Shown: positions 1 through 64,000 of the stretch, in pieces | Numbering within the stretch: position 1 is the first letter of the stretch | Layout: every line of letters starts with the position of its first letter | NCBI GenBank assembly: GCA_964513235.1 | Contig: CAZEMI010000017.1 | Span: forward strand, 13,835 to 77,834 | DNA: 64,000 nucleotides | From: an uncultured Acidobacterium sp. | Lineage (GTDB): Bacteria > Acidobacteriota > Vicinamibacteria > Vicinamibacterales > UBA2999 | Reading direction: 5' to 3' | Translations under genes and position numbers: made by a program | Notes under the pieces: generated by a model | What the model saw: the letters and a program-made list of their open reading frames with translations, nothing else | What the model was told of the DNA's origin: nothing | The model's database searches: none

Positions 1-362
1 ACTTCGTGGCGCGGACGCCCGAGTTCCAGACGCTGGCCAAGGAGATCGCGATGCACATTGCAGCGGCCAGCCCGCTGGTGGTGAAGCGCGAGGATCTGCC
101 TGCGGAATCGCTCGAGAAAGAGAAAGAGATCTATCGGGCGCAGTTCGCGGGCCAGAACAAGCCGGCGAACGTGATCGACAAGATCGTCGAGGGCAAGCTG
201 GAGAGCTACTACTCGCAGGTGTGCCTGATGGATCAACCGTCGGTGCGCGACCCCAACGTGACGATCAAGCAGATGGTCGCGGCGGCGACGGCCAAGACCG
301 GCGAAAACGTCACGATTACCCGTTTCGTGCGATTCAAACTCGGTGAAACTGCCGAAGGATAA
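1..362 (+). CDS. tsf: Elongation factor Ts, C-terminal portion (5' end outside window)
   Basis: ORF 6..362 (IAMHIAAASPLVVKREDLP...EKEIYRAQFAGQNKPANVIDKIVEGKLESYY) reads as the EF-Ts C-terminal region. The frame is open to the window edge, and the conserved tsf-pyrH-frr order follows. Confidence 0.85.
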   Translation, partial: FVARTPEFQTLAKEIAMHIAAASPLVVKREDLPAESLEKEKEIYRAQFAGQNKPANVIDKIVEGKLESYYSQVCLMDQPSVRDPNVTIKQMVAAATAKTGENVTITRFVRFKLGETAEG

Positions 363-368
363 GGACCA

Positions 369-409
369 CAGGCACAGACAGAGTTTTATATAATCTCTGT
401 TTGTGCCTG
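369..409 (+). promoter_or_regulatory. Stem-loop between tsf and pyrH that sequesters the pyrH start codon
   Basis: 15-bp stem CAGGCACAGACAGAG / CTCTGTTTGTGCCTG (one G-U pair) with an AT-rich 11-nt loop TTTTATATAAT. The 3' arm contains the GTG at 403. There is no T-tract afterwards, so it is not a classical terminator. Confidence 0.4.
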
Positions 410-1134
410 ACGCTTCCCCGCCGAGCCCCCACTACCAACGCATTCTCTTGAAGCTGTCGGGCGAAGCCCTGATGGGCGACCAGCCCTATGGGATCGATCC
501 GGCGGTGGCCACCCGCATCGCGCAGGACATCGCCGACATCCAATCGGTCGGCGTGCAGACGGCGATCGTGATTGGCGGCGGCAACATTTTTCGGGGCCTG
601 GCCGCCAGTGCCCGCGGCATGGATCGCTCGACCGGCGACTACATGGGCATGCTCGCCACCGTCATCAACGCCCTGGCGCTGCAGGACGCGCTCGAGCATG
701 CCGGCGTGCCGACGCGCGTGCTGACGGCCATCGAGATGCGCGCCGTGGCCGAGCCCTTCATTCGCCGCCGCGCGGTGCGCCACCTCGAGAAGGGCCGGGT
801 GGTGGTGTTCGCCGCAGGAACCGGCAATCCCTACTTCACCACCGACACCGCCGCCGCGCTCCGCGCCATGGAGATGAAGGCGCAGATCATCCTCAAGGCC
901 ACCAAGGTGGACGGCATCTACACCGCCGATCCCGTGAAGCATCCGGACGCGACCCGGTACGACAAGATCTCCTACCTGCAGGTCCTCCAGGAGCGCCTGC
1001 AAGTGATGGACGCCACCGCGATCTCGCTCTGCATGGATAACAAGCTGCCGATTCTCGTCTTCAACCTCAAGACGCCGGGCAACATCCGGAGGGTGGTCAT
1101 GGGGGAAACGGTCGGCACGATGGTGACAGCGTAG
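403..1134 (+). CDS. pyrH: UMP kinase
   Basis: 243 aa, full length. Motifs [21 protein letters not shown] and [20 protein letters not shown] are present. It sits between tsf and frr. Confidence 0.95.
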
Positions 1135-1199
1135 GTTCACGACGGAAGGTTCGACGCGAAGGTTCCAGGCGGAAGTTCACACGAGGGTTCGAGAGATGG
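1134..1199. repeat. Tandem 12-14 nt repeat x5 with GGTTC core in the pyrH-frr spacer
   Basis: GGTTCACGACGGAA GGTTCGACGCGAA GGTTCCAGGCGGAA GTTCACACGAGG GTTCGAGAGATGG. The array runs into the frr ATG at 1196. Confidence 0.8.
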
Positions 1200-1765
1200 A
1201 TGTCAGCGACCTGAAGGGGTTATTCGCCGAGATCAAGAAGCGCATGGACGGGCAGATCGAGTTTGTCCGGAAAGAGCTCGCCGGCGTGCGCACCGGACGC
1301 GCCTCCACCGACATGCTCCAGGGCGTGCAGGTGGAAGCGTACGGATCGAAGATGCCGCTCAACCAGGTGGCGAGCCTGTCGATTCCTGAACCGGCGCTGA
1401 TTGTCGCGGCGCCGTTCGATCCCTCGCTGATACCGGCGATCGACCGTGCCGTGCGACTGTCGGACCTCGGCCTCAACCCGTCCAGCGACGGCAAGGTGCT
1501 GCGCATTCCGATCCCGTCACTCACCGAGGAGCGCCGCAAGGAGCTCTCGCGGCACGTCCACAAGCAGGCCGAGGAAGGCCGCAACCACGTCCGCGTCGTC
1601 CGCCGCGAGGCCAACTACAAGCTGAAGAAAATGCTCAAGGAGCACAAGATCTCAGAGGATGATGAGAAGCGGGCGCTCGACGAAGTGCAGAAGGTGACCG
1701 ATGCGCACATCAAGATGATCGACGACCTGCAGCAGAAGAAGGACCAGGAGCTTCTCGGGAAGTGA
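1196..1765 (+). CDS. frr: Ribosome recycling factor
   Basis: 189 aa. The sequence (MDGQIEFVRKELAGVRTGRAS...LNPSSDGKVLRIPIPSLTEERRKEL...RREANYKLKK) is typical RRF. Confidence 0.95.
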   Translation: MDVSDLKGLFAEIKKRMDGQIEFVRKELAGVRTGRASTDMLQGVQVEAYGSKMPLNQVASLSIPEPALIVAAPFDPSLIPAIDRAVRLSDLGLNPSSDGKVLRIPIPSLTEERRKELSRHVHKQAEEGRNHVRVVRREANYKLKKMLKEHKISEDDEKRALDEVQKVTDAHIKMIDDLQQKKDQELLGK

Positions 1766-2961
1766 GATCTCAGATCTCAGATCTCAGAAGTTATTTCACG
1801 CATTTAGAGTGCAGCAGCGGGTGCGGCGCGGGTCCCTTCGACCCGCGCGAGGTCCATTTTCTTTGCCCCTCCTGCAAGCTCCCGATGCTGGCCCGCTACG
1901 ACCTGGCGGCCGCGCGCGCGTGGAAGAAAGACACGCTCGCCGGGCGCCCACCCACCATGTGGCGCTATCGCGAGCTAATGCCGCTGCTGGCCAGCGACGA
2001 GCCGGTCACGCTCGGCGAAGGCTTCACGCCGCTGATTCACGCGACACGGCTCGGCGCGTCGCTCGGGCTCGAGCGCCTCATGATCAAGGACGAGTCGCTC
2101 AACCCGACCAACTCGTTCAAGGCGCGCGGGCTCTCCGCGGCGATTTCTCGCGCGAAAGCGCTCGGCGCCACCACGGTCTTCCTGCCCACCGCTGGAAACG
2201 CGGGGAACGCGGCCGCCGCCTACGCCGCGGCTGCCGGCATCAAGTGCGAGGTCTTCATTCCCAAGGACGCCAAGCAGCCCTTCATCGACGAGTGCCGTTT
2301 GTACGGCGCCAACGTCACGCTGGTGGAAGGATTGATCACCGAGGCCGGCAAGGTCGCGTCGGACACCGGCAAGCCGCAAGGCTGGTACGAGGTCTCGACG
2401 TTCCGTGAGCCCGGCCGATGCGAAGGCAAGAAGACGATGGGCTTTGAGCTCGCCGAGCAACTTGGCTGGACACTGCCGGACTGGATCATCTATCCCACGG
2501 GCGGCGGCACCGGCATGGTCGGCATGTGGAAGGGCTTTGCGGAGCTCGAAACCATCGGCTGGCTCAGCCCCGGGCAGCGTCCGAAGATGGTGTCGGTGCA
2601 AACCGACGGCTGCGCGCCGATCGTGCGCGCGTTCGATCGGGGCGCCGACACCGCCGGCACGTGGGAAGGCGCCCACACCATCGCCGACGGCCTGCGCGTG
2701 CCGCGCGCCATCGCCGATTTTCTGATCCTGAGGACCATCCGCGAAAGCGGCGGCACCGCCGTGTCCGTCAGCGACGCCGAGATGGTGGACGACATGCTGG
2801 CGCTGGGGCGAGACGAGGGCGTCTCAGCCGCGCCCGAAGGCGCCGCGTCGCTGAGCGCCGTGCGCAAGCTCGTCGCCAACGGATCGATCGCCAGGCACGA
2901 GACCGTCGTGATCTTCAACACCGGCGGCGCGCTGAAATACCTCGACTTGCTGAAGAAGTAA
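1762..2961 (+). CDS. thrC: Threonine synthase-like PLP enzyme with N-terminal zinc ribbon
   Basis: 399 aa with CxxC...CxxC at the N-terminus, the PLP-lysine motif NSFKARG, and TAGNAGNAAAAYAA. The GTG start overlaps the frr stop (GTGA), and no other in-frame start lies before the zinc ribbon. Confidence 0.75.
   Translation: MRSQISDLRSYFTHLECSSGCGAGPFDPREVHFLCPSCKLPMLARYDLAAARAWKKDTLAGRPPTMWRYRELMPLLASDEPVTLGEGFTPLIHATRLGASLGLERLMIKDESLNPTNSFKARGLSAAISRAKALGATTVFLPTAGNAGNAAAAYAAAAGIKCEVFIPKDAKQPFIDECRLYGANVTLVEGLITEAGKVASDTGKPQGWYEVSTFREPGRCEGKKTMGFELAEQLGWTLPDWIIYPTGGGTGMVGMWKGFAELETIGWLSPGQRPKMVSVQTDGCAPIVRAFDRGADTAGTWEGAHTIADGLRVPRAIADFLILRTIRESGGTAVSVSDAEMVDDMLALGRDEGVSAAPEGAASLSAVRKLVANGSIARHETVVIFNTGGALKYLDLLKK
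1765..1787. repeat. Heptamer tandem repeat AGATCTC x3
   Basis: AGATCTC AGATCTC AGATCTC AG lies immediately after the frr stop. It encodes RSQISDLRS at the N-terminus of the next ORF. Confidence 0.85.
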
Positions 2962-2971
2962 GAAGTCGCAT

Positions 2972-2994
2972 GAGAGAAGTATGAAGCTTCTCTC
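2972..2994. terminator. Hairpin between convergent thrC-like and pfkA
   Basis: GAGAGAAG-TATGAAG-CTTCTCTC, a perfect 8-bp stem. The T-tract is weak, so function is uncertain. Confidence 0.35.
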
Positions 2995-3033
2995 TTCTCA
3001 CGTCTGACTTCTCACGTCTGACTTCTGACTTCA
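2994..3033. repeat. Tandem 14-nt repeat (2 x 7) CTTCTCACGTCTGA x2 plus partial copies
   Basis: CTTCTCACGTCTGA CTTCTCACGTCTGA CTTCTGA CTTCA. The array ends in the pfkA stop codon. Confidence 0.85.
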
Positions 3034-4113
3034 ATCCCCCAGTGACACGCCGAGCGCACGAGCCGTCCTCAGTAAGTCCGAATCGAGCGGCACCGTCTTG
3101 GTCCGTCCCACGACGTCAGCCAGAGGAATCGGCACGATGTCGGGAGGATTGTTCGCGACCATCTTGCCAAAGACCCTGCGGCGGATCAGTTCCACCGCCG
3201 CGCCGCCGAAGCGCGTCGCCAGCACTCGGTCGAACGCCGTCGGACCGCCGCCCCGTTGCAGATGTCCCAATACCACGCACCGCGACTCGCGGTTGGTCAA
3301 CTCTTCGAGCTGTTCGGCCACGAGAATGCCGACGCCGCCGAGGCGCTCGACATACCCGGCGCGGGCCTGCTGGCGTACCGTGAAGCTGCCGCCGACGCTC
3401 TTCGCGCCTTCCGCGACGACGATAATGCTGAACTTCGCGCCAAGCGCTTCGCGGCGCTTGATGGCTGCCGCCACCTTCGCCACGTCGAAGGAGATTTCGG
3501 GCATCAGGATGACGTCCGCGCCGCCGGCAATGCCGGCATGCAGCGCGATCCAGCCGGCGTAACGCCCCATCACTTCGACGACCATGATCCGTTTGTGCGC
3601 TTCCGCCGTCGTGTGCAGGCGATCGATGGCGTCGGCGGCGAAGGCCACCGCGGTGTCGAAACCGAAACAGCTCGTGGTGCCGACGATGTCGTTGTCGATG
3701 GTCTTGGGCACGCCGACCACCGGGATGCCCTTCAAATGAAACTGGTGCGCGATGCTGAGCGAACCGTCGCCGCCGATCACGACCAGCGCCTGCAGGCCCA
3801 TCTTGTGAAAGGTCTCAACGACGCGGTCGGAGTAATCAACCTTGCCCTCGGGCGTGTCGACCGGATACTCGAACGGGTTCCCGTGGTTGGTGGTGCCGAG
3901 AATGGTCCCGCCCAGCCGCAGGATGCCGGTGACGTCTCGAGGCGTCAGCGGCCTGGAACGGGACGGGTCCAGGAGGCCGTCGAAGCTGTCTTCAAGGCCA
4001 ATGACCTCGATCCCGGCATTAGACGCGGACTTGACGACGGCGCGGATGACGGCATTGAGGCCGGGTGCGTCACCGCCGCCGGTGAGCACGCCAATACGTT
4101 TGATGGCTGGCAC
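3031..4113 (-). CDS. pfkA: 6-phosphofructokinase (probably ATP-dependent)
   Basis: 360 aa with motifs GVLTGGGDAPGLNA, VIGGDGS, PKTIDNDI and MGRYAGW. GGDGS rather than GGDD favours ATP-dependent over PPi-dependent PFK. Confidence 0.9.
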   Translation of the reverse strand: MPAIKRIGVLTGGGDAPGLNAVIRAVVKSASNAGIEVIGLEDSFDGLLDPSRSRPLTPRDVTGILRLGGTILGTTNHGNPFEYPVDTPEGKVDYSDRVVETFHKMGLQALVVIGGDGSLSIAHQFHLKGIPVVGVPKTIDNDIVGTTSCFGFDTAVAFAADAIDRLHTTAEAHKRIMVVEVMGRYAGWIALHAGIAGGADVILMPEISFDVAKVAAAIKRREALGAKFSIIVVAEGAKSVGGSFTVRQQARAGYVERLGGVGILVAEQLEELTNRESRCVVLGHLQRGGGPTAFDRVLATRFGGAAVELIRRRVFGKMVANNPPDIVPIPLADVVGRTKTVPLDSDLLRTARALGVSLGD

Positions 4114-4166
4114 GGTGCCTCAACTATAAATGATGGAGTCTGTCGCTGGAGGACGTCCTTCGACTC

Positions 4167-4196
4167 GCCATTGGCTGCCATCGATCAGCCAATGGC
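4167..4196 (-). other. Perfect 11-bp stem-loop upstream of pfkA
   Basis: GCCATTGGCTG-CCATCGAT-CAGCCAATGGC. Confidence 0.5.
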
Positions 4197-4228
4197 TCGC
4201 TCAGGACATTCGACTGGACAGCTGGCTC

Positions 4229-4275
4229 GCCATGAGCGAACCTGCGGTTCGCCATGAGCGAACCTGCGGTTCGCC
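4229..4275. repeat. Tandem 22-nt REP-like hairpin units downstream of tRNA-Ala
   Basis: CGCCATGAGCGAACCTGCGGTT occurs twice, followed by a degenerate third unit. Each unit forms GCGAACC-TGC-GGTTCGC, a 7-bp stem. Confidence 0.8.
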
Positions 4276-4300
4276 GTAGGCGAATCGCAGGTGAGTCGAA

Positions 4301-4376
4301 TGGTGGACGGCAGGAGGATCGAACTCCCGACCTCAGCGTTGCGAACGCTGCGCTCTCCCAGCTGAGCTAGCCGCCC
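4301..4376 (-). tRNA. tRNA-Ala (anticodon CGC)
   Basis: 76 nt on the minus strand: GGGCGGCTAGCTCAGCTGGGAGAGCGCAGCGTTCGCAACGCTGAGGTCGGGAGTTCGATCCTCCTGCCGTCCACCA. A hand-folded cloverleaf gives a 7-bp acceptor stem with the G3:U70 Ala identity pair, D arm GCTC/GAGC, anticodon stem CAGCG/CGCTG with loop TTCGCAA, and a T arm with TTCGATC. The CCA is encoded. Confidence 0.92.
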
Positions 4377-4492
4377 TTGGGGTGTACAACTCAACGATAA
4401 TAACAAAATTTGGCCGGAATCGACCGCCTCCGCCAAGGCTTCGGCGGATTCTCTAAAGAAACCATTCCGCGTTTTCAGCGGTCAAACCTAGT

Positions 4493-5167
4493 ATGGGATC
4501 CATGAGGTCGTTGCTTATCTCGGCGGTAGCGGTCGCCATCGCCGGCGCCGGCTCGGTCACCGCGCAAAGCGATCCGGTCGTGCTCGCCGCGAAGGTGCAA
4601 CAGCGCTACAACGGTATCAAGGATTTCCAGGGCGATTTCGTCCAGAGCTATGAAGGCGGCGTGCTGCGCACCAAGACCAGCGAGCGCGGCACGCTGGCCA
4701 TCAAGCGTCCCGGACGCCTTCGTTTTACCTACACGAAACCGGAACGTAAGGAGTTCGTGTCGGACGGCGTTCGACTCTATACCCATCTGGTCGCAGACAA
4801 GCAGGTGATCGTGAGCCCGGCGCCCAGCGCGGATGACGGTGAGGTGCCGGCGATGTTTCTCGCCGGCCAGTCGGACCTCGCGCGGGACTACACCCCCAGC
4901 TTCACGCCACTGCCCGGAGCTGCAACCGGGCTGCTGACGCTCGAGCTGGTCCCGAAGAACAAGGCATCCGAGTTCGAATCGCTCGGCATCGGCCTCGATC
5001 CGAAGACGCTGCAGATCCAGTTCCTCACCGCGGTGGACAAACAGGGTGGCCGATCCTCGTTCGCCTTCAGTAACCTGAAGGAAAATCGGGGTTTGTCCGA
5101 TAAAGACTTCGAGTTTCGCATTCCGCGCGGCGTGGATGTGGTGACCCAAGGTGCACGAACGAAATAA
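4493..5167 (+). CDS. lolA: Outer-membrane lipoprotein carrier LolA
   Basis: 224 aa with a signal peptide (LLISAVAVAIAGAGSVTAQS). The sequence is LolA-like (YNGIKDFQGDFVQ...GTLAIKRPGRLRFTYTKPERKEFVSDG). Confidence 0.8.
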   Translation: MGSMRSLLISAVAVAIAGAGSVTAQSDPVVLAAKVQQRYNGIKDFQGDFVQSYEGGVLRTKTSERGTLAIKRPGRLRFTYTKPERKEFVSDGVRLYTHLVADKQVIVSPAPSADDGEVPAMFLAGQSDLARDYTPSFTPLPGAATGLLTLELVPKNKASEFESLGIGLDPKTLQIQFLTAVDKQGGRSSFAFSNLKENRGLSDKDFEFRIPRGVDVVTQGARTK

Positions 5168-7019
5168 CCTCGCCCTATTTAGCTGCGCCGCCCTCCGGGC
5201 GGCGGTGATCGCCACATTGGCCGCAGTGCTTGTCTCATGTGCGAGCTCAGGATCGCTCCGCGTGGCGCGCAACGCCGAAGCCGCGCAGAATTACGACGTC
5301 GCCGTCGCCGAATACAGCAAGCTGCTCGCCGACAATCCCGATAGCCGCGAAGCGCGCCTGGGGCTCGAACGCGCCAGGCTGCGCGCGTCGCAGGACCACT
5401 TCTCCACGGCGCGACGGCTCGCCGCCACCGGCAACACCGAGGAAGCCCTGGTTGAATACCAGTTGGCCGCCGAGCTGAATCCGGGAAACGCCGACATCGA
5501 CCGCGAGCTGCAGGACACGCGCTCGCAGCTGCGCGCCAAGGTGGCGATTCGCGAAGACGGCAAGACGCGACTGGAATCCCTGATCGCCCAGAGCCTCAGC
5601 GCGCCGCTGCCCGGCGCCGCCCTTCCCGCTGACGCGAAGCTGCCCGAATCAGTGGTCTTCCGCGACGCCAACACCCGCGACGTCTACTCCGCGATCGGCA
5701 AGTTCACCAACATCAGCGCGGTGTTCGATCCGACGTTCCGCGATCAGCCGGTGTCGATCGATCTGCGCAACAAGACCCTCGGCGACGCGCTGGACATGCT
5801 GTCGAAATCGACGCGCAATTTCTGGCGCTCCACCGGCGATCGCGAGATCATTGTCGTGCCCGACACGGCCGCGAAGCGCCGCGAGTACGAGGAGGAGGTC
5901 TATCGCACCTTCTACCTGAGCAACGCCGATCTGAAAGAAACCATCGACATCCTGCGCATCGTGGTGGACGCGCGGCGCATTGCGGCGATCACCGCGACCA
6001 ACGCCATCACGCTCCGCGATACCCCCGAGCGGGTCAACGCCGCCGGCAAGATCATCTCTGCACTCGACAAGGCGAGACCGGAGGTCATCATCGACGTCGA
6101 GCTGCTCGAGGTGAACCGCACGCACCTCAGCGAGTTCGGGCTGCAGCTGGCGTCGCCGACGGCCTCGGGGACTCCGACCGGCATCAACGGGCAGGCTGAC
6201 GTGAACAAGCCAGGCCTGTCGCTGCGCAGTCTCACGAGCCTGACACAGGCCGACGTGCTGCTGACCAACTTGCCCTCGCTGTATTACCGGCTGCTCAAGA
6301 ACGACGGCGCGACGCGGATTCTTGCCAACCCGCAGCTGCGTACCACCGAAGGCATCCCGGCCCAGGCTCGCTTCGGTGAGCGCGTGCCGGTCCCGGTCAC
6401 GACCTTCGCGCCGATCGCCGCCGGCGGCGTGCAGTCGCAGCCGATCACGTCATTCAACTACGAGCCGATCGGCGTGAACATCGACATCACGCCGCGTATG
6501 CATCACGACGATGCAGTGTCGCTGGCGTTGAAGATCGAGCTGAGCAGCATTTCGGGAACGGGGTTCGGCGGCCTGCCCACGTTTGGCAGCCGCTCGATCA
6601 GCACCGTGATTCGGTTGAAAGACGGCGAGACCAACATGCTCGCCGGCCTGATTCGCGACGAGGAACGGAAGTCGTTCGCGACCATTCCCTATCTTGGCGA
6701 CATCCCCGTGCTGGGCCGGCTCTTTGGCTACAACCGGACGGAAACCACGGAAACCGACATCATCCTCACGCTGACGCCGCGGATTGTGCGGGTGTTGAAC
6801 TTGACCGCGGAAGATCTGCGGCCGTTCCGCGTGCCGCGTGACGCCGGCACCACCGGGGGCATGGACGTTCTTCCCCCTCTCCCGATTCCGCTGCCAAAGC
6901 CGCCCGGCAACAACGAAGACGCGCCAGGGGTGCCGGGCCTGGCACCGGTGTTCCCGCTGCCGCCGGGAACGGCCACGCCGGTGCAGCCGCCCAAGCCCGT
7001 GAAACCGCCGAAGGGATAG
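5151..7019 (+). CDS. Secretin (GspD/PilQ superfamily) with lipoprotein signal and N-terminal TPR region
   Basis: 622 aa with lipobox LVSC. A TPR-like segment (AQNYDVAVAEYSKLLADNPDSREARLGLERA...) is followed by N0/N1-like domains and a C-terminal secretin core (GETNMLAGLIRDEERKSFATIPYLGDIPVLGRLFG...TDIILTLTPRIV). The tail is Pro-rich. The gene overlaps the lolA 3' end by 17 nt. Confidence 0.8.
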   Translation: MHERNNLALFSCAALRAAVIATLAAVLVSCASSGSLRVARNAEAAQNYDVAVAEYSKLLADNPDSREARLGLERARLRASQDHFSTARRLAATGNTEEALVEYQLAAELNPGNADIDRELQDTRSQLRAKVAIREDGKTRLESLIAQSLSAPLPGAALPADAKLPESVVFRDANTRDVYSAIGKFTNISAVFDPTFRDQPVSIDLRNKTLGDALDMLSKSTRNFWRSTGDREIIVVPDTAAKRREYEEEVYRTFYLSNADLKETIDILRIVVDARRIAAITATNAITLRDTPERVNAAGKIISALDKARPEVIIDVELLEVNRTHLSEFGLQLASPTASGTPTGINGQADVNKPGLSLRSLTSLTQADVLLTNLPSLYYRLLKNDGATRILANPQLRTTEGIPAQARFGERVPVPVTTFAPIAAGGVQSQPITSFNYEPIGVNIDITPRMHHDDAVSLALKIELSSISGTGFGGLPTFGSRSISTVIRLKDGETNMLAGLIRDEERKSFATIPYLGDIPVLGRLFGYNRTETTETDIILTLTPRIVRVLNLTAEDLRPFRVPRDAGTTGGMDVLPPLPIPLPKPPGNNEDAPGVPGLAPVFPLPPGTATPVQPPKPVKPPKG

Positions 7020-7035
7020 TGAGGGCTTGAGGGCG

Positions 7036-8289
7036 TTAAATCTTCGAGACCGACCCGCCTAACTTCTGCAAGCGCTCGACCACGCGGCTGTAACCGCGCT
7101 CGACCGTTTCGAGCGGCTCGACGCGGCTCTGCCCATCGGCAATCAACGCCGCGGCGATCAACGCCATGCCCGATCGGATGTCGCGGCTGTCGAGGGATTT
7201 CCCGCGCAACCGCCGCGGGCCGGTCACGATGATGCGGTGCGGATCGCAGAGGAACAGGTCCGCGCCCATGCCGCTCATCTGCTCGAGCGCAAACAGGCGC
7301 AGCTCATACATCCAGTCGTGCACGAGCGTGGCGCCTTCGGCCTGCGTGGCCAGCACGGTGACCAGGCTCACGAGGTCGCTCGGAAACCCGGGCCAGAGAC
7401 CGGTGGTGAGCCGGCCGGCGCCAACCAGCTTCTTCACCTCGACACGGAACACATCGTGGTCCTGCACGCATGTCACGCCCATCTTGGTGAGCACCGCGGC
7501 CACCACTTCCATGTCGATCGGCCGCGTGCCGCCGACCTCGATGTGCCCGCCGGTAATGGCGCCGACCACGGCCCAACTGCCGGCCTCGACGTAATCACCG
7601 TCGAGCGTTTTTTCCGCGCCGTGAGGCTTGGCCAGTCCCTCGATGCGAATGGTGTGCGATCCTTCGCCGGTGACGCCGACGCCCATGCCGCGCAGAAACT
7701 CGCACAGCTCCACCACGTGAGGCTCGCAGGCGGCGTGACGAATCTCGGAGGTGCCCGGTGCGGCCGCTGCCGCCAGCAAGGCGGTCTCGGTGCCGGTCAC
7801 CGAAGCCTCGTCCAGATAGATCGACGCCGGCTTCAGGCCGGTCGGCGTCTCGAGACGATGACCCGAGCCTGGCAGCTGCACCGCTCCCATCGCCATGAGC
7901 GCTTCGAGATGGGTCTTGATGCTCCGGCGCGCCGGGAAGTCTCCACCGGGCGGGGCCACGATGGCGCGCCCGCGGCGCGCGAGCAGCGGCCCCAGCAACA
8001 GCACCGAGCCGCGCAGCCGGCCCACCAGCGCGCTATCGGGCTCGTCCTTGGTCATGTTCGCGCAGCGAATGCGCAGCGTCGTGCTGCCGATGCCTTCGAC
8101 GTCGGCGCCGAGGTCGAGCAGCAACCGCGCCATCACCTCGACGTCGGCGATGCGGGGCATGTTGTGCAACGAGCACCATTGGTCGGTCAGCAAGCACGCC
8201 GCAATCAGCGGTAACGCCGCGTTCTTGTTGCCCTCGACATCCACGCGGCCTTCGAGCCGCCGCCCGCCCTCAATCACCAATGTCGACAT
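7036..8289 (-). CDS. murA: UDP-N-acetylglucosamine 1-carboxyvinyltransferase
   Basis: 417 aa, full-length MurA (STLVIEGGRRLEGRVDVEGNKNAALPLIAA...). Confidence 0.95.
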   Translation of the reverse strand: MSTLVIEGGRRLEGRVDVEGNKNAALPLIAACLLTDQWCSLHNMPRIADVEVMARLLLDLGADVEGIGSTTLRIRCANMTKDEPDSALVGRLRGSVLLLGPLLARRGRAIVAPPGGDFPARRSIKTHLEALMAMGAVQLPGSGHRLETPTGLKPASIYLDEASVTGTETALLAAAAAPGTSEIRHAACEPHVVELCEFLRGMGVGVTGEGSHTIRIEGLAKPHGAEKTLDGDYVEAGSWAVVGAITGGHIEVGGTRPIDMEVVAAVLTKMGVTCVQDHDVFRVEVKKLVGAGRLTTGLWPGFPSDLVSLVTVLATQAEGATLVHDWMYELRLFALEQMSGMGADLFLCDPHRIIVTGPRRLRGKSLDSRDIRSGMALIAAALIADGQSRVEPLETVERGYSRVVERLQKLGGSVSKI

Positions 8290-8342
8290 GTGTTTTAGTT
8301 TTCAACTTTTAACTTTTGATTTTTGACTTCTAACTTCTAACT
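8290..8342. repeat. AT-rich heptamer-like tandem repeat filling the murB-murA spacer
   Basis: On the minus strand it reads AGTTAGA AGTTAGA AGTCAAAA ATCAAA AGTTAAA AGTTGAAA ACTAAAACAC. The composition is strongly AT-rich in an otherwise GC-rich window. Confidence 0.8.
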
Positions 8343-9311
8343 TCAAAAGTCACCCAGGTAGATGATCTCATCTCGCAGCGTCACACCGAATTGATCTTTG
8401 ACGGCGGTCCGGCACCGCTCGATCAACTCGCGGATCGCCGCCGCTGAAGCTGTGCCGTCGTTGATGATGAAGTTCGCGTGTGTGGGCGAGACGCGCGCGC
8501 CGTGACTCTCCACGCCCTTGAGCCCGGCGCGATCGACCAGCGCGCCCGCCGACGGCGGCAGGCCGTCGGGCACCCGGTCGCGCGAGGGATCCGGATTCAT
8601 GAAAATGCACCCCGCACTCGCCGATTCGAGCGGCTGCGTGCGCTTGCGAAACGCGAGCGACTGGCGCGCCACGGCGCGAAGCGCCGCCGGATCGCCGCCG
8701 GGCGTCACCCGGAACGCCGCCCACAGCGCGATTTCACCGGTGCGCTTCAGCCGGCTGTCGTCGTAGTCGAATTCCATCCGATCGGCGGGCGCCTGCAGCA
8801 ACGCACCGTCTCGCCGCACCAGCCGCACACTCTCGACCAGGTCGCCGATATTCGTGCCCTTCCAGTGCGCGTTGCCATAAATCGCGCCGCCGACAGTGCC
8901 GGGCGTTCCCGCCCACGCCTCGAGGCCGGCATACCCGCGATTGATGGTCCAGCGCACGAGGCCGTTGATCGTGATCGCCGCATCGGCGCGCACGAGGGCC
9001 ACCGCAGGCACAGATGGCGCAGACTCAGGCGAACCGATGATCGACACGCTCCCACCCTTCGGCCGGATCACCAGGCCACCAATCCCGCTGTCGGCCACCA
9101 GCACGTTCGACCCGCCGCCAAGCAACGTGACCTTCACGCCGCCGGCGTGCGCGATCGTCACCGCCGCGATGAGCTCCGCCTCGGTGTGCGTCTCGAGAAA
9201 CACGTCGGCCGGGCCGCCGACCTTGAAGGTGGTCATGGGCGCGAGCGGCACGTTCCGGCGCACCCGCTCCGCGCCGAACCTCTGCTCGAGCGTCGCGGCC
9301 ACGTCGCTCAC
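8343..9311 (-). CDS. murB: UDP-N-acetylenolpyruvoylglucosamine reductase
   Basis: 322 aa with an FAD-binding MurB N-terminus (PLAPMTTFKVGGPADVF...LLGGGSNVLV) and a MurB C-terminal domain. The GTG start overlaps the pxpC stop (GTGA). Confidence 0.9.
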   Translation of the reverse strand: MSDVAATLEQRFGAERVRRNVPLAPMTTFKVGGPADVFLETHTEAELIAAVTIAHAGGVKVTLLGGGSNVLVADSGIGGLVIRPKGGSVSIIGSPESAPSVPAVALVRADAAITINGLVRWTINRGYAGLEAWAGTPGTVGGAIYGNAHWKGTNIGDLVESVRLVRRDGALLQAPADRMEFDYDDSRLKRTGEIALWAAFRVTPGGDPAALRAVARQSLAFRKRTQPLESASAGCIFMNPDPSRDRVPDGLPPSAGALVDRAGLKGVESHGARVSPTHANFIINDGTASAAAIRELIERCRTAVKDQFGVTLRDEIIYLGDF

Positions 9312-10258
9312 GACGGGTCCATCAGGTCGGCGTAGCGCAATAACTGCCGTTCGCGTGCGATCAGCGCCGCCACGGCTTCCTGGTGCGAACAGAGCACGAA
9401 CTCGATGAAGTCCCCGGGCGCGAGCTGGCCAGCCAGCGGCAAGTCCGCCGAAATCACGTGGCCGATCTTCGGATAGCCGCCGGCCGTCTGCCGATCGGCC
9501 ATCAGCAGAATCGGTTCGCCGGCAGCCGGCACCTGGATCGCGCCGATACCCACAGGTTCGGAAATCAATTCACCGTCCTTCACGCGCGGCAGCGGCGGAC
9601 CTTCGAGGCGATACCCCATCCGGTTCGAGCGCGGCGAGATCCGAAAACTCACGCTGACCATCAGCTTCAGGGCGTCTGGCGCAAACCAGTGATCCTGTGG
9701 TCCCAGTAACACCCGCAACAGCGCGCGTCCTTTTGGCGGCAGCGTGAGGCCTTCGGACTTCCGGTGCGGCCGGGGCACGGCACCGGTTGCAATCGGAATG
9801 CGATCGCCGGCCAGCAGGGCGCGGCCGGCCAGCCCGCCCATCCGGCTGACCAGATGTGTGGCGCGGCTGCCGAGCACCGGCGGCGTCTGCACCCCACCGG
9901 CCACTGCCAGGTATGCCCTGGCGCCGTGGTGGATGCGGCCGAATTTCAGTCGCGAACCCCCCCGGACGCCGAACGATGCACCCGTTGGCACCGAGCGATC
10001 GTCGCACGCCACGTCGAACTGCGCGCCGGCGATGGCTATCGTGGTGTCGGCCTCGACGATCAGCTCCGGGCCGATCAACGTAATCTCCAGCGCGGCCGCG
10101 CCGGGTTCATTCCCCACCAGCTGATTCGCCAGCCGGTGCGAGAAGGAATCCATCGGCCCCGCCACCGGAACACCCGACGCCTGGTGACCGAACCGGCCAA
10201 GGTCCTGCACCGTGGTCAACAGCCCGGGCTTCACGACGACAAGGGCGGCGGCACTCAT
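9308..10258 (-). CDS. pxpC: 5-oxoprolinase subunit C / allophanate hydrolase subunit 2 family (KipA-like)
   Basis: 316 aa with the typical AHS2 N-terminus (VVKPGLLTTVQDLGRFGHQASGVPVAGPMD) and ...GGYPKIGHVISADLPLAGQL. Confidence 0.8.
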   Translation of the reverse strand: MSAAALVVVKPGLLTTVQDLGRFGHQASGVPVAGPMDSFSHRLANQLVGNEPGAAALEITLIGPELIVEADTTIAIAGAQFDVACDDRSVPTGASFGVRGGSRLKFGRIHHGARAYLAVAGGVQTPPVLGSRATHLVSRMGGLAGRALLAGDRIPIATGAVPRPHRKSEGLTLPPKGRALLRVLLGPQDHWFAPDALKLMVSVSFRISPRSNRMGYRLEGPPLPRVKDGELISEPVGIGAIQVPAAGEPILLMADRQTAGGYPKIGHVISADLPLAGQLAPGDFIEFVLCSHQEAVAALIARERQLLRYADLMDPS

Positions 10259-10908
10259 GAGCGCGGCAACGCCACGAAGCGCACGAGATCGCCCGGCGAC
10301 AGCAGGCTGGGCGTCGCGCGATCGGCATCAAACATCACGGTTGGCGTGTGACCGATCAACTGCCAGCCGCCCGGGCTGTCCACCGGATAGACGCCCGTCT
10401 GCCCACCGGCGATGCCGACCGATCCCGCCGGCACGCGCTCGCGCGGCACGCGATGCCGCGGTGCCGCAATCACCGGGTCGACACGGCCCATGTACGCAAA
10501 GCCGGGTACAAACCCAAGCATGTACACGCGATACGTGCGGTGGGCGTGCCGCTCGATCACTTCCGGTTCGGAACATCCCGCGTGTTCGGCCACCGCCTTC
10601 AGGTCCGGGCCGCCGGCTCCGCCGTACTGCACGGGTATCTCGATGATTGGCCGTTCGCCGATCGACTCGACGGTCTCGATCGCGGCGAACGCACCCTCGA
10701 TGGCGCGCTCGAGAGCGGCGAGGTCGGTCTGGATCGGATCGAAGTGCACGCCGAGCGTGCAATAGCCGGGCGCGACATCACGCACGCCGCGCGCCGCCCG
10801 TGCCCGGATTCTCGACGCCAGCAGGATCGCGCGTTCGTTGACCACCGGATCGATCGCCGGCTCGAGCTCGACGAGCAGCATCGAATCACCGCAGTGTCTG
10901 ATTGTCAC
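10255..10908 (-). CDS. pxpB: 5-oxoprolinase subunit B / allophanate hydrolase subunit 1 family (KipI-like)
   Basis: 217 aa, AHS1-like (YRVYMLGFVPGFAYMG...GSVGIAGGQTGVYPVDSPGGWQLIG). An ATGA overlap joins it to pxpC and a GTGA overlap joins it to mpl. Confidence 0.8.
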   Translation of the reverse strand: MTIRHCGDSMLLVELEPAIDPVVNERAILLASRIRARAARGVRDVAPGYCTLGVHFDPIQTDLAALERAIEGAFAAIETVESIGERPIIEIPVQYGGAGGPDLKAVAEHAGCSEPEVIERHAHRTYRVYMLGFVPGFAYMGRVDPVIAAPRHRVPRERVPAGSVGIAGGQTGVYPVDSPGGWQLIGHTPTVMFDADRATPSLLSPGDLVRFVALPRS

Positions 10909-12365
10909 GCTTTTGTACGCAGGGGCGGGACTATCGTGTCCGCCGTCGCTTCAGCAGAGGCGGACGTCCCGCCCGCCAGCGCATCCAGCAACTTCTTGTG
11001 GATGCCGCCGAAGCCGCCGTTCGACATGACGACGATCACATCGCCGTCGCGAGCGTCGCCGGCCACGGCCTCGACAATGGCGTCGACGGTCGGCAGGTGG
11101 CGCGCGCGCACGTTGCGGCGCGCGAGATCGTCGACGAGCCGGCTCTCCGAGAGACGTTCCTCGGGCGGCAGGCTCGATCGGAACACCGGAGCCAGCACCA
11201 CTTCGTCGGCGCCCGCAAACGCGCGGGCAAAGTCGTCCTGGAACACGCGGCGGCACGATGAAGCGGAGCGGGGCTCGAAGATCGCCCAGACGCGCCGGCC
11301 CGGCGCGGCGTGACGGATCGCGCGCAGGGTCTCATCGACGGCCGTGGGATGGTGCGCGAAGTCGTCGTAGACGGTGACGCCCTTTCGAACCCCAACCACC
11401 TCGAGCCGTCGCTTCACGCCCGTGAATTCCGCGAGCCCCTGGCGCAGCTGCTCGAGATCGAGACCCAGATCGGCACCGACGGCAATGGCGGCCAGGGCGT
11501 TTCGCACGTTGTGCTCGCCGAGCAGCGCCATCGTGAACTCGCCGAGATCCTGTCCGCCTCGAGCGACATGGAAACGCGTGCCGCCCAGCGCGCGTAGATT
11601 GGTGGCGCGCCAGCCGGCACCTTCGTTCAGGCCGAACGTCTGCACGCGGCTCCGCGCATGCTCCGCCAGCGCCGCCGCGTCAGGACTATCCGATCCCAGC
11701 AGCACAAGACCACGGCGTGGCACGAGATTGACCAGCCGCCTGAACGCGAGCCGCACCTCGTCGAGATCGGCATAGATGTCGGCGTGATCGAACTCGATGT
11801 TGTTGATCACGGCGATGTCCGGCAGGTACTTCAGGAACTTCGCGGTCTTGTCGAAGTAGGCGCTGTCGTACTCGTCGCCTTCGATGACGAAGGCCTTTCC
11901 CTTGCCGATTCGATAACTCGCGCCGTCAGCGCCGAAGTTGCGCGCGATGCCGCCAATCAACACCGTCGGATCCGCGCCGGCCGCCGTCAGCAGCCATCCG
12001 GTGATCGCGGTCGTCGTGGTCTTGCCATGCGTTCCGGCAATCACGATCGAGTGCGCGTCCCACAGCCACTGGTCGCGAATGGTCTCCGGCAGCGAGGCGT
12101 AGCGGAGGCCCGTATCGAGCACCGCCTCGAGCTCGGCGTTGCCGCGTGAGATCGCATTGCCGACCACCACGAGATCGATCGCGCCCTGCACGTGCTCGGC
12201 TTGGTAGCCTTCGAGCACCGGGATGCGCTCGGCCGCAAGGAAATCGCTCATCGGTGGATAGAGATGCTCGTCCGATCCGCTCACGTCGTGGCCGCGATGC
12301 TTCAACATCGCCGCGAGTGTGGCCATGGCCGTGCCGGCGATGCCGATCAGATGAATGCGCGCCAC
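10905..12365 (-). CDS. mpl: UDP-N-acetylmuramate:L-alanyl-gamma-D-glutamyl-meso-DAP ligase
   Basis: Mur ligase family (IHLIGIAGTAMATLAAMLKHRGHDVSGSD, GTHGKTTTT). I trimmed the track ORF to the GTG at 12365 (VARIHLIG), which overlaps the ldcA stop by 1 nt. The upstream extension looks non-coding. Confidence 0.85.
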   Translation of the reverse strand: MARIHLIGIAGTAMATLAAMLKHRGHDVSGSDEHLYPPMSDFLAAERIPVLEGYQAEHVQGAIDLVVVGNAISRGNAELEAVLDTGLRYASLPETIRDQWLWDAHSIVIAGTHGKTTTTAITGWLLTAAGADPTVLIGGIARNFGADGASYRIGKGKAFVIEGDEYDSAYFDKTAKFLKYLPDIAVINNIEFDHADIYADLDEVRLAFRRLVNLVPRRGLVLLGSDSPDAAALAEHARSRVQTFGLNEGAGWRATNLRALGGTRFHVARGGQDLGEFTMALLGEHNVRNALAAIAVGADLGLDLEQLRQGLAEFTGVKRRLEVVGVRKGVTVYDDFAHHPTAVDETLRAIRHAAPGRRVWAIFEPRSASSCRRVFQDDFARAFAGADEVVLAPVFRSSLPPEERLSESRLVDDLARRNVRARHLPTVDAIVEAVAGDARDGDVIVVMSNGGFGGIHKKLLDALAGGTSASAEATADTIVPPLRTKA

Positions 12366-13285
12366 TACTCGACCGCGGCCTCGAGGATCCGAACCACCGG
12401 CGACGGGCCGGCCGTCACTTCGGCCTTCACGCCGAAGGGCAACGTCCACGTCGGCCCGCTGGTGTGACCCGATGGAAAGTTGAACAGCACCGGCCCGCGG
12501 AACTCCGCGGTGAAATCCCGGAGCACGTCGCGGATGGCCGGGTCACCACCGGGTTCATCACACCCCGGAAACTCGCCGAAGACAATGGCCGAGGCGTTGA
12601 CGAAGAGTCCGGCCTGTGCCGCCTGGGTCAACAACCGGTGAATGCGATACGGGCGCTCGCCGATGTCTTCCAGGAACAGGACCGCGCCGTGCGGCGGGTC
12701 GAATTCCCACGGCGTGCCCATCGACGCCATCAGCTGCGTGAGGGTCCCGCCGGCGAGCACGCCGGTCGCGGCGCCGGGATGCAAGGTGTCAAGCCGATCG
12801 GGCCGCAAATCACCCGCCGGATCGGCGGTCATCACCACGCGCCGGAATGACTCCTCGTGGTACGCGTTCGGCCCTTTCGACAGGCGCCGATCGATCATGG
12901 GGCCGTGAATCGCGGTCAGGCCATTCTTCAGATACAGCCAGAGTAACGCCGTGATGTCGCTGTAACCAATCAGCGGCTTACGGGACGACCGCAGCAATGG
13001 TGTGTCGAGCAAGGGTAACAGCTGCGCACTGCCGTAGCCGCCGCGCATGGCGATGAGCGCCGCGATTCCGGGGTCGGCCCACGCCTGGTGAATCGCGTCG
13101 ACGCGCGTCTGGACGGAGCCGGCAACGAATCTCTCTCTGTCGAAGATGGAAGGATCGTAAACCGCCTCCAGGCCCAGTCGCGCGAGCTCGGCGACCCCGG
13201 CCTCAACCTCCTCCGGAGGAAACGAGCTGGCCGGCGCCACCAAGGCCACGCGATCGCCAGGCGTCAACCGCCGCAGGCGAATCAC
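12365..13285 (-). CDS. ldcA: LD-carboxypeptidase (muramoyltetrapeptide carboxypeptidase)
   Basis: S66 peptidase-like (LTPGDRVALVAPASSF...GYSDITALL...FPSGHT). I trimmed the start to the GTG at 13285 (VIRLRRLTPGD). Confidence 0.8.
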   Translation of the reverse strand: MIRLRRLTPGDRVALVAPASSFPPEEVEAGVAELARLGLEAVYDPSIFDRERFVAGSVQTRVDAIHQAWADPGIAALIAMRGGYGSAQLLPLLDTPLLRSSRKPLIGYSDITALLWLYLKNGLTAIHGPMIDRRLSKGPNAYHEESFRRVVMTADPAGDLRPDRLDTLHPGAATGVLAGGTLTQLMASMGTPWEFDPPHGAVLFLEDIGERPYRIHRLLTQAAQAGLFVNASAIVFGEFPGCDEPGGDPAIRDVLRDFTAEFRGPVLFNFPSGHTSGPTWTLPFGVKAEVTAGPSPVVRILEAAVE

Positions 13286-13305
13286 CCTTCGACTCCGCTC
13301 AGGGT
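13284..13305. repeat. REP-like hairpin, copy A (conserved loop TCGACTCCGCTC)
   Basis: ACCCT-TCGACTCCGCTC-AGGGT in the nagZ-ldcA spacer. It overlaps the ldcA GTG. Confidence 0.7.
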
Positions 13306-13307
13306 TG

Positions 13308-14408
13308 TCACAAATAGGCCGCCATCTGGGCCGCCACCAATTGATGCTCTTCGCGGCCAAGCACGCCGCGCAGGGCGCGGATTCGGGCCGTCGGCCCCAG
13401 CCGCTCGCCGGTCAGAAACCGCTGCTTCACCCGTTTCAACCGTAGGAACGCATCGTCACACCGCTTGGCCGGAATTTTTCCGGACTCGATCGCCTTGACG
13501 AGCGCTTCCAAGGTGCGGGCCTGCAGATCGACGTCGCCCTGGCAGACGAGCACGGCATCGCAACCCGCGCGAATCGCGTCAACCGCGGCGTCCGGGACCG
13601 CGGACTGCGCGCTCACCGCTTTCATCTCCAGGTCGTCGCTCAAGATGACGCCCTCGTATTTCAATTCCTCGCGCAGCACGGCTTGCACCACGTGCGGCGA
13701 CAGCGTGGCGGGCCGATTCTCATCCAGCGCCGGCACGAGCACGTGGGCGGTCATGATGAACGCCACCTGCTCCGCCACGGCGGCGCGAAATGGTTCGAAC
13801 TCAATCGCGCGCAGGCGCGCGACCTCGTGCTCGACCACGGGCAGCTCGACATGCGAGTCGGTGCTGGTGTCGCCGTGGCCGGGGAAGTGTTTTCCGCACG
13901 CGGCCAGGCCGGCGCCCTGCAAGCCGCGAATGATCACGCGCCCGAGCCTGGCGACGTCTTCCGCGCGTTCCGCGAGCGCGCGATCGCCGATCACCGGGTT
14001 CTTCGGGTTGGTGTGGATATCCAGAACCGGCGCGTAATCCAGGGTGATGCCGACGGCCAGCAATTCCTCGGCGAGCGCCCTGGCGAACCGCCCCGCGAGC
14101 AGCTCCGACTCCCCGCCGGCGCGCCCGAGCGTGGCCATCGGCGGCCACTTGGTAAAAGGCTCCTTGAGACGCGCGACGCGGCCGCCTTCCTGATCGACGC
14201 TGACCCACGCGGGCATCGCGCGCCCAAGCGCCTCGCTCTCCGCCGACAGCTCCGCCACCTGTTCGGGTGCTTCGATGTTACGGCTGAACAGGATCACACC
14301 GCCGAGATCGAATTCCCCGGCGAGCGATCGCAGCTCCGCGGGAATGGTCGTGCCGGGCATGCTGCCGATCAGAAACTGTCCAATGTCGCGTCGCGTCGCC
14401 AGTGGCAT
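13308..14408 (-). CDS. nagZ: Beta-N-acetylhexosaminidase (GH3)
   Basis: 366 aa with GH3 motifs (GGVILFSRNI, VDQEGGRVARL, KHFPGHGDTSTDSH). Confidence 0.9.
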   Translation of the reverse strand: MPLATRRDIGQFLIGSMPGTTIPAELRSLAGEFDLGGVILFSRNIEAPEQVAELSAESEALGRAMPAWVSVDQEGGRVARLKEPFTKWPPMATLGRAGGESELLAGRFARALAEELLAVGITLDYAPVLDIHTNPKNPVIGDRALAERAEDVARLGRVIIRGLQGAGLAACGKHFPGHGDTSTDSHVELPVVEHEVARLRAIEFEPFRAAVAEQVAFIMTAHVLVPALDENRPATLSPHVVQAVLREELKYEGVILSDDLEMKAVSAQSAVPDAAVDAIRAGCDAVLVCQGDVDLQARTLEALVKAIESGKIPAKRCDDAFLRLKRVKQRFLTGERLGPTARIRALRGVLGREEHQLVAAQMAAYL

Positions 14409-14419
14409 CGTGCTTCGAG

Positions 14420-14429
14420 AATTATAATT
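14420..14429. promoter_or_regulatory. Palindromic AATTATAATT giving a TATAAT -10 box on both strands
   Basis: The 26-nt gap between the nagZ ATG (14408) and the GTG at 14435 contains a perfect palindrome. It reads TATAAT at 14423-14428 on the plus strand and at 14426-14421 on the minus strand. Confidence 0.45.
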
Positions 14430-14434
14430 GCGTC

Positions 14435-15427
14435 GTGCGTATCACGGCGTCCGCGCCTACAAGAATCGATCTGGCCGGTGGCACCCTCGACATCTGGCCG
14501 TTGTATCTCTTTCACCACGGCGCCCAGACGCTCAATGCCGCGATCAGCCTGCGGGCACGCGCCTGGATCGAGCCCCGGCCCGACGAGCGCATCGAGCTGG
14601 TGTCGGAAGACATCGATAAACAGGTCAACCTCTCCTTCGATCAGCTGCCGGGCGACGACACGCTCCCGCTGCTGGCCAAACTGGCCCATCGGTTCGGCGC
14701 ACGCGGCATCCGTCTGACCACGCGCGGCGAATCGCCGGCGGGTGCCGGCATTGCCGGATCCTCGGCGATGAACGTGGCCATCTGCGGCGCGCTGGCCAAG
14801 CACACTCGCGCCGCGCTCGAGCCCGAAGACCTGCTCGAGATCGCGAAGGACGTGGAGGCGCAGGTAATCAAGGTGCCGACGGGCCTCCAGGATTACCGGC
14901 CGGCCATGTATGGGGGCATCGCGGCCATCGAGCTGCACGCCGGCAAGCCCGTTCGCGTCGCGCTGGACGTGAGTCCCCGCGAGCTCGAGCGACGCGTGGT
15001 GCTCTGTTACACGGGCGAGCCGCGCAATTCCGGCACCAACAACTGGGAGATTACCAAGCGCCATATCGACGGCGATGCGCACATCTTCGATTGCTTCGAG
15101 CGCATCCGCGATACCGCGGCCCAGATGCGCGAGGCGCTCACCCGCGGCGACTGGGACGCCACGGCCGCGTGCCTGGCCACCGAATGGGAGAACCGAAAGC
15201 GGCTGGCGCCCGGCGTGACGACTCCGGCGATCGAGGCGCTGATCGCGCGCGCCATGGCGGCAGGCGCCAAGGCCGCGAAGGTGTGCGGCGCCGGCGGCGG
15301 CGGCTGCATGTTCTGCCTCGTGCCGCCTGACGATGTGCCGGCGGTGCGTGAAGCGCTGGCCGACGGCGGCGCGGGGCTGCTCGACGTCCGCATCGAAACG
15401 ACGGGCCTCGACCTCACCACCGAATGA
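14435..15427 (+). CDS. GHMP-family sugar kinase (substrate unknown)
   Basis: The N-terminus RITASAPTRIDLAGGTLD and the motif PAGAGIAGSSA are GHMP signatures. I chose the GTG at 14435; the track start at 14402 would overlap the nagZ start. Confidence 0.7.
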   Translation: MRITASAPTRIDLAGGTLDIWPLYLFHHGAQTLNAAISLRARAWIEPRPDERIELVSEDIDKQVNLSFDQLPGDDTLPLLAKLAHRFGARGIRLTTRGESPAGAGIAGSSAMNVAICGALAKHTRAALEPEDLLEIAKDVEAQVIKVPTGLQDYRPAMYGGIAAIELHAGKPVRVALDVSPRELERRVVLCYTGEPRNSGTNNWEITKRHIDGDAHIFDCFERIRDTAAQMREALTRGDWDATAACLATEWENRKRLAPGVTTPAIEALIARAMAAGAKAAKVCGAGGGGCMFCLVPPDDVPAVREALADGGAGLLDVRIETTGLDLTTE

Positions 15428-17160
15428 GCACCACCCAGCCCTCGCCGCTCGACAACCGCGCGGTGGCGCGCACGCTGTCGGAGATTGCGGACCTGCTCGA
15501 GCTCAAGGGCGACAACCCGTTCAAGATCCGCGCGTACCGCAACGCCGCCGACATCGTGGGCCACGCCGCCGAGCAGGTGGCGGGCCTGGACGAGGCCGGC
15601 CTGCGCGCGTGGAACGGGATCGGCAAGGACCTCGCCGGCCGCATCCGCGAAATCGCCCTCACCGGCGATTGCGCCATCCGCCAGGAGCTGCTGACCGAAT
15701 TCCCGGAGACGTTGCTCGAAGTCCTCAGGCTCCAGGGCGTGGGCCCGAAAACCGTCGCGGTGCTCTATCGCGAATTGCGAATCAAGAGCCTGGCGGATCT
15801 CGCCGAGGCGGCTAAGGCCGGACGCATTCGATCGCTGAAAGGCATGGGCTCGAAGAAGGAGCAGCTCATTCTCCAGGCGATTGAAGAGCGCCAGCGCCAT
15901 GCCGGGCGGCATCTGCTCGCGCGCGCCACCGAAGCCGCCGAGGCCATCGTCGCTTACCTGACGGCGCTGGCGCCGTCGGCGGACATCATCACCGTCGGCA
16001 GCGTTCGGCGCGGACAGGAAACCAGCGGCGACCTCGACATCCTGGCGTCGGGCGCGGACGCGTCGCTCACCAATGCGTTCGTGCAGTATCCCGGTGTCGA
16101 GCGCGTGCTCGGGCACGGCGGCGGCAAGGCCAGCGTGCTGATGCGCGGCGGGTTCCAGGCCGATCTGCGGATCGTCACGCCCGATCAGCGCGGCGCCGCC
16201 ATGCAGTACTTCACGGGATCGAAGGCGCACAACATCGTGTTGCGCGACAAGGCCCTCGAGCGCGGCTGGAAGCTGAACGAGTACGGCCTCTTCGATCCCG
16301 ATGAGCGCGCGATCGCCGGCGCCAGCGAGGACGAGATCTACGACGCCCTCGGCATGGCCTATGTGCCGCCCGAACTGCGCGAAAACCGCGGCGAGATCGA
16401 CGCGGCGCTGGAGCACCGGCTGCCCCGCCTGATCGAGGCGTCGGACCTCAGGGGTGACGTGCACATGCACACCACCGAGTCCGACGGCCGCGAATCCCTG
16501 GAGACCATGGTCGCTGCCGCCAGGGCGCGCGGGCTCGAGTTCATCGCCATCACCGACCACACCCAGTCGCTGGCCATGGCCAACGGTCTCGACGAGACGC
16601 GCACCATGGCCAACGCGGAGCGGGTCCGCAATTACTCGAGAAGCCTGAAGGGTTTTACCGTGCTGGCCGGCGCCGAGGTTGACATCCTCTCCGATGGCCG
16701 GCTCGACTTGACCGACAACTGCCTGGCCTCGCTGGACATCGTGATTGCGTCGCTGCACTCGCAGTTGCAACAGGAAGAGGATGAGACGACGCGGCGATTG
16801 ATTCGCGCCATCGAGCATCCGGCGGTGGACATTCTCGGCCACCCCACGGCCCGGATGCTCTTGCGCCGTGAAGGCGCCAAGTTCAAGCTCGAGAAAGTGA
16901 TTGACGCCGCCGTCGCCAACGGCGTCGCGCTCGAGATCAACTCGCAGCCGCATCGGCTGGATTTGTGCGACAGCCACGCGCGCCTCGCCCGGGATCGCGG
17001 CGCCAAGCTCGCCGTCAACTCCGACGCCCACGAAATCGACGCCCTCGGCTACACGCGCTGGGGTATCCTGACGGCGCGCCGGGCCTGGCTCACGAAGGAT
17101 GACGTGATCAATACGCGGCCGCTGAAACAGTTCCGCGCCAGCTTACGAAGGAATCGATAG
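15424..17160 (+). CDS. polX: DNA polymerase X family protein with C-terminal PHP domain
   Basis: 578 aa with HhH motifs (KIRAYRNAADIV, GVGPKTVAVLY), a Pol beta-like nucleotidyltransferase (GSVRRGQETSGDLDIL) and a PHP domain (GDVHMHTTESDG...ITDH). Its ATG overlaps the GHMP kinase stop (ATGA). Confidence 0.9.
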   Translation: MSTTQPSPLDNRAVARTLSEIADLLELKGDNPFKIRAYRNAADIVGHAAEQVAGLDEAGLRAWNGIGKDLAGRIREIALTGDCAIRQELLTEFPETLLEVLRLQGVGPKTVAVLYRELRIKSLADLAEAAKAGRIRSLKGMGSKKEQLILQAIEERQRHAGRHLLARATEAAEAIVAYLTALAPSADIITVGSVRRGQETSGDLDILASGADASLTNAFVQYPGVERVLGHGGGKASVLMRGGFQADLRIVTPDQRGAAMQYFTGSKAHNIVLRDKALERGWKLNEYGLFDPDERAIAGASEDEIYDALGMAYVPPELRENRGEIDAALEHRLPRLIEASDLRGDVHMHTTESDGRESLETMVAAARARGLEFIAITDHTQSLAMANGLDETRTMANAERVRNYSRSLKGFTVLAGAEVDILSDGRLDLTDNCLASLDIVIASLHSQLQQEEDETTRRLIRAIEHPAVDILGHPTARMLLRREGAKFKLEKVIDAAVANGVALEINSQPHRLDLCDSHARLARDRGAKLAVNSDAHEIDALGYTRWGILTARRAWLTKDDVINTRPLKQFRASLRRNR

Positions 17161-17168
17161 AATTACGG

Positions 17169-17201
17169 CCCAAGTCCCAGGACCCAAGACCCAGGACCCT
17201 T
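17169..17201. repeat. Heptamer tandem repeat CCCAGGA/CCCAAGA x4.5
   Basis: CCCAAGT CCCAGGA CCCAAGA CCCAGGA CCCTT lies directly before the ATG at 17202. Confidence 0.85.
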
Positions 17202-17516
17202 ATGGACGCGATCGCGGAGATCAAGCGCCTCTACTACGGGGCCACCAAGGCGACGATTCAGAAAGACATTGAGCGCGCCATCGATCTCTTGAAATCGTTG
17301 TCCAGCGAGGAAGAGCGCGAGCGCGCTGCGGTGTATATGGATGGCCTGTCCCAGATGCGGTCGGAGTGGTCCCAGGCAAATCGCGGTGGGGTGTCGCCTA
17401 GTCCGAGCTGGGCTTCCCGCCCGACTGGTTCTTCACATTCCGCTTCCGCGCCGCCAAACGGAGCGCCTCGGGGACGTTCCGGTCGGTCGCCAGCTTCTTC
17501 ACGTCGGACTCGTTAA
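17202..17516 (+). CDS. Hypothetical small protein (3' end uncertain)
   Basis: The first ~60 codons look coding (MDAIAEIKRLYYGATKATIQKDIERAIDLLKSLSSEEERERAAVYMDGLSQMRSEW). The last ~40 codons overlap the convergent gene and look like an antisense-frame artefact. No Shine-Dalgarno sequence is visible. Confidence 0.3.
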   Translation: MDAIAEIKRLYYGATKATIQKDIERAIDLLKSLSSEEERERAAVYMDGLSQMRSEWSQANRGGVSPSPSWASRPTGSSHSASAPPNGAPRGRSGRSPASSRRTR

Positions 17517-18201
17517 GCCGCTGTAGCAGGTTCATCGTAATCGCCACTGGCGTCTTGGAGTTCTTCACCAGCGCCAGTACGACCGTGTAGCTTTTGGTCC
17601 AGGCGCGCGACTGCGCAATGGTCCGGAGAATTTCCTCGGAAACATTTCCCATCTTCGCGAACGCCTCGACCTCGGCGTCGTTGACCTTCGGACAGCTCAA
17701 CACTGCCGAGGCCACCATCCGGTTCGGATCACGAATCAGGATGGAGCGCATCTCGCGCGTGCCCTTGGTGGCGCACTTCACTTTTTCGGGCACCGTCATC
17801 GAACTGAGCCGCTGCTGGAAGGTCTGCGTCTTCTCTTCCTCCGTGGAGCCCTGGAGCTCCTGAGCGAGATCACTGGTATCGATCAGCGCGTCGTCGGTAT
17901 CAGGTGCCGGTACGGCCGCCGGCGCGATGCCGCGCCTGATGAAAAATTCGCGAATCTCCGTCGGGGCGTCCGACCGCGCAATGTAGCCGGCAATGAGATC
18001 CGAAGGCAGGATCGACAGCGTTTGCTCCGCGGTTTGCCGGATCTCGCTGTCGGCGTCGCCGGTCAGCACCATCAGGATGCCCAGCTGCTCCATCGGACGC
18101 GGCGCGATGGCGCCCTGCGCGGCGAGCAGCTTGACGTCACGCGCAACTTCGCCGCGCCGGAAAAAATCCAGCATGGGCGTTCTGAGTCCGGCTTCTGCCA
18201 T
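17398..18201 (-). CDS. Hypothetical HEAT / leucine-rich-variant-like repeat protein
   Basis: 267 aa of helical-repeat-like sequence (VLSCPKVNDAEVEAFAKMGNVSEEILRTIAQSRAWTKSYTVVLALVKNSKTPVAITMNLLQRL). I recognise no specific family. Confidence 0.6.
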   Translation of the reverse strand: MAEAGLRTPMLDFFRRGEVARDVKLLAAQGAIAPRPMEQLGILMVLTGDADSEIRQTAEQTLSILPSDLIAGYIARSDAPTEIREFFIRRGIAPAAVPAPDTDDALIDTSDLAQELQGSTEEEKTQTFQQRLSSMTVPEKVKCATKGTREMRSILIRDPNRMVASAVLSCPKVNDAEVEAFAKMGNVSEEILRTIAQSRAWTKSYTVVLALVKNSKTPVAITMNLLQRLNESDVKKLATDRNVPEALRLAARKRNVKNQSGGKPSSD

Positions 18202-18236
18202 ACATCAGTAGTGGGTTAAGGGCACTGGTGCTGTCA

Positions 18237-18297
18237 AGGCAAAAGGCTGAAGGCAAGAAGCAGATTCATCTGCCTTCTGCCTCGTGCCTGTTGCCTT
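18237..18297. repeat. Inverted pair of 4 x heptamer arrays forming a long imperfect hairpin
   Basis: AAGGCAA AAGGCTG AAGGCAA GAAGCAG - ATTCAT - CTGCCTT CTGCCTC GTGCCTG TTGCCTT. About 21 of 28 positions can pair. It sits just downstream of the rodZ stop on the minus strand. Confidence 0.75.
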
Positions 18298-18298
18298 T

Positions 18299-19060
18299 CT
18301 AGTATTGGACCAAGAAATCCTGGTAATCGTCGCGGCCGATGCGTGCCGAGAGCACGTCGCCAGGCGCGCCGAGCAGGCGCCCGGACTGGCCGTTGATACT
18401 GAATTGCACGGCCGAGGCGTTGTCGCCGAGCAGCCACAGTTCGTCGCCCAGCTCGATCGGCACGGTTTCACCGGGCTCCATGATGCGTCCGAGAATCTCG
18501 GTGCCGTCGGCGACGACGCGCAACCGGCAGCGCGAGGAGATCGTCAACGTGACGACCACGGGACGCGGCACGGCCAGCGGTGTTTCGATCAAACCCGCCA
18601 CCGGCAGAATCTCCGCGCGCAGCGGTTCAGCGCGCTGCTCCAGCGTCGAGGGCGGCAGCACCATCACCGGCGCGCGTGGCTCGGGCATCGCGAAATACAA
18701 AAAGCCCGCGGCCATCGGCAACGCGGCGCTGACAAACGCAAGCGCCTTTTGAAACGATGATGTCGGCTTCGGGGCGACGACCGCGGCCGCCTTCGGCGTC
18801 GCGAGATGGTCGGGATGGAGTGCGGTGAAATCCGCGAGCAGGTGATCGGGGTTGAGTCCGATCTCGCGCGCGACGGCGCGCACGATCGATCGGCGGTAGA
18901 TCCCTTCCGGCAGTTCTGCGATGCGATCGTTTTCGAGTTGCTCGATTACGCGCACCGACAGCTTCGTCGCCTCGGCAAGTTGCCGGTACGACAGGCCTTT
19001 TTCTTCGCGGGCCTGGCGCAGACGGGAAGCGGGATCCGGCGTGCGATGCCGAGCCACCAC
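18299..19060 (-). CDS. rodZ: RodZ-like cytoskeleton protein (HTH + TM + DUF4115-like C-terminus)
   Basis: The N-terminal XRE-type HTH (LRQAREEKGLSYRQLAEATKLSVRVIEQLEN) is followed by a TM segment (AFVSAALPMAAGFLYFA) and a C-terminal beta domain (RLRVVADGTEILGRIMEPGETVPIELGDELWLLGDNASAVQFSINGQ). Confidence 0.8.
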   Translation of the reverse strand: MVARHRTPDPASRLRQAREEKGLSYRQLAEATKLSVRVIEQLENDRIAELPEGIYRRSIVRAVAREIGLNPDHLLADFTALHPDHLATPKAAAVVAPKPTSSFQKALAFVSAALPMAAGFLYFAMPEPRAPVMVLPPSTLEQRAEPLRAEILPVAGLIETPLAVPRPVVVTLTISSRCRLRVVADGTEILGRIMEPGETVPIELGDELWLLGDNASAVQFSINGQSGRLLGAPGDVLSARIGRDDYQDFLVQY

Positions 19061-19124
19061 GTCGACGGTCGGACGTTGGTTGTTTGCCAGAACTGCCTAT
19101 CTTTCAAGGGGGCAGGAGCTAATC

Positions 19125-19793
19125 TTAGGGATCTCGCCGCGCTGAGTCAAAGGCAAAACGCATGTCGATGACTCGTTTCTGCACGAACTCGACGGGTCCT
19201 TGCCCTACTGTCGGGATGAAGGCGCCCACTGCCGCCAACCCGGCCGCGCCGCTTGCCACCAGCATCGGAATCGATAGCAGGTCCAGCCCGCCGATCCCGA
19301 GCACGGGGGTGCCGTGCGCCGCATCGATCACTGTCTCCAACCCCTTCCATTCAAGATAATCGGCCGGCTGTTTCGAGACTGTAGGCATCACCGTGCCGGC
19401 GATGAGGAAATCCGCAGATCGCCGTGCAGCCGCAGTAAGTGGTGTGTGCACCGAGCAACCGATGATGAATCCCTGCGGCGCCAGGCGGCGCACGTGGTCT
19501 GGTGAAAAGGACGATTCTTTCAGGTGCACTCCGGCGGCGTTGGCCGCCAGGGCGACGTCGAAGCGGTCGTTCACCAGAATTTTCGCCGCCGTCTCGCGGC
19601 ACTTAATGGTGATCGACCGAACCAGCCCCGTCAGCCTCGCCGCTCCCAGGTCGGGTTCACGAATTTGCACGAGGTCGATGCCGGCGCGGGCCGCGGCCAC
19701 CACCTGTGCTTCCAGCGCGTCGATGTATTCGTCGGGCCGCGCTCCGATCGCGGCGCCCAGTCGGCGGCGATCGGTCACGAGGCATAAAATCAT
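19125..19793 (-). CDS. thiE: Thiamine-phosphate synthase
   Basis: 222 aa, ThiE-like (ILCLVTDRRRL...DLVQIREPDL...AAGVHL...IGCSVHT...GGL). The ATG overlaps the upstream ORF stop (ATGA). Confidence 0.85.
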   Translation of the reverse strand: MILCLVTDRRRLGAAIGARPDEYIDALEAQVVAAARAGIDLVQIREPDLGAARLTGLVRSITIKCRETAAKILVNDRFDVALAANAAGVHLKESSFSPDHVRRLAPQGFIIGCSVHTPLTAAARRSADFLIAGTVMPTVSKQPADYLEWKGLETVIDAAHGTPVLGIGGLDLLSIPMLVASGAAGLAAVGAFIPTVGQGPVEFVQKRVIDMRFAFDSARRDP

Positions 19794-20017
19794 GGCTGAT
19801 TGCTGATGTCAGATTGCTGATTGATTGAAGATTGCGGATCGTGGGATTTGCGCGGGCCGAGCATGTCGGCCAGCTCCGCCAGGGCGGCCCACACGTTCAC
19901 GAGACCAAGACCGGAAATCGCGCCACGCGTGTAGTTGCTCGTCAACAGGGCCTTCAACGCGGCCGACCACTCCACGAAGTAGTTTCGCTCCCAGAACGCC
20001 GACCACGGGATCAGCAC
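19790..20017 (-). CDS. Small hypothetical (membrane?) protein, start uncertain
   Basis: 75 aa counted from the GTG. The frame is open and hydrophobic for 19 more codons upstream, directly after the TGA of the TPR gene and in the same frame. The C-terminal 13 codons are encoded by a heptamer repeat. Confidence 0.35.
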   Translation of the reverse strand: MLIPWSAFWERNYFVEWSAALKALLTSNYTRGAISGLGLVNVWAALAELADMLGPRKSHDPQSSINQQSDISNQP

Positions 20018-20074
20018 CAGCAGCAGGCCTGTTTCGAGCAGCAGGGCGACGAGGAGGAGCCGCCTGAACAGGGA

Positions 20075-22051
20075 TCAGCCTCGAGCCTGGACTTTGGACA
20101 GGCGCTCGATTTGGCCGGCCACGTCGCGGTAGCCACCCGATTCCGCTTCGAGCTCCACGAAGACCGCAAGCGCGCGGGAATGCTCTCCCACCGATTCCAG
20201 TACCTTGGCCAGGTCGTAGAGCAACGCGCGGCCGGCATCCGGGGTCGGCGCCGGTGCCTCGGCGGCGCGCTCGAGCCACTCGATCGCGTGCTCGGTATCC
20301 TTGCGTTCGAGGTAGAGGCGGCCGAGCATCGAGGCGGCATCAAACCGCTGCCGCGGCGAGCGCGTCGCGGTTTCCAGCGCCTTGATGGCATCGTCGGTCA
20401 TGTCCATCTCGTGATACGTGAGGGCCAGCCGGTAGGCTTCCGCGGCGGCCTCTTCGGAGGATTGGCGATTCGAATCGTCGCGGATGCCGCGGAACACCTG
20501 GTCGAGCGAGCGCGGCGGCGGCGGCACGAGCGGCAACGGCCTGGCGGGCGGCTCCGGCGACGAGAGCGTGCTTTCCTTCTCTTTGGCATCCTCAGCCTTG
20601 GCGGGCGTCGCCGTGTCGAAGCCTTCGTTGAGATCCATCTTCTCGGTGGCCAGGAACGGACTTTCGCCGCTGAGCCGATCGGCGATGATCGCGTCCGGAT
20701 CCCCCTCGCCGAGCATCACCAAGGCGCGTCGGAAGCGATCGAGGTTGGCCTTATTCCACGGCTCGCGCGCGACGAGGTCTTCGCTGATGATCCGGGCCTC
20801 GAGCGCGCGGCCCGACGCGAGATACGCTTCCGCCAACTGCGCCTGCGCCTCGTACATCGTCGATTCGAGCCCGCCATCCACACAGATCTCGACCAGCCGC
20901 ATCAGCGCGATGAGGTGCGAGGGCACTCGGGTGGTGAACTCATGGAGCGCCACCGCCGCGGCCGCGAAATCGTTGGTGGCCAGCGCGGCGTCGGCCACCG
21001 CCTCGATCGGCTGATAGCCGGCGTCGGCGTTGACTTCGGCTAACTTGCAGCCCAGCACGACGGCAGCCTGGGCTTGGTTACTGTCGAGCCGCATGGCCTG
21101 CATAACGGCGGTCTTGCCTTCGGCCAGGCGGTTGCCGCGCAGCTCGATCTCGGCGATCGTCATCCACAACGCCGGATTCGCCCCGGCTGTCTCAGGTGAC
21201 AGGAAGCTCTTGGCTTTGCCCAGGTCGCCACGCGAGACATAGGCGAGGGCGAGTTGGGCCTTGATTTCGATGTTGGTCGGATCGGCGTCTGCGAGCTGGG
21301 CGAGAACCTCCAGCGCCTCGTCACCCTTGCCGGCCTTGGTCAGGGCGTCGGCCACCTCTTTCAGCTCATCGGCGGACTTCGCAAGCGGCCGCGCGGCCAT
21401 CGGGTCGTCGCCGAGGTAGGCGGTGAACAGCCGGCTGCGGAGCTTATCGTCCGACTTATCGAGCTCATACGCCGCCTTCAGCGGAATGAGCGCGTCGGCG
21501 TAGCGCTCCTTCTTTTCGAGCCTGCCGGCAACGTCCTTGTACTCGCGGAGCGCCGTCGTCGTGTCGCCGGAGTCCTGTGCCAGCTTCGCGGCGCGCATGC
21601 GCGCCTCAAAATCCTCGGGGTCGAGCGTGCCGAGGCGAATGGCGATCTCGGTGGCGCCCTTCTTGTCGCCGCGCTTGGCGCGGCGTTCGGCGAGCTGGTT
21701 GAAAAACTGCTTGGCGTCGGCGAGCGTGCCCAGCTTCGCCGCCATGTCGCCGGACTGCAGCATCGAGTACTCGTCGTCCGGCTTGATCTTGAGGATTTTC
21801 TTGTACAGCGCCGCCGCCTTTGGGTAGAACCCCTCTTCGGCGAGGTGGTCGGCTATGCGGATGTATTGCTGAACGCCTTTGTCGACCTGCTTTGCGCGTA
21901 CGTACAAGTCGCCCAGGGCGTTGGCGCTATTCCAGTCGCGCGGCTGCGCTTCGACGACCCTGATGTACTCGGCGATGGCCAGGTCAACGCGTCCCTGTTT
22001 TATGGCCTTTTCCGCGTTCTTCAGCGCGGCTTTACTATCGAACGGCGGCAC
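20075..22051 (-). CDS. Tetratricopeptide repeat protein
   Basis: 658 aa with many TPR-like helical pairs (ALGDLYVRAKQVDKGVQQYIRIADHLAEEGFYPKAAALYKKILKIKPDD...). Confidence 0.8.
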   Translation of the reverse strand: MPPFDSKAALKNAEKAIKQGRVDLAIAEYIRVVEAQPRDWNSANALGDLYVRAKQVDKGVQQYIRIADHLAEEGFYPKAAALYKKILKIKPDDEYSMLQSGDMAAKLGTLADAKQFFNQLAERRAKRGDKKGATEIAIRLGTLDPEDFEARMRAAKLAQDSGDTTTALREYKDVAGRLEKKERYADALIPLKAAYELDKSDDKLRSRLFTAYLGDDPMAARPLAKSADELKEVADALTKAGKGDEALEVLAQLADADPTNIEIKAQLALAYVSRGDLGKAKSFLSPETAGANPALWMTIAEIELRGNRLAEGKTAVMQAMRLDSNQAQAAVVLGCKLAEVNADAGYQPIEAVADAALATNDFAAAAVALHEFTTRVPSHLIALMRLVEICVDGGLESTMYEAQAQLAEAYLASGRALEARIISEDLVAREPWNKANLDRFRRALVMLGEGDPDAIIADRLSGESPFLATEKMDLNEGFDTATPAKAEDAKEKESTLSSPEPPARPLPLVPPPPRSLDQVFRGIRDDSNRQSSEEAAAEAYRLALTYHEMDMTDDAIKALETATRSPRQRFDAASMLGRLYLERKDTEHAIEWLERAAEAPAPTPDAGRALLYDLAKVLESVGEHSRALAVFVELEAESGGYRDVAGQIERLSKVQARG

Positions 22052-22062
22052 AGTGATTGCTC

Positions 22063-22686
22063 TCAGACAATGTTATCAAACAGGGTCGCGGGTCTGAATG
22101 TGCGGCGATGCTGCGGCGAGTAGCCAAACCGTGCAACCGCTGCGAGGTGGTCGGCCGTCGCGTACCCCTTATGTCGGTCGTATCCGTATCTGGGGTCAGC
22201 GGCGTGAAGCGCGTGCATTAATCGATCCCGCGTCACTTTCGCGACGATCGACGCCGCGGCGATGGCCGACGCGCGGCGATCCCCGCCGATCACGCTCTTC
22301 TGAGCCATCGGTAATGACGGAATTCGGAAGGCATCCACCAAAACTGCATCCGGCAGCGGCGCCAGAGCGAGCACCGCGCGGCGCATGGCCTGCAGCGTGG
22401 CCTGGTGGATGTTGATGCGATCGATCTCGTCCGGATCGATCGAAGTGACCGACCATGAGACACATTTCCGACAAATTTCGTCGTGGAGGCGGTTGCGCTG
22501 GGCGGCGGTGCAGGCCTTCGAATCGGCGAGGCCGTCGATGCGGCGATCGGGGTGAAGAATCACGGCGCCGGCCATCACCGGTCCGGCAAGGCATCCCCGG
22601 CCCACTTCGTCCACACCCGCCACCGCCACGAACCCGTAGCGGTGGAGTGCGTTTTCGATGTTCTTGCGGGCCGAGACCTTACGCAT
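22063..22686 (-). CDS. rnhB: Ribonuclease HII
   Basis: 207 aa (VAGVDEVGRGCLAGPV...ADSKACTAAQR...DAVLVDA...ASIVAKVTRD). Confidence 0.9.
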   Translation of the reverse strand: MRKVSARKNIENALHRYGFVAVAGVDEVGRGCLAGPVMAGAVILHPDRRIDGLADSKACTAAQRNRLHDEICRKCVSWSVTSIDPDEIDRINIHQATLQAMRRAVLALAPLPDAVLVDAFRIPSLPMAQKSVIGGDRRASAIAAASIVAKVTRDRLMHALHAADPRYGYDRHKGYATADHLAAVARFGYSPQHRRTFRPATLFDNIV

Positions 22687-22705
22687 AGGTGCAGCGAACG
22701 CACCG

Positions 22706-22768
22706 TGTGCACATGCTGCACGGGGTGCACATGGTGCACATTGTGCACTCTGCGCACATTGTGCACCT
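22706..22768. repeat. 9-nt tandem repeat x7 built on the GTGCAC palindrome
   Basis: GTGTGCACA TGCTGCACG GGGTGCACA TGGTGCACA TTGTGCACT CTGCGCACA TTGTGCACC, with exact 9-nt phasing, in the rplS-rnhB spacer. Confidence 0.9.
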
Positions 22769-22777
22769 ACTTAATTC

Positions 22778-23146
22778 TTAGTTCGTCTTTTTGACTTCCT
22801 TCATGCGCGCGGCTTTCCCCTTCAGTTCGCGCAGGAAATACAGCTTGGCGCGGCGGACCTTCGCCGACCGGACCACCTCGACACGCTGGATCGTCGGCGA
22901 ATGCAGCGGGAAGATGCGCTCCACGCCCTGGCTGAACGACACCTTGCGCACCGTGAACGTGGCGCGGTTACCGCCGCGGCGCAAGCCGATGATCACACCC
23001 TCGAAGATCTGGATGCGCTCCTTGTCGCCTTCCTTGACCCGCACGTGCACACGCACCGTGTCACCCGCCTTGAGGCGCGGCCGCTCGGTCAGTTGCGCCT
23101 TCTCCACCAACTCCATCGCCGTCATGACTTGCTCCTTTTCAACCAC
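22778..23146 (-). CDS. rplS: 50S ribosomal protein L19
   Basis: 122 aa ([46 protein letters not shown]). Confidence 0.95.
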
Positions 23147-23850
23147 TCTCGTTCGTCCGCATCGAGCGCCGCGGTGGCCAGCAGGTCCGGCCGCCGCTCC
23201 TGCGTGCGTTGCAGCGCCGTCTCGCGGCGCCAGCGACGAATCTCGGCATGATGCCCGGACAACAACACCTCGGGCACCGGCCGCCCTTCGTACTCCGCCG
23301 GCCTCGTGTAGTGCGGGTAATCGAGCAGCCCGCGCGTAAACGAATCCGCTTCCACCGACTGATCGTCGCCCACCACGCCGGGTCTCAGCCGCGCCACCGC
23401 GTCGACGACCGCCAGCGCCGGCATTTCGCCGCCCGACAACACGTAGTCGCCGATCGAAATCTCTTCGGTCGCGAGCGCCTCACGCACCCGCTCGTCGATC
23501 CCTTCGTATCGCCCGCACAACAGGACGATGTGGCCCAGCGTGGCCAGCCGCTTCGCGCCCTGCTGCGTGAACCGCTCGCCCGCCGGCGACAGCAGGATCA
23601 CCGCATCGGGCGTGCCGCGCCGCGCCCGAATCGCGCCGAGCGCCGCGAAAAACGGCTCGGGCTTCATCACCATGCCCGGCCCGCCGCCAAACGGCACGTC
23701 GTCGACGACGTGATGCTTGTCGGTGGTGAAGTCGCGCAGGTTGTGGACCACGATGTCCAGTAACCCCGCCGTGCGGGCGCGTCCCACGACGCCTTCGGTG
23801 AGTCCCGCCTCCACCATCTTCGGGAAGATCGTGATGACGTCGACCTTCAC
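23122..23850 (-). CDS. trmD: tRNA (guanine37-N1)-methyltransferase
   Basis: 242 aa ([12 protein letters not shown]...[17 protein letters not shown]...[13 protein letters not shown]). Confidence 0.95.
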
Positions 23851-23853
23851 CTG

Positions 23854-24423
23854 CTAACCCTTTGCCTCGCTCCGCTTCGGCGGTCGCCATTCCCCGTTCA
23901 ACTCGAGTAATCCTTCCGGCGGCCGCACCGTGATGCGCCCGGCCGCCAGGTCGATCGAGCAAATCTCATCCGCCAGCGGAATCAGCACGTCGTTCCGCGG
24001 GCTCTTCACGACCAGTCGCGTGTTGCCGCGGTCGCCCTCCACCGCGGTCACTTCGCCGACCGGGTCGCCGCCCTCCGTCACCACGGAGCAGCCAATTAGG
24101 TCGCGATGGAAGTACTCGCCCTCTTCCAGGAGCTCGGCGTCGCTCTCGTCTTCGGCGATCCGCAACTCACGTCCCGCCAGGAGCTCGGCGTCGTCCATCG
24201 AACCGATCCCCTTGAACAGGATCAACGGCCGCCCCTGATGCATCCGCATCGTCGCCACTTCCAGCGTGTCGAGGCTGCCGTCTCTCGCGCGCGACCAGAG
24301 CCGCGCGCCCTGCTTGAATCGTTCTTCGGGGAAGTCGGTTTCCGCGTTGATCGCCACCTCACCCTTGTTCCCGTGCGTCCTGGCCACGACGCCCACGAGA
24401 ATCGCGTCGTCCCACTCGCTCAT
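23854..24423 (-). CDS. rimM: 16S rRNA processing protein RimM
   Basis: RimM-like (VGVVARTHGNKGEVAINAETDFPEERF...) with a PRC barrel. I prefer the ATG at 24423 (MSEWDD) over the track TTG at 24429. Confidence 0.9.
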   Translation of the reverse strand: MSEWDDAILVGVVARTHGNKGEVAINAETDFPEERFKQGARLWSRARDGSLDTLEVATMRMHQGRPLILFKGIGSMDDAELLAGRELRIAEDESDAELLEEGEYFHRDLIGCSVVTEGGDPVGEVTAVEGDRGNTRLVVKSPRNDVLIPLADEICSIDLAAGRITVRPPEGLLELNGEWRPPKRSEAKG

Positions 24424-24431
24424 TTGCAACT

Positions 24432-24455
24432 CCCGGATCCCGGATCCCGGATCCC
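24432..24455. repeat. Heptamer tandem repeat CCCGGAT x3
   Basis: CCCGGAT CCCGGAT CCCGGAT CCC in the KH-rimM spacer. It abuts REP copy B. Confidence 0.85.
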
Positions 24456-24500
24456 GCCCCTCGACTCCGCTCGGGGCGGCCCTGAGCTTGCCGAAGGGCC
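24454..24500. repeat. REP-like two-hairpin element, copy B
   Basis: Hairpin 1 is CCGCCCC-TCGACTCCGCTC-GGGGCGG. Hairpin 2 is GGCCCT-GAGCTTGCCGA-AGGGCC. Confidence 0.75.
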
Positions 24501-24508
24501 GGATTCCG

Positions 24509-24763
24509 TCAGCTTCGCCCTGATTGATCTCGAATATCGAGACTAACCCGCTTGTCGTCGGCCTCCGCGGCGCTGGACAACAGCGTGCGCAACGCCGCCG
24601 CCGTGCGGCCCTGGCGTCCGATCACACGGCCAAGGTCAGTCGACGCGACCTGCAGCTCGTACACCGTGCCGCCGCGCCGCTCCGATTCTCGGACGCTGAC
24701 CGCCTCCGGTTGATCGGCGAGCGCTTTCGCGACCGTCTCGATGAGTCCCTTGAGATCCGCCAC
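24509..24763 (-). CDS. KH-domain RNA-binding protein (UPF0109/YlqC-like)
   Basis: 84 aa (DLGRVIGRQGRTAAALRTLL) in the conserved position between rpsP and rimM. Confidence 0.85.
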   Translation of the reverse strand: MADLKGLIETVAKALADQPEAVSVRESERRGGTVYELQVASTDLGRVIGRQGRTAAALRTLLSSAAEADDKRVSLDIRDQSGRS

Positions 24764-24772
24764 GATGTGTCC

Positions 24773-25144
24773 TTACTCGATGGGCGCAGTGGGCGCCGTC
24801 GGTTCCGCCGTCACCCCTCGACCTTGGTCGTCCCTCGACTGCGCTCGGGACGACCCTGAGCTGGTCGAAGGGTCGGGGCCAGCCGGCGTTGCGGCGACCG
24901 CGCGGTCGCGCGTCAGGTGCTTGGACAGCAGCGTCCGGACCGAGTCCGACGGGCGCGCGCCCTTCGCGATCCAGTGCGTGATGCGTTCCTTGTTGATTTC
25001 CACGACGGCGGGCTTGGTGCGCGGATTGTAGAAACCGAGCACTTCGATGAACTCGCCTTCCTTCTTCGAACGGGCCTCGGACACGACCACGCGGAAAAAC
25101 GGACGCTTCTTCGAACCGGTGCGGCGGAGACGAATCGACAACAT
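24773..25144 (-). CDS. rpsP: 30S ribosomal protein S16 with C-terminal extension
   Basis: MLSIRLRRTGSKKRPFFRVVV...FYNP...HWIAKGARPSD, with the ATG at 25144 chosen. A tail of about 45 aa follows the S16 domain and is partly encoded by REP copy C. Confidence 0.9.
   Translation of the reverse strand: MLSIRLRRTGSKKRPFFRVVVSEARSKKEGEFIEVLGFYNPRTKPAVVEINKERITHWIAKGARPSDSVRTLLSKHLTRDRAVAATPAGPDPSTSSGSSRAQSRDDQGRGVTAEPTAPTAPIE
24814..24876. repeat. REP-like two-hairpin element, copy C (inside the rpsP 3' coding region)
   Basis: Hairpin 1 is GGTCGTCCC-TCGACTGCGCTC-GGGACGACC. Hairpin 2 is GACCCT-GAGCTGGTCGA-AGGGTC. Outer arms are CCCCTCGACC / GGTCGAAGGG. Confidence 0.75.
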
Positions 25145-25239
25145 GACTACTCTCTTTGCGGCGCTACTGGGCCGCGCTTCGGGTTCACTGCTGCTCGCCA
25201 CGATCCCCCGCCTCAAGGCCGGGGCTATCTGCGGGCTCT

Positions 25240-26601
25240 CTACTTCATCAGACTAAACGGGCCCTTCTTCTTTTTCTTCTTCGGCGCCGCCGCGATGGGC
25301 TCGCCCGTCATCTCGCCCACCATCTTCAGCATCCGCTGCATCTCGACGAACTGCTTGAGCAACCGGTTGACGTCTTCCACCGTGGTGCCGCTGCCCTTCG
25401 CCACCCGCTTGCGCCGGCTCCCGTCGAGGATCTCGGCGAACTTGCGCTCCTCGGGCGTCATCGAGTTGATGATCGCTTCGATCCGCCCGAGCTGCTTCTC
25501 GTCCGGCTTCTGGCCGGCGAGCTCTTTCATGCCGCCCATGCCCGGCAGCATGCCCAGGATCTTGTCGAGCGGGCCCATGCGCTTGAGCATCCGCAGCTGA
25601 TCCCGGAAATCTTCGAGCGTGAACCCGCCCTTGCGGATCTTCGCTTCGAGCTTTTCCGCGTCGCCGTGATCGATGACCGCTTCGGCCTTCTCGATCAGCG
25701 ACAGCACGTCGCCCATGCCGAGCATGCGCGACACGAACCGGTCGGCGTGGAACGGCTCGAGGTCGTCGAGCTTTTCGCCGCTGCCGACAAACGCAATCGG
25801 CACGCCGACCACCGACACCACCGAGAGCGCCGCGCCGCCGCGCGCGTCGCCGTCGATCTTGGTCAGCACCACGCCGGTGACGCCGACCTGCGCGTTGAAC
25901 TCGCCCGCGCTCTTGATCGCGTCCTGCCCCGTCATCGCGTCGGCGACGTAGAGCAGATCCGACGGTCCCGATACGTCTTTGATCGCGACGAGCTCTTTCA
26001 TGAGCTCGTCGTCGATGTGGAGCCGGCCGGCGGTGTCGACGATGACCACGTCGTTGCCCACCGCGCGGGCTTCGGCGAGCGCCCCTTTGGCGCGCGCCAC
26101 CGGATCCATCTCCCCCGCCGGGTCGTGCACCCGCACGCCGGCCTGTTCCGCGACGATCGCGAGCTGCTGGATGGCCGCTGGACGTCTCACGTCCGTCGAC
26201 ACCACAATCGGGTGGCGGCCTTGCTTCGCCAGCCACTTCGCCAGCTTGCCCGTGGTGGTGGTCTTGCCCGAGCCCTGCAGCCCGAGCATCAAAATCACGC
26301 GCGGTCGAGCCGACGTCTCCTGCAGCCCGCCCTTGGCATCGCCGAACAGCGCGAGCAGCTCATCGCGAACGATCTTGATGACCTGCTGGCTCGGGGTCAG
26401 GCTCTTGAGAACCGCCTGATCCATCGCCCGATCGCGCACACGATCGACGAATGCCTTGACGACCTTGAAGTTGACGTCCGCTTCGAGCAGTGCCAGCCGG
26501 ATTTCCCGGAGAGCGTTCTCGACCGTGGTCTCCGTGAGACGTGTTTCCCCCTTGAGTGACTGGAAGACGTCCTGGAGCCGATGGCTGAGCGCGTCGAACA
26601 T
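25240..26601 (-). CDS. ffh: Signal recognition particle protein Ffh
   Basis: 453 aa with a GTPase domain (GLQGSGKTTTTGKLA, DTAGR, TKIDGD) and an M domain with a Met-rich C-terminus. Confidence 0.95.
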   Translation of the reverse strand: MFDALSHRLQDVFQSLKGETRLTETTVENALREIRLALLEADVNFKVVKAFVDRVRDRAMDQAVLKSLTPSQQVIKIVRDELLALFGDAKGGLQETSARPRVILMLGLQGSGKTTTTGKLAKWLAKQGRHPIVVSTDVRRPAAIQQLAIVAEQAGVRVHDPAGEMDPVARAKGALAEARAVGNDVVIVDTAGRLHIDDELMKELVAIKDVSGPSDLLYVADAMTGQDAIKSAGEFNAQVGVTGVVLTKIDGDARGGAALSVVSVVGVPIAFVGSGEKLDDLEPFHADRFVSRMLGMGDVLSLIEKAEAVIDHGDAEKLEAKIRKGGFTLEDFRDQLRMLKRMGPLDKILGMLPGMGGMKELAGQKPDEKQLGRIEAIINSMTPEERKFAEILDGSRRKRVAKGSGTTVEDVNRLLKQFVEMQRMLKMVGEMTGEPIAAAPKKKKKKGPFSLMK

Positions 26602-26678
26602 TAGGGCCGCAGCATTTCTTTACCCCGCCTCCGGCGAGGCGCGCAAACCCTTATCCTACTGGAGCTTCAGGAGATCGG

Positions 26679-28001
26679 TCAAACCGATTCGAGGCGGTGT
26701 CCGAGCTTTTCCTTCTTTACTTTCAAGTATCTACGGGTGGTCGCCGACGCGGGGATCTCGAGCGGAAGGGTCTCGGAAATCGACAGGCCGTACCCCTGCA
26801 AACCTACGAATTTGCGTGGGTTATTGGTCAGCAGGCGCATCGAGCGGATGCCCAGGTGCCGCAGGATTTGCGCGCCGATGCCGTAGTCGCGTTGATCGGC
26901 CTTGAAGCCGAGCCGCTCGTTGGCTTCGACGGTGTCGAGGCCGCGATCCTGCAACGCATAGGCGCGCAGCTTGTTGGCGAGGCCGATGCCGCGCCCTTCC
27001 TGGTTGAGATAGAGCAGCACGCCGCGGCCGGCGCGCGAGATTTGCTGCAGCGCGGCTTCGAGCTGCATGCCGCAATCGCAGCGCGCGGAGTGAAACACGT
27101 CGCCGGTCAGGCACTTCGAGTGCACGCGCACGAGCACGTCCTCGCCTGTGCCGATCTCGCCGCACACCAGCGCGAGGTGGGTTTCCTGGTCGATCAGGCT
27201 CTCGTAGCCGTGAATGCGGAACTGGCCGTGTTCGGTCGGCAGCTCGGCGTCGGCCACCTTGGTCACGAGGCCTTCGGTGCGCATGCGATAGCGAATCAGA
27301 TCGGCGATGGTGATCATCAACAGCGAGTGACGCTGCGCGAACTTGGTCAGCGCCGGCACCCGCGCCATCGTGCCGTCATCGTTCATGATTTCGCAGATCA
27401 CGCCCGCCGGCGCCAGGCCGGCGATGCGCGCGAGATCGACCGCGGCTTCGGTTTGTCCGGCACGCACCAGCACGCCGCCGTCGCGAGCGCGCAGCGGGAA
27501 CATGTGGCCCGGCCGCGCGAGGTCGGCGGATTTCGTCTTCGGATTGATCGCCGCGCGCACGGTGGCGGCGCGATCGGCCGCCGAGATGCCGGTGCTGGTG
27601 CCGCGCTTGGCTTCGATCGGCACGCAGAACGCGGTTTCAAACCGGCTCGAGTTCTTGGTGACCATCAGCGGAATCTCGAGCTTGTCGAGACGCTCGCCGG
27701 TCATCGGCAGGCAGATCAGGCCGCGCCCGAACCGCGCCATGAAGTTGATCGCTTCGGGCGTCACCGTCTCGGCGGCCATCGTCAGATCGCCCTCGTTCTC
27801 GCGATCCTCGTCGTCCACCACGATCACCATCTCACCGCGCTTGATCGAGGCAACCGCATCCTCAACTGCCGCAAACGGCCCGGTACTCTTGGCACCCTTG
27901 GCGATTTTGATCTGTGCCTTCGGCGGCCCCCTTCGACTCGGTCGTGCGAGCGCGAGCGCTCGCTCAACCTCGCTCAGGGCCTTCGGCTGATGTTTCTTCA
28001 T
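26679..28001 (-). CDS. ribBA: Bifunctional 3,4-dihydroxy-2-butanone-4-phosphate synthase / GTP cyclohydrolase II
   Basis: DHBP synthase motifs ([13 protein letters not shown]) and GCH II motifs ([21 protein letters not shown]) are both present. I chose the ATG at 28001 (ATGA overlap with the ribE stop), which leaves an N-terminal extension of about 40 aa before the DHBPS domain. Confidence 0.9.
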
Positions 28002-28594
28002 TGATTCCTTCGCACTTCGATGGCCCGCGCCACGTACTTGCCGATCATGTCGCACTCGAGATTGACCTTGTCGCCCTTGCGCAGCGCCTGCAACGTGGTG
28101 GCGGTCCACGTGAATGGGATCACCATCACGTCGAACTGCCGCTCGCCGAGTCCGGCCACGGTGAGGCTGATGCCGTCCACCGCCACCGAGCCCTTGCGAA
28201 TGAACAACGGCGCCAGCGCCGGGGGAAACCCGATCGTCAGCCAGTGTGATTCGCCTTCCGCCCTGATCTCTTCGATGACGCCGACGCCGTCGACGTGTCC
28301 GAGCACGAAGTGCCCGTCGAAGCGGCCCTCCGCCTTGACTGGGCGCTCGAGATTCACGTCCTGGCCGCGCTGCAACGAGCCCAGCGTCGTGACCCGCGAC
28401 GTCTCGGGACCCACGTCCGCCAGCACGTGCTCGCCGTCGATCACGATCACGGTCAGGCAGACGCCGTTGACGGCCAGGCTGTCGCCCACCCTCAGCTCCG
28501 CCGACAGCGGCGTATGAATGCTCACGCGATAGCCGCCGCCGGTGCCCTTCACCTCGGCGAGTGTGCCGACCGCTTCAACGATGCCCGTGAACAT
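27998..28594 (-). CDS. ribE: Riboflavin synthase alpha chain
   Basis: [10 protein letters not shown]...[13 protein letters not shown]...[12 protein letters not shown]. The ATG at 28594 was chosen. Confidence 0.9.
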
Positions 28595-29660
28595 CCGCCT
28601 CCATCCATCTATCGGGTCCAAGCTGTTCCACCGTGACGGGAATCAGCTGCGACATCGGCACCTCGACGCCGTCGAAGAATTTCACACCGCCCTCGCCGAG
28701 TGCCGTCGGCGCCACCACCACGTGCACGCGATCGATGACGCCGGCCCGCCAGGCCGCCGCGTGCATTTCCGCCCCGCCCTCGAGCAACAACGCCGACACG
28801 TCGAAGCGCACCAGGGCCCGAAGGTCTTCTCGGAGGGCTCCCGATCCTTCGATCAGCGTGGCCCCGGCGCGCGTCAATGCACCGGCTGTGTCTGGGTGCT
28901 CGGCGGCTGCCTCGGCCGTGGTCAGTATTATGACCGGCCCGGAGGCGAGCGTCGATAACAGCCGGGCGTGCGGGGGCGTGCGGAGGCGACGATCGAAGAT
29001 CACTCGAACGAGCGGCCGCGGGCGATACAAATCGCGCACCGTCAGGATCGGGTCGTCGGCGAGCACGGTGCCCGAGCCCACGCCGACGGCATCGACCGCC
29101 GCGCGCAGCCGCTGGGTCCGCCGGTTCGCTTCCTTCGACGTCAGTGGCGTCCGTACACCCGGCGCCGCCGCGATCCGCGAGTCGATGCTGGTGGCCGCCT
29201 TGGCGATCACCATCGGCCGCCCTTCGGTCTGCACGATCGCAAACGCGCGATTCAACCGGGCCGCTTCGTCCTCCATCACACCAACGTCCACCTGGATGCC
29301 GCTCGCCCGCAATTGGTCGAAGCCCATGCCGCTCACCAGCGGATTCGGATCGCGCATCGCCGCCACGACGCGGCGAATGCCGGCCGCGATGATGCGGCGC
29401 GTGCAGGGGCCGGTACGGCCGACGTGACAGCACGGCTCGAGCGTCACATACAACGTCGCGCCTCTCGCGCGGTCGCCGGCAGCGTCGAGCGCAAACACTT
29501 CCGCGTGGGCGTCGCCGGCTCGCGGATGCCGGCCGTAGCCGGCGACGATCCCGTCCGGGGTGACCACCACCGCGCCGACCATCGGGTTCGGCGTGGTGAC
29601 GCCCTCACCGCGACGGGCATGGAACAACGCGCGCCGCATGTGATCGGCATCGGTCACCAT
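28575..29660 (-). CDS. ribD: Bifunctional riboflavin deaminase/reductase RibD
   Basis: 361 aa with the deaminase motif HAEVFAL...TLEPCCHVGRTGPC and a C-terminal reductase domain. The start overlaps the ftsY stop. Confidence 0.9.
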   Translation of the reverse strand: MVTDADHMRRALFHARRGEGVTTPNPMVGAVVVTPDGIVAGYGRHPRAGDAHAEVFALDAAGDRARGATLYVTLEPCCHVGRTGPCTRRIIAAGIRRVVAAMRDPNPLVSGMGFDQLRASGIQVDVGVMEDEAARLNRAFAIVQTEGRPMVIAKAATSIDSRIAAAPGVRTPLTSKEANRRTQRLRAAVDAVGVGSGTVLADDPILTVRDLYRPRPLVRVIFDRRLRTPPHARLLSTLASGPVIILTTAEAAAEHPDTAGALTRAGATLIEGSGALREDLRALVRFDVSALLLEGGAEMHAAAWRAGVIDRVHVVVAPTALGEGGVKFFDGVEVPMSQLIPVTVEQLGPDRWMEADVHGHR

Positions 29661-30622
29661 TGGTGCTGGAAGATGGCGTCGACGTATGCGCGGGGAGAGA
29701 ACGGCAACAGGTCATCGACCGCTTCGCCCACGCCGACGTAGCGGATGGGCACGTTCAGATCGTGCGCAATGGCCACCGCGATGCCGCCCTTGGCCGTGCC
29801 GTCCAGCTTGGTCAGCACGATCCCGGTGACGCCGGCGGCGCTGGTGAACTCCCGTGCCTGCGCCAGGCCGTTCTGCCCGACGGTGGCATCAAGGACGAGC
29901 AGCACCTCGTGCGGCGCGCCGGGGATCTCGCGACTGGCGACGCGCCGAATCTTGTCGAGCTCGTTCATCAGGTTCGTGCGTGTGTGTAAGCGCCCGGCGG
30001 TATCGACGAGCACCACGTCACTCCGCCGGGATTTCGCCGCGGACATCGCATCGAAGACCACCGCCGCCGGATCCGATCCGGCCTTGGCGCGAATGATGGC
30101 CACGCCGGCCCGGTCCGCCCAGATCTGCAACTGATCGACGGCGGCGGCGCGAAAGGTGTCAGCCGCGCAGATCAGCGGCTGCTTGCCCTCTTCCCGCATC
30201 CGATGCGCGAGCTTGCCAATGGTGGTCGTTTTACCAACACCGTTCACGCCAACGACGAGTACCACTCGTGGTTGGTGTGAACGATCCGCCGAAGCGCCCG
30301 AGGATCCAGGCGCGAAGGCGGACCGCTCCTGCGCGGCTGCCTCGGATCGTTCGAGCACGCGGAGCATTTCCTGTTTGACCAGCGCTCGCAAGCTCTCGCC
30401 GCGACGTTGCCGTTTTCGCACGGCCTCGACGATCTCCGCCGTGGCGGCCACGCCGACGTCGGCCATCAGGAGGATCTCTTCCAGCGCATCGGCGGTATCC
30501 ACGTCGACCTCGCGCGTGCGCGCGTCGGGCGCATCAGCGAGGCTGACAATGTCGTCGAACCGATCCTTGAGCTGCTGCGTCGTGCGCTGCAGACCTTGCT
30601 TTAACTTGTCAAACAAACCCAT
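29654..30622 (-). CDS. ftsY: Signal recognition particle receptor FtsY
   Basis: 322 aa with an NG domain (VVGVNGVGKTTTIGKLA, DTAGRLH, TKLDGTAKGG). Confidence 0.9.
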   Translation of the reverse strand: MGLFDKLKQGLQRTTQQLKDRFDDIVSLADAPDARTREVDVDTADALEEILLMADVGVAATAEIVEAVRKRQRRGESLRALVKQEMLRVLERSEAAAQERSAFAPGSSGASADRSHQPRVVLVVGVNGVGKTTTIGKLAHRMREEGKQPLICAADTFRAAAVDQLQIWADRAGVAIIRAKAGSDPAAVVFDAMSAAKSRRSDVVLVDTAGRLHTRTNLMNELDKIRRVASREIPGAPHEVLLVLDATVGQNGLAQAREFTSAAGVTGIVLTKLDGTAKGGIAVAIAHDLNVPIRYVGVGEAVDDLLPFSPRAYVDAIFQHQW

Positions 30623-30636
30623 TAAATGACTCGCAT

Positions 30637-30675
30637 CTGGTGATCTGTTGACCTGGTGATCTGTTGACCTGGGAC
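30637..30675. repeat. 16-nt tandem repeat CTGGTGATCTGTTGAC x2.4
   Basis: Two perfect copies and a partial third lie in the gpsA-ftsY spacer. Downstream, GGTTCAACAG and CAGATCAAC are partial inverted matches. Confidence 0.85.
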
Positions 30676-30720
30676 CTCTCAGATCAACGGTTCAACAGCT
30701 CAAGAGATCAATAGATGTGC

Positions 30721-31722
30721 CTATGCATGTTCAAGCTTTTGTTTCCGCCCCATCAGGTTGCGGATGGCGAGTTGTGGATCGGTGCGACCGGCCAGCACGT
30801 CCGACATTTCGCGGGCGATGGGCAGCTCGATGTTGTGGCGGGTACCGAGGGCCAACGCGGCTTCGGTGGTGCGAATGCCCTCCGCAACCATGCGCGTGCC
30901 CGCCAGGATGTCTTTCAGTGAATGGCCGCGCGCGAGCTCAATGCCCACCCTGCGGTTGCGGCTCAAGTCGCCCGTGCAGGTGAGCACGAGATCGCCGAGG
31001 CCGGCCAGGCCCGACAGCGTGTGCGGTTGGGCGCCGGCCGCCACCGCCAGTCGCGACAACTCCGCAAGCCCGCGCGTCATCAGCGCGGCCAGCGCGTTGT
31101 GGCCGACGCCCAGTCCTTCGACCACGCCGGCCGCGATCGCAATGATGTTCTTCAAGGCGCCGCCCAGTTCCACGCCGACCACATCCGGGCTGCCGTAGAG
31201 CCGCAACGCCGGCGAACCGAAGTGCGCCATCACCGCTTCGACCACCGCCGAGGATTCACCGGCCGCCACCACCGCGGTGGGCTGCTCCCGCGCGAGTTCC
31301 ATCGCAAAACTTGGACCGGAGAGCACGACCACCTCGCCGATGTCGGAAAACTCCTCGCCCAACACCTGCGACATGCGGAGCAGCGAGCCGGCTTCGAGGC
31401 CTTTCGCCGCGCTCACCACCGTGCACGCGCGTGGCACGTGCACGTTGGCCGCGCGCGCGACGTCACGCAGGCCATGCGACGGCACCGCCATCACGACGAA
31501 GGCCGCGCCGCCGACGGCGTCCTGGATGGTCGAGGTCGGCGTCAGCGCCGGCGGCAAGGCGATGCCGGGCAGATAGGTCTGATTTTCGCGCGCCGCGGTC
31601 ATGGCCGAGGCGAGCGCGGGGTCGCGCGCCCACAACCGTACCTCGTGGCCGGTCCGCGCCAGGTGCACCGCCAGCGCCGTCCCCCAACTCCCCGAGCCGA
31701 GCACGCCGATGGTGTGACTCAT
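30721..31722 (-). CDS. gpsA: NAD(P)H-dependent glycerol-3-phosphate dehydrogenase
   Basis: 333 aa (IGVLGSGSWGTALA...GALKNIIAIAAG...). Confidence 0.92.
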   Translation of the reverse strand: MSHTIGVLGSGSWGTALAVHLARTGHEVRLWARDPALASAMTAARENQTYLPGIALPPALTPTSTIQDAVGGAAFVVMAVPSHGLRDVARAANVHVPRACTVVSAAKGLEAGSLLRMSQVLGEEFSDIGEVVVLSGPSFAMELAREQPTAVVAAGESSAVVEAVMAHFGSPALRLYGSPDVVGVELGGALKNIIAIAAGVVEGLGVGHNALAALMTRGLAELSRLAVAAGAQPHTLSGLAGLGDLVLTCTGDLSRNRRVGIELARGHSLKDILAGTRMVAEGIRTTEAALALGTRHNIELPIAREMSDVLAGRTDPQLAIRNLMGRKQKLEHA

Positions 31723-32291
31723 GTGCCCAGGGCCCGCTCGCTACGGGTCCACAAACGCGCCATGTTGCCGCGATGACGAAACAGGATGAGTGCCGCGACG
31801 ATCGTGGCGCCGATGTCCACCGCGCGAAGGCCCGGCGTCAGCCACTCGACGACCGGCAGCAGCACCGCGGCCACCAGTGATCCGAGCGAGACCAAACGCG
31901 TGCGCGCCACGACGATCGCGAACGCCGCCGCGGCAATCGCCGTCGGCAGCGGCGACAGCACGCTGAAGACCCCGCTCGCGGTGGCCACGCCCTTGCCGCC
32001 GCGAAACCCCAACCACACGGGATAAACGTGACCACACACGGCGGCCACACCCGCGGCCACGCCATTGACGCCGCCGCCGCCCAGGAAGACGGCACCGGCG
32101 CCTTTTGCCGCGTCGGCCAGCATCACCGCAATCGCCATGGCCAGCCCGCTGGTGCGATAGACGTTGGCGGCACCCACATTGCCGCTCCCGACCCGGCGCA
32201 GATCGACCCCGCGCGCGCTCTGCGCAACGAGATACCCGATCGGCAGTGAGCCGGCGGCGTAGCCGATCAGAATCGCGGGAAGCAGATCCAT
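31719..32291 (-). CDS. plsY: Glycerol-3-phosphate acyltransferase PlsY
   Basis: 190 aa polytopic membrane protein (GSGNVGAANVYR...GHVYPVWLGFRGGKGVAT). Confidence 0.9.
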   Translation of the reverse strand: MDLLPAILIGYAAGSLPIGYLVAQSARGVDLRRVGSGNVGAANVYRTSGLAMAIAVMLADAAKGAGAVFLGGGGVNGVAAGVAAVCGHVYPVWLGFRGGKGVATASGVFSVLSPLPTAIAAAAFAIVVARTRLVSLGSLVAAVLLPVVEWLTPGLRAVDIGATIVAALILFRHRGNMARLWTRSERALGT

Positions 32292-32295
32292 GAAT

Positions 32296-32898
32296 CTATT
32301 GATCTGGTGATCTCGTGATCGGTTGATCTGCGATCAGTGGAGCGCTCACCAACTCAGTATAGTTCGGGCCAAACTGCGTCAGGTTGCTGCGGTAGAGCGT
32401 CACGCGATCGACGTGCGACGTCACGTTCCGCACCTCGGTGGCCTGGAGGATGTTCGGCCAATCCACGCCGGCGCCGGCCATCTTCACGCGCCCGAGCGTG
32501 AGATGCGGCAGTAGCGCCCGATCGTCGAGGTCGACGGCCGCGCCCGCGACGCGTTTCGAGATCTCGGCTTCGATCGCCGCCAGTTGCGCGGAGCCGCTCG
32601 TCACGCCGAGCCAGAGCGCCCGCGGATGCCGATTGTTCGGAAACGTGCCGATGCCGCGCCACGCGATGTCAAACGGGGCCACGGGAATGGGCGGCGCGAG
32701 GAGCGGTATCAGCCGCTCCACCTCGTCCGGCTCGACTTCGCCGACAAACCTGATCGTGACGTGGAGGGCCGCCGGCTTGACCCACACCACTTTCGGCGGC
32801 ACCTTCGCCATCTCGAGCTTGATGGCGAGTGCGCTGACCGCACGCGTCGCCTCGCGGCGAACCGCGTTGCCGATATCAACCGCTACGAACACCCGCAC
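32296..32898 (-). CDS. thpR: RNA 2',3'-cyclic phosphodiesterase (2H phosphoesterase, LigT/ThpR)
   Basis: Two HxT motifs are present (LHVTIRF and PHLTLGR). The C-terminal ~12 codons are encoded by the GTGATCT repeat. Confidence 0.8.
   Translation of the reverse strand: MRVFVAVDIGNAVRREATRAVSALAIKLEMAKVPPKVVWVKPAALHVTIRFVGEVEPDEVERLIPLLAPPIPVAPFDIAWRGIGTFPNNRHPRALWLGVTSGSAQLAAIEAEISKRVAGAAVDLDDRALLPHLTLGRVKMAGAGVDWPNILQATEVRNVTSHVDRVTLYRSNLTQFGPNYTELVSAPLIADQPITRSPDQ
32299..32337. repeat. 8-nt tandem repeat GTGATCTN x5
   Basis: TTGATCTG GTGATCTC GTGATCG GTTGATCTG CGATCAG. It shares the GTGATCTG core with the 30637 repeat. Confidence 0.85.
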
Positions 32899-32903
32899 GA
32901 AAC

Positions 32904-34175
32904 TCAGTCCTCGAGAAGATGACGCCGAAGCAGATCGATCGCCCAGTTCGCCGACATGGCCTTGACCATCTCTCGGCCACCCGGAAATTTGAACGTCCGG
33001 ACGCGTGAGGTGCCATCATCCACGGCAATACACACAGTGCCAACCGGTTTCTGCTCGGTGCCCCCACCCGGACCGGCAATGCCCGTAATACCGACGCCGA
33101 CGTTGACACCCGCGCGCTGGCGAATGCCGGCGGCCATCGCCAGCGCCACCGGCTCGCTCACCGCGCCGTGTTCCTGGATGAACGCTTCGGGCACGCCGAG
33201 CAGCTCGATCTTGGCGCGGTTGCTGTACGCCACCACGCTCCGCTCAACATACTCCGAGCTGCCGGGCACATCCGTCAGTCGCGACGTCGCCAGGCCTCCC
33301 GTGCACGACTCCGCAAGCGCCACCCACCAGCCCCGTGATCGCAGCAGGCGGCCGACCACGGCCTCGAGGGTCGTGCCATCGGTGCTGACCAGATCCGCGC
33401 CGAGCACGGCGGCCAGCTGCCCGACTGCGCGATCGAGGGTGGCCGTTGCCGCCGCGGCGTCGCGCGACTGCGTGACCAGGTGCAGTTCCACCTGGCCGAG
33501 GCCCGCGAGGATCGTCGTCTCGATCGGCGGCCGTTCGGTCAGCCATCGCGAGTAGATCGGCTGCACGATCTCCTCGACCGCCGACTCACCTTTCCCCGAC
33601 ACCCGCAGCACGCGCCGGTGCAGCCGCACCGCGCCTGCGCGCGCCGCGAGCCGCGTCCGCACCTCGCCGTCGATCATCGGCTTCATCTCGCGGGGCGGAC
33701 CGGGCACCAGGGCGATCACCGCCTCGCCATGCTCGATCCACAACCCCGGCGCGGTGCCATGCGGGTTGGCGAGCACGGTGGCGCCGCGCGGCACCTGCGC
33801 CTGCCGCCGGTTGTTCGCGGGCATCTTCCAGCCCCGCGCCGCAAAGCGCTTCTCCATTGCCTCGACGATCGAAGGATCCTCGTCCAGCGGCAGGTTGAGA
33901 TGTGCCGCCACGACTTCCCTCGTCAGATCATCGTCGGTGGGACCGAGTCCGCCGGTCAGGATTAGGACGCGGTGCCGCGACAACGCGTGCGCGACGTGGG
34001 CGGTGAGCTCGTCGCGGTTGTCGCCAACGATGGTCTTGCAGGCCACCGCGATCCCAAGGTCGTTGAGGACCTGCGTGATGTACAGCGAGTTGGTGTCGGT
34101 CCGTTCGGGCGTGAGCAGCTCGCTGCCCACGGCGATGATGGCCGCCGAAGGCAGGGAAGACTCAACCAGGGCCAC
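32904..34175 (-). CDS. cinA: CinA-family competence/damage-inducible protein (MoCF-like N-domain + PncC-like NMN deamidase C-domain)
   Basis: AAIIAVGSELLTPERTDTNS...LTGGLGPTDDDLT at the N-terminus and ESCTGGL...VGTVCIA at the C-terminus. I provisionally moved the start to the GTG at 34175, because the upstream codons are repeat-encoded. Confidence 0.85.
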   Translation of the reverse strand: MALVESSLPSAAIIAVGSELLTPERTDTNSLYITQVLNDLGIAVACKTIVGDNRDELTAHVAHALSRHRVLILTGGLGPTDDDLTREVVAAHLNLPLDEDPSIVEAMEKRFAARGWKMPANNRRQAQVPRGATVLANPHGTAPGLWIEHGEAVIALVPGPPREMKPMIDGEVRTRLAARAGAVRLHRRVLRVSGKGESAVEEIVQPIYSRWLTERPPIETTILAGLGQVELHLVTQSRDAAAATATLDRAVGQLAAVLGADLVSTDGTTLEAVVGRLLRSRGWWVALAESCTGGLATSRLTDVPGSSEYVERSVVAYSNRAKIELLGVPEAFIQEHGAVSEPVALAMAAGIRQRAGVNVGVGITGIAGPGGGTEQKPVGTVCIAVDDGTSRVRTFKFPGGREMVKAMSANWAIDLLRRHLLED

Positions 34176-34225
34176 AGAAGGCACAGAGGATTTCACCAGG
34201 ATCACAGAAGGCGCAGATCATAAGC

Positions 34226-34729
34226 TTACGCCGTCAACCACGCCGGCGCCAGCATCACGCCGATCCGCAGCAGCAGGTGCCCGTAGACGCCAGCCATGGC
34301 ATCGTCGGCCATGATGCCAAGCCCGGCGGGCAGGTGTTCGAGCCGTCCGGCCGGAAACGGCTTGATCACGTCGAGCACGCGGAAGATCAGAAAGCCGGCG
34401 AGGATGCCCCACCACGACAGCGGCATGAACGCGATCGTGATCAACATGCCGAGCACCTCGTCAATGACGACGACGCCAGGATCTTTCCGGTCGAGCGCCC
34501 GCTCGGTCGCGGTCGAGGCCCAGATACCGACGGCCAGCACGACGACAATCGCGACCAACTCGAGTGCGTGACTGCCGCTCCAGCGCAGCAGCGCGTACAA
34601 CGCCAGCGCCGCGAGTGATCCGGCCGTGCCTGGTGCGATCGGAAAGTAGCCAACGTACCCGAAGGTGGCAATGAAAACCTGCAAACGTTGCAAAGGCCTA
34701 AACCGCTCGTCCATGCTTCCGGTTCCCAC
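34226..34729 (-). CDS. pgpA: Phosphatidylglycerophosphatase A
   Basis: 167 aa (GYVGYFPIAPGTAGSL...DPGVVVIDEVLGM...FRVLDVIKPFP). Confidence 0.85.
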   Translation of the reverse strand: MGTGSMDERFRPLQRLQVFIATFGYVGYFPIAPGTAGSLAALALYALLRWSGSHALELVAIVVVLAVGIWASTATERALDRKDPGVVVIDEVLGMLITIAFMPLSWWGILAGFLIFRVLDVIKPFPAGRLEHLPAGLGIMADDAMAGVYGHLLLRIGVMLAPAWLTA

Positions 34730-34749
34730 CGCGGCCTTTGCGACGTTTC

Positions 34750-34768
34750 GCCCCGCCGGAGGCGGGGC
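34750..34768 (-). terminator. GC-rich hairpin between the RDD gene and pgpA
   Basis: GCCCCGCC-GGA-GGCGGGGC, a perfect 8-bp stem flanked by TTTC and AAAA. No clean U-tract follows on the transcribed (minus) strand, so it may be an attenuator, a stabiliser or part of a REP element. Confidence 0.35.
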
Positions 34769-34840
34769 AAAACATAGTAGCCACGAGCGAGGCGCAGCGA
34801 ATGTTCGATGCTGGAGCCCCCCAGCGGAGCCTCGCTTGTC

Positions 34841-35812
34841 TCATGCTTCGCGAACAACGCGCGTGCCCGCCAGCCGATCGTGCAGCGCGCGATGATCGCT
34901 CGTGACCAGGGCCGGCACGTACGACAGGCCGAGCGTGACCGGCACCAGCATGCAGCCTGCCGCGCGCAACATGCCGCCGGCGGCATCCACGGGACGGCCG
35001 TCGTCGCCGATGACGCGGAGGTTCATGATCATCTTGCCGATGGTCTGGCCGCCGGCAACGGTGAACGCGGCAACGTAGCTGAAGGCCAGGATCGCCAGGA
35101 AGCCGGCGAACGGGATCGGCGGCAGCACGCGCACGTCGTCGACGGTGTTCTGAAGGCCCGCGATGCGAAGCGTCAGGAACAACACGGTTACGTCGATCGC
35201 CACGAGCAGGGCGGTATCGATCAATCCGGCGCTGACCCGCGCGCTGAGCGCGGGCGTCTCCATCAACGACGCGACGATGTCGCCGGAGGTGGCGCGGACG
35301 TGCGGTTCGGCTTCGAGTTGTAATGGCTCACTGCGTGCCGGCCGCGTCGTGCGGGGCCGATTGCGCGGCAGTTCCTGTGTGGAACGACGCACGGCGAGGG
35401 GCGCTCGCGCGGCGGGCGGTGGAACGATCGGGGCGTCGTCAAATGGAAGTTCAGACGAAGGTTCGGACGATGGTTCGTCGACCGGCACTTCGATCTCGTC
35501 GACGGCGGGCGTGGCCTCCGCGTCATCGTCGATGATCGTCACCGTCGGCCCGGTAGAAACGGTCGCCTCCGCGGCGAGCTCCGCCGTGCCGAACAACCGA
35601 TCGAGATCGAGCGCGTGCGCGCTCAGCGAGTCGGTGTGACGCTTGATGGCCGGCAACTCGAAATCGTCGCCGGATTCCGCTTTGCGATCGGCGGCGGACT
35701 GCAGCGCCAGTTCGGGGTCGGCCGAGAACGGCGCGAGTGAGAAATCGTACTGACAGTTCCGACAGCGGTCGGTGGTCTCAAACCCCAGATAGCCGCATTT
35801 CGGGCACTTCAT
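34841..35812 (-). CDS. RDD-family membrane protein with N-terminal zinc ribbon
   Basis: MKCPKCGYLGFETTDRCRNCQYDF is followed by an acidic linker and a C-terminal RDD-like TM domain (ARVSAGLIDTALL...). The ATGA overlaps the upstream gene. Confidence 0.8.
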   Translation of the reverse strand: MKCPKCGYLGFETTDRCRNCQYDFSLAPFSADPELALQSAADRKAESGDDFELPAIKRHTDSLSAHALDLDRLFGTAELAAEATVSTGPTVTIIDDDAEATPAVDEIEVPVDEPSSEPSSELPFDDAPIVPPPAARAPLAVRRSTQELPRNRPRTTRPARSEPLQLEAEPHVRATSGDIVASLMETPALSARVSAGLIDTALLVAIDVTVLFLTLRIAGLQNTVDDVRVLPPIPFAGFLAILAFSYVAAFTVAGGQTIGKMIMNLRVIGDDGRPVDAAGGMLRAAGCMLVPVTLGLSYVPALVTSDHRALHDRLAGTRVVREA

Positions 35813-36660
35813 TCTTGTCGTGGTGACACCGGCGTGGCGGCAGCGGCCGACGCCGAGGCTTCGGCGCTCGCCAGTGCCAGCAGTTCGCGTTGAATGTCGG
35901 CGCGCAGGCGCTCGGCGTCGGCGCGCAACGCATCACCCACCGGCACGCGATCGAGAGCGCGCAACGCATCACGGAGCTTGCCGCCCGCAAACATCGCGCG
36001 GGCCCGGGTCAAATACGCCTCGGTCGGCGCCGGAATCGGCAATGGCGCGGGGGCGGGAGCCACCAGCGCCGGTGCGCCGATCGTGGCCTGCACCGGGAAC
36101 CAGTCGGCCAGACCATTCGGCGTGACCAGCACGAAGGCAATCGCCGCGACGAGCACGATCGCCGCCGCCGTCGCCCACCACCGCGCCAGCGTGCCGCCAT
36201 GCCGCGCCTCGCGCTCCCCTGCCAGGGGTTTGCTGAACGGCCGGCGCCGAGTCACGGGAAGAGCGGGGCTGGCCGTGCGACCAACCTCGAGGCGATCGAT
36301 GCGGCCGAGCACGCCGAGCGCGACGTCGTGTGACGCGCCCTGGTCGAGCGCATCGCTCAGCAGCTCGCGCGCCCGCACCACCTCGCCCTTGTCGAAAGCG
36401 TCGAGGCCCTGATGGACGAGCGCTTCGGAGATGCGCTGGCGTTCGGCCTGCGCGCTGCGCGCGCGATCGATGTAGGCGCGCGCCCGATCGTGGGTCCGAT
36501 CGAGAAACAGCACGCGCGTCCAGAGGTTGATGGCCTGTTCGAATTCGCCGGCGAAGTAGTGATCGAGGCCGGTCACGAGCAGATGCTCGATCCGCGTTTC
36601 GTCTGCCGGCTCAGGCTGCGGCTCGGACCGGCGCGGGCCTGACGGGTGCGGGTCGGCCAT
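35809..36660 (-). CDS. Hypothetical TPR-like single-pass membrane protein
   Basis: 283 aa with a TPR-like N-terminus (YFAGEFEQAINLWTRVLFLDRTHDRARAYIDRA), a TM segment (WWATAAAIVLVAAIAFVLV) and a helical C-terminus. Confidence 0.6.
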   Translation of the reverse strand: MADPHPSGPRRSEPQPEPADETRIEHLLVTGLDHYFAGEFEQAINLWTRVLFLDRTHDRARAYIDRARSAQAERQRISEALVHQGLDAFDKGEVVRARELLSDALDQGASHDVALGVLGRIDRLEVGRTASPALPVTRRRPFSKPLAGEREARHGGTLARWWATAAAIVLVAAIAFVLVTPNGLADWFPVQATIGAPALVAPAPAPLPIPAPTEAYLTRARAMFAGGKLRDALRALDRVPVGDALRADAERLRADIQRELLALASAEASASAAAATPVSPRQE

Positions 36661-36662
36661 GT

Positions 36663-36687
36663 TAAGTGCTACGGATTATAGCACTTA
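36663..36687. promoter_or_regulatory. AT-rich palindrome in a divergent promoter region, followed by a 9-nt direct repeat
   Basis: TAAGTGCTA-CGGATTA-TAGCACTTA has perfect 9-bp arms. ACAGGGTGC ACAGGGTGC follows at 36691-36708. Confidence 0.45.
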
Positions 36688-36724
36688 CAGACAGGGTGCA
36701 CAGGGTGCAATAAGCTGAGCGCAC

Positions 36725-37630
36725 ATGGCCGTCATTGAATGCGTTCCAAACGTCAGCGAGGGCCGCCGGACCGACCTCGTCCAGCGCCTGGCTGGCTCCC
36801 TCGAGGCGGTCCCCGGATTGAGCGTGCTCGACGTCCAGTCCGACGCGTCGCACAATCGCTCTGTTTTCACGCTCGCCGGCGACGCCGAAGCGCTGGCCGC
36901 CGGAATCCCGAAGCTGTTCGAAGGCGCCATCGCGGCGATCGATCTGCGGTCGCACAGGGGCGAGCATCCGCGGCTGGGCGCCGTCGACGTCGTGCCGTTC
37001 ATTCCGATTGAAGGCGTGACGATGGAGGCGTGCGTGGAGCTGGCCAAGCGGGTGGCCGCGGATGTCGCGTCGCGGTTTTCGCTGCCGGTGTACCTCTACG
37101 AAGAGGCGTCGGGCAACCCGGCGCGCAAGCACCTCGAAGACATCCGGCGCGGCGAGTTCGAAGGCCTGGCCGCGAAGATGGCGCAGCCGGCCTGGGCGCC
37201 CGATTACGGCCCCGCCACGCCGCACCAGACCGCGGGCGCCACCGTGATCGGCGCGCGAATGCCGCTCATCGCCTACAACGTCAACCTGGCCACCCACCGG
37301 CTTGACGTGGCCAGGAAGATCGCGGCGGCGGTGCGCATGAGCGGCGGCGGCCTGCGGTATGTCAAAGCGATGGGGATTCCGCTCGCAGACCGCGGCATCG
37401 TCCAGGTGTCGATGAACCTCACCAACTACGAGAAGACGCCGATCTTCCGGGTGTTCGATCTGGTGAAGCGCGAGGCGGAACGGTACGGCGTGCAGGTTCT
37501 CGAAAGTGAGATCGTCGGGCTGGTGCCGGCGGCGGCGCTCCGGCAATCGGTCGAATACTATCTGCAGCTCGAAGGATTCTCCGGAGCGCAGGTGCTGGAG
37601 AACAAGCTTAGGTCCCGCCCCGGGGCGTGA
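36725..37630 (+). CDS. Glutamate formimidoyltransferase (FtcD N-terminal-type)
   Basis: 301 aa (VIECVPNVSEGRRTDLV...DASHNRSVFTLAG...HPRLGAVDVVPFIP). Confidence 0.85.
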   Translation: MAVIECVPNVSEGRRTDLVQRLAGSLEAVPGLSVLDVQSDASHNRSVFTLAGDAEALAAGIPKLFEGAIAAIDLRSHRGEHPRLGAVDVVPFIPIEGVTMEACVELAKRVAADVASRFSLPVYLYEEASGNPARKHLEDIRRGEFEGLAAKMAQPAWAPDYGPATPHQTAGATVIGARMPLIAYNVNLATHRLDVARKIAAAVRMSGGGLRYVKAMGIPLADRGIVQVSMNLTNYEKTPIFRVFDLVKREAERYGVQVLESEIVGLVPAAALRQSVEYYLQLEGFSGAQVLENKLRSRPGA

Positions 37631-38975
37631 TGCCAAACGCGCGAAGCTTTTTGTACAGGTTCGAGCGTTCCACGCCAAGCACTTCGGCGGTGCGCGACAT
37701 GTTCCCCTGCTGCGCGGCCAGCGTCTGCAGGATGTAGTCCTTCTCGAACCGATCGCGGGCTTCGGACAACGGCTGCACGGGCCCCGCCGCGGCCGGCGCC
37801 TCCGGCACCCCGTCGCGGCCGAGAAAGCCCACATCCTGCGCCGTGATGGTGTCGCCGCCGACAAAAATCAGCAGCTTCTCGATCACATTGCGCAACTCGC
37901 GGACGTTCCCCGGCCACGAGTGCTGCTGCAGGCGCGCCGCCGCTTCGGGTGCCAGCCGCTTCGGCCGCTTGCGATCCTCGGCGGCCAGCAGCGCGATGAA
38001 GTGCTCGGCCAGCAGCGGAATGTCCTGCTGCCGTTCCCGCAACGGCGGTACGAAGATCGGAATGACGTTCAACCGGAAGTACAAGTCTTCGCGGAACCGT
38101 CCCGCTCGAATCTCCGCCGGCAGATCCCTGTTGGTTGCCGCCAGCACGCGCACGTCGACCTTGATTCGCTGCGTGCCGCCGACCCGCTCCATCACCTGCT
38201 CCTGCAGCACGCGGAGCACCTTGGCCTGCGTTTTCAGGCTCATGTCGGCAATCTCGTCCAGGAAGATCGTGCCGCCGTCGGCCTGTTCGAATCGACCCGG
38301 CTTGTCCGCGACCGCCCCCGTAAAGGCGCCGCGCACGTGCCCGAACAACTCGGACTCAATCAACTCCTCCGGAATCGCGGCGCAGTTCACTTCGACGAAC
38401 GGCCCGCTCTTGCGCCGGCTGGTGTGATGGATGGTCCGCGCCACGAGCTCCTTGCCGGTGCCGCTTTCGCCGAGAATCAAGACCCGACCGTTGGTCGGGG
38501 CGGCGAGCGACACGTGGTCGCGCAGATGGCTCATCGCCGGGCTCTCGCCGACCATCGTGTACTGCTGCTGGCGGTCGACCTTGGCGCGCAGCACGCGGTT
38601 TTCGGCTTCGAGATCGCGCTGGCGCAGCGCGTTGCGCACCACCAGCACCGTCTTCTCGAGCGACAGCGGCTTCTCGATGAAGTCGAACGCGCCCATCTTG
38701 ATGGCGCGGACCGCGGACTCGATGTTGCCGTGGCCGGAGATGATCACCACCTGCGAATCGATCTGCCGCTCGCGCAGCCGCTGCAGCGTGGTCAGGCCGT
38801 CCAGGCCCGGCAGCCAGATGTCGAGCACCACCACGTCGAACGCCGCGCCGTTGGCCTTCTCGAGGCATTCTTCGCCGGTGCTGGCGGTGTCGACGTCGAA
38901 GCCTTCGTCCTGCAGGACCCCGCTGATCGACGAGCGCACGCCCGGTTCATCGTCGACGACGAGGATGGACGCCAT
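37608..38975 (-). CDS. ntrX: Sigma-54-dependent response regulator (NtrC/NtrX family)
   Basis: 455 aa with a REC domain (ILVVDDE...VVVLDIWLPGLDG), an AAA+ domain (GESGTGKELVA, GAFTGA) and a Fis-type HTH (GNMSRTAEVLGVERSNLYKKLRAFG). The start overlaps the kinase stop (TGATG). Confidence 0.85.
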   Translation of the reverse strand: MASILVVDDEPGVRSSISGVLQDEGFDVDTASTGEECLEKANGAAFDVVVLDIWLPGLDGLTTLQRLRERQIDSQVVIISGHGNIESAVRAIKMGAFDFIEKPLSLEKTVLVVRNALRQRDLEAENRVLRAKVDRQQQYTMVGESPAMSHLRDHVSLAAPTNGRVLILGESGTGKELVARTIHHTSRRKSGPFVEVNCAAIPEELIESELFGHVRGAFTGAVADKPGRFEQADGGTIFLDEIADMSLKTQAKVLRVLQEQVMERVGGTQRIKVDVRVLAATNRDLPAEIRAGRFREDLYFRLNVIPIFVPPLRERQQDIPLLAEHFIALLAAEDRKRPKRLAPEAAARLQQHSWPGNVRELRNVIEKLLIFVGGDTITAQDVGFLGRDGVPEAPAAAGPVQPLSEARDRFEKDYILQTLAAQQGNMSRTAEVLGVERSNLYKKLRAFGITPRGGT

Positions 38976-41257
38976 CAGGCCGGCAACTCGATGATAAACC
39001 GCGTGCCGGTGGGCACGTTGTCGGTGACGTCAATGCTGCCGCCGTGCTCGGCGACAATGCGCCGCACGATCGCGAGGCCCAGGCCGCTGCCGCGGCCCTT
39101 GGTCGAGTAGTACGGCAGGAACAATTTGTCGCGCTCGGCGGCGGGAATGCCGGGTCCGGTGTCGGCCACCACGATGCGCACCAGGCTGTTCGGCACGTCG
39201 CGCGCGGTCTCGATCACGATCGTGCCCTGCCGCTCCATCGCTTCGATCGCGTTGTCGATCAGGTTGATCATCACGCGCTTCATCTGCTCCGGATCGACGC
39301 GCACCTGGGTGACGGCCGGGTCGTAGTGCTTCTGGAATGCCACTGACCCGAACAGCCCGTCGTACAGCGACAAGGTGTGGGTGAGAAAGGCGTGGAGCTC
39401 GGTGGGCACCGCGCGCGGTGCCGGCATGCGCGCGAACTGCGAGAACTCGTCGACGAGCCCTTTCAGCGATTCGACCTCGCCGATGATGGTCGAGGTGCAC
39501 TCCTGCACGAGATCCTGGAGCGGCGGCGCCACGTCGCCGAGCTTGCGGCGCAGCCGCTCGGCCGACAGTTGAATGGGCGTCAGCGGATTCTTGATCTCAT
39601 GGGCCAGCCGGCGCGCCACTTCGCGCCACGCCGCCACCTTCTGCGCACGAATCAGCGGCGTCACATCGTCCACTACCAGCACCGTGCCGTCGAAGCTGCC
39701 GTCGGTGCCGGCCACGCGGGTGGCCGCCGCCACCACGTGACGCTCGCGGCCGTCGCGCACCAGCGCCACTTCCTGCGCAAAGGAATCCATCTTGGCGCGC
39801 GCGGCCTGGTCGAGCACCTCGTTCATCGGCGCGAGGTCGGGTCGCGCGAACACGTCGACCGCCGCGCTCCCGACCACGTCCGCCGTCACTTCGAGCAGCC
39901 GCATCGCCGAGGGGTTGATCGTGCCGATGCGTCCGGCGCGATCGATCGACACCACGCCGGTGGCAATCCGCTCGAGGATGGCTTCGATGTAGCGGCGGCG
40001 GCCTTCACCCTCTTCGTGCTTGCGTTCGAGATCGATGCCGGCGCGCTCGAGCCGCTTGCGCGTCTGCGACACTTCCGCGGCCATCGCATTGAAGGCCTCG
40101 ACCATTGATCCGAACTCATCGCTGCCTTCGTGCTCGATGCGATGATCGTAATGGCCGGCGCCAATTTCCTTGGCCGCTTCAGAGAGCAACTGCACCGGCC
40201 GGGTGATGCGCTTGGCGAGATACAGGCCCATCCACGTCGAGCCCACCAGAATCAACAGCGTGACCATGACGAAGAACGACACGTAGACGCCGGCCAGCGG
40301 TTGTTTCAGCACCCGCAGCTGCGTGTAGTCCTCGTAGGCCTTCGACATCCGGCGCGCCTGGTCCGCGAACTCGCCGGACAGGTACTCGCTGGTCACCACC
40401 ACGCCGGTAATCTGCCCCGCGGGAGTGCGCACCGGCGTCGCGACGTGGACGAGATCCCCACCGGCCGGGAGTTGATCGATCCGGCTCGGCGCCGCTTCGT
40501 CTCCGGAGGCGACCCGCGCCGCCAGCGGATCGGCGGAGGAGCGCGCCCACCCTTGCGGCATCGACGGCGAGGCGATGTCCACCACCGAGACCACGCTCAC
40601 CGGCTGACCGGGTTCGCGCACCGCGCGATACACCTGGACCATCACCACGCGCTGTCCCGTCACTTCCGGCGTGACGATCCGCTGCACGCGCGTCAGCTCC
40701 GCATCCGACAGGTCGACCGGGCTCAACGAGCGGGCGATGCGGGACGCCTGTTCGGTGACCAGCCGCTGCCGCTCCTGGTAGTAATCGCCGGCAATGCGGT
40801 TGGCGCCGCTGAGGATCTCCTCCATCGGCGCGTTGAACCAGCGATCGACGGCGGTCAGCACCACCCGGCTGCCGACGATCATCACCAGCACCGACGGAAT
40901 CACCGTCATGCCCAGCATGGCGAGCACGAGCTTGGCGCGGAAGCGGCCGAACGGCAGGCCGCGCCGCCCGTCCATCAATGACTTGATCACGTTGCGCGCC
41001 AGCACGAACACCAGCGCCAGCAGCATGGTGATGTTGGTCGCGGAAAGCGCGATCAACACCACTTCGGTGAGGAAATCCGGGGACAGCGTCGCCGTGCGAT
41101 CGGCCAGCCAGACGATGCCGCCGAGCGCGGCGAGCAGGATGACGATCCCGGCGAGGATCAGCGGCGGGTTGTCGCGAAACGGCCGGCGCGCGGGCGCCGC
41201 CGCCGCCGGCCTGACGGCCGGCCGCGACCCGGTACTGAGCGGCTTCGCGGTTGCCAC
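38975..41257 (-). CDS. ntrY: NtrY-like sensor histidine kinase (TM-HAMP-PAS-HisKA-HATPase)
   Basis: 760 aa with N-terminal TM helices, the H-box LAHEIKNPLTPIQLSAERL (as I recall, characteristic of NtrY) and a C-terminal ATPase (GTGLGLAIVRRIV). Confidence 0.8.
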   Translation of the reverse strand: MATAKPLSTGSRPAVRPAAAAPARRPFRDNPPLILAGIVILLAALGGIVWLADRTATLSPDFLTEVVLIALSATNITMLLALVFVLARNVIKSLMDGRRGLPFGRFRAKLVLAMLGMTVIPSVLVMIVGSRVVLTAVDRWFNAPMEEILSGANRIAGDYYQERQRLVTEQASRIARSLSPVDLSDAELTRVQRIVTPEVTGQRVVMVQVYRAVREPGQPVSVVSVVDIASPSMPQGWARSSADPLAARVASGDEAAPSRIDQLPAGGDLVHVATPVRTPAGQITGVVVTSEYLSGEFADQARRMSKAYEDYTQLRVLKQPLAGVYVSFFVMVTLLILVGSTWMGLYLAKRITRPVQLLSEAAKEIGAGHYDHRIEHEGSDEFGSMVEAFNAMAAEVSQTRKRLERAGIDLERKHEEGEGRRRYIEAILERIATGVVSIDRAGRIGTINPSAMRLLEVTADVVGSAAVDVFARPDLAPMNEVLDQAARAKMDSFAQEVALVRDGRERHVVAAATRVAGTDGSFDGTVLVVDDVTPLIRAQKVAAWREVARRLAHEIKNPLTPIQLSAERLRRKLGDVAPPLQDLVQECTSTIIGEVESLKGLVDEFSQFARMPAPRAVPTELHAFLTHTLSLYDGLFGSVAFQKHYDPAVTQVRVDPEQMKRVMINLIDNAIEAMERQGTIVIETARDVPNSLVRIVVADTGPGIPAAERDKLFLPYYSTKGRGSGLGLAIVRRIVAEHGGSIDVTDNVPTGTRFIIELPA

Positions 41258-41263
41258 GCGGCC

Positions 41264-41728
41264 TTACTCCTTGTGACCCTTCAAGGCGCGCACCTCGTGG
41301 GCGAAGTCGTCCACGTCGCGGAAGTCGCGGTAGACCGACGCGAACCGCACGTACGCGACCTGATCGAGCTTCTTGAGCTCCGACATCACCAGCGCGCCCA
41401 ACTCGCGTCCCGAGATCTCGCGCTCCGGACGATCGTTGAGGATCTGTTCGGCGCGGTCGGCAATCTCGTCGATGTCGGCGGGCTTGATCGGCCGTTTCTC
41501 GCAGGCCTTCAACAACCCGGCCACCAGCTTCGAGCGCTCGAAGCGCTCGCGGGTGCCGTCTTTCTTCACCACCATGTAAGGGATCTCTTCGATCCGTTCA
41601 TAGCTCGTGAAGCGTTTCTTGCACGTCTCGTTCAGACACTGACGGCGGCGGCGAATCACGTCGCCCTCGCGGCTCTCGCGCGAGTCGACCACCTTGTCGC
41701 CGATATCCCCGCAGAACGGACACTTCAC
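41264..41728 (-). CDS. nrdR: Transcriptional repressor NrdR
   Basis: 154 aa with the zinc ribbon MKCPFCG...RRRQC and an ATP-cone. Confidence 0.95.
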   Translation of the reverse strand: MKCPFCGDIGDKVVDSRESREGDVIRRRRQCLNETCKKRFTSYERIEEIPYMVVKKDGTRERFERSKLVAGLLKACEKRPIKPADIDEIADRAEQILNDRPEREISGRELGALVMSELKKLDQVAYVRFASVYRDFRDVDDFAHEVRALKGHKE

Positions 41729-41740
41729 GGCTTCACCCCA

Positions 41741-42796
41741 TCACCCGTTCGCCCGATCGTCAACAGTCGGTCGTTCGGCAATCTGTCGTTCGCCAATGAT
41801 CGTCGTCAGCTTCAAGCCGTCCTGCACGATGAACAGCAGGCCCGCCAGCGTCACCGGCCCCACCGAGATGGCGTGCAGCACGATCGCCGCACCAACCGCG
41901 GTGTTGTTATCGGCGCCGAAAAACGACGTGGCGCCCAGGCGAAACGCCTCGTGAAAACCACCCACCCCGCCGGGCGTCGGCACCGCCACGCCAACCACCA
42001 GCGGCGCCAGCATCAACCACCCCCCGGTGAAGGGCATCGCAATCCCGAAGGCGACGGCCACGGCCCAAATGCCGCCGGCGATCGAGATCCACAGCACGAT
42101 CGACCACGCCAGCGCCGCCACCAGGCGCTCGGGCCGGCGCACCACGGCAAACCCTTCCGCAAACATCCGCGCGAACTTCGCGATGGCCGCCGCGGCGCGC
42201 GCCGGCAGGATCCGTTCCGCCTTGAGCAACCACTCGTGCAGGCGCTCCGGATGCCCGGCCATGAAAAACATCAGCAGTAACGCGCCGACCGCCACCGGCG
42301 CCATCACCAGACCGCCAAAGCGAATCGCGCTGAACACCGCCGAATCCCGCGCCTCGACACCCGGGTCGAACCACACCAGAAACGCCAGCAGCAGTACCAG
42401 CACCGCGACCAGATCGATCACCCGTTCCACGAGAATCGTCGCGAACGTGGCCGTCGCACTCAGGCCCTCCTTGCGGGCGAGCAGATACGGCCGAATCACT
42501 TCCCCGGCTCGTGCCGGCAACACCGCCGACGCCGCAAACCCGATGACCGTTGTGCGAAACACGTTGCGAAACTTCGTCGGTCCGAGTGGCCCGAGCAGGT
42601 ATTGCCAGCGCTCGGCCCGAATTACAAAGGTCAACGCCGTCAGCGCAATCGACAGGGCCAGAAAATCCGCCCGCGCCGCCGCCACGGCCGACCACACCCG
42701 ATCGAGATCCGCGTTCCTGAGAAAAACCGCAATGAGGCCAACGGCAAGACCGATGACAATGACGGTCCGGATGATGTTGCGCAAGCCAATGTCCAT
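41741..42796 (-). CDS. UPF0104 / lysyl-PG synthase TM-region-like flippase-type membrane protein
   Basis: Polytopic membrane protein (VLPARAGEVIRPYLLARKEGLSATATFATILVERVIDL). I chose the ATG at 42796 (MDIGLRNII); the upstream part of the track ORF looks non-coding. Confidence 0.7.
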   Translation of the reverse strand: MDIGLRNIIRTVIVIGLAVGLIAVFLRNADLDRVWSAVAAARADFLALSIALTALTFVIRAERWQYLLGPLGPTKFRNVFRTTVIGFAASAVLPARAGEVIRPYLLARKEGLSATATFATILVERVIDLVAVLVLLLAFLVWFDPGVEARDSAVFSAIRFGGLVMAPVAVGALLLMFFMAGHPERLHEWLLKAERILPARAAAAIAKFARMFAEGFAVVRRPERLVAALAWSIVLWISIAGGIWAVAVAFGIAMPFTGGWLMLAPLVVGVAVPTPGGVGGFHEAFRLGATSFFGADNNTAVGAAIVLHAISVGPVTLAGLLFIVQDGLKLTTIIGERQIAERPTVDDRANG

Positions 42797-42893
42797 ACTA
42801 CATGACGTGTGGCTCCTGAGCCGCACCCAATGATTGGTGTATTGATTACATTGCGTGACGCGTTTACCATGAGGGTTCTTCACGCGAGCGCCC

Positions 42894-43802
42894 GTGCTTT
42901 CACAACCGCTTTTAGATACGCAGTTCGACGGCCTGACACTGGTCCGTCGCGGCAAGGTACGCGACGTGTACGCTGCCGGCGACGCGTTGATCCTGGTCGC
43001 CACCGATCGCATCTCGGCCTTTGATTACGTGCTCGGGTCGGGCATCCCTGACAAGGGCCGCGTGCTCAACCAGCTGTCGGCCTTCTGGTTCGCACGCACC
43101 GGGCACATCGTCCCGAATCATGTGATCTCGACGCGGGTGACGGATTACCCCGCGGGCGCACGACGGTTTGCCGCCCAGCTCGAAGGCCGCTCCATGCTCT
43201 GCACGCGCACCACGCCGCTCCCGGTGGAATGCGTGGCGCGCGGCTATCTGTCGGGATCGGGCTGGAAGGATTACAAGGCCACCGGCGAGCTGTGCGGCAT
43301 TCCCCTCCCGGAGGGACTACGCGAATCGGATCGCCTCCCCACGCCGATCTTCACACCGGCCACGAAAGCGGAATCCGGCCACGACGAGAACATCAGCGAA
43401 GCCGCGGCGGCGGCCGTGGTCGGCGCCGAGCTGCTCGCGCGCCTCAAGCGCTCGACGATGGCGCTCTACGAGCACGGCGTGGCGCACGCGGACTCAAAGG
43501 GGATCATTCTCGCGGACACGAAGTTCGAGTTCGGGATCACGGACGCCGGCGAGTTGCTACTGATCGACGAAGTCATGACGCCGGACTCATCGCGCTACTG
43601 GCCGAAGGACGCCTATTCGCCCGGCGGCCCGCAACCCAGTTTCGACAAGCAGTACGTGCGGGACTATCTGGAGTCGATCACGTGGAACAAGCAACCCCCG
43701 GTACCCTCCCTGCCGGATGATGTCGTCCGTAACACGCGCGCCAAGTATCTCGACGCCTATCGCCGCCTCACGGGCAGGGAACTGGAAGTTGCCGTTGCAT
43801 AA
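42894..43802 (+). CDS. purC: Phosphoribosylaminoimidazole-succinocarboxamide synthase
   Basis: 302 aa (RGKVRDVYAAGDALILVATDRISAFD...ILADTKFEFG). Confidence 0.95.
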   Translation: MLSQPLLDTQFDGLTLVRRGKVRDVYAAGDALILVATDRISAFDYVLGSGIPDKGRVLNQLSAFWFARTGHIVPNHVISTRVTDYPAGARRFAAQLEGRSMLCTRTTPLPVECVARGYLSGSGWKDYKATGELCGIPLPEGLRESDRLPTPIFTPATKAESGHDENISEAAAAAVVGAELLARLKRSTMALYEHGVAHADSKGIILADTKFEFGITDAGELLLIDEVMTPDSSRYWPKDAYSPGGPQPSFDKQYVRDYLESITWNKQPPVPSLPDDVVRNTRAKYLDAYRRLTGRELEVAVA

Positions 43803-44013
43803 GCTGCTGGATCAATTGGTGTCTGAAATGGTGGCGCGCGGGGTTCACTACGAGGATGCCCGCCGTGAATTCGACAAGCGTTTCCTCACGACGGTGATCA
43901 ACAAGGCCGACGGCAATCTGTGCAAAGCGGCCGACACACTCGGCGTGCATCGCAACACGCTGACGCGCAAGATCAAGGAACTGAAGATCAAGGGCCGCTC
44001 GACCGGCGCATAA
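43789..44013 (+). CDS. Small Fis-type helix-turn-helix DNA-binding protein (start uncertain)
   Basis: The C-terminus GNLCKAADTLGVHRNTLTRKIKELKIKG is a classic Fis/NtrC-type HTH. The upstream part of the track ORF overlaps purC, so I chose the TTG at 43789 provisionally. Confidence 0.6.
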   Translation: MPLHKLLDQLVSEMVARGVHYEDARREFDKRFLTTVINKADGNLCKAADTLGVHRNTLTRKIKELKIKGRSTGA

Positions 44014-44179
44014 GCGAATCTCCTGAGGGGCGGTCGGCGGAAACCAGCCAGACCATTGGCGTGAAGCTGGGAAACTGGCCGATTACGGAACTGTTCTATA
44101 GTGTGTCACTTCGGCGCAAGTGTCACATCACGACCACGATACGGACCGCTGAATCACACGTTTTTCAGCAGCCCAGCTG

Positions 44180-44195
44180 TGGCGTCCCTCTTGCA
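44180..44195 (+). promoter_or_regulatory. Sigma-54 (-24/-12) promoter candidate
   Basis: TGGCGTCCCTCTTGCA matches TGGCACG-N4-TTGCW with exact GG...GC spacing. The -12 C lies 29 nt upstream of the ATG at 44223. Confidence 0.55.
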
Positions 44196-44222
44196 GCGGG
44201 TCGCCCGTTTGCGGGGCAACAG

Positions 44223-44897
44223 ATGGGTTGTCAGGTGCTGTTGGTTGAATCGGATTTGCAGACCTCGACCGCAATAGCAGCGGTCCTTGGAGAGGCAGGG
44301 CACGCCGTTACGGCGGTCTCGTCCTTTGAAGCTGCAACCGATTCCGCGTCAAAATCGCGTCCCGATCTGCTGATCGCCGGCGTACGGCTTGGGCGGTTCA
44401 ATGGACTGCACCTTGCCGCGCGCCTCCGGGCGGATCACCCCGCGCTGCCGATTATCATCCTCGGCCACGAAGGCGAAGTCGTGCTCGCGGCTGAAGCAAT
44501 TCAGCTTCAGGCGCGCTTCGTGCCTCGCGCGACGCTGCCAACCCGGCTCGTCGCTTTCGTCGATGACCTCGTTTCCGGCCGCGCGCCGCGCGACCTGGTC
44601 AGCACGCGCCGGTGGCAGCGGTGGCCGACCTCGCTACCCGTAAAAACCGCCCAAGGCATGGGATGGGCCGTGGACGTCGGCTACGGCGGGATGCGCGTCC
44701 AATCGTCCCTCCCCTTGAACAGCGAAACGGCGGCGGACGTCGACCTGCCGACGGTCGGCGTTCAGGTGCAGGGCCTGTTCCGCTGGTCCAAGCGTGCCGT
44801 CGACGAGAAATCGTGGTGGTCCGGCTTCGAGCTCGATTCCGATTCGATCGATACGCGACGCTGGCGCCGGATCGTCGACTCCTTGCCGCCTCAGTGA
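44223..44897 (+). CDS. Atypical receiver (no phospho-acceptor Asp) fused to a PilZ-like domain
   Basis: The REC-like N-terminus (VLLVESD...PDLLIAGVRLGRFNG...IIILG) has A/G where the acceptor Asp is expected. The C-terminus carries RRWQR (RxxxR) and DVGYGG (a D-x-S-x-x-G variant) with PilZ-like spacing. I chose the ATG at 44223. Confidence 0.65.
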   Translation: MGCQVLLVESDLQTSTAIAAVLGEAGHAVTAVSSFEAATDSASKSRPDLLIAGVRLGRFNGLHLAARLRADHPALPIIILGHEGEVVLAAEAIQLQARFVPRATLPTRLVAFVDDLVSGRAPRDLVSTRRWQRWPTSLPVKTAQGMGWAVDVGYGGMRVQSSLPLNSETAADVDLPTVGVQVQGLFRWSKRAVDEKSWWSGFELDSDSIDTRRWRRIVDSLPPQ

Positions 44898-44947
44898 GGC
44901 TCGGGCGGAAAGGCGTCTGCCCTCCCGCCGCGAGCCGCGTTCCCTTC

Positions 44948-47900
44948 CTATTTCTTCGGCTTGTCGTCCTTCGGCGCCTTGATGGTCCACTCGAAGTCGC
45001 ACGTGTCGGTTGCGTGGCCGTCACTCACCGTGACCACGGCCCGGTAGTGGCCCTTTCCAGTGGGAGTACCGAAAATCAGGCCCGCCGGATCAAACTCGAG
45101 GCCCGGCGGCAGGGTGACCACATGGAACTCCAGGCGATCGCCATCCTGATCGAACGCAGACAGCTTCAATTCGAGGTCCTGGCCCACTTTCGATTCCTGA
45201 TCGTTCAAGTGCTTGATACGCGGCGCATGATTCTTCGGCAGAATCGTCCATAGGAAGGTTTGCGAGACCTCCTCGCCTCTGAGGCGCATGGTGACGGTGA
45301 CCTCCTCGGGGCCCCGTTCGCCGCGCCGTGAGACGTGGCCTGAGATGACGCCGTCGTGCCGGCCAATGTGCAACCCGCGCGGCAGGTTCTCCGCGCGGAA
45401 CGTCGGCCGTTTGAAGTGCTTGTTCCCTGAACCGGGGGCGCTCCACTGCAACTCCAGTCGAACCTTCTCGCCCTCGGTGTTGCTCTGCGAATCGGGGTTG
45501 GTCAGCGAGATCTGCGACGGCGCCGCCGTCACGATCCACAGGAACGACGTCGTCGCCGAGTCCGTACCGTCCGACACGGTCACCTCGACGTTGACGTCGT
45601 CCGCCTGGGTCGGCGTACCCGCGATGGTGATGTTGTTGTTGCCCGGAGTCCACGTCAGTCCCTGGGGCAGACCCGTGACGGTGAAGGTCAGCGTATCGCC
45701 GTCCGGATCGCTCCCCGTGATCACCAGCGGCGCGATCGCCATGTCCTCCTGAGAGGTCTGCTGCGCAATCGGGTCGACCGACGGCGCGCCGTTCACCGCC
45801 ACTACCGACGCGATCACGAACGGGCTCAGTTCCATCACTCTCGCGCACACCTTCTGAGTCGCGAAGTCGTTCGGCAGCACGGTGCGATCGACAAACACTC
45901 CGCCCTCGCCGTGCAGAACTCGCAGCAGCGCGAACTGCGGCTCAGCCAGGCTCAGCGACGAGACATTGAAGCACAACACGATCGGACCACTGAACTTCGC
46001 GGTGGTCGTCACGTTGAACGCCGGCAGGCCGGCGATCGAGAACCCGGCCGGCACGCTTCCCGGATCTACTTGGGTGGGCGTCACCAGCGTGGTGCCCGGG
46101 TCAGTGATCGTATCGAACGTGATGTCCGCCTGCGGCGTGTCAACGGTCACGTCGTCACCCGGCGGCGTATTGTCGAACGGGAACGGGTCGTCGGCATCCG
46201 GCACGCCGTCGTTGTCGTCGTCGTCGTCGACGCAGTCTGCGTCGTCGTCATTGTCATTGTTCGGGAAGCCTTCGTTGTTCAGGCCGTCGAGATCGTTGTC
46301 GACCGCGTCGCACACCTCGGGCGTCGAGGCCGCATTCAGCGGATCCGACCCGGCTAGGCCCTCAGCGACGTCCGAGTGGCCATCGTTGTCGTCGTCGGTG
46401 TCGATGCAGTCGGCATCGTCGGTCCCATCCGTATTCGGGAAGCCTTCGTTGTTCAGGCCGTCGAGATCGTTGTCGATCGTGTCGCACACCTCGGGCGTCG
46501 AGGCCGCATTCAGCGGATCCGACCCGGCCGCGATCTCCGCTGCGTCGTCGAAGCTGTCGTTGTCGTCGTTATCGTCGCAGGCGTCGCCTTGCGCATCGGG
46601 GTCGTGGTTGGCCTGGTCGGGATTGGCGACCGCAGGGCAGTTGTCTGCGGCGTCGAAGACACCGTCGCCGTCGCCGTCGGCTTCTCCGCCGCCGGGCGCC
46701 GCGAGGTAAAAGTCGAGGGCCCAGCCGGCGCGGCACGCCAGGTCTGGACGGTCGTCGCCATTTCCCAGGTTGCCGCAGGCGGCAACGTCAATGCCGATGA
46801 ACTGAAAGAGGTAATCGTGCGCGTCCTCGGCGCCGGGCCAGCCCTCTTCGACACCAATCATCAGGTTCAGGCGCGCTTCGGGTCCATAGTAACCTGCGTA
46901 TGGGCGGTGATTGAAGGGATCGCCCTGCGTCGCGTCGCGGATCTGCTCGAGTGTCGTGAAGGGCGTGTTGTGCGCCCACCACGAATCCGGATCGTTCGGG
47001 TCGCCGGTGAACTCGGCCACCTGCAGCGTGAACGGCGCGCCCCACGGGATCTGGGATCCCACCGGGTAGACCTCTCCGTTTATTTGGCTGAAATCCAGAG
47101 TGTTCGTCAGCGTGGACGTGCGTGGATATGCCGGCGTGTTTCTGAACAGATCCAGCTGCAACTTCGCGATTACATCTCGATGTGCCAGCCCGCCCTCGAA
47201 GCCCTGTTTACTGGCGCGATCGATCGCCCAGGCCACATAGTTCATCTCCCACATCGCGACCATGCCCGGCTCGGGACGGAAGCCGATCCACGGAATCTTC
47301 AGTGGATTCGTTGCCGGCTGGTTGTGCACATAGTCATCGAGCCACTGGAGGTTCGCCGTCACCTTGTCGCGCAAGTAATTGCGCACGGGCGATGCATCGG
47401 GATAGTACGCGGCGGCGTCCACCAGGTTGCGCAGGGCCCACGCCACGCCACGCGTCTCGTTGTCGTTCCCGAGAATGCCGTCGGCGCCTCGCACTCCGTT
47501 CTCGGGCGATGTCTTCATCATTCCGTAGTTCGCCCAGAACGCCATTTCCTCGGCGTAGTACCGATCGCCCGTGAGCAGATACGGCACATAGGCGATCGAC
47601 GGCTGGTGTGCGTTGTCGGGGTTGAGGGGGCTCTGGCCAGATCCTGGAACCGGATTCTCGGTGCCCGTCCCCAGCGGCATCGGGGTGCCGCGAACAAAAT
47701 CAATACCGCAACATGACGCCAGGTTTTCCGCCCGATCGTCGAGCCAGAGCCACGGCCGCAAGTTGAGGGAGACTAGGTTTTCCGCACCGACGCCGGCGTG
47801 GGCAGACGTCCCGTCTTCAGGTTCGCGCACGTGAATGGGCCACGACCCCGACAGATCGCCATTGGCCAGCACGAACCTCTTTTGGTCGATGTCCTTATGA

Positions 47901-48793
47901 ACGAGGTAACGCGCGGCCCAATCGGGATACGGCGCCAGTTCCGGCCGACCCGAATGGGCCGGCATGTATCGGGTCAGTGCACCTTCTCTAAGGATGTCGA
48001 ACGTCGGCCCCATGTCGTTCACCACGGCGGCCACCAGCGGCAGATAGGGCGGCAAAGCCTTGGTCGTGTTCAGCGAGGCGATGTCGGGAGTGATGATGGC
48101 CGACATCGCTCCGGATGGTCCGATCGTCTTGGTATGCCGCCAACGCGTGAGGTAAAAGTGCTCGATGCCGAGCCGGGAAAACGACGGCTGAACGGGATTA
48201 TCCACCCAGATAGTGGCGTCATACGTCACCGTGCTCGCGCCAATTTGGTCGAGCATGTTCTCCACCGACACGTCGGCACGGCCGCTGCCGTCGTTGTAGC
48301 TGCGCACATCGAAATTGATGCGCAAGAACGGATGCGGGATCCCGCCGGCATTGGGCGCCACGACATGGCGCGTCTCCTGCACCAGCGGTCCCTTGAGCCA
48401 ATAGTCACCAGGCGCCGACGGGGCAACCGCGCTGTGAGGCGTGCCGTTGATCGACATGTCCACCGAAACGTTGCGAGGGATGGGCGTGAAATCGCCCAGC
48501 TCTGACGGCGCCGGGTAAATGGCGTAGTTGTTTTCGGCCGGGACCTGCACCGTGAGAATGGCAAACTTGATTGAACCGCCAGGCCAGCGGTTTTTGACGT
48601 CGGTCTGCGTGGTAAGCGATCCGACCTGAAGTCCATCGTAGGCCGAACCTTCTGGGACGGCTTGGCCGAACGTTGCCCAACCAGTACTCAAGTGGACCGT
48701 GCCTATGGGATCCGGCACCGCCGCAAACATGGCGCGGCTGACGAGAACCAACAACAGAAGTGCAACAACGCCGTAGTGAGCGCGACGGCTCAT
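44948..48793 (-). CDS. Large secreted multidomain protein: PcRGLX/YetA-like N-terminal region + TSP3-type Ca-binding repeats + Ig/cadherin-like (He_PIG-type) domains
   Basis: About 1281 aa from the ATG at 48793, with GGAGGA 8 nt upstream. A signal peptide (HYGVVALLLLVLVSRAMFAAV) leads into an N-terminal region (NRWPGGSIKFAIL) and a helical toroid-like region (AHQPSIAYVPYLLTGDRYYAEEMAFWANY). Asp-rich repeats follow (DNCPAVANPDQANHDPDAQGDACD, DNDLDGLNNEGFPN). C-terminal repeats include DGDTLTFTVTGLPQGLTW and DGDRLEFHVVTLPPGLEFD. Confidence 0.8.
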   Translation of the reverse strand: MSRRAHYGVVALLLLVLVSRAMFAAVPDPIGTVHLSTGWATFGQAVPEGSAYDGLQVGSLTTQTDVKNRWPGGSIKFAILTVQVPAENNYAIYPAPSELGDFTPIPRNVSVDMSINGTPHSAVAPSAPGDYWLKGPLVQETRHVVAPNAGGIPHPFLRINFDVRSYNDGSGRADVSVENMLDQIGASTVTYDATIWVDNPVQPSFSRLGIEHFYLTRWRHTKTIGPSGAMSAIITPDIASLNTTKALPPYLPLVAAVVNDMGPTFDILREGALTRYMPAHSGRPELAPYPDWAARYLVHKDIDQKRFVLANGDLSGSWPIHVREPEDGTSAHAGVGAENLVSLNLRPWLWLDDRAENLASCCGIDFVRGTPMPLGTGTENPVPGSGQSPLNPDNAHQPSIAYVPYLLTGDRYYAEEMAFWANYGMMKTSPENGVRGADGILGNDNETRGVAWALRNLVDAAAYYPDASPVRNYLRDKVTANLQWLDDYVHNQPATNPLKIPWIGFRPEPGMVAMWEMNYVAWAIDRASKQGFEGGLAHRDVIAKLQLDLFRNTPAYPRTSTLTNTLDFSQINGEVYPVGSQIPWGAPFTLQVAEFTGDPNDPDSWWAHNTPFTTLEQIRDATQGDPFNHRPYAGYYGPEARLNLMIGVEEGWPGAEDAHDYLFQFIGIDVAACGNLGNGDDRPDLACRAGWALDFYLAAPGGGEADGDGDGVFDAADNCPAVANPDQANHDPDAQGDACDDNDDNDSFDDAAEIAAGSDPLNAASTPEVCDTIDNDLDGLNNEGFPNTDGTDDADCIDTDDDNDGHSDVAEGLAGSDPLNAASTPEVCDAVDNDLDGLNNEGFPNNDNDDDADCVDDDDDNDGVPDADDPFPFDNTPPGDDVTVDTPQADITFDTITDPGTTLVTPTQVDPGSVPAGFSIAGLPAFNVTTTAKFSGPIVLCFNVSSLSLAEPQFALLRVLHGEGGVFVDRTVLPNDFATQKVCARVMELSPFVIASVVAVNGAPSVDPIAQQTSQEDMAIAPLVITGSDPDGDTLTFTVTGLPQGLTWTPGNNNITIAGTPTQADDVNVEVTVSDGTDSATTSFLWIVTAAPSQISLTNPDSQSNTEGEKVRLELQWSAPGSGNKHFKRPTFRAENLPRGLHIGRHDGVISGHVSRRGERGPEEVTVTMRLRGEEVSQTFLWTILPKNHAPRIKHLNDQESKVGQDLELKLSAFDQDGDRLEFHVVTLPPGLEFDPAGLIFGTPTGKGHYRAVVTVSDGHATDTCDFEWTIKAPKDDKPKK
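46261..46527. repeat. 93-bp near-identical direct duplication inside the giant gene (period 174 bp = 58 codons)
   Basis: 46261-46353 and 46435-46527 differ at 2 positions (GACCGCG versus GATCGTG). They encode AGSDPLNAASTPEVCDxxDNDLDGLNNEGFPN. Confidence 0.9.
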
Positions 48794-48833
48794 AAAACGA
48801 TCCTCCAAGGTTTGCGGTAGACGGCGGCGGCGT

Positions 48834-48849
48834 TGCAAAACACCTTCCG
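48834..48849 (-). promoter_or_regulatory. Weaker sigma-54 promoter candidate for the giant gene
   Basis: On the minus strand it reads CGGAAGGTGTTTTGCA. The GG/GC spacing is correct, the -12 element TTGCA is good and the -24 element is poor. The -12 C lies 42 nt upstream of the ATG at 48793. Confidence 0.3.
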
Positions 48850-48920
48850 TACATCGTTCAGGTAGGTTTCTGGGCCGGAACTAAGTGTCTTACGGGCGTT
48901 CGCCCGAGGAGGAGGGGTGG

Positions 48921-48946
48921 ATTTGGCAGACTTTTGTCTGCCAAAT
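48921..48946. promoter_or_regulatory. Perfect 11-4-11 palindrome, candidate enhancer (UAS) site
   Basis: ATTTGGCAGAC-TTTT-GTCTGCCAAAT. Further half-sites are GCAGACTT at 48995-49002 and GTCTGCC at 49075-49081. Confidence 0.5.
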
Positions 48947-49011
48947 GACTGCCGGAGGGGATCGCCGCTGCTCCGTTTCGGAACGCGATTGCGTGCAGAC
49001 TTCGAGCTCCA

Positions 49012-49025
49012 AATTGCGCGCAATT
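49012..49025. promoter_or_regulatory. Perfect 14-bp palindrome AATTGCGCGCAATT
   Basis: It is self-complementary and lies between the GCAGAC sites and the plus-strand sigma-54 promoter. It could be an operator or a bending-protein site; function is unknown. Confidence 0.35.
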
Positions 49026-49085
49026 CCAAGCGCTGCCGTAGATTACGGGTGAGTTCCTACCTGTTGCGCGGAAAGTCTGCCGCGA

Positions 49086-49101
49086 TGGCGACATCTTTGC
49101 T
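49086..49101 (+). promoter_or_regulatory. Sigma-54 (-24/-12) promoter candidate for the EBP-EPS operon
   Basis: TGGCGACATCTTTGCT matches TGGCACG-N4-TTGCW with exact spacing. The -12 C lies 76 nt upstream of the ATG at 49176. Confidence 0.6.
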
Positions 49102-49175
49102 TAAGGCGGAGCTGCGCCGCCGGGTCTCCGGCTGCCCCCCCAGTAATTGAAACTTTCGGAGACGGAGTCGATTCG

Positions 49176-50243
49176 ATGCGATTCGATGGAACCGCCCAAC
49201 TTTTGGGCGAGAGTGCGGTTATTCGTGAGCTGCGGGATGAAATAGGGCGCGTCGGCGGCACCGACGCGAAGATCCTCATCACCGGCGAAAGCGGCTCCGG
49301 TAAGGAAGTGGTCGCGCGACAGCTCTGGGCGAACAGTAAGCGCTCGAGCCGGCCGTTTGTCGCCGTCAACTGCGCGGGCCTGCCCGAAACCCTGCTCGAA
49401 TCCGAGCTATTCGGACATGTCCGCGGCAGCTTTACCGGTGCCTTCCGCGACAAGCCCGGCAAGTTGGAAATCGCCGACGAAGGCACCTGCTTCATGGATG
49501 AAATCGGGGAAATGACCCTGCGCATGCAGGGCCTGCTGCTCCGCTTCTTCGAGACCGGCGAAATTCAAAAGGTCGGCGCACACCGCTCGGGCAGCCGCCT
49601 GGACGTCCGCACCATCGCGGCGACCAACGCCAACCTGCCCGAAATGATTCAGAAGGGGCTTTTCAGAGAAGACCTCTTCTACCGCCTCAACGTGATTCAC
49701 CTGATTGTGCCGTCCCTACGCGAGCGGAAGGACGACCTGCCGGTGCTCATCGAGCATTTCGTGGCGCGGCTCTCGCAACCCGGCATCCACGCGGCGCGGG
49801 CGATCTCGCCGGCCGCCGTGGCTCTGCTGAAGGAATACCACTGGCCTGGCAACGTCCGCGAACTGCAGAACGTGATCGAGCGGATGCTCATCCGTTGCCG
49901 CACCGATGTGATCGGCGGCGACGACGTGCCACTCAAGATTCGCGAAAGCCAGCCGCTGACGCCGGCGCCGTTCCGTGAACGCCGGCGGACGATCGTGGAC
50001 GACCTCTATCAGCGGATGACCTCCGAACAGCATTCGTTCTGGACCACCGTGTATCCGCTATACATGCAGCGCGAGATCACCCGCACCAGCGTGCGCGACC
50101 TCGTGCGCCGCGGCTTACAGGACTCCAACGGCAGCTACAAGGTGGTCGCGCGCCTGTTCAACATGGAACAGAACGACTACAAGAAGTTCCTCAATTTCCT
50201 CCGCAAGCATCACTGCCAGCCGTCGTATCGGGAGTTCCGATGA
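49176..50243 (+). CDS. Sigma-54 enhancer-binding protein lacking any N-terminal sensory/receiver domain
   Basis: 355 aa. The AAA+ core begins within about 10 residues of the start ([39 protein letters not shown]). It has a GAFTGA variant (GSFTGA) and ESELFGH. The C-terminal HTH-like segment ([27 protein letters not shown]) diverges from the Fis type. A GGAG Shine-Dalgarno sequence lies 8 nt upstream. Confidence 0.88.
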
Positions 50244-50860
50244 TCAACCGTCTCATCGGCGCCGGTGTCGTGCTCGCGGTCGCCTCGACGGGTGCTCACG
50301 CCCAAGAGGCCCGCCAATCGGAGCATCCGGTGGTGGCGGCCGCCGGCGGCAGCGCTCCCGTGGCGCCTGGGCTGCCATCCGGCTACGTGATCGGCGCCGA
50401 CGATGTGCTGTCGATCGTGTATTGGCGTGAAAAAGAGATGTCGGCCGAGGTGACCGTGCGGCCCGACGGCAAAGTGGCGCTGCCGCTCATCAACGACCTG
50501 AGTGCGGCCGGCCTCACGCCGGAAGCCTTCCGCGACAAAGTGATCGAAGCGGCGCGCCGTTTCGTGGAAGACCCGAACCCGACGGTGATGGTCAAGGAGA
50601 TCAACAGCCGCCGCGTGTTCATCACCGGGCAAGTCGAGAAGCCGGGACCGTATCAGTTGAATCACTCGGTGACAGTGCTGCAACTGATCGCCATGGCCGG
50701 CGGCCTGAAGGAATTCGCGCGCGGCAAGAACATCACCGTGCTCCGGACCGAGGGTGGCCAGCAGGTGGTGCACCGCTTCAACTACCAGGACGCGTTGATC
50801 CGCAAGAATCTCCAGCTGAACATCGAGCTGAAGCCGGGCGACACGATTCTCGTCCCCTAA
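50240..50860 (+). CDS. Polysaccharide export protein (Wza/Poly_export + SLBB type)
   Basis: 206 aa with a signal peptide ([13 protein letters not shown]), [14 protein letters not shown]...[14 protein letters not shown] and a SLBB-like C-terminus. The ATGA overlaps the EBP stop. Confidence 0.85.
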
Positions 50861-50879
50861 CCGGATTGACGGTTTGGAC

Positions 50880-52157
50880 ATGCGCCCCCGCCTCCCTGTT
50901 CCGTTGCTGGCCCTTGTCGTCGCCCTGTCGGTGGCGGGTGCGAACGCGCAACAGGCTCGGAGACCGTTCAGAACCGAGTTCGGCCCAGGCGAGCGAGACG
51001 AGCAGCGCGCGGATCAGCTGGTGCTGACGGGCGGCACCTACGCCGGGGCCGACGACACGTCGCGATTGGCGGGGGCCGCGTTGCTCGATGAAACGCTGCA
51101 AAGCGGACGCATGCATCAAGGCGGCAACGTGTCGCTGCGGTATGTCCGGCGCCGCCCGAGACTCTCGCTGTCCGCGTCCGGCGGGTCGTCAGTGCGCTAT
51201 TACCATTCGCTGAATCGCATCGGCACGCAGCGCCACTCGGTGTCGGCCTCGGGCGAGTGGGTCGCCAGCCGCCAGCTGTCGTTTCAGTTCGGACAGGATG
51301 TCAGCTATTCCCCGTCGTACCACCTGTCGTTCGCCGCCGCACCGGACATCGGTGCCGAGGCGCCGGCCGATCCGGGATCGCTCGACTACGACCTGAGTAG
51401 GAGCAAGCAGTTCATGCTCGGGTCGTTCGCCAGCGCCAGGTACGTCCTGAGCCCGAGCCGTGAGATGACGGCCGGCTACGGCCTGAGCTACACGAACTAT
51501 CTGACCGCGCAACAGCCCGACTTCGGCATCCAGCAGGCCTCGTTTGGTTTCTCGCAGCGGCTGGCCACTGGCGTGGCCCTCAAGTTGGGGTACGGCGTTG
51601 GCACGGGCACGGGCACGGGCCTTGGCGAGGGTGTGCGCCAGATCATCGATGCGGGCGTGGCGTTCGATCGATCGATCTCGATCTCGCCGCGAACCATCGT
51701 CGGGTTCAACTCGGGCTCCGCGATCGTCAACACCGACGGCGGCCGCCAGGTGGAGCTGATTGGCAATCTGAATGTCCGCCGGCGGCTGAGCCCGCGCTGG
51801 ACGGCGTCGATCGCGTATCAACGCGGCCTCATGGCGATCGACGGCGTGCCGAATCCGCTCACGACCAACACCATGACCGCCGACGTGAGCGGGTTCCTCG
51901 GCATGACGACGAGCGTCACCATCCGGCCGGTCTATACGTGGGGGGCCGACGTGAACGACGCGACCCAATCTTTTCGCAACAGCACGAGCATGGCCCGCGT
52001 GCAGACGGCACTGGGACGCCACTTGGCGGCATTCGCCGAATACATCTACTACGACCATCGGTTCGGCGCCATCGTCGGGCTTCGCCCGTCGCTGGCGGTT
52101 GACACGCGCCGGCACGGATTGCGGACCGGCGTGACGTTATGGTCGCCGCTGCGCTAG
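50880..52157 (+). CDS. Putative outer-membrane beta-barrel protein of EPS loci
   Basis: Signal peptide MRPRLPVPLLALVVALSVAGANAQ, alternating beta-strand-like pattern and a C-terminal ...GLRTGVTLWSPLR. It resembles the uncharacterised barrel protein of PEP-CTERM-type loci (from memory). Confidence 0.6.
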   Translation: MRPRLPVPLLALVVALSVAGANAQQARRPFRTEFGPGERDEQRADQLVLTGGTYAGADDTSRLAGAALLDETLQSGRMHQGGNVSLRYVRRRPRLSLSASGGSSVRYYHSLNRIGTQRHSVSASGEWVASRQLSFQFGQDVSYSPSYHLSFAAAPDIGAEAPADPGSLDYDLSRSKQFMLGSFASARYVLSPSREMTAGYGLSYTNYLTAQQPDFGIQQASFGFSQRLATGVALKLGYGVGTGTGTGLGEGVRQIIDAGVAFDRSISISPRTIVGFNSGSAIVNTDGGRQVELIGNLNVRRRLSPRWTASIAYQRGLMAIDGVPNPLTTNTMTADVSGFLGMTTSVTIRPVYTWGADVNDATQSFRNSTSMARVQTALGRHLAAFAEYIYYDHRFGAIVGLRPSLAVDTRRHGLRTGVTLWSPLR

Positions 52158-52170
52158 CGAAGGAGACGTC

Positions 52171-53727
52171 ATGCTGCCCGGCCGCAAATACACGCCCGAA
52201 GACATTGCCGCGATTGCGTGGCGCCGCAAGTGGATGGTCATCTCGGTCGTCGCGATGCTGACGACGGCGGCGATCACAGCGTCGATGCGGCTGCCGGACC
52301 TGTATCGATCCGAGACCCTGATTCTGGTCGTGCCGCAGCGCGTGCCGGAAAGCTACGTGCGCTCGACGGTCACGATGCGGATCGAGGATCGCCTGCGCTC
52401 ACTGCGCCAGCAGATCCTGAGCCGCAGCAATCTCGAGCGCATCATCAACGATTTCCAGCTCTTCGACGAGGACGTCAAGAAGCGGCCGATGGAAGTGATT
52501 GTCGAGGAGATGCGCCAGCGCGTCATCGTCGACACCGTGCGCGAAGACACCTTCAAGGTGTCCTATATCTCCGAGGTGCCGCGGACGGCGATGATTGTCA
52601 CCGACCGGCTGGCGGCGATGTTCATCGAGGAGAACCTGCGCGATCGCGGGCAGCTGGCCGACGGCACGAACGACTTCCTCGAATCGCAGCTCGCCGGCGC
52701 GCGCCAGCGCCTGGTCGGACACGAACAAAAGCTCGAAGCCTACCGGCGGCTCAACTCGGGCGAGCTGCCGTCGCAGCTCCAGTCGAACCTGCAGGTGATC
52801 CAATCCACGCAGAACCAGATTCAAAACCTGAACGAGTCGATCAACCGCGATCAGGATCGCCGCCTGGTGCTCGAGCGATCGCTGGAGGATGCCAATTCCA
52901 GCACGCCCATCGAGCCCGGCAACGCCAGGAACACGGTGCTGGACACGCCCGAAGTGCGCGCCATCGATCAGCTCGAGATCGCGCGCGGCGAGCTGCGCGA
53001 CCTGCTGCTGCGACTCAGGCCCGAACATCCCGACGTGGTGGCGAAGACCAGGACGATCAGGCAGCTCGAAGCCAAGGTCCAGGGCACCGCTTCGAACGGG
53101 ACCGCCCCCGGCCGCAACGAGCCCTACGTCTCCGGCGCCGAGCTGGTGAGGCGCGCGCGCGGCCGCCAGACGCAGCAGGAAATGGCCAAGCTCGACGAGC
53201 AGATCGCGGGCAAAGAGGCCGACATGCGCGACCTGCGGCTGCGCATGAGCGACTACCAGCGCCGCGTCGACGCCGTGCCCGGCCACGAGTCGGAGCTGAT
53301 CGGCCTGATGCGCGACTACGACACGCTGCAGAAGGTCTACGCGGATCTGCTGGCCAAGAAAGAGAACTCGCAGATCTCGGCCAACCTCGAACGCCAGCAG
53401 GTGGGTGAACAGTTCAAGGTGATCGATCCGGCGCGCCTGCCGGAGGCACCGTTCAGCCCGAACCGGCTGCGCATCGCGCTGATCGCCGCGGCGCTGGGAC
53501 TGTTCCTCGCGGTCGGGGTGCTCGGCGTCATCGAATATCGCGACATGACGCTGCGCACCGAAGACGAGATCGTGCGCACGCTGGTGCTGCCGGTGATCGC
53601 CGCCATTCCGCTGATGGCCGCGGTTGCGGACACACGGCGGCGCCAGCGCAATCAACTCCTGATGGGCGCGGCGACGGCCATGACCCTCGTCGGCCTGACC
53701 GTCGCGGTCTGGCGGATGGTGCAGTAG
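52171..53727 (+). CDS. Polysaccharide chain-length determinant (Wzz/GumC/PCP family)
   Basis: 518 aa with an N-terminal Wzz motif and TM (AWRRKWMVISVVAMLTTAAI...YRSETLILV), a long coiled-coil periplasmic region and a C-terminal TM. Confidence 0.85.
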   Translation: MLPGRKYTPEDIAAIAWRRKWMVISVVAMLTTAAITASMRLPDLYRSETLILVVPQRVPESYVRSTVTMRIEDRLRSLRQQILSRSNLERIINDFQLFDEDVKKRPMEVIVEEMRQRVIVDTVREDTFKVSYISEVPRTAMIVTDRLAAMFIEENLRDRGQLADGTNDFLESQLAGARQRLVGHEQKLEAYRRLNSGELPSQLQSNLQVIQSTQNQIQNLNESINRDQDRRLVLERSLEDANSSTPIEPGNARNTVLDTPEVRAIDQLEIARGELRDLLLRLRPEHPDVVAKTRTIRQLEAKVQGTASNGTAPGRNEPYVSGAELVRRARGRQTQQEMAKLDEQIAGKEADMRDLRLRMSDYQRRVDAVPGHESELIGLMRDYDTLQKVYADLLAKKENSQISANLERQQVGEQFKVIDPARLPEAPFSPNRLRIALIAAALGLFLAVGVLGVIEYRDMTLRTEDEIVRTLVLPVIAAIPLMAAVADTRRRQRNQLLMGAATAMTLVGLTVAVWRMVQ

Positions 53728-53731
53728 CCCC

Positions 53732-54733
53732 ATGTACGAGTCCTTTTACGGCCTTCGTGAGCGCCCGTTCGAGCTGACGCCGAATCCGCGCTTCCTGTTC
53801 ATGACGCCCCGCCATCGCGAGGCGTTGACCACGCTGGTGTACGGACTCACGGCGCGCACCGGCATCGCCTTGCTGGTTGGCGAAGCCGGCACCGGCAAGA
53901 CCACGCTCGTCCACGCCGCGCTGCAATCGCAACGCACGCAGGAAGGCATGGCCGTGTACCTGAACAATCCGTCGCTGACGCGCCAGGAGTTCCTCGAATT
54001 CCTCGCCGCCGGATTCGGCTTGAGCGCCGACGCGGCACGGTCGAAGACGCGGTGCCTCGCCGACCTCACCGACTTGCTGGTGTCGCGGCATTCGGCCGGC
54101 GGCATGACCGCGCTCGTGATCGACGAAGCACAATGCCTCCCGGACGACCTGCTCGAGGAAGTGCGGCTGCTCGCCAACATCGAGTCCGCGTCGGAGAAGC
54201 TGCTCTCGATCGTACTCGCGGGCCAGCCGGAGGTGGCGACGCGGCTCAGCCAGCCGTCGCTGCGCCAGTTGAAGCAACGCATCGGCTTGCGGTGCGCGCT
54301 CGCGGCGCTGGACCTGCAGAACACGAGTGCCTACATTGCCGCGCGCGTGCGCATCGCCGGCGGTGAGGCGGCGCAGCTGTTCACGCCCGAGGCGGTGTGC
54401 GAGATCCAGGAGCGCTCGCGCGGCATCCCGCGAACGATCAGCGTGATTTGCGACAACGCGCTGGTCTCGGGCTTTGCGCTCGACCGCAAGCAGATCGATC
54501 GCGAACTCATCGTCGAAGTCTGCGCGGACTTCGACTTCGCCCTGCCCGCCGCTGACGAACCACCGCCGAGGACGGCCGCCGACCTGCTGCCCGCAGTGCG
54601 GCCGGAGCCGGCGGTGCCGTCGCCCCCTGCGGCGGGCACCGTTCCTCGACCTGGAGATGAGCTACTCGCGCGCCTGGCCCGCATCCGCGGCATGGCGGGC
54701 GCAGCCGAAGAGGCGGATGGGACACAGACCTGA
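53732..54733 (+). CDS. ExeA-like AAA ATPase of EPS loci
   Basis: MYESFYGLRERPFELTPNPRFLF..., Walker A GEAGTGKTT and Walker B LVIDEAQ, with a Pro-rich C-terminus. Confidence 0.85.
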   Translation: MYESFYGLRERPFELTPNPRFLFMTPRHREALTTLVYGLTARTGIALLVGEAGTGKTTLVHAALQSQRTQEGMAVYLNNPSLTRQEFLEFLAAGFGLSADAARSKTRCLADLTDLLVSRHSAGGMTALVIDEAQCLPDDLLEEVRLLANIESASEKLLSIVLAGQPEVATRLSQPSLRQLKQRIGLRCALAALDLQNTSAYIAARVRIAGGEAAQLFTPEAVCEIQERSRGIPRTISVICDNALVSGFALDRKQIDRELIVEVCADFDFALPAADEPPPRTAADLLPAVRPEPAVPSPPAAGTVPRPGDELLARLARIRGMAGAAEEADGTQT

Positions 54734-54735
54734 CT

Positions 54736-55656
54736 ATGGCTCGACTCGCTGATGCATTACAGCGCGCCAATCGGACGCGCATGGAACAGGACGGGCCACC
54801 CCCGGCGCCGCCGCCGGCGGCGGAGGAAACGTCGCCGGTCGTGATGCGGCCCCGCGCCGCCGAACGGCCGGCCGCCGCCCACGGTTCGGCGTCGCTGCTC
54901 GGCTTTCCGAAAGGGGAGCCGCAGACAGCCGGATGGCGCTCCAATCCCGAGCTGGTCGGAAAGCTCGTGGGCACCGATGGCGTGTCTGCGGGGGCACTCG
55001 AGCAATACCGAAAACTTGCCGCCACCCTGCATCACACGCAGGAGGAACGCGGCATCCAGGTGGTGATGACCGCGAGCTCGTTGCCGGGCGAAGGCAAGAG
55101 CCTCACCGCCGCCAACCTCGCGCTCACCTTCAGCGAGTCCTACCAGCGGCGCGTGCTGCTGGTCGACGCCGACTTGCGCCGGCCGACGGTGCAGCGCCTG
55201 TTCGACGTGGCCACCATTGACGGCCTCGATGCCGGACTCAAGGCCGAGCACGACCGGCCGATGCCGCTCACGCGGATGTCGGAACGGCTCTGGGTGCTGC
55301 CGGCGGGACGGCCCGACCCCGATCCGCTGAGCGGGCTCACGTCGGATCGCATGCGGCGCTTCGTCCAGGAGGCGCGCACCTTGTTCGACTGGGTGATCAT
55401 CGACACCCCCCCGGTGTCGCTGCTGCCCGACGCAAACCTGCTGGCGGCCAACGTGGATGGCGTCTTGCTCGTGGTCCGTTCCGGCAAGGCGCCCTTCCAG
55501 CTGGTGAAGCGGACCGTCGACACCATCGGTCACGACCGCATCCTGGGCATCGTGATGAACGCCGTGGACTTCAGGCATGACCGCAACGCCGGCGGCTACT
55601 ACGAGTACTACGGTTACGGCTACGGCTACGGCCATTACGGAGCGGGGAAGAAGTAG
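54736..55656 (+). CDS. BY-kinase (CpsD/CapB-type tyrosine autokinase)
   Basis: Walker A SSLPGEGKS, Walker A' VLLVDADLRRP, Walker B DWVIIDTPP and a C-terminal Tyr cluster YYEYYGYGYGYGHYG. Confidence 0.85.
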   Translation: MARLADALQRANRTRMEQDGPPPAPPPAAEETSPVVMRPRAAERPAAAHGSASLLGFPKGEPQTAGWRSNPELVGKLVGTDGVSAGALEQYRKLAATLHHTQEERGIQVVMTASSLPGEGKSLTAANLALTFSESYQRRVLLVDADLRRPTVQRLFDVATIDGLDAGLKAEHDRPMPLTRMSERLWVLPAGRPDPDPLSGLTSDRMRRFVQEARTLFDWVIIDTPPVSLLPDANLLAANVDGVLLVVRSGKAPFQLVKRTVDTIGHDRILGIVMNAVDFRHDRNAGGYYEYYGYGYGYGHYGAGKK

Positions 55657-55661
55657 GGGCC

Positions 55662-57050
55662 ATGGCGAAGGGGCTGATTCAAGACGCGACCTGGCGGTCG
55701 TCGACACTGATCGTCATGGAGAGCGCGCTCATTCTGGGCGCCGTGGCGACCGCGGTCTATGTGCAGGTCGGCGTCGCGACCGGCACCGCCGGCCTGGCCG
55801 GCCTGCTGCCAAAGGCCTTCGTGATCGTGATCGTCTGCCAGCTGTGCCTGTATTGGGGCGATCTCTACGACCACCCGCATTCGAGCGGCAGCTACGTCGA
55901 GCTGATGATTCGCACGCTACAGGCGCTCGGCGCGACCTGCCTCTTGCTGGCCGCGATCTATGCGTTGTTCCCCGATCTGGTGATCGGCCGCGGTGTGCTG
56001 ACCGTCGTCGCGCTGCTCACCACGAGCGGCGTCATCAGCTGGCGGATGATGTTCGGGTGGCTGTCGCGCCGCGTCGGACCGCGCGAGCGGCTGTTGATGG
56101 TCGGCGCGAGCAGCGCCGGCCTGGCGCTCGCCCGCGAGCTGCACGACAACGACGAGGCGGGCGTGCAGATCGTCGGCGTGGTCGACAACGACGGCGCCAC
56201 CGCGAGCGACCCGAGGCTGCTCTGGCTTGGCGGGATTGAAGAGATTCCATCGATCGTCCGCGCTCGCGGCGTCGATCGCGTGGTCGTCAGCCTCGCCGAT
56301 GCCCGCGGCAAGCTGCCCATGGACAAGATGCTCGAGATGAAGCTCGATGGGGTGTCGTTCGACTATCTCGCCTCGGTCTACGAGGAATACACCGGCAAGA
56401 TCGCCGTCGAGAATCTTCGTCCGAGCTGGTTGATCTTCTCGCCCGGATTTCGCAAGACGCGCCGCCTGCTGGCCCTCAAGCGGGCGCTCGATGTGGTGTC
56501 GGCACTGGCCGGGTTGATCCTGTCGGCGCCGCTTCTGGTGGGGCTCGCGGCGATCATCAAGATCACCTCGCCGGGGCCGGTGTTCTATTCACAGCGGCGC
56601 GTCGGCCGCGACTCGCGCATCTTCACCGTCTACAAGCTGCGGTCGATGTGCCACGACGCCGAGCGGCAGACCGGTCCCGTGTGGGCGGCACGCGCCGGCG
56701 ACACGCGGATCACCTGGATCGGCCGTTTCATGCGCCGCACGCGCCTCGACGAGATCCCGCAGTTCTGGAACATCCTGATTGGCAACATGAGCTTCGTCGG
56801 GCCGCGGCCGGAGCGGCCCGAGTTCGTGCGGTCACTCTCCGAGCAGATTCCGTTCTATCGCCAGCGGCACGTGATCAAGCCCGGCCTCACGGGCTGGGCG
56901 CAGGTGCGCTACACCTACGGCGCCACGGTGGAAGAGGCGATGGAGAAACTCCAGTACGACCTCTACTACATCAAGCACCTGTCGGTGACGTTCGACCTGT
57001 TCATCATCTTCGAGACCATCAAGACCGTCCTGTTGCGGCGGGGGAATTAA
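55662..57050 (+). CDS. Undecaprenyl-phosphate sugar phosphotransferase (WbaP/EpsB-type initiating enzyme)
   Basis: 462 aa with N-terminal TM helices, a Rossmann-like linker and the Bac_transf core (KRALDVV...PGPVFYSQRRVG..FTVYKLRSM...DEIPQFWNILIGNMSFVGPRP). Confidence 0.9.
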   Translation: MAKGLIQDATWRSSTLIVMESALILGAVATAVYVQVGVATGTAGLAGLLPKAFVIVIVCQLCLYWGDLYDHPHSSGSYVELMIRTLQALGATCLLLAAIYALFPDLVIGRGVLTVVALLTTSGVISWRMMFGWLSRRVGPRERLLMVGASSAGLALARELHDNDEAGVQIVGVVDNDGATASDPRLLWLGGIEEIPSIVRARGVDRVVVSLADARGKLPMDKMLEMKLDGVSFDYLASVYEEYTGKIAVENLRPSWLIFSPGFRKTRRLLALKRALDVVSALAGLILSAPLLVGLAAIIKITSPGPVFYSQRRVGRDSRIFTVYKLRSMCHDAERQTGPVWAARAGDTRITWIGRFMRRTRLDEIPQFWNILIGNMSFVGPRPERPEFVRSLSEQIPFYRQRHVIKPGLTGWAQVRYTYGATVEEAMEKLQYDLYYIKHLSVTFDLFIIFETIKTVLLRRGN

Positions 57051-57949
57051 TGGCCGACGCCGCCAACGCCGCGATCATCAATGCGATGACCGTCGACGTC
57101 GAAGACTACTTTCACGTCAGCGTGTTCGACGGCGTGATCCCCCGCCATACGTGGGATCGCCTCGACAGCCGCGTCTGCGGCAACACCACGCGGCTGCTGA
57201 AGATTTTCGAGGCGACCGGCGTTCGGGCCACCTTCTTCATCCTGGGCTGGGTCGCCGAGCGTTTCCCGTCGCTCGTCGGCGAGATCGCCGCGGCCGGCCA
57301 CGAGATCGCGTCGCACGGCTACGGGCATCGCCTGGTCTACGACTTGACGCCGGACGCCTTCCGCGACGATGTCCGGCGGTCGAAGGATCTGCTCGAGTCG
57401 GCCACTGGCGTGCCGGTCTACGGCTACCGGGCGCCGAGTTATTCGGTGACGGCGCGATCGTTGTGGGCGCTCGACGTCCTGATCGACGAAGGGTTCCGTT
57501 ACGACGCCAGCATCTTTCCGATTCACCACGATCGCTACGGCATCCCGACCTCGCCGCGCCACCCGTACGTGTTGCAGCGCCACTATTCGCTGATCGAAGC
57601 ACCGGGGTCGACGGTGCAGTGGGGTCCGTTCAACCTGCCGGTGGCGGGCGGCGGCTATTTTCGGATCCTGCCGTATGCCTGGACGCGATGGGGCATCACG
57701 CGCCTCAACCAGGCGGAGCGCGCACCGGCGATCTTCTATCTGCATCCGTGGGAGATCGATCCCGGGCAACCGCGGCTGCCCGCGAGCCTGCTGGGCCGCT
57801 TCCGTCACTACTTCAATCTCTCGCAGACCGAGTCGCGCCTGCGCGCGTTGCTCAGCGACTTCCGGTTTTCGACCATGGCCTCGGTGCTCCGGCGCGCCGG
57901 GTTCGACCTTCACGACACCAGCCCCGCGCCGCTGCCCTACGTCTGGTAG
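57050..57949 (+). CDS. Polysaccharide deacetylase (EPS-locus subfamily)
   Basis: NAMTVDVEDYFH...ATFFILGWVAERFP...GHEIASHGYGH. The ATG at 57050 overlaps the upstream stop (TAATG). Confidence 0.85.
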   Translation: MADAANAAIINAMTVDVEDYFHVSVFDGVIPRHTWDRLDSRVCGNTTRLLKIFEATGVRATFFILGWVAERFPSLVGEIAAAGHEIASHGYGHRLVYDLTPDAFRDDVRRSKDLLESATGVPVYGYRAPSYSVTARSLWALDVLIDEGFRYDASIFPIHHDRYGIPTSPRHPYVLQRHYSLIEAPGSTVQWGPFNLPVAGGGYFRILPYAWTRWGITRLNQAERAPAIFYLHPWEIDPGQPRLPASLLGRFRHYFNLSQTESRLRALLSDFRFSTMASVLRRAGFDLHDTSPAPLPYVW

Positions 57950-57967
57950 CGCCGCCCGGAGAGACCC

Positions 57968-59062
57968 ATGTCCGCCTCGGTTGCCGCAGTCCCCCGGCTT
58001 GCACGTTCGGCGTCGACGGTGCCGCCGGCCGTTGACGTCGCACTGTCGACAAACCCCTCGCCCGCGGCGTGGGACCAGTTCGCGCGACACACGCCAGATG
58101 CCGGGCTCTATCACCTGTGGGGCTGGCGCCGCGTCATCGAAGAGACGTTCGGCCACGAGACCATCTACCTGTCGGCCACGCACGCCGGCGCGATTGTCGG
58201 CATCCTGCCGCTCGCAATTTTCCGCAGCCGGATCTTCGGGAACTTCGCGGTGTCGCTGCCATTCGTTGACCAGGGCGGCATCTGCGCGGCCGACGAGGGC
58301 GTGAGACGCGTCCTGGCCAATTGCGCCGCGTCGGTTGCCGCCAGCCGGCACTTGTCTCACGTGGAGCTGCGCCATGTGGCGCGGCAGCAGCCCGAGCTGC
58401 CGGTGCGGCAGCACAAGGTCGGCATGACGCTGCGCCTGGTGCCGGATCTCGGCAAGGCGTGGACGCTGCTCGATCGCAAGGTGCGCAACCAGGTTCGCAA
58501 GGCGGAAAAGGGCGGACTGACCGAGCGGCGCGGCGGGCTGGAGTTGCTGGACGCGTTCTACGACGTGTTCTGCCACAACATGCGCGATCTCGGCACGCCC
58601 GTCTATCCGCGCCTCTTCTTCGAGCGCATCATCTCGACCTTCGCCGATTCATCCACCGTGTTCGTGGTCGAGGATCCACGGCGCACACCCGTCGCCGCCG
58701 CGATCGGTCTGGTGCATCGAGACTCCTTCGCGGTGCCGTGGGCCTCGTCGCTGCGCGAGTTCCGGGCGCAGAGTCCGAACACGCTGTTGTATTGGCGGAT
58801 GATCGAGCACGCCATCGCCTCGGGATTGACGACTTTTAACTTCGGCCGTTCGACACCTGGCGAAGGCACGTATCAATTCAAGGAACAATGGGGCGCGCGC
58901 CCCACACCGCTGCACTGGGAATACGTCCTCGAGTCAGGACGGCCGCTCCCGGATCTCACCCCCAAGAATCCGAAGTTCCGCGCCGCCATCGCCGCCTGGA
59001 AGCGGCTGCCGGTGCCGGTGACGCGATGGATCGGCCCCCACATCATTCGCTCGATTCCCTAG
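57968..59062 (+). CDS. FemAB/GNAT-like protein of EPS loci
   Basis: 364 aa (WDQFARHTPDAGLYHLWGWRRVIEETFGH...LLYWRMIEHAIASGLTTFNFGRSTPGEGTYQFKEQWGA). Confidence 0.8.
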   Translation: MSASVAAVPRLARSASTVPPAVDVALSTNPSPAAWDQFARHTPDAGLYHLWGWRRVIEETFGHETIYLSATHAGAIVGILPLAIFRSRIFGNFAVSLPFVDQGGICAADEGVRRVLANCAASVAASRHLSHVELRHVARQQPELPVRQHKVGMTLRLVPDLGKAWTLLDRKVRNQVRKAEKGGLTERRGGLELLDAFYDVFCHNMRDLGTPVYPRLFFERIISTFADSSTVFVVEDPRRTPVAAAIGLVHRDSFAVPWASSLREFRAQSPNTLLYWRMIEHAIASGLTTFNFGRSTPGEGTYQFKEQWGARPTPLHWEYVLESGRPLPDLTPKNPKFRAAIAAWKRLPVPVTRWIGPHIIRSIP

Positions 59063-59079
59063 GGGCCACACGCGATCGC

Positions 59080-60348
59080 GTGTACACGTCGGTTGCCGTT
59101 GCCTTCGTCGCGCTCGCGACCTGGGGCAGCTGGTTTCCGTTCGTGTTCCGTCCGTTGCCGTGGGATGTCGCCATCGCGTGGCTGTGGTGGAGCGCTACGC
59201 CCGCACAATTCTCGCTGACCGACGCGCTCTCGAACCTGCTGCTGTTCGTGCCGATTGGCGTGTTCGCGGCATCAGTGCTCGGCCGCCGCGGACGAGTGCG
59301 CGACAGCGTGGCCGTGATCGCCCTCGGCGCGGCGCTCAGTCTTGCGCTCGAACTGGGCCAGCTGCTGGTGCCGTGGCGAATCCCCTCGGTGCTCGACATC
59401 GCCTTCGAGACCGCCGGCATGGTGGTGGGGGTGTTGGTACGGCGCGTGGCCGCGGCGGAGCTCGACGCTCTGACGGGCCGGCTGATCATGGCCTGGCGCA
59501 CGGCCGGCATTCGCGAGCGCGTGCTGTGGGCCTACACGGCCACGTTCGCCATCGCGTGGCTGATGCCATTCGACTTCACCATCCGTCCGGATGAGATCGG
59601 CGACAAGTACGAGCACAAACGGCTGGTGTTGCCGTGGATGCCGTCGCCCGATGCGGCCACCACGGCCGAGTCATGGCTGACCGCGGCTGCCGCGGTGCCG
59701 CTCGGCTGGGCCTTCGTGCTATGTGCGAGCGATGCAGGCTGGCGACGCTCGGTGGCCGCGGCCATCGCCGACGCCGCGGCGCTGCTGGTGGCGCTGACCC
59801 TGTTGCAAGTGACGGTGTTCTCGCGCACCACCGACATCACTCTCACGTTCGCCGCGTTCGGCGGCGCTGCCGCCGGCGCCATCATGGCGGCCCGCATGAC
59901 GGTTCGGACGGTGCGCCCGCGGGACCACTCGTCGATGCGGTTCGCGGCGCTCGCCGCCACCTGGATCGCGGCGGTGATTGCGATCGAATGGTGGCCGCTT
60001 CAGTTCAATCTCGACGTCGATCGCATCCGGCAGCACGCCGCCGCCTGGTCGTACGCGCCGTTTCGCGCGCCAGCCACGGCCGCGGACGTCGTGCCGGGCG
60101 CCCTGCTCGCCATTGCCGGTGCCGTGATCGCATCGCCGGGCAGCCGCGCGGCGTACGCGCGCCTCCACCTGATGGCCGCACTCATCGCCGCCGGCGCGCT
60201 CTTCGCGACGATTGAGGCCGGACACCTCCTGGCCGAGACCCACACCCCCACGCTGGCATCGGTTGCGATTAAGCTCCTCGCATTCGCCGTCACGCTCGCC
60301 TTCGCGAGCGCGGCGCAGCCGATCTGGTCGTCGCAGGCACGGTCATGA
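59080..60348 (+). CDS. Polytopic membrane protein with three VanZ-like repeats (start uncertain: GTG 59080 or ATG 59026)
   Basis: LTDALSNLLLFVPIG...ELGQLLVPWRIPSVLDIAFETAGMVVG is VanZ-like. Two further degenerate copies follow (LLQVTVFSRTTDITLTFAAFGGAAAG and IEAGHLLAETHTPTLASVAIKLLAF). There is no exosortase-type CSG motif. Confidence 0.55.
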   Translation: MYTSVAVAFVALATWGSWFPFVFRPLPWDVAIAWLWWSATPAQFSLTDALSNLLLFVPIGVFAASVLGRRGRVRDSVAVIALGAALSLALELGQLLVPWRIPSVLDIAFETAGMVVGVLVRRVAAAELDALTGRLIMAWRTAGIRERVLWAYTATFAIAWLMPFDFTIRPDEIGDKYEHKRLVLPWMPSPDAATTAESWLTAAAAVPLGWAFVLCASDAGWRRSVAAAIADAAALLVALTLLQVTVFSRTTDITLTFAAFGGAAAGAIMAARMTVRTVRPRDHSSMRFAALAATWIAAVIAIEWWPLQFNLDVDRIRQHAAAWSYAPFRAPATAADVVPGALLAIAGAVIASPGSRAAYARLHLMAALIAAGALFATIEAGHLLAETHTPTLASVAIKLLAFAVTLAFASAAQPIWSSQARS

Positions 60349-62888
60349 TGTCGGCGCCGCTCACCGTGTCGATTCCCGCCACGCCGAATCGCGGCGTGCT
60401 ATGTGAGCCGCTGACCTTCGGGATGCCCTTCCCTGCGGGGCTGGTCCGCGACGAGAGCGATATTCATCTTCACGACGACGCCAGCCGCGTCACCGCGCTC
60501 CAGGCTCGCGCGACCGAGCGATGGCCTGACGGCAGCATCCGCTGGGCGTTGCTCGATTTCCTGCTCACGGGTGCGCCGGCGCCGGAGCGGCAGTTCTCGG
60601 TTCGTCTCGGCGCCGCCGGCCCGCAGCCGGCCGCGCCTCCGCTCACCATCGACGCCGCGGCGCGCAAGATCACAATTGATACCGGGGTCGCATCGTTTGT
60701 CGTCAAGACGGGACCTGCATTCCCATTCGCCTCCGTGCACGTGCTGGGGGTGCCCGCACTCGGCGCGGCGGGGTGCGCATTCGTGACGACCACGCCGGAC
60801 GGGCGGACGCTCGAGACGCGGGTCACCGACGTGGCCGTCGAAGAGCGGGGCGCATTGCGAGCGACCGTGCGGATCCACGCCAGCGTGGGCCCGCCCCGGC
60901 ATCCATCCTTGCTGCTGACTGCCCGCGTGCAGTTCATTGCCGGGTCGGCGGCGGTGCGCCTGGCGGTCACGCTGCGCAACGTCAAGCGCGCGCAGCATCC
61001 GGGAGGCATCTGGGAGTTGGGCGACCGCGGATCCGTCTACCTGCGCGACGTCTCGCTGCGGCTTGGTCTTCCCGGCGCCATCACGCAGACCGAGTGCGCT
61101 CCCGAGATCGGCACGCCCGCTGAATCCTGCCCGGCGCCGGTGGAGCTGTACCAGGATTCGAGCGGCGGCGCCAACTGGCACCACACCGCCCACGTCGATC
61201 GGCACGGCGAGATTCCGTGCACATTTTGCGGCTACCGGTTGCACGGCGACGGCCGCCGCGCCGACGGGCGGCGCGCGACGCCGCTGATGATCGCGCGGCA
61301 CGCCACCGGCATGGCCGGCATCGCGGTCGAGCACTTCTGGCAGAACTGGCCGCAGGCGATCGCGATTGAACCCGACGCCGTCGTCTGGCGGATGCTCCCC
61401 GGACACACGGCCAACGAACACGAGTTGCAAGGCGGCGAACAGAAGACCCATCGCTGCACGCTGATTTTCGGCGACGATCCCTGCGCGCGCGACGCGGGTA
61501 TTTGGGGTCGGATACCGGCGTTTGCGCGGCTCACGCCGGCATGGTATTGCGCCAGCCAGGCCGCCGGCGTGCTGACGCGCGCCGGATCCGATCCATATCA
61601 GCAGCTCGTCGACGCCGCCATCGAGGGTCCCGGTTCATTGCTGCAGAAGCGCGAGGACGCCGACGAGTACGGCTGGCGGCACTTCGGCGACATCTACGCC
61701 GATCACGAGAATGCGTTCAGCGGACTCGATGTGCCGGTGGTCTCGCACTACAACAACCAATACGACGCCATCGCCGGGTTCGCGCTGCAGTTCATGCGCT
61801 CGGGCGACCCGCGCTGGCACACGATGATGAACGAGCTGGCGTGGCACGTCGCCGACATCGACATCTACCATACGGATCGCGACAAGAGCGCGTACAACCA
61901 CGGCTTGTTCTGGCACACGGCGCATTACGTGACCGCCGGGCGCTCGTCGCATCGATCCTTCCCGAAGGACCCGCGCGTCAAAGGTGGCGGCCCGGCCAAC
62001 GAGCACAACTACACCGCCGGACTGCGCCTGCACTGGCTGCTCACCGGCGACTCGCCATCGCGCGAGGCGGCGATCGAGCTGGCCACGTGGGTGATCCAAA
62101 TGGACGACGGGCGCCGTACCTTCCTGCGCTGGTTGAGCACCAGCAACACGGGACTTGCGAGCCAGACCTACTCGCCGTCATTCCACGGACCCGGCCGCGG
62201 CGCCGGCCATTCGATTCTCGCGCTACTCGACGGGCATCGCCTGACGCACGACGACCTGTACCTGGCGAAGGCCGAACAGTTGGTGCGCCGCTGCATTCAT
62301 CCGGCCGACGACATCGAACGGCTGGACCTGCTCGATGCCGAGCGGCGCTGGTCGTACACCGTGTTCCTGCAGGTCCTGGGGCGGTATCTGGATTATCGCG
62401 TCGAACTCGGGCTGGTCGATGAGCACTACACCTACGCCCGCGCCGCGCTCGTGCACTACGCGCGCTGGATGATCGCCAACGAGTATCCGTATCTCGACAA
62501 GCCCAGGATGCTCGAATATCCCACCGAGACGTGGGCGGCGCAGGACATGCGCAAGTGCGACGTGCTCCTCGTCGCCGCGGGTCACGTCTCCGGCGACGAG
62601 CGTCGCATGTTCCTGTCGACCGCGGCACGGTTCTTCGAGTACTCAGTCACCACGCTGCTGTCGATGCCGGCGCGAACCCTCGCGCGTCCCCTCGTGCTGA
62701 TGCTGACCAACGGCTACCAGTACTTGTCGCCTGATGCTTCCGCGCCGCGGCCCGAGGGGCCGCTCGTCGCCGACTTCGGCGCGCCGGCGATATTCGTGCC
62801 ACAGAAAGCGCTGGTCAAGCGGCGGATTGCGATGACCGCCGGCGCGGTGGTCTTCGTGATCACTGCCACGGTCCTCGCACTGATCTGA
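60345..62888 (+). CDS. PcRGLX/YetA-like putative glycan lyase/hydrolase with C-terminal TM anchor (paralog of the giant protein N-region)
   Basis: 847 aa with N-terminus LTFGMPFPAGLVRDESDIHLHDD...ERWPDGSIRWALLDF, a helical region NEHNYTAGLRLHWLLTGDSPSREAAIELATW and a C-terminal TM helix IAMTAGAVVFVITATVLALI. The ATGA overlaps the upstream gene. Confidence 0.6.
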   Translation: MMSAPLTVSIPATPNRGVLCEPLTFGMPFPAGLVRDESDIHLHDDASRVTALQARATERWPDGSIRWALLDFLLTGAPAPERQFSVRLGAAGPQPAAPPLTIDAAARKITIDTGVASFVVKTGPAFPFASVHVLGVPALGAAGCAFVTTTPDGRTLETRVTDVAVEERGALRATVRIHASVGPPRHPSLLLTARVQFIAGSAAVRLAVTLRNVKRAQHPGGIWELGDRGSVYLRDVSLRLGLPGAITQTECAPEIGTPAESCPAPVELYQDSSGGANWHHTAHVDRHGEIPCTFCGYRLHGDGRRADGRRATPLMIARHATGMAGIAVEHFWQNWPQAIAIEPDAVVWRMLPGHTANEHELQGGEQKTHRCTLIFGDDPCARDAGIWGRIPAFARLTPAWYCASQAAGVLTRAGSDPYQQLVDAAIEGPGSLLQKREDADEYGWRHFGDIYADHENAFSGLDVPVVSHYNNQYDAIAGFALQFMRSGDPRWHTMMNELAWHVADIDIYHTDRDKSAYNHGLFWHTAHYVTAGRSSHRSFPKDPRVKGGGPANEHNYTAGLRLHWLLTGDSPSREAAIELATWVIQMDDGRRTFLRWLSTSNTGLASQTYSPSFHGPGRGAGHSILALLDGHRLTHDDLYLAKAEQLVRRCIHPADDIERLDLLDAERRWSYTVFLQVLGRYLDYRVELGLVDEHYTYARAALVHYARWMIANEYPYLDKPRMLEYPTETWAAQDMRKCDVLLVAAGHVSGDERRMFLSTAARFFEYSVTTLLSMPARTLARPLVLMLTNGYQYLSPDASAPRPEGPLVADFGAPAIFVPQKALVKRRIAMTAGAVVFVITATVLALI

Positions 62889-62904
62889 CCCGAGCGGTCA
62901 GATC
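62882..62904 (+). terminator. Hairpin at the end of the EPS operon
   Basis: GATCTGACC-CGAGC-GGTCAGATC, a perfect 9-bp stem whose left arm contains the TGA stop. No U-tract follows directly. Confidence 0.4.
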
Positions 62905-63004
62905 CGTCGTCGGTCCTGCGAAAGTGTCAGGATCAGACATTTTCGCCACATGAGCTTTGTCTGCTGATGGAAGACACGCGCCCTTAGAGTCATCACGAGT
63001 CTCA

Positions 63005-63020
63005 TGGCAAACCCTCGGCG
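63005..63020 (+). promoter_or_regulatory. Weak sigma-54 promoter candidate upstream of the G8 gene
   Basis: TGGCAAACCCTCGGCG has a good -24 element (TGGCA) and correct GG/GC spacing, but a poor -12 context (CGGCG instead of TTGCW). The -12 C lies 26 nt upstream of the ATG at 63045. Confidence 0.25.
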
Positions 63021-63044
63021 TAGCCTTTGCCCTCCCGCCGGGGC

Positions 63045-64000
63045 ATGGCAGTCCTGACTTTGCTCGATCCTGGCATCACCCGAACTCCGCACCCATTTTC
63101 GCAGCATCTCCGGCGCGCGCACGCCGGAGTCCGACGGTTGCGCCACCTCCTGCTGATCGCGGCTGCACTGGTGCTGATCGTCCCCGCCGCCTCGGCGCAG
63201 ACGCTGCCGCACAACATTCCGGATTTCTCGCAAGACCCGACCCGGCCGACGGTCCGCAGTGTCGGCACCGGCCGCTGGGCGAACGCCGGCACGTGGCAGG
63301 GCGGCCAGGTACCGACCGCCAACCACGTTGTCCATGTCGATCCCGACCATGTCGTCACGATCGATACCGTGACCGCGACCGCTTACACGCTGGCGGTGCA
63401 CGGCACGCTGCGGTTCGACCCTGCCGCCGACGGCCGGCTGACGGTCACCAACGTGATGATCATGGGCGATCACGGCATGCCCGAAATGACCACGGTTGGT
63501 CATCTTGAAGTGGGCACGGCCGCCAGCCCGATCGCCGTGGGCCGCACCGCCGAAATCGTCCTCGCCGACACGCCGCTCGGCGCGGGTGTATCGGATCCGG
63601 AGCAATTCGGGAACGGCATCATCAACTTCGGCAGGTTCACCGTTCACGGCGCACCGGTCACACCGACCTTTACCCGGGTGGCCACCGAACCGCGGGCCGG
63701 GCATACGTCGCTGACACTGTCTGAACCGGTCAGCGGGTGGAGTGCCGGCGACCGGCTGGTGCTGCCGGATACGCGTCACATCAAGGAGTCCGAAACGACT
63801 GGCGGAGGTTGGATCAACGCGCAAAACCAGTGGGAGGAGCGGACGGTACAGTCGATCTCAGCCGACGGCCGTGTCATCACGCTCACCCAGTCGCTGCAAT
63901 TCGATCATCTCGGCGCGCGCGATCAGAATGGCACGCTCGACTTCCTGCCGCACGTCGGCAACTTGACGCGTAACGTCGTCATCCGTTCCGAGAACGCCAC
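63045..64000 (+). CDS. G8-domain / beta-helix-type secreted protein, N-terminal part (runs off the window end)
   Basis: This ORF is not in the supplied track because it has no stop in the window, so I translated it by hand. An in-frame TAG lies at 63021 and the first ATG at 63045. The product begins ...GVRRLRHLLLIAAALVLIVPAASAQ (signal, possibly Tat-like RR). It continues with RWANAGTWQGGQVPTANHVVHVDPDHVVTIDTVTATAYTLAVHGTLRFDP, which is the G8 signature W..G..P....V.I.....V..D......L.V.G.L.F. Confidence 0.7.
   Translation, partial: MAVLTLLDPGITRTPHPFSQHLRRAHAGVRRLRHLLLIAAALVLIVPAASAQTLPHNIPDFSQDPTRPTVRSVGTGRWANAGTWQGGQVPTANHVVHVDPDHVVTIDTVTATAYTLAVHGTLRFDPAADGRLTVTNVMIMGDHGMPEMTTVGHLEVGTAASPIAVGRTAEIVLADTPLGAGVSDPEQFGNGIINFGRFTVHGAPVTPTFTRVATEPRAGHTSLTLSEPVSGWSAGDRLVLPDTRHIKESETTGGGWINAQNQWEERTVQSISADGRVITLTQSLQFDHLGARDQNGTLDFLPHVGNLTRNVVIRSENA

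Follow-up and report, generated by a model that had tools for sequence, protein, structure and literature searches.

The gene at positions 44,948 to 48,793 of the window (the whole 64,000-nucleotide stretch of DNA analysed here) encodes, in a soil genome of Acidobacteriota type, a modular and probably exported protein of 1281 residues whose N-terminal beta domains are, on the evidence of profile comparisons, distant homologues of the PcRGLX-like family. We give about an even chance to the reading that it is an exported glycan-active module of the PcRGLX superfamily, mounted on a Ca-stiffened stalk and probably processing the exopolysaccharide (EPS) of the neighbouring operon. Few soil bacteria are as abundant as Vicinamibacterales and other Acidobacteriota, whose exopolysaccharides are important for the way soils aggregate; to our knowledge, the biochemistry of XrtA/PEP-CTERM EPS systems is almost uncharacterised. 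The family to which the N-terminal module belongs, unnamed and about 3400 clusters strong, combines remote homology to a polysaccharide lyase with a gene-order tie to EPS loci, which makes it a concrete target for new glycan-cleaving activity and could teach how XrtA/PEP-CTERM EPS are trimmed or released. Were the module non-catalytic, the protein would be only a routine modular adhesin.

The open frame spans 1296 codons on the minus strand (44948..48838), and an ATG at 48793, 8 nt downstream of a GGAGGA ribosome-binding site, gives the 1281-aa protein, which is already recorded, identical and nameless, in NCBI. Translation of this frame agreed with the gene and with all motifs quoted in the earlier note, including NRWPGGSIKFAIL (residues 68-80), AHQPSIAYVPYLLTGDRYYAEEMAFWANY (residues 395-423) and DNCPAVANPDQANHDPDAQGDACD (residues 717-740) as well as DGDTLTFTVTGLPQGLTW, FRAENLPRGLHIG and DGDRLEFHVVTLPPGLEFD. 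The protein is laid out as follows.

44948..48793, minus strand: whole gene, 1281 codons plus stop
48722..48793, minus strand: predicted Sec-type signal peptide, residues 1-24, MSRRAHYGVVALLLLVLVSRAMFA then A after the cleavage site (hydropathy heuristic)
48086..48703, minus strand: beta domains, residues 31-236 (AF2, hhalign, PF19501 in relatives, Foldseek)
46724..48085, minus strand: helical domain, residues ~237-690 (AF2 secondary structure, invariant columns)
46154..46696, minus strand: Asp-rich TSP3 Ca-binding repeats, residues 700-880 (Pfam TSP_3, TSP3_bac, PDB, motifs)
46205..46569, minus strand: 174-nt tandem duplication, two 58-aa STPEVCD...DDDNDG units (TRF)
45794..46153, minus strand: beta-rich segment, residues 881-1000, rich in V and T (composition)
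45524..45793, minus strand: He_PIG Ig-like domain 1, residues ~1001-1090 (Pfam He_PIG, E 2.1e-12)
45242..45508, minus strand: He_PIG Ig-like domain 2, residues ~1096-1184 (Pfam He_PIG, E 5.9e-7)
44981..45217, minus strand: He_PIG Ig-like domain 3, residues ~1193-1271 (Pfam He_PIG, E 1.4e-10)
44951..44980, minus strand: short Lys-rich tail, KAPKDDKPKK (translation)

The predicted signal peptide has a basic n-region (RR), an h-region (VVALLLLVLV), a 12-mer of Kyte-Doolittle hydropathy 3.0 and an AxA-like site, with cleavage between AMFA and A, and the only other hydrophobic stretch, a borderline one, lies near residue 982 inside the beta-rich segment. Among the 57 family members having an M start, 52 carry a similar N-terminus, with lipoboxes in several. 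At the opposite end (...TIKAPKDDKPKK) we could recognise no sorting signal, whether PEP-CTERM or of another kind, and the C-terminus has neither the PEP motif nor the hydrophobic helix of an XrtA PEP-CTERM substrate.

Asp accounts for 28% of residues 691-880 (encoded at 46154-46723), where DxDxDG motifs occur at residues 706, 774, 798, 832 and 856 and Cys pairs fall at 719/739, 770/796 and 828/854. Pfam TSP_3 reached 27.1 bits, above its cut-off of 25, when the segment was scanned separately, compared with 23.8 bits for the full-length protein; TSP3_bac also matched in the segment scan, and a PDB sequence search returned the type-3 repeats of thrombospondin-2 and COMP at E about 1e-13. Two STPEVCD...DNDLDGLNNEGFPN...DDADC.D.DDDNDG units, with first residues 765 and 823, make up the tandem duplication (TRF period 174, 2.1 copies, 83-89% matches). 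The DxDxDGxxDxxD pattern and paired Cys are those of thrombospondin/COMP and of bacterial TSP3 proteins (PF02412, PF18884; OmpA-like, myxobacterial MtsC), but the present protein has no more than about 5-6 motifs, of which two stem from the recent duplication, and uses them to link parts of what looks like an enzyme. Residues 881-1000 matched nothing in Pfam at E <= 1. He_PIG (PF05345, cut-off 24) covered three stretches, which together scored 105 bits, and each copy was confirmed separately at 30-48 bits; in the region of domain 1, Big_9 also scored above its cut-off and Cadherin_5 below its own. The TSP3 repeats at 46.15-46.70 kb with two STPEVCD copies, the Ig/He_PIG modules and the Lys-rich tail had all been proposed beforehand and were borne out; the signal peptide, also proposed, is favoured by the heuristic. 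Together, the TSP3 repeats, the beta segment and the three He_PIG domains would form a rigid, Ca-stiffened stalk with adhesion modules that may keep the enzyme attached to the envelope or matrix, a reading against which the lack of a C-terminal anchoring signal counts.

Residues 1-690 define the family, whose clusters, counted at 50% identity, come mostly from Vicinamibacterales and Planctomycetota; neither Pfam nor NCBIfam names it, and none of its structures has been solved. Single genomes hold several paralogues, at least four in MFD09018.bin.1.114 and at least three in gp6 AA36. Fusion partners elsewhere are DUF4082, Big_5, fn3, CHB_HEX_C_1, Fn3_assoc, BACON_2, AGA-YXIM galactose-binding-like, Glucodextran_B, Laminin_G_3 (ConA-like), NosD/CASH beta-helix and G8 plus CEMIP beta-helix domains, which are typical companions of carbohydrate enzymes. 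The modular make-up could also be that of a non-catalytic matrix or adhesin protein, with a lectin-like N-module and with TSP3 and Ig modules cross-linking Ca-bridged EPS or cells: TSP3 and He_PIG are typical of adhesins, the best NCBIfam match, a weak one, is to the MtsC cell-cohesion protein, SraP adhesin domains matched in the PDB, and many family members have only Ig-type or lectin-type extensions. We consider this unlikely given that about half of the family are proteins of 640-690 aa that stand alone without adhesion modules, so that the module functions on its own, and that some 20 invariant residues, including His, Tyr, Arg and Glu of the helical domain, persist down to 28% identity, a pattern more like an active site than a lectin surface.

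[quoted passage not shown] Bacterial PcRGLX-like/YetA-like proteins are covered by Pfam PF19501 and PF21345, with PF21346 presumably a further entry. The earlier note had tentatively assigned the N-region to this group; our results uphold the assignment as far as the beta domains and the order of domains go, while the toroid and catalysis are putative. Residues 1-690 matched none of the Pfam, NCBIfam or PDB sequence models, the target protein alone gave no PcRGLX match in Pfam even at E <= 1 and matched no PcRGLX, PL or GH model of Pfam/NCBIfam, and PDB sequences searched with both target-family profiles yielded no match. The support comes from hhalign, from a profile match to the crystal structures, from Foldseek, from PF19501 matches in family members and from a motif aligned by BLASTP. 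The intermediate in these comparisons lies in the same window:

60345-62888: 847-aa PcRGLX-like protein, whose gene closes the XrtA/PEP-CTERM EPS operon

Aligned with hhalign to the profile of this 847-aa family, the target-family profile scored Prob 96% and E 3.3e-9 (E 7e-6 with a shallower alignment), pairing target residues 24-180 with residues 7-213 of the 847-aa protein, and the 847-aa family profile in turn matched the PcRGLX crystal structures 5xq3/5xqo at E 1.9e-12. AF2 predicts residues 31-236 with pLDDT 90-97, as a RIFT-barrel-like domain (~31-95) containing RWPGGSIKFAIL and then a small beta-sandwich, and the best PDB match of the model in Foldseek was PcRGLX itself (5xqo_B, E 1.1e-3, prob 1.00). 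The RIFT barrel (PF19501) of the PcRGLX-like/PL26 superfamily was recognised only at the level of the family, being matched weakly by 27 of 60 and 21 of 47 members (best E 2.6e-6). The hhalign alignment extends into the sandwich, pairing target residues ~100-180 with residues 100-213 of the 847-aa protein. The target has only ~130 aa here against the 360 positions of PF21345, a model with no match listed among the members scanned for PF19501.

The target shares with PcRGLX and the bacterial PcRGLX-like/YetA-like proteins the N-terminal barrel motif RW(P/A)DGS(I/V/L)(R/K)(F/W) and the succession of barrel, sandwich and helical domain. It differs in its shorter beta region (~205 aa against ~440 positions, PF19501 with 83 and PF21345 with 360), in passing no Pfam threshold, in a helical domain of undetectable homology, and in being bacterial, probably exported and fused to TSP3 and Ig modules. 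With the 847-aa protein it has in common the locus, profile homology and the barrel motif, which BLASTP aligns as RWPxGSI+xA+L; unlike the target, that protein passes Pfam PcRGLX_1st and PcRGLX_2nd, exceeds it by ~160 aa over the shared part and contains neither TSP3 nor Ig modules. It also has no signal peptide, and its C-terminal end is a hydrophobic helix after KRR, so that it looks tail-anchored and probably faces the cytoplasm. We regard the N-module as plausibly a distant, shortened relative of the PcRGLX-like/YetA-like (PL26-type) superfamily.

The helical domain is predicted by AF2 to have ~12 long helices and a beta-hairpin insert at residues 559-611, and the modelled fold may be of a toroid-like class. 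Most family-invariant polar residues lie here (R283, H321, H396, Y405, E416, R448, R455, N481). Structure comparison, which had been proposed as a check on the N-region, placed PcRGLX first for the model with its beta domains and returned nothing significant for the helical part (residues ~277-690): the helical-only model, mediocre at pLDDT 76, gave E >= 0.14 and TM <= 0.29 in Foldseek. With hhalign, the helical part alone gave a non-significant E of 0.087. The top 14 matches of the helical-only model were nonetheless all (alpha/alpha)6 sugar enzymes, likewise short of significance, and the weak matches comprised GH105, GH88, AGE-epimerase and PL folds. The best of them, GH105/GH88 (YteR), AGE epimerases and BACCELL_00875 (5noa), are all non-significant (E 0.1-1, TM <= 0.36), have no sequence similarity to the target and, unlike it, lack the RIFT-barrel/sandwich N-terminus. 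The third-domain PcRGLX model was also missed by the Pfam-positive 847-aa protein, and its failure to match the target is thus weak evidence against a toroid.

Complement C3d/C4d TED, 14-3-3 and other helical repeats appear lower in the Foldseek lists (E about 1-3), and, no helical match being significant, the domain might have nothing to do with sugars; it could, for example, be a scaffold for binding peptides or a toroid of the thioester/TED, LanC or terpenoid-cyclase kind, under a reused RIFT-barrel cap. We think this very improbable, since a conserved Cys-Gly-Glu-Gln-type thioester motif is absent, the sole Cys pair of the helical region (C361/C362) is not conserved, sugar enzymes rank top among the fold matches, and genomic context and fusion partners are all glycan-related. 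In the reading we prefer, the N-module (~650 residues after the signal peptide) would be a compact RIFT barrel, small beta-sandwich and helical toroid-like domain, and the working part of the protein: glycan-binding and most likely glycan-cleaving, as a lyase or hydrolase, through a pocket that may be lined by the helical-domain residues R283, H321, H396, Y405, E416, R448, R455 and W420/452/515.

The neighbouring, divergently transcribed genes form an XrtA/PEP-CTERM EPS operon headed by a sigma-54 activator gene. The divergent EPS operon was thus correctly anticipated, and it proved to carry its own Pfam-recognised PcRGLX-like gene, the 847-aa one above. The gene order of target and operon is repeated in L002 and L008, and the divergent arrangement with the activator is kept, together with the intergenic motifs, in three genomes at 51-74% protein identity. 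The motifs are:

48834..48848, minus strand: GGAAGGTGTTTTGCA, candidate -24 GG / -12 GC element, read from the sequence without statistical support
48921..48946, no strand assigned: perfect palindrome ATTTGGCAGAC-AAAA-GTCTGCCAAAT, divergent intergenic region

The candidate element has sigma-54 spacing and lies ~40 nt upstream of the ATG, with an L002 counterpart (GGTAGGCGTTTTGCA) in the same place; the palindrome is retained by two further genomes, in one of which double substitutions have occurred symmetrically. Given the divergent placement opposite the activator that heads the EPS operon, with conserved signals between the two genes, the EPS of that operon is the most likely substrate, which the enzyme might trim, remodel or release. 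The distant N-terminal relation to a fungal pectin-cleaving lyase and the EPS-cluster neighbours make the protein a reasonable candidate for a sugar-polymer-processing enzyme.

The arrangement would be an accident of gene order in one lineage if the protein were a catabolic enzyme secreted against foreign soil glycans of plants or microbes. PcRGLX itself is a catabolic pectin lyase (PMC13501991), genomes hold several paralogues, and EPS genes, absent from most sampled loci, lie nearby in only ~14%; the neighbourhood of one family member (P0058) is catabolic, with an alginate lyase, an alpha-L-fucosidase, GH97, a LacI regulator and a sugar transporter, and at least one sampled locus has no sugar context at all. 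To us this account seems rather improbable, given the conserved activator arrangement and intergenic motifs, and given that members in EPS loci are far above a base rate of roughly 1% (estimated, not computed).

A bolder form of the EPS-processing reading, which we put forward tentatively and hold to be possible at most, is that the family is a new CAZyme family (PL or GH) ancestrally devoted to extracellular processing of XrtA/PEP-CTERM EPS, an exported equivalent of the membrane-tethered PcRGLX-like protein found in those loci, and that one sigma-54 promoter region, shared by the divergent genes, may control it jointly with the EPS operon by way of the conserved TGGCAGAC-N4-GTCTGCCA palindrome. 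The linkage itself recurs: at least two EPS genes lie within 10 kb in 7 of the 77 genome loci of the family, a VanZ-like EPS-operon gene is the convergent neighbour in 4 more, and members inside EPS loci come from Acidobacteriota, Planctomycetia and Noviherbaspirillum. Homologues of the target family and of the 847-aa family occur together on the same contigs, and elsewhere two tandem family members directly follow a PcRGLX-like gene inside an EPS locus.

The target open frame runs on the minus strand from 48838 to 44948, and translation from the ATG at 48793, 8 nt after GGAGGA, gives a product of 1281 residues; the identical protein is found in NCBI, without a name, on a 192,894-bp contig. 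All strings quoted in the earlier note are present in this translation, and the Asp-rich tract is encoded where it had been placed, at 46154-46723 (residues 691-880, 28% Asp). The signal peptide claimed there was also predicted by hydropathy heuristic, from a basic n-region followed by a strongly hydrophobic core and the site AMFA|A, with comparable leaders in 52 of 57 relatives and lipoboxes in several. The sole further hydrophobic stretch is borderline and lies near residue 982, within a beta-rich segment. The window has a G+C content of about 65%, and its remaining gene content is chromosomal housekeeping.

With moderate confidence, we read the target as an exported glycan-active protein, probably a glycan-cleaving one, in which a reduced and diverged member of the PcRGLX superfamily would be the working module, a calcium-binding stalk of thrombospondin type-3 (TSP3) and Ig domains would hold it, and the EPS of the adjacent XrtA/PEP-CTERM system would be the substrate. 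The review PMC13501991, which cites the 2018 structure study of Kunishige et al., classes PcRGLX as an exo-rhamnogalacturonan lyase of PL26 (EC 4.2.2.24). Searching the literature on the catalytic residues of PcRGLX, and on PEP-CTERM combined with rhamnogalacturonan lyase, yielded no usable paper, only this review.

The likeness of the N-region to PcRGLX, proposed from the sequence in the earlier note, stood for the two beta domains and their order. By BLASTP, TFG..P.G...Q....RWP.GSI+.A+L aligned between the target and the 847-aa protein, the window's own Pfam-positive PcRGLX-like gene product (E 0.008), and PF19501, the PcRGLX RIFT-barrel model, weakly matched 27 of 60 close and 21 of 47 more diverse family members (best E 2.6e-6). 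Using hhalign, an alignment of close members matched the 847-aa family across the barrel at E 7e-6, while a diverse alignment assembled from genome loci (A4, 28-58% identity) matched it with Prob 96% and E 3.3e-9 over 159 columns, pairing target residues 24-180 with residues 7-213 of the 847-aa protein, which comprise the barrel and the start of the sandwich. The 847-aa family profile in turn matched the crystal structure of PcRGLX (chains 5xq3/5xqo; E 1.9e-12), its residues 21-213 aligning with 16-234. AlphaFold2 with the family alignment gave a confident model of the target (pLDDT 85, pTM 0.89), with beta domains at 31-236, then about 12 long helices, and a beta-hairpin insert at 559-611; Foldseek against the PDB placed PcRGLX 5xqo_B first (E 1.1e-3, prob 1.00, 230 columns), with sugar enzymes of the (alpha/alpha)6 type next (E 0.1-1). 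The two beta domains are thus well supported as homologous to PcRGLX, and so is the shared domain order. For the N-module as a whole (the first ~690 residues), relatedness is demonstrable only in the first about 160 residues, and the target's beta-sandwich is much shorter than that of PcRGLX. These sequence and model comparisons do not imply that the putative substrate and mechanism of the target are shared with PcRGLX.

For the helical toroid-like part described in the same region, the model gave long helices and the highest-ranked folds were of the toroid kind, but no match was significant. When the target helical domain only was compared by hhalign with the C-terminal part of the PcRGLX-like family, the result was not significant (E 0.087), and the 'LLTGD' motif common to the two reached E 0.13 alone. 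Folded alone, the domain was modelled less well (pLDDT 76) and Foldseek found nothing significant for it (E at least 0.14, TM at most 0.29), although each of the first 14 matches was a toroid of the GH105, GH88, AGE-epimerase or PL type; from the model, a toroid assignment is plausible. Residues invariant in the family down to 28% identity (Q63, W132, R217, R283, H321, H396, Y405, E416, W420, R448, W452, R455, N481 and W515) would suit a cleft for sugar binding or catalysis. That the toroid instead serves a non-sugar function seems very improbable, and its thioester/TED version was set aside for want of a conserved Cys motif.

The novelty lies in the N-module, which belongs to a sizeable family without a name in Pfam or NCBIfam and without a solved structure, and which recurs in association with PEP-CTERM EPS loci. 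Direct scans of both collections gave no PcRGLX, GH or PL match for the whole target or the N-region, the N-terminal 690 residues matching nothing even at E <= 1, and PDB sequence searches with the target and two family profiles returned nothing for the N-region. A word-indexed search gave 431 matches, the best 120 of which are 45-74% identical, are named, if at all, 'hypothetical' or 'Ig domain-containing' and, where taxa are given, come mostly from Vicinamibacterales MAGs. An exhaustive profile search returned 3406 cluster representatives (50% identity) with E <= 1e-3, of which 1187 had E <= 1e-30. Among species-representative genomes, the family is present in those of Acidobacteriota, where one genome often holds multiple paralogues, and further members come from Planctomycetota (the isolate Singulisphaera sp. 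GP187 among them), Omnitrophota, Anaerolineales and Noviherbaspirillum. About one member in two is a stand-alone protein of 640-690 aa. The others are multidomain, with the module at either end, and its fusion partners (DUF4082, Big_5, fn3, CHB_HEX_C_1, Fn3_assoc, BACON_2, a galactose-binding-like domain, Glucodextran_B, ConA-like Laminin_G_3, NosD/CASH beta-helix, and G8 with CEMIP beta-helix) are companions of carbohydrate-active enzymes. One metagenomic protein of 1875 aa (P0260) has the module fused to a G8 domain and a CEMIP-type beta-helix, an arrangement that is the architecture of an animal hyaluronan depolymerase.

In the C-terminal half, Pfam upheld both the TSP3 repeats and the Ig-type modules of the earlier note, and we located the following features:

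One canonical TSP3 repeat (Pfam, 23.8 bits when the full length was scanned; 27.1 bits, cut-off 25, when a segment was scanned)
Bacterial TSP3 repeats, additional to the canonical one (Pfam)
Residues 706, 774, 798, 832 and 856: DxDxDG motifs
Residues 719/739, 770/796 and 828/854: cysteine pairs of the TSP3 region
46205-46569: 174-nt tandem duplication, the source of both STPEVCD units (83-89% matches)
Three He_PIG Ig-like domains (Pfam, summed score 105 bits, cut-off 24; single copies E 2e-12, 6e-7 and 1e-10)
Tail: KAPKDDKPKK

The PDB sequence search matched thrombospondin-2 and COMP type-3 repeats at E about 1e-13 and, for the Ig part, the SraP adhesin. The TSP3 stretch is common to the target and its closest relatives, and He_PIG extensions occur repeatedly among Vicinamibacterales paralogues. 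Residues 881-1000 are beta-rich in composition and have no Pfam match. The combination of a catalytic-type module with Ig domains and Ca-binding repeats is an ordinary architecture for secreted bacterial proteins; that the target is a non-catalytic lectin or adhesin we consider unlikely. It was ruled out as a PEP-CTERM substrate, its C-terminal tail having no PEP-CTERM signal, and elsewhere within the window we found neither a PEP-CTERM protein nor an N-module paralogue.

The EPS operon does start upstream of the target on the opposite strand, as had been noted, and its genes were identified as an XrtA/PEP-CTERM set:

49176-50243, plus strand: PspF-like sigma-54 activator of 355 aa, heading the operon
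After the activator: XrtA/PEP-CTERM exporter (TIGR03027)
50874-52157, plus strand: 427-aa protein with a signal peptide
Chain-length determinant (TIGR03007)
EPS system ATPase (TIGR03015)
Tyrosine autokinase (TIGR03018)
Priming glycosyltransferase (TIGR03013, above cut-off)
FemAB-like protein (TIGR03019, above cut-off)
58888-60348, plus strand: VanZ-like polytopic membrane protein with about 10 hydrophobic segments
60345-62888, plus strand: PcRGLX-like gene of 847 aa, last in the operon (PcRGLX_1st E 2.3e-10, PcRGLX_2nd passed)

The activator has no receiver domain, its AAA+ domain beginning at residue 10, and so is not the response regulator of PrsR type that one would expect with a PEP-CTERM system (TIGR02915 well below cut-off); a separate NtrY/NtrX-like pair lies at 37608-41257. 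The 427-aa protein, which has no Pfam or NCBIfam match and is 87% conserved in L002, a locus of another genome with a family member, may be the outer-membrane component of the EPS system. Because the listed VanZ-like ORF runs 175 nt into the FemAB-like gene, its true start probably lies further downstream; in a further locus, L001, the version called has 440 aa. The 847-aa protein has more than 3300 homologues, which some sources name 'exo-rhamnogalacturonan lyase-like' or 'YetA-like'. Because this protein lacks a signal peptide and its C-terminus is a hydrophobic helix (residues 827-847) preceded by KRR, it looks tail-anchored with its bulk cytoplasmic, which would be an odd place for a polysaccharide lyase relative.

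The target/EPS-operon arrangement is syntenic in L002 and in a second such locus, L008, with the L002 module 74% identical (tblastn). The orthologue in L002, the closest relative with a long contig, was called at 10001-15606 as four successive same-strand ORFs (1062, 405, 266 and 116 aa), of which the first holds the TSP3 part and the last two hold the He_PIG parts; either the long-read assembly contains frameshift errors or the version there is truly split and longer. Alignment of the three intergenic regions (window, L002 and L008) revealed three conserved islands:

49086-49100, plus strand: TGGCGACA(T/A)CTTTGC, with -24/-12 spacing, 76 nt upstream of the activator gene, in three genomes
48921-48946: perfect 11+11 palindrome TGGCAGAC-AAAA-GTCTGCCA (= ATTTGGCAGAC-AAAA-GTCTGCCAAAT)
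48834-48848, minus strand: GG(A/T)AGG(T/C)GTTTTGCA, with sigma-54 spacing, about 40 nt before the target ATG, shared with L002 only

The two sigma-54-spaced elements point outward, one toward the activator and EPS operon and the other toward the target gene. A window-wide scan for the sigma-54 consensus gave 57 matches against 70 expected by chance, no excess, so the putative promoters are read only from position and cross-genome conservation, and for the same reason co-regulation of the target with the EPS operon is something that we infer. The palindrome core is the same in L008 and reads GTTTGGAAGAC-AAAA-GTCTTCCAAAC in L002, with symmetric double substitutions that compensate in both arms. 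The palindrome is a possible recognition site of the PspF-like activator encoded next to it.

One family member lies within a catabolic sugar locus (alginate lyase, fucosidase, GH97, LacI and a transporter), as would suit a catabolic enzyme for foreign glycans, but the synteny in L002 and L008 and the presence of other members within EPS loci make this a doubtful account of the target. For another member, the neighborhood was uninformative. The preferred reading, action on the adjacent EPS, draws on several EPS loci. On another Acidobacteriota contig, two tandem members directly follow a PcRGLX-like gene in a complete EPS locus that also encodes GT4s, Wzy_C, an amidotransferase of the Asn-synthase type and a PEP-CTERM protein, and the family protein P0071 is flanked by Wzy_C/AsnB and a VanZ-like gene. 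By tblastn with the window's EPS proteins, 7 of 77 genome loci, from Acidobacteriota, Planctomycetia and Noviherbaspirillum, have at least two EPS genes within 10 kb. A VanZ-like homologue is the immediate convergent neighbor in four more genomes (L004/L019, L011, L020 and L024), where the adjoining family members are He_PIG-bearing.

Follow-up and report, generated by a model that had tools for sequence, protein, structure and literature searches.

We consider it rather likely that the spacer between positions 48794 and 49175 of the window, by which we mean the whole 64-kb stretch of DNA analysed here, is a bidirectional σ54-dependent control region organized around one enhancer, at which the enhancer-binding protein (EBP) encoded by the first rightward gene would bind a GCAGAC dyad and switch on both its own operon and a divergent gene for a secreted protein. 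A preliminary description had read the spacer as a divergent control region, and all the features it listed were found in their places when the sequence was read directly and the repeats were rechecked (Table 1). The reading itself is borne out in part by conservation in orthologous loci, which indicates that the spacer is a genuine control region kept across a group of soil Acidobacteria. The layout is already known from other bacteria, and the locus adds to a known type of σ54 control.

The comparison set comprised about 120 related loci from Acidobacteriota, Vicinamibacterales, a soil group whose members were read as 20-kb slices. Phylogenetic footprinting, which the preliminary description had called for, upheld both promoter elements, the dyad and a promoter-proximal site, to which an alignment of the spacers of 10 close relatives limits conservation; it did not uphold a half-site in the middle of the spacer, and a 14-bp palindrome fared weakly. 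The 382-bp spacer had also been called the longest non-coding stretch of the window, which is plausible; other apparent gaps hold open reading frames, among them one at 57.0–57.9 kb that we take, judging by its sequence alone, for a putative polysaccharide deacetylase. Vicinamibacterales are abundant in soil, mostly uncultured and essentially unstudied in their regulation, and the locus offers a cis-motif, a candidate cognate activator and a conserved target set for exopolysaccharide or matrix, a trait that bears on soil aggregation and desiccation survival.

Table 1. Features of the spacer and of the flanking genes, in window coordinates.
Feature	Position	Strand	Description
Divergent gene, 1281-aa secreted protein	44948..48793	-	Signal peptide; thrombospondin-type-3 and He_PIG Ig-like repeats
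Candidate σ54 promoter of the large secreted-protein gene	48834..48849	-	CGGAAGGTGTTTTGCA; the -12 C precedes the ATG (48793) by 42 nt
Distal activator site (predicted enhancer)	48921..48946	.	Perfect 11-4-11 palindrome; sequence and ortholog conservation
Conserved dyad core	48926-48941		GCAGAC-TTTT-GTCTGC, 16 bp; general form GCAGAC-W4-GTCTGC
Isolated half-site	48995..49002	.	GCAGACTT; present only in the window and in 98%-identical L089
Palindrome	49012..49025	.	AATTGCGCGCAATT; midway between candidate enhancer and promoter; conservation weak
Promoter-proximal half-site	49072..49081	.	AAAGTCTGCC; precedes the -24 element by 4 nt
Predicted σ54 (-24/-12) promoter, activator/polysaccharide-export operon	49086..49101	+	TGGCGACATCTTTGCT
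Gene, 355-aa σ54 activator (bEBP)	49176..50243	+	Without N-terminal regulatory domain; predicted atypical C-terminal helix-turn-helix
Co-oriented polysaccharide export/biosynthesis genes, likely operon body	50240..57050	+	Profile matches

Predicted divergent σ54-type promoters

The plus-strand element has the GG-N10-GC spacing, fits TGGC-N7-TTGCW exactly (one of 2 such matches in the 64-kb window) and lies 90 nt before the EBP gene, whose ATG at 49176 is preceded by GGAG Shine-Dalgarno motifs; transcription is predicted to start near 49111, with a leader of about 64 nt. Proposed earlier as a σ54 promoter, it proved to be strongly conserved in relatives: it is invariant (TGGCGACA-N3-TTGC) in the 10 close relatives, at 72–119 nt before the ATG, takes the form TGGCGAC-N4-TTTGC(T/A) across related loci, and gives the consensus GTGGCGAC-TTC-YTTGCAC over 51 loci. 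Of 81 sources, 67 have a strict promoter in the 3.5 kb ahead of the EBP gene.

On the minus strand, the reverse complement of 48834–48849 also shows correct GG-N10-GC spacing, together with a perfect -12 TTGCA and a -24 flank, CGGAAG, that matches TGGCAC at 3 of 6 positions. The σ54-type element claimed for this strand is thus weak in its -24 flank, yet it is conserved in the 10 close relatives that carry the divergent secreted-protein gene: CGG(A/T)A-N6-TTTTGCA keeps GG-N10-GC in 10 of 10, and TTTTGCA is invariant in all of them, in a flanking spacer that has diverged and beside a secreted protein only 47–79% identical among close relatives. The element stands 36–43 nt from the ATG in nine close relatives, where it was located automatically by a regular expression; in L088 the expression took a different TGCAAAA, and visual inspection of the alignment gave the element (CGGTAGGCATTTTGCA). 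As a σ54 promoter it probably drives the secreted-protein gene.

It is possible, if somewhat unlikely, that σ54 serves the plus-strand promoter only, the secreted-protein gene using another sigma factor and the TTTTGCA...CCG block being an operator or having some other function. The three mismatches in the -24 flank agree with such an arrangement, as do a simple scan that lists no minus-strand match of at least 9/11 here and the confinement of the layout to a close clade, whereas the exact 10-nt spacing of GG and GC, the invariant TTTTGCA amid diverging spacer and protein, the steady distance to the ATG and a scan of 48500–49500 that found no σ70-type promoter all speak against this alternative. 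The secreted-protein gene is divergent from the EBP gene in the close clade only (the window, L001, L002 and L081–L089), and the minus-strand element is documented in one clade only. Shared control of the giant secreted protein, as first suggested, would be a feature of one lineage, while gene order points to the activator/polysaccharide-export operon as the ancestral conserved target. The 1281-aa protein has no PEP-CTERM tail and ends ...KAPKDDKPKK.

The distal dyad and the promoter-proximal site

The 11-4-11 palindrome noted earlier, ATTTGGCAGAC-TTTT-GTCTGCCAAAT, is a perfect inverted repeat, and the enhancer-type distances proposed for it hold, its centre lying 86 bp from the GG of the minus-strand element and 152 bp from the T of the plus-strand one. 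The window sequence alone is only suggestive, because the GGCAGAC heptamer is not enriched (13 seen against 12.2 expected) and the window has 2 perfect inverted repeats with arms of at least 11 nt and a spacer of at most 8 nt, where Markov simulations give 0.65. Neither GGCAGAC nor the dyad is enriched window-wide, which leaves no basis for defining a regulon inside the window. The significance of the dyad comes instead from its conservation in relatives.

In 51 of 66 loci the dyad lies 100–200 bp upstream of the σ54 promoter (51 of 79 strict promoters of EBP orthologs), against a background of 1.35% of random zones, although the orthologous loci are mutually related and these counts are not independent events. 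Distances between dyad and promoter range from 100 to 182 bp with a mode of about 130–160 (cluster 129–160; about 130–170 is also given), and the distance list shows no clean 10.5-bp periodicity that would mark helical phasing. A total of 46 dyads in 1.37 Mb reach a match of at least 10/12, and 24 of them fall inside these promoter-upstream zones; 15 of the 66 loci have no dyad above threshold. The 51-locus alignment gives the logo gGcaGACTTTTGTCtgC, and at one locus (L084) both arms are altered symmetrically, to GCAGAT-ATTT-ATCTGC, so that the symmetry of the dyad is retained. Dozens of orthologous loci thereby support the GCAGAC dyad as a candidate upstream activator site at enhancer distance. 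An exact search of metagenomes for dyad plus promoter returned 33 matches, at least 16 of them upstream of the EBP family, of PilZ/GGDEF-like companions or of homologs of a 427-aa protein gene of the operon, and we list these matches in support of a putative regulon beyond autoregulation.

A chance origin of the palindromes and half-sites in a GC-rich spacer, or their descent from a repeat element, is extremely improbable. It would be in keeping with the unenriched heptamer, with the roughly 0.65 perfect 11-nt-arm palindromes per shuffled window and with the poor conservation of the middle half-site and the 14-bp palindrome, but the core dyad and the proximal site keep position and sequence across dozens of species-level genomes with unalignable intervening DNA, and the full dyad occurs once in the 64-kb window and is therefore not a dispersed repeat. 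Conservation refutes chance for the dyad, for the proximal half-site and for the plus-strand promoter. For the half-site at 48995–49002 chance is the best reading: the sequence is present as described, is conserved only in L089 and is probably a chance match. The 14-bp palindrome, also present as described, survives only at about 88% identity or above, being near-intact in relatives of 88–98% identity; L085 and L001 have a degenerate version (TTTCGCGCAAAA), L002 and L088 have none, and the 51-locus alignment shows the palindrome at no fixed position. Its identity as an IHF site was rejected by inspection, given no match to WATCAANNNNTTR and its weak conservation.

The GTCTGCC reported at 49075–49081, 4 nt before the T of TGGC, extends to AAAGTCTGCC, which is complementary to the GGCAGACTTT of the dyad, and this half-site beside the -24 element turned out to be part of a conserved promoter-proximal site. 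AAAAGTC(T/C)(T/G)C is kept in most of the 10 close relatives, and about half of the loci have full sites, such as GCAGACAAATGTCTGC or GCTGACAAAATTCTCC, some 22–23 bp ahead of the T of TGGC; judged by these alignments, AAAGTCTGCC corresponds to the right half of another dyad in this family, complete in many relatives and represented in the window by the half only. With its centre some 15 bp ahead of the T of TGGC and about 40 bp ahead of the predicted start, the proximal site would be in an unusual place for an activator and might just as well be a repressor operator.

Two other identities for the dyad were considered and rejected. By inspection it is not itself a σ54 site (TGGCAGAC...), as the spacing does not give GG-N10-GC. 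Nor does it qualify as a terminator or σ70 element, since the promoter scan was empty and the terminator scan of 48500–49500 gave two terminator-like matches, both inside coding sequence and at shuffle expectation.

The activator, its operon and the proposed switch

In the 355-aa EBP, Sigma54_activat (PF00158) matches residues 10–176 (E=7e-62) and AAA_lid_14 residues 182–261; with the first match starting at residue 10, the protein has no N-terminal domain. Walker A, Walker B and GSFTGA (84–89) are invariant in 73 homologs, as are 27-letter and 13-letter protein stretches, and the top PDB matches of the AAA+ domain are ZraR, NtrC, FleQ and PspF. Pfam HTH_8 had no match in the protein, and a PDB sequence search with the C-terminal domain found no sequence relative, its sole match being insignificant. 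An AF2 model nevertheless places five helices in residues 271–355 at a pLDDT of about 90, the last two of which align by eye with the Fis helix-turn-helix (GxYKxVAxxFNxxxxxYKxFLxFLRK), and we therefore predict a Fis-like, atypical helix-turn-helix DNA-binding domain. It is the most conserved part of the EBP outside the AAA+ core, and its near-invariance parallels that of the dyad. That the first downstream gene encodes an EBP had been pointed out before; its nearly invariant predicted DNA-binding domain is consistent with autoregulation. Nothing links the small Fis-type protein at 43717 to the dyad.

The dyad might instead be owned by a different protein, such as a response regulator EBP of NtrX or PrsR type or a repressor, the adjacent EBP being merely a target or acting from solution. 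We hold this to be quite unlikely. An NtrY/NtrX-like pair does lie 8 kb away, its NtrX-like EBP (37608–39029) carrying a canonical HTH_8; a copy of the motif sits close to the promoter, where repressors usually act; and Pfam finds no helix-turn-helix in the C-terminal domain of the adjacent EBP. Yet the motif accompanies this EBP family in more than 50 loci plus the metagenome matches, whatever the other neighbours, the C-terminal domain is highly conserved and confidently modelled as helical and HTH-like, and the geometry of the dyad, 6-4-6 around an A/T spacer, resembles the consensus that PMC4987338 quotes for NtrC enhancers.

On the evidence of gene order and profile matches, the gene of the adjacent EBP, our preferred owner of the dyad, heads a likely XrtA/PEP-CTERM-type polysaccharide export operon. 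The products encoded downstream are a Wza-like exporter, the 427-aa unknown protein, a chain-length determinant, an XrtA-associated ATPase, a tyrosine autokinase and a priming glycosyltransferase (profile matches TIGR03027, TIGR03007, TIGR03015, TIGR03018 and TIGR03013), and the gene order after the EBP is kept in nearly all of 80 genome loci. EBP dimers would bind the dyad through the Fis-like helix-turn-helix; the AAA+ ring would assemble there, loop to σ54 holoenzyme held in a closed complex at either promoter, and spend ATP via the GSFTGA loop to open the DNA. With the EBP gene leading the operon that its product would switch on, the arrangement could act as a positive-feedback switch for matrix production, in which the proximal site may aid placement of the activator or may limit the feedback in the manner of the low-affinity 'governor' sites at glnAp2.

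Lacking a sensory domain, the EBP would need control in trans. More distant relatives have this enhancer-promoter module ahead of two PilZ-domain proteins and a degenerate GGDEF-like protein, directly before the EBP, which points to c-di-GMP input; to judge from the gene layout, the PilZ genes are there co-transcribed with the EBP. The window has no homologs of these PilZ and GGDEF-like companions, so the idea of trans-control is not directly transferable to it. A more ambitious reading, to which we give rather low confidence, is a previously undescribed Vicinamibacterales matrix switch: a sensor-less EBP with its own type of DNA-binding domain, in a positive-feedback operon, would read GCAGAC-W4-GTCTGC at the enhancer and at a limiter touching the -24 element, would be gated by co-transcribed PilZ anti-activators (as PspA acts on PspF), and would govern a regulon of polysaccharide export, an outer-membrane protein and lineage-specific giant secreted proteins. 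A self-activating EBP without a sensor, together with its PilZ companions, is a testable model for c-di-GMP gating of σ54 transcription through partner proteins, and the motif is usable now for regulon prediction in metagenome-assembled genomes.

Comparison with characterized systems

One parallel in layout is the zraP-zraSR locus of E. coli and Salmonella, where divergent σ54 promoters share activator sites in the spacer and ZraR is autoregulated (PMC4987338). As there, one promoter of the pair drives the operon of the activator; unlike ZraR, a two-component regulator that has a receiver domain, is paired with the ZraS kinase and controls envelope or zinc stress genes, the EBP described here lacks a regulatory domain, stands before polysaccharide export genes and scores 245.1 bits against a cut-off of 760 (NF007689); the resemblance is confined to the arrangement of promoters. 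PspF also lacks a sensory domain, its activity being set in trans by PspA (PMC4987338). It shares with our EBP the combination of AAA+ σ54 domain and C-terminal DNA-binding domain, and the PspF model aligns end to end, but the score of 253.4 bits lies below the cut-off of 443.55 (TIGR02974), so the protein is not a PspF equivalog; moreover, no pspA-like gene is adjacent, the neighbours being polysaccharide export genes. The pspF gene has a σ70 promoter and is negatively autoregulated, whereas the EBP gene lies behind its own σ54 promoter, and the upstream activator sequences differ.

For exopolysaccharide loci of XrtA/PEP-CTERM type, Haft et al. 2006 (PMC1569441) described the PrsR 'PEP-CTERM box' of Proteobacteria, in which a motif 1 with TTTACA precedes the σ54 motif by about 50 nt (range 32–92) ahead of PEP-CTERM protein genes, and predicted other motifs or regulators outside Proteobacteria, an expectation that the present locus answers for one non-proteobacterial lineage. 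Both systems tie a σ54 promoter and an upstream activator motif to such loci and to secreted proteins. PrsR, however, has a receiver domain and a PrsK kinase, and the EBP, which has no receiver, reaches 262.7 bits against a cut-off of 502.6 (TIGR02915) with only the AAA+ part aligning (model positions 140–392); the motif here, GCAGAC-W4-GTCTGC, lies at 130–170 bp, and the divergent protein lacks the tail.

The dyad recalls the NtrC sites of glnAp2 (consensus quoted in PMC4987338) in its hexamer inverted repeats, A/T-rich spacer, binding by a Fis-type helix-turn-helix dimer (here predicted) and location over 100 bp ahead of a -24/-12 promoter. It differs in half-site sequence, in a spacing of 16 bp rather than 17 bp, and in offering one strong site rather than a pair. 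At glnAp2, extra and weaker 'governor' sites lie nearer the promoter; the proximal site here abuts the -24 element. FleQ, VpsR and Myxococcus EpsI/Nla24 are likewise EBP-family regulators of matrix polysaccharide genes. They carry N-terminal domains and bind c-di-GMP themselves, VpsR working with σ70, whereas c-di-GMP input in the present family would come through separate, putative PilZ partners. Of the AAA+ domains with solved structures, those of FleQ and VpsR are some of the nearest to that of the EBP.

Sequence elements of the divergent spacer and their conservation

All features that the preliminary description had listed for the 382-bp spacer between the secreted-protein gene and the gene of the σ54 activator (bacterial enhancer-binding protein, EBP) were found in place by sequence reading and a repeat check (table below). 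The centre of the distal inverted repeat, hereafter the dyad, lies 86 bp from the GG of the minus-strand element and 152 bp from the plus-strand TGGC. Statistics from sequence alone are weak: GGCAGAC was seen 13 times in the window versus 12.2 expected, and perfect palindromes with 11-nt arms twice versus ~0.65 per simulated window. The full dyad occurs once in the window, TGGC-N7-TTGCW matches just 2 times, and a promoter scan of the spacer found no σ70-type promoter.

Features of the spacer and its flanking genes
Feature	Position	Strand	Sequence or remark	Basis
Perfect 11-4-11 palindrome (dyad)	48921-48946		ATTTGGCAGAC-TTTT-GTCTGCCAAAT	sequence + repeat check
Middle half-site	48995-49002		GCAGACTT	sequence + repeat check
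14-bp palindrome	49012-49025		AATTGCGCGCAATT	sequence + repeat check
Proximal half-site	49075-49081		GTCTGCC; match extends to AAAGTCTGCC from 49072	
σ54-type element	49086-49101	plus	TGGCGACATCTTTGCT	
σ54-type element	48834-48849	minus	CGGAAGGTGTTTTGCA (reverse complement)	
1281-aa protein	44948-48793	minus	signal peptide, thrombospondin-3 and He_PIG repeats	
EBP	49176-50243	plus	355 aa	
Wza-like exporter			downstream of EBP gene	
427-aa uncharacterised protein	50874-52157		downstream of EBP gene	
Chain-length determinant			downstream of EBP gene	
XrtA-associated ATPase, tyrosine autokinase, TIGR03013 priming transferase, FemAB-type XrtA-associated protein			downstream of EBP gene	

Scanning species-representative genomes with the EBP C-terminal domain yielded 80 loci, nearly all of which keep the order EBP, exporter, 427-aa gene, chain-length determinant, ATPase and kinase; the large secreted-protein gene is divergent from the EBP gene in the closest relatives only. 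Upstream regions lined up on the σ54 element displayed a conserved core, AGAC-TTTT-GTC(T/C). With a dyad defined as at least 8 of 12 matches to GCAGAC-N4-GTCTGC plus an all-A/T spacer, 51 of the 79 strict plus-strand promoters within 3.5 kb upstream of EBP orthologs carry one 100-200 bp upstream (51 of 66 loci, which are related to one another, so that these counts are not independent), versus 1.35% of random zones, and the proposal that the dyad is an activator site is largely borne out. Dyads with at least 10 of 12 matches number 46 in 1.37 Mb, and 24 fall inside promoter-upstream zones, ~0.6% of the sequence. Dyad-promoter distances cluster at 129-160 bp, the plus-strand promoter consensus is GTGGCGAC-TTC-YTTGCAC, and the intervening DNA is unalignable at this divergence. 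Roughly half of the loci also possess a proximal member of the dyad family, ~22-23 bp upstream of the T that opens TGGC, usually with an AAAW spacer and oriented opposite to the distal dyad (e.g. GCAGACAAATGTCTGC, GCTGACAAAATTCTCC); the window keeps just its right half, the half-site described earlier.

At close range, seven further contigs (EBPs 85-98% identical) were aligned with the spacers of the window and of two homologous loci, L001 and L002. The ten sequences revealed four conserved islands in a diverged, indel-rich background: (i) TGCAAAA-N7-CCG, on the minus strand CGG(A/T)A-N6-TTTTGCA, with GG-N10-GC kept in 10/10; (ii) the dyad; (iii) AAAAGTC(T/C)(T/G)C; and (iv) TGGCGACA-N3-TTGC. 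Footprinting in relatives, which had been suggested, thus returned the dyad, the proximal site and both promoter elements as islands, and the earlier readings of both σ54-type promoters, the minus-strand one as a probable promoter, and of the half-site by the plus-strand -24 element hold largely. Two other elements had been over-read: the middle half-site is common to the window and its 98% relative only, and only relatives with at least 88% identity have the 14-bp palindrome in near-intact form, while elsewhere it is degenerate (TTTCGCGCAAAA) or absent. In the nine sequences with automatic location, island i is 36-43 nt upstream of the start codon of the secreted-protein gene; in L088 (CGGTAGGCATTTTGCA) it was read by eye from the alignment, the regular expression having taken another TGCAAAA. 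The secreted protein is just 47-79% identical among these loci, and the promoter-like block is therefore more conserved than the gene after it. The link to this protein through shared control, also proposed, is specific to one lineage.

Two smaller features accompany the spacer. A palindrome, TCCG-TTT-CGGA (48972-48982), ~45 bp downstream of the dyad, is kept in the closest relatives, and locus L084 has CTCA-CTTT-TGAG in its position, palindromic still. An exact tandem duplication of CGATTCGATG (49169-49188) spans the EBP start codon; its second copy encodes the conserved MRFDG N-terminus, and the upstream copy also occurs in L089 and L081.

The EBP and its putative DNA-binding region

The Pfam Sigma54_activat match of the EBP starts at residue 10 and is followed by AAA_lid_14; Pfam detected neither a regulatory domain at the N-terminus nor a recognisable HTH_8. 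The protein does not reach the cut-off of any named NCBIfam EBP equivalog, and on these scores assignment as PrsR, PspF or ZraR was rejected; the PspF model aligns over its full length with 253 bits (cut-off 443.55). Homologs, all ~355 aa and 63-98% identical, come from Acidobacteriota/Vicinamibacterales, and in them the GSFTGA loop, the Walker motifs and a C-terminal block (SFW..VYP....REI.R...R....GL....G.YK.V...FN, continuing) are invariant or nearly so. An AlphaFold2 model (73 sequences) places five confident helices in residues 271-355 (pLDDT ~90), the last two aligning by eye with the Fis/NtrC helix-turn-helix; a PDB sequence search with the C-terminal domain returned no relative.

Both arms of the L084 dyad (alignment columns ~176-195) are changed symmetrically, to GCAGAT-ATTT-ATCTGC, as would be expected if a symmetric dimer recognises the site. 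In the L084 EBP, 88% identical, the region of the putative recognition helix (ARRFNMDQGDYKK) carries the substitutions L->R and E->D/N->G, and the changes in dyad and protein may represent co-variation, in a single case.

Wider use of the module

The same enhancer and promoter recur in more distant clades, at 0.8-3 kb upstream of the EBP gene. Among distant Vicinamibacterales (L020-L076; e.g. L036 8453-9154, L025 6750-8387, L072 6591-7838) they precede the genes of two small proteins with PilZ domains, immediately before the EBP gene (one above the Pfam cut-off, the other a weak match), and often first comes a 416-546-aa protein whose GGDEF-like C-terminus scores below threshold. These companions suggest a c-di-GMP input to the sensor-less EBP; the window has no PilZ companions. 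Further dyad-plus-promoter pairs occur within some loci (e.g. L003 at 10487, L040 at 10914), and the composite pattern GCAGAC-W4-GTCTGC-N(116-146)-TGGC-N7-TTGC matched 33 metagenome loci, at least 16 of them upstream of the EBP family, its PilZ/GGDEF-like companions or 427-aa-protein homologs. The motif hence marks more than an autoregulatory site, namely a small regulon. The system is useful as a regulon marker in a soil lineage that has been little studied.

In L090, L100, L104, L112 and L115, an exact GCAGACTTTTGTCTGC dyad and a TGGCGGC(C/T)GACTTGCA promoter stand upstream of ORFs sharing one N-terminus; on the three longer contigs, L090, L104 and L115, their products are homologous (~26% identity) to the 427-aa protein of the operon, which points to a separate regulon member. 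In L097 (2764-7909), the pair precedes ORFs including a 1273-aa protein (4088-7909) with a signal-peptide-like N-terminus and no relation to the 1281-aa protein of the window. Visual inspection suggests a frameshifted ORF of alpha/beta-hydrolase-like type and, after it, a secreted protein. The module may repeatedly have large secreted proteins among its targets.

Proposed mechanism, known systems and neighbouring sites

The system in the spacer is probably an EBP enhancer with σ54 promoters, a known type. At the level of sequence, the comparisons establish conservation of a -24/-12 promoter, a dyad at enhancer distance and a promoter-adjacent site, their co-occurrence with a competent-looking EBP with a conserved putative DNA-binding domain and, in the window's clade, a second conserved -24/-12-like element in the opposite direction. 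The EBP would bind and assemble at the dyad, loop to σ54 holoenzyme at either promoter and remodel it via its GSFTGA loop. With the EBP gene as the first of the operon behind dyad and promoter, the circuit would be self-activating, and the autoregulation suggested earlier is probable. The role of the proximal site may be to position the activator or to limit feedback. Since the EBP has no sensory domain, its control would have to come in trans, for which PilZ proteins and c-di-GMP in distant relatives offer a lead.

The layout resembles zraP-zraSR/ZraR, with divergent σ54 promoters, shared sites and an autoregulated activator, and the protein architecture resembles PspF, an activator under PspA control with no regulatory domain of its own (PMC4987338). 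In its biological setting the locus parallels the proteobacterial PrsK/PrsR 'PEP-CTERM box', which differs in its TTTACA-containing motif, its ~50 nt spacing and the receiver domain of its EBP; the same authors expected more motifs and regulators outside Proteobacteria (Haft et al. 2006, PMC1569441). Full-text literature searches returned no description of this EBP/dyad/σ54 module in Acidobacteria.

Among neighbouring genes, the 1281-aa protein has no PEP-CTERM tail, and the ORF between the TIGR03013 transferase and the FemAB-type gene looks, judged from its sequence, like a candidate polysaccharide deacetylase. A stand-alone small Fis-family HTH protein (≤98 aa, 43717-44013), just after a purC-like gene (42894-43802), had been named as a candidate binder; no link to the dyad was found. 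A second good σ54-type element, TGGCGTCCCTCTTGCA (44180-44195, plus), lies ~28 nt before the gene of a 224-aa receiver-domain protein (ATG 44223, stop 44897), whose C-terminal RxxxR and D-x-G-x-G-G features are reminiscent of PilZ. Two direct GTGTCAC repeats (44103-44109, 44120-44126), 17 bp apart and unlike the GCAGAC dyad, lie ~55-75 bp upstream of this element. The sole other perfect 11-nt-arm palindrome of the window, GCCATTGGCTG-N8-CAGCCAATGGC (4167-4196), occupies a 338-bp spacer between divergent ORFs (3031-4119, minus; 4457-5167, plus).

Follow-up and report, generated by a model that had tools for sequence, protein, structure and literature searches.

Eleven acidobacterial genes as a probable 5′ module of a larger sigma-54-controlled, XrtA-type exopolysaccharide locus

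An operon at positions 49176-62888 of the window (the whole 64,000-nucleotide stretch of DNA that was analysed) was described in an earlier note as a set of XrtA/PEP-CTERM-type accessory genes for exopolysaccharide (EPS), with no exosortase, glycosyltransferase (GT) or polymerase. Where, then, would the missing functions be encoded? The best reading is that the operon makes up one half, for regulation, export and initiation, of a large EPS cluster in a soil Vicinamibacterales acidobacterium. We put a probability of about 0.7 on the fuller proposal that these genes form the 5′ module of a Wzy-dependent EPS locus of XrtA type, under sigma-54 control, which spans at least 35-40 kb and has its exosortase unlinked. 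The homologues that are 63-67% identical come from named Vicinamibacterales, and L002 (77%) is from Acidobacteriota.

The ORF listing and GC3-based gene calling give 11 co-directional genes on the + strand; the earlier count was 12, although the accompanying list itself named 11. The compact arrangement was confirmed, with every gap 19 nt or less and real overlaps of stop and start codons at 50240 (ATGA), 57050 (TAATG) and 60345 (ATGA). Ten families in the claimed order were matched by HMM, while the outer-membrane barrel is without any family match. The same gene order recurs on comparison with L002, L004-L008 and about 15 metagenome contigs, so the arrangement is not a matter of chance. The features are listed in Table 1.

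Table 1. Coordinates of the operon genes, flanking genes and candidate regulatory elements. Scores are given against the cut-off (vs) where there is one.
Feature	Position	Strand	Properties
Sigma-54 -24/-12-like element TGGCGTCCCTCTTGC	44180..44194	+	exact TGGC-N7-TTGC match; predicted function
Stand-alone response-regulator receiver protein	44223..44897	+	224 aa; Pfam Response_reg 47.9 bits
Secreted protein, divergent from operon	44948..48838	-	1296 aa; Pfam He_PIG Ig domains, TSP_3 (thrombospondin-3) repeats
Perfect palindrome ATTTGGCAGAC-TTTT-GTCTGCCAAAT	48921..48946		candidate enhancer (UAS) for the EBP
Half-site GTCTGCC, then sigma-54 -24/-12 element TGGCGACATCTTTGC	49075..49100	+	putative promoter
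Sigma-54 enhancer-binding protein (EBP)	49176..50243	+	355 aa; AAA+ domain and HTH
Short OPX export protein	50240..50860	+	206 aa; signal peptide; TIGR03027 (pepcterm_export) 136.5 vs 180
Secreted protein, putative outer-membrane beta-barrel	50874(50880)..52157	+	427 aa; signal peptide; no TM segments
PCP / chain-length determinant without kinase domain	52171..53727	+	TIGR03007 257.9 vs 278.85, full length
AAA_22 / ExeA-like ATPase	53732..54733	+	TIGR03015 241.9 vs 324.5; Pfam AAA_22 90.4 bits
BY autokinase	54736..55656	+	eps_fam TIGR01007 134.1 vs 108, passes; TIGR03018 135.6 vs 230.65
Polyprenyl-phosphate glycosylphosphotransferase, EpsB_2 type	55662..57050	+	TIGR03013 431.9 vs 393.35, passes; multi-TM
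XrtA-type deacetylase (Polysacc_deac_1 + DUF3473), cytoplasmic	57050..57949	+	TIGR03006 405.2 vs 276.2, passes; Pfam
FemAB-family (aminoacyl-transferase-like) protein	57968..59062	+	TIGR03019 376.1 vs 260.35, passes
VanZ-like polytopic membrane protein	59026..60348	+	~440 aa; ~10 hydrophobic segments; Pfam VanZ 58.7 vs 30.1
PL26 (PcRGLX)-fold protein	60345..62888	+	847 aa; PcRGLX_1st 40.6 and PcRGLX_2nd 27.1, both pass
Giant secreted G8 / CEMIP beta-helix protein, 5′ end	63138..64000	+	Pfam G8 51.8 bits; cut by window edge

A match was taken to pass when its score lay above the NCBIfam curated cut-off, and Pfam was used alongside. The assignment to an XrtA/PEP-CTERM-type accessory set is supported. 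With the exception of the barrel, the predicted pepcterm models were the top match; EpsB_2/TIGR03013, pepcterm_polyde and pepcterm_femAB pass, while pepcterm_export, ChnLen, ATPase and TyrKin give the best match yet fall below cut-off. A predicted match to pepcterm_hypo_1 (TIGR03016) did not occur in the HMM search. Generic rather than PEP-CTERM-specific subfamilies had been named as grounds for doubt; the BY-kinase passes the generic eps_fam model and not TIGR03018, and the transferase, deacetylase and FemAB-like protein pass curated cut-offs.

XrtA/PEP-CTERM exopolysaccharide loci have been described by Haft et al. 2006 (PMC1569441), and the epsSMASH preprint (10.64898/2025.12.21.693542) deals with the zooglan-type cluster. 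We compared the operon with two canonical XrtA loci, on pDV of Nitratidesulfovibrio vulgaris Hildenborough (DVU_RS16055-16160; L013) and on a plasmid of Sphingomonas parapaucimobilis (L015). Held in common are the TIGR03013 transferase, short exporter, ChnLen, BY-kinase, ExeA-like ATPase, a secreted protein at the outer-membrane slot, the DUF3473 deacetylase, the FemAB-like protein and a sigma-54 activator within the locus, to which the relatives of the window add a TIGR03087-like GT, a TIGR03097 Wzy-like protein and a TIGR03108-like amidotransferase. Protein identity between the window and pDV is 54% for polyde, 48% for femAB and 47% for EpsB. By contrast, the window and the loci of its closest relatives are without exosortase, EpsI, PrsT and PEP-CTERM genes, the transferase gene lies mid-operon, no flippase is seen, the putative barrel falls outside TIGR03016, the EBP, having no receiver domain, is not PrsR, and four families fall below curated cut-offs. 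After femAB, in the slot of stp1-xrtA-epsI in the canonical loci, the window carries the genes for the VanZ-like and tail-anchored PL26-fold proteins.

The export genes resemble those of another known system. Translocons formed by an OPX protein and a beta-barrel are established (PMC9601211, PMC9603273), and the Wzx/Wzy-dependent EpsY/EpsX pathway of Myxococcus xanthus uses a composite of short OPX and beta-barrel (PMC9601211, PMC9603273, PMC12819527). The OPX of the window likewise terminates at its SLBB domain without the Wza-type C-terminal pore helix; EpsY is its second-best NCBIfam match (107.3 bits), and its orthologues match Pfam Poly_export and SLBB. Also alike are the adjoining secreted protein of ~430 aa and the separate genes for PCP and BY-kinase. 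A point of difference is that the 427-aa protein has no detectable homology to any barrel family. Pfam and NCBIfam searches gave zero family matches, and identification as a TIGR03016-type protein was rejected when hhalign against such proteins proved negative. Its position is kept in L004, L006 and L008; position and signal peptide make it a putative beta-barrel partner of the short OPX. The PCP has TM segments at both ends (TM scan), and the BY-kinase has Walker A, A′ and B motifs and the C-terminal tail GGYYEYYGYGYGYGHYG. The ExeA-like ATPase gene is missing from L006-L008.

The EBP is without a receiver or sensor domain, its NCBIfam matches (NorR, NtrC, PspF) covering the central and C-terminal regions only. 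Identification as PrsR was rejected because there is no receiver domain; the PrsR model TIGR02915 scores 262.7 against a cut-off of 502.6. The nearby receiver protein, whose ORF opens at 43920 with a probable start at the ATG at 44223 as read from the sequence, is probably the trans-acting partner of the receiver-less EBP; in L008 its orthologue is directly upstream of the EBP. The element TGGCGTCCCTCTTGC sits 29 nt upstream of the receiver ATG, and TGGCGACATCTTTGC is 76 nt upstream of that of the EBP. The palindrome core GGCAGACTTTTGTCTGCC is identical upstream of the EBP in L008, where the arrangement of half-site and element is also repeated (GTCTGCC...TGGCCGCAGCCTTGC), and in L006/L007 a variant of the palindrome separates the EBP gene from the OPX gene. 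Over the window as a whole, sigma-54 motifs are no more frequent than expected by chance, and the case for these promoters is made from position and conservation, not motif enrichment.

As the earlier note had stated, no GT2/GT4 or Wzx/Wzy was found in the window (Pfam, NCBIfam, phmmer). As a property of the locus this very probably does not hold, since all five relatives on longer contigs carry GT and Wzy-like genes downstream. These relatives have a PcRGLX-like orthologue 54-81% identical to that of the window, the 81% relative being L004+L009. In each of the five, GT4/GT2, a TIGR03087-like GT (detected by phmmer), a TIGR03097 Wzy-like protein (Wzy_C) and a TIGR03108-like amidotransferase are encoded past the operon, directly after the PcRGLX-like gene or after the G8 gene; synteny and the downstream GT, Wzy and amidotransferase genes are conserved in L004/L009, L005, L006/L007 and L008. 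TIGR03097 scores 200.1 in L006 (cut-off 188.1) and 179.6 in L009, and TIGR03108 is the best match for the amidotransferases (620 and 576). The absence of GT and polymerase genes is therefore most likely an effect of the window edge, and by analogy with the relatives they most likely lie just past it. A Wzx flippase was not found in any locus (phmmer and Pfam lists). Upstream, the ~700-aa unannotated N-terminal domain of the 1296-aa protein recurs in the EPS loci of relatives (L009 2391-4301, L005 11265-13118, L004 12760-14662), and its gene probably belongs to the EPS locus. The G8 protein has gene calls in L001 and L005, and its full length in L005 is 2388 aa.

The claim that exosortase, EpsI and PEP-CTERM genes are absent from the window was upheld (Pfam, NCBIfam, phmmer). 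Exosortases were sought in precomputed Pfam, by NCBIfam scans of unannotated ORFs and by phmmer with four exosortase queries. The last gave no match to any six-frame ORF from the window or from L001-L012, and detected the exosortases of L031 and L062 as positive controls. None was found for ~19 kb past the PcRGLX-like gene (~23 kb past femAB) in L004+L009, and L005-L008 were likewise negative over 10 kb on both sides of this gene. An exosortase and GTs immediately beyond the window, the outcome that the earlier note had set against its own claim, is thus borne out in relatives for the GTs and not for the exosortase.

This could be an ordinary XrtA locus truncated at the window edge, in which one contiguous cluster continues to an exosortase at its distant end. 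In pDV 14 kb separate femAB from the exosortase downstream, and xrt ends a 25-kb operon; in L009 EPS genes (GT4, DegT) are still running at the end of the sequence, with DegT running off it, and the relatives do have GT, Wzy and amidotransferase genes beyond the span of the window. However, L008 looks bounded, with the receiver gene 5′, an APH-family gene once the amidotransferase has been passed and no exosortase between, the exosortase-free stretches past the PcRGLX-like gene reach 10 kb (L006/L007) and ~19 kb (L004+L009), and the 49 kb on the upstream side of the window is housekeeping, as is its remainder. We regard this explanation as improbable.

Somewhat less improbable, though still unlikely, is an exosortase-independent variant, in which Vicinamibacterales with this locus have neither exosortase nor PEP-CTERM proteins. 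The XrtA-type EPS scaffold would then function by itself, with the stp1-xrtA-epsI slot taken by the VanZ-like and PL26-fold proteins. The exosortase-free stretches above are consistent with this, as are the C-termini of the 1296-aa and G8 proteins, where no PEP-CTERM signal was found. Among loci of the window type (femAB adjoining the PcRGLX-like gene) only L062 has a nearby exosortase, and it is without the VanZ gene. The EPS cluster of Chelatococcus daeguensis pTAD1 (L014) is a Wzy-type cluster with PGAP-named XrtA-type deacetylase and FemAB genes and, in the incomplete PLSDB gene table of this plasmid, no exosortase annotation over 20 kb on each side; by the same table its gene order differs, and PcRGLX-like and VanZ-like genes are absent. 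Against such independence, exosortase or EpsI occurs on three of 80 metagenome contigs with more distant PcRGLX-like loci (L031, L048, L062), PrsT-like TPR proteins are also encoded at more distant PcRGLX-like loci, and PEP-CTERM proteins occur at three such loci (L012, L049, L053), which places the family in the exosortase world. Moreover, VanZ-like homologues adjoin exosortase genes within operons in L031 and L048, suggesting that they partner the exosortase and do not replace it, and these EPS families co-occur with EpsH across genomes (Haft et al. 2006, PMC1569441). On the preferred reading, the exosortase and its PEP-CTERM substrates lie outside the first ~40 kb of the locus and are most likely encoded elsewhere in the genome.

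At least 13 loci keep the VanZ-like gene in this place, with femAB before it and the PcRGLX-like gene after it. The PL26-fold protein has no signal peptide, and with its KRR motif and single C-terminal TM helix is predicted to be tail-anchored. The bulk of the protein would face the cytoplasm, and a role as an extracellular depolymerase is therefore unlikely. Its AF2 model (pLDDT 85, pTM 0.90) has 5xqg/5xq3 as top Foldseek matches (E 8e-25, TM about 0.6); the invariant His-rich loop 508-552 is modelled with low confidence. We compared it with PcRGLX, the PL26 exo-rhamnogalacturonan lyase from Penicillium chrysogenum (PDB 5XQ3, 5XQG, 5XQO), and with the YetA-like family of bacteria. The model suggests a full-length match to the three-domain fold of PcRGLX, yet identity is 12-13%, the window protein has a C-terminal membrane anchor in place of a secretion signal, and its gene is in a biosynthetic, not a catabolic, operon.

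From these family assignments we infer a pathway. The receiver-less activator, probably under trans control of the nearby receiver protein, would bind the conserved GGCAGAC-N4-GTCTGCC palindrome and fire -24/-12 promoters before the operon and probably also before downstream GT operons. The EpsB_2-type phosphotransferase would prime undecaprenyl phosphate, and at the cytoplasmic face an amino sugar would be modified by the DUF3473 deacetylase together with the FemAB-like enzyme. Completion of the repeat unit would fall to products of genes past the window edge, namely GT4/GT2 enzymes, acetyl- and methyltransferases and an Asn-synthase-like amidotransferase, and the TIGR03097 Wzy-like protein, also encoded downstream, would polymerise it. 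Chain length would be set by the PCP and separate BY-kinase, and the polymer exported by the short pore-less OPX, probably with the 427-aa secreted protein as beta-barrel partner. The 5′ module would thus cover regulation, export, chain-length control, initiation and early sugar modification. The locus appears to depart only modestly from a known system, with two additions typical of the lineage, a polytopic VanZ-like membrane protein and a predicted tail-anchored PL26-fold protein.

The exopolysaccharide (EPS) operon described in the earlier note was confirmed, with family assignments that are in essence correct, and very probably forms the first half of a larger XrtA-type EPS locus of fairly conventional make-up. 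The region 49176-62888 is filled by 11 + strand genes, as found by an ORF listing and a GC3-based gene call. The heading of the note gave 12, but its own list contained 11. The stop/start overlaps it pointed out are present (ATGA at 50240, TAATG at 57050 and ATGA at 60345), and the other gaps are 2-19 nt. Products were assigned by NCBIfam and Pfam scans, with bit scores set against the NCBIfam curated cut-offs.

Features of the window, with bit scores versus curated cut-offs for the operon products
Feature	Position	Strand	Assignment
Secretin gene	5151-7019	+	
Histidine kinase and response regulator genes	37608-41257	-	
LPG_synthase_TM / TIGR00374 gene	41741-43012	-	
TGGC-N7-TTGC site before receiver gene	44180-44194		
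Stand-alone receiver gene	44223-44897	+	
Gene of 1296-aa secreted protein	44948-48838	-	
N-terminal domain of 1296-aa protein	46700-48793	-	
Palindrome	48921-48946		
Half-site and -24/-12 element	49075-49100		
Gene 1, sigma-54 enhancer-binding protein (EBP)		+	355 aa, without receiver domain; NCBIfam/Pfam
Gene 2, Wza-like exporter (OPX)		+	206 aa; pepcterm_export (TIGR03027) best, 136.5 vs 180; EpsY second
Gene 3, 427-aa protein	50874-52157	+	Signal peptide; no family match
Gene 4, chain-length determinant (PCP)		+	TIGR03007, 257.9 vs 278.85
Gene 5, AAA_22/ExeA-like ATPase	53732-54733	+	TIGR03015, 241.9 vs 324.5
Gene 6, BY-kinase		+	TIGR03018, 135.6 vs 230.65; generic TIGR01007, 134.1 vs 108 (pass)
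Gene 7, EpsB_2 transferase		+	TIGR03013, 431.9 vs 393.35 (pass)
Gene 8, DUF3473 deacetylase		+	TIGR03006, 405.2 vs 276.2 (pass)
Gene 9, FemAB-like protein		+	TIGR03019, 376.1 vs 260.35 (pass)
Gene 10, VanZ-like protein	59026-60348	+	~10 hydrophobic segments
Gene 11, PcRGLX-like protein	60345-62888	+	847 aa, single C-terminal TM helix
G8-domain gene	from 63138		

The PEP-CTERM matches expected in the earlier note were largely obtained. The transferase, deacetylase and FemAB-like protein pass the thresholds of their XrtA-associated models; for the exporter, chain-length determinant, ATPase and kinase the anticipated model is the best match, at a score below cut-off. The expected match to pepcterm_hypo_1 (TIGR03016) did not appear in the NCBIfam scan. 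The BY-kinase has Walker motifs and a C-terminal tail GGYYEYYGYGYGYGHYG. An initiating polyprenyl-phosphate glycosylphosphotransferase, PCP, BY-kinase and OPX, a set of the Wzx/Wzy type, are thus all present in the window.

Homologues of the PcRGLX-like protein number more than 3300, largely in soil metagenomes, and the locus that it marks accordingly appears to be widespread. The best 120 of these are all ~860 aa in length with 50-100% identity, and the named homologues are from Vicinamibacterales or Acidobacteriota MAGs. A search of genome contigs gave two loci only, one of which (L003) has just the PcRGLX-like gene in common. Among the main orthologous contigs the identity of this protein is 81% in L004 (extended by L009), 67% in L005, 57% in L008 and 54% in L006/L007. 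The order common to L004-L008 is EBP, OPX, 427-aa protein, PCP, BY-kinase, EpsB_2, deacetylase, FemAB and PcRGLX-like. Contigs L004, L006, L007 and L009 are ENA long-read contigs with many frameshifts that split the G8, ChnLen, deacetylase and VanZ genes, so that gene lengths there are unsafe at face value. The ATPase gene is found among these contigs only in the window and L004, and in about seven metagenome loci. In L006-L008 it is missing between PCP and BY-kinase, and the TIGR03015-like ATPase is therefore dispensable for the conserved core.

The lack of glycosyltransferases and polymerase in the earlier description holds for the window itself, but both lie downstream of the operon in the relatives. 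After its PcRGLX-like gene, L005 has the gene of a 2388-aa G8/CEMIP protein and then a convergent block encoding GT4, hexapeptide transferase and GT4. In L004 with L009 the giant gene is followed by genes for a methyltransferase, GT4, hexapeptide transferase, GT4, GT2, GT4, an Asn-synthase-type amidotransferase, a methyltransferase, a Wzy_C protein, a 636-aa protein, an APH-like protein, GT4 and DegT. In L006/L007 and L008 GT4/GT2, Wzy_C and amidotransferase genes come straight after the operon. A phmmer search with a TIGR03087 glycosyltransferase query found strong homologues in L004, L005 and L008-L012. The Wzy_C proteins match TIGR03097, an exosortase-A-associated O-ligase-like family, with scores of 200.1 (L006), 190 (L010) and 179.6 (L009) against a cut-off of 188.1, and for the amidotransferases TIGR03108 is the closest model (620 and 576 bits, under the cut-off of 817). 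Given this arrangement in the relatives, the missing glycosyltransferases and polymerase are very probably an artefact of the window end. A complete XrtA-type cluster would dissolve the paradox of an EPS operon without a glycosyltransferase.

Within the relatives' glycosyltransferase clusters there are also secreted, unannotated proteins of 393 and 428 aa (L006 19495-20676 and L010 8533-9819). These are similar by eye, e.g. LLYQGAFRVPAG and LVYEGAFRLPAT, and have no family match.

The window has no exosortase and no PEP-CTERM substrate, as the earlier note had stated. Exosortase (TIGR03109, TIGR02602 or PF09721) was not found in the window or the loci L001-L012 using precomputed Pfam matches, NCBIfam scans of unannotated ORFs, or phmmer. 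The phmmer search, chosen for its independence from the precomputed tables, compared all six-frame ORFs with four exosortase queries, annotated proteins of the canonical loci of the D. vulgaris plasmid pDV and a Sphingomonas plasmid that had been located by FemAB tblastn; the positive controls, metagenome loci L031 and L062, were detected. No Exosortase_EpsH Pfam match is recorded for the called genes of L004-L012, and none of the polytopic proteins of the window is exosortase-like. A regular-expression search of all six-frame ORFs found no PEP-CTERM tail in the window or L001-L011.

Scanning metagenomes with the PcRGLX alignment provided 80 further loci, three of which carry hallmark genes: an exosortase in L062 (TIGR02602, 132.8 vs 105.55) and in L031 (149.7 bits), and an EpsI domain at the edge of L048. 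The order in L062 is PrsT-like, exosortase, TIGR03087 glycosyltransferase, unannotated ORF, two carbamoyltransferases, FemAB and PcRGLX-like, and this is the only locus with the femAB-(VanZ)-PcRGLX arrangement in which an exosortase is within reach. The only PEP-CTERM candidates come from distant loci, namely L012, L049 and L053; that of L012 (TIGR02595, 22.8 vs 16) adjoins deacetylase and FemAB genes. The presence of exosortase, EpsI or PEP-CTERM genes at these loci places the PcRGLX-like family among the genes of exosortase-type EPS loci. In all six the PcRGLX-like protein is just 45-51% identical to that of the window. In the lineage of the window itself, as judged by these searches, no exosortase lies within ~40 kb. 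This is a deviation, since Haft et al. (PMC1569441) state that epsH lies "nearly always" among EPS genes. It has a precedent in plasmid pTAD1 of Chelatococcus daeguensis, which likewise has an EPS cluster without a linked exosortase. At 94-107 kb of pTAD1 a deacetylase and FemAB in the cluster are named by PGAP as "XrtA system" proteins, and no exosortase is annotated within 20 kb to either side; XrtA-specific names are thus given regardless of exosortase linkage.

The VanZ-like gene is kept between the FemAB and PcRGLX-like genes in at least 13 loci, and is absent from L008. Homologues of ~435 aa occur in L031 (19847-22260, -), in an operon with the exosortase gene and a 4-nt overlap, and in L048 (14561-18634, -), two genes from the exosortase/EpsI gene, where there is also a PrsT-like TPR gene. 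These associations are hints that the VanZ-like proteins might be an unrecognised exosortase-associated family. Using tblastn, neither the VanZ-like nor the PcRGLX-like protein had a match in plasmids.

The PcRGLX-like protein was modelled from a 54-sequence alignment (pLDDT 85, pTM 0.90). The model matches PL26 exo-rhamnogalacturonan lyase over its full length (E 8e-25, TM ~0.6, 12-13% identity), and the protein has both the three-domain PcRGLX fold and the Pfam N-terminal domains. There is no signal peptide, the Pfam N-terminal domain beginning at residue 22, and the C-terminus has KRR followed by the TM helix. The protein is accordingly predicted to be tail-anchored with its bulk facing the cytoplasm. 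The lack of a signal peptide together with the KRR-TM tail argues against secretion, and the tail with a cytoplasmic bulk argues against a secreted depolymerase. We note that low model confidence over a long stretch is confined to the invariant His-rich segment, residues 508-552.

In the 206-aa OPX the model alignment stops at the C-terminus of the SLBB region, and the Wza-type pore helix is absent. Short OPX proteins act with a separate beta-barrel (PMC9601211, PMC9603273, PMC12819527), and the neighbouring secreted 427-aa protein suggests itself as the candidate partner. The evidence is its signal peptide and conserved position. Pfam searches at E up to 10 on four orthologues gave nothing consistent, hhalign of the family against three TIGR03016-type proteins gave a probability of 0.3, and an AF2 single-sequence model had a pLDDT of 32. 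PDB sequence searches with this protein, the PcRGLX-like protein and the N-terminal domain of the 1296-aa protein gave no match. A Wzx (MOP-family) flippase was not detected: no locus has a Polysacc_synt Pfam match, and phmmer with two Wzx queries was negative. A membrane protein of the LPG_synthase_TM / TIGR00374 type, flippase-like and with 8 TM segments, is encoded 6 kb upstream of the EPS locus, to which it may be unrelated.

Upstream of the EBP gene lies a perfect palindrome ATTTGGCAGAC-TTTT-GTCTGCCAAAT, with the core GGCAGAC-TTTT-GTCTGCC. A GTCTGCC half-site located 76 nt before the EBP ATG adjoins TGGCGACATCTTTGC, in which the -24 GG and -12 GC are canonically spaced. Upstream of the EBP gene of L008 (676-693, 823-837) the palindrome core recurs together with the half-site and a TGGCCGCAGCCTTGC element, and in L006/L007 a variant is shifted to between the EBP and OPX genes (L006 1164 and 1302). 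In the window and L004-L012 there are 22 exact TGGC-N7-TTGC matches, of which by reading ~13 are intergenic and just upstream of EPS operons; among the genes preceded in this way are the receiver gene and those of Wzy_C, GT2, amidotransferase and G8 proteins. Across the whole window the motif shows no enrichment, so the argument for sigma-54 elements rests on position and conservation. The operon has a sigma-54-dependent arrangement, as predicted from sequence, that is conserved in L008 and shifted in L006/L007, and the conserved palindrome, half-sites and -24/-12 elements, with like -24/-12 elements before several of the relatives' downstream EPS operons, suggest one dedicated sigma-54 regulon. 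Scans for sigma-70 promoters and terminators were at chance level. The control would parallel that of the PEP-CTERM systems of Proteobacteria (PMC1569441, PMC9850573), but the activator is not PrsR; the EBP scores 262.7 against 502.6 and lacks the receiver domain. The PrsK/PrsR/PrsT trio was not found in the window, with no PrsT. A pair made up of a PAS histidine kinase and a receiver-bearing sigma-54 response regulator was rejected as PrsK/PrsR, the kinase scoring 87 against the PrsK cut-off of 300.

The first 44 kb of the window contain housekeeping genes (pyrH, frr, pfk, murA/B/C-like, nagZ-like, trmD, rimM, rplS, ffh, rib genes, ftsY, gpsA, plsY, cinA, pgpA, nrdR and purC), amid which there is an isolated gene for a secretin whose N-terminus has TPR repeats. 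Directly upstream of the operon are the divergent gene of the 1296-aa secreted protein and the stand-alone receiver gene, and downstream the G8-domain gene crosses the window edge. A homologue search with the G8 fragment gave proteins no longer than 501 aa, and no full-length orthologue. For the N-terminal domain (~700 aa) of the 1296-aa protein, Pfam, NCBIfam and PDB gave no match. It has homologues in the relatives' EPS loci (L009 2391-4301, L005 11265-13118, L004 12760-14662), and across these loci takes three forms: stand-alone, joined to a G8/CEMIP giant, or joined to Calx-beta domains. A myxobacterial origin was rejected, as the weak MYXO-CTERM/MtsC match of the 1296-aa protein is to thrombospondin repeats and does not involve a sorting signal.

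The unusual features that remain are the unlinked or absent exosortase, the conserved pairing of a VanZ-like with a tail-anchored PL26-fold protein, an outer-membrane candidate that is not of the TIGR03016 type, a sigma-54 activator that lacks a receiver and has an enhancer motif of its own, and the lack of a recognisable flippase. A further reading is a re-wiring of the XrtA-type EPS scaffold in Vicinamibacterales, with the VanZ-like protein and tail-anchored PL26-fold enzyme as new core parts in the stp1-xrtA-epsI slot and the whole locus as one sigma-54 regulon; we regard this as unlikely, with roughly one chance in five. If it is true, either the pathway would be exosortase-free or the VanZ-like protein would be a previously unrecognised exosortase partner; in L031 and L048 its homologues share operons with exosortase genes. 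The receiver-less activator would then drive a dedicated sigma-54 regulon via the GGCAGAC-N4-GTCTGCC enhancer. The Vicinamibacterales rank among the most abundant bacteria of soils and have hardly been cultured, and their exopolysaccharides probably bear on soil aggregation and carbon retention.
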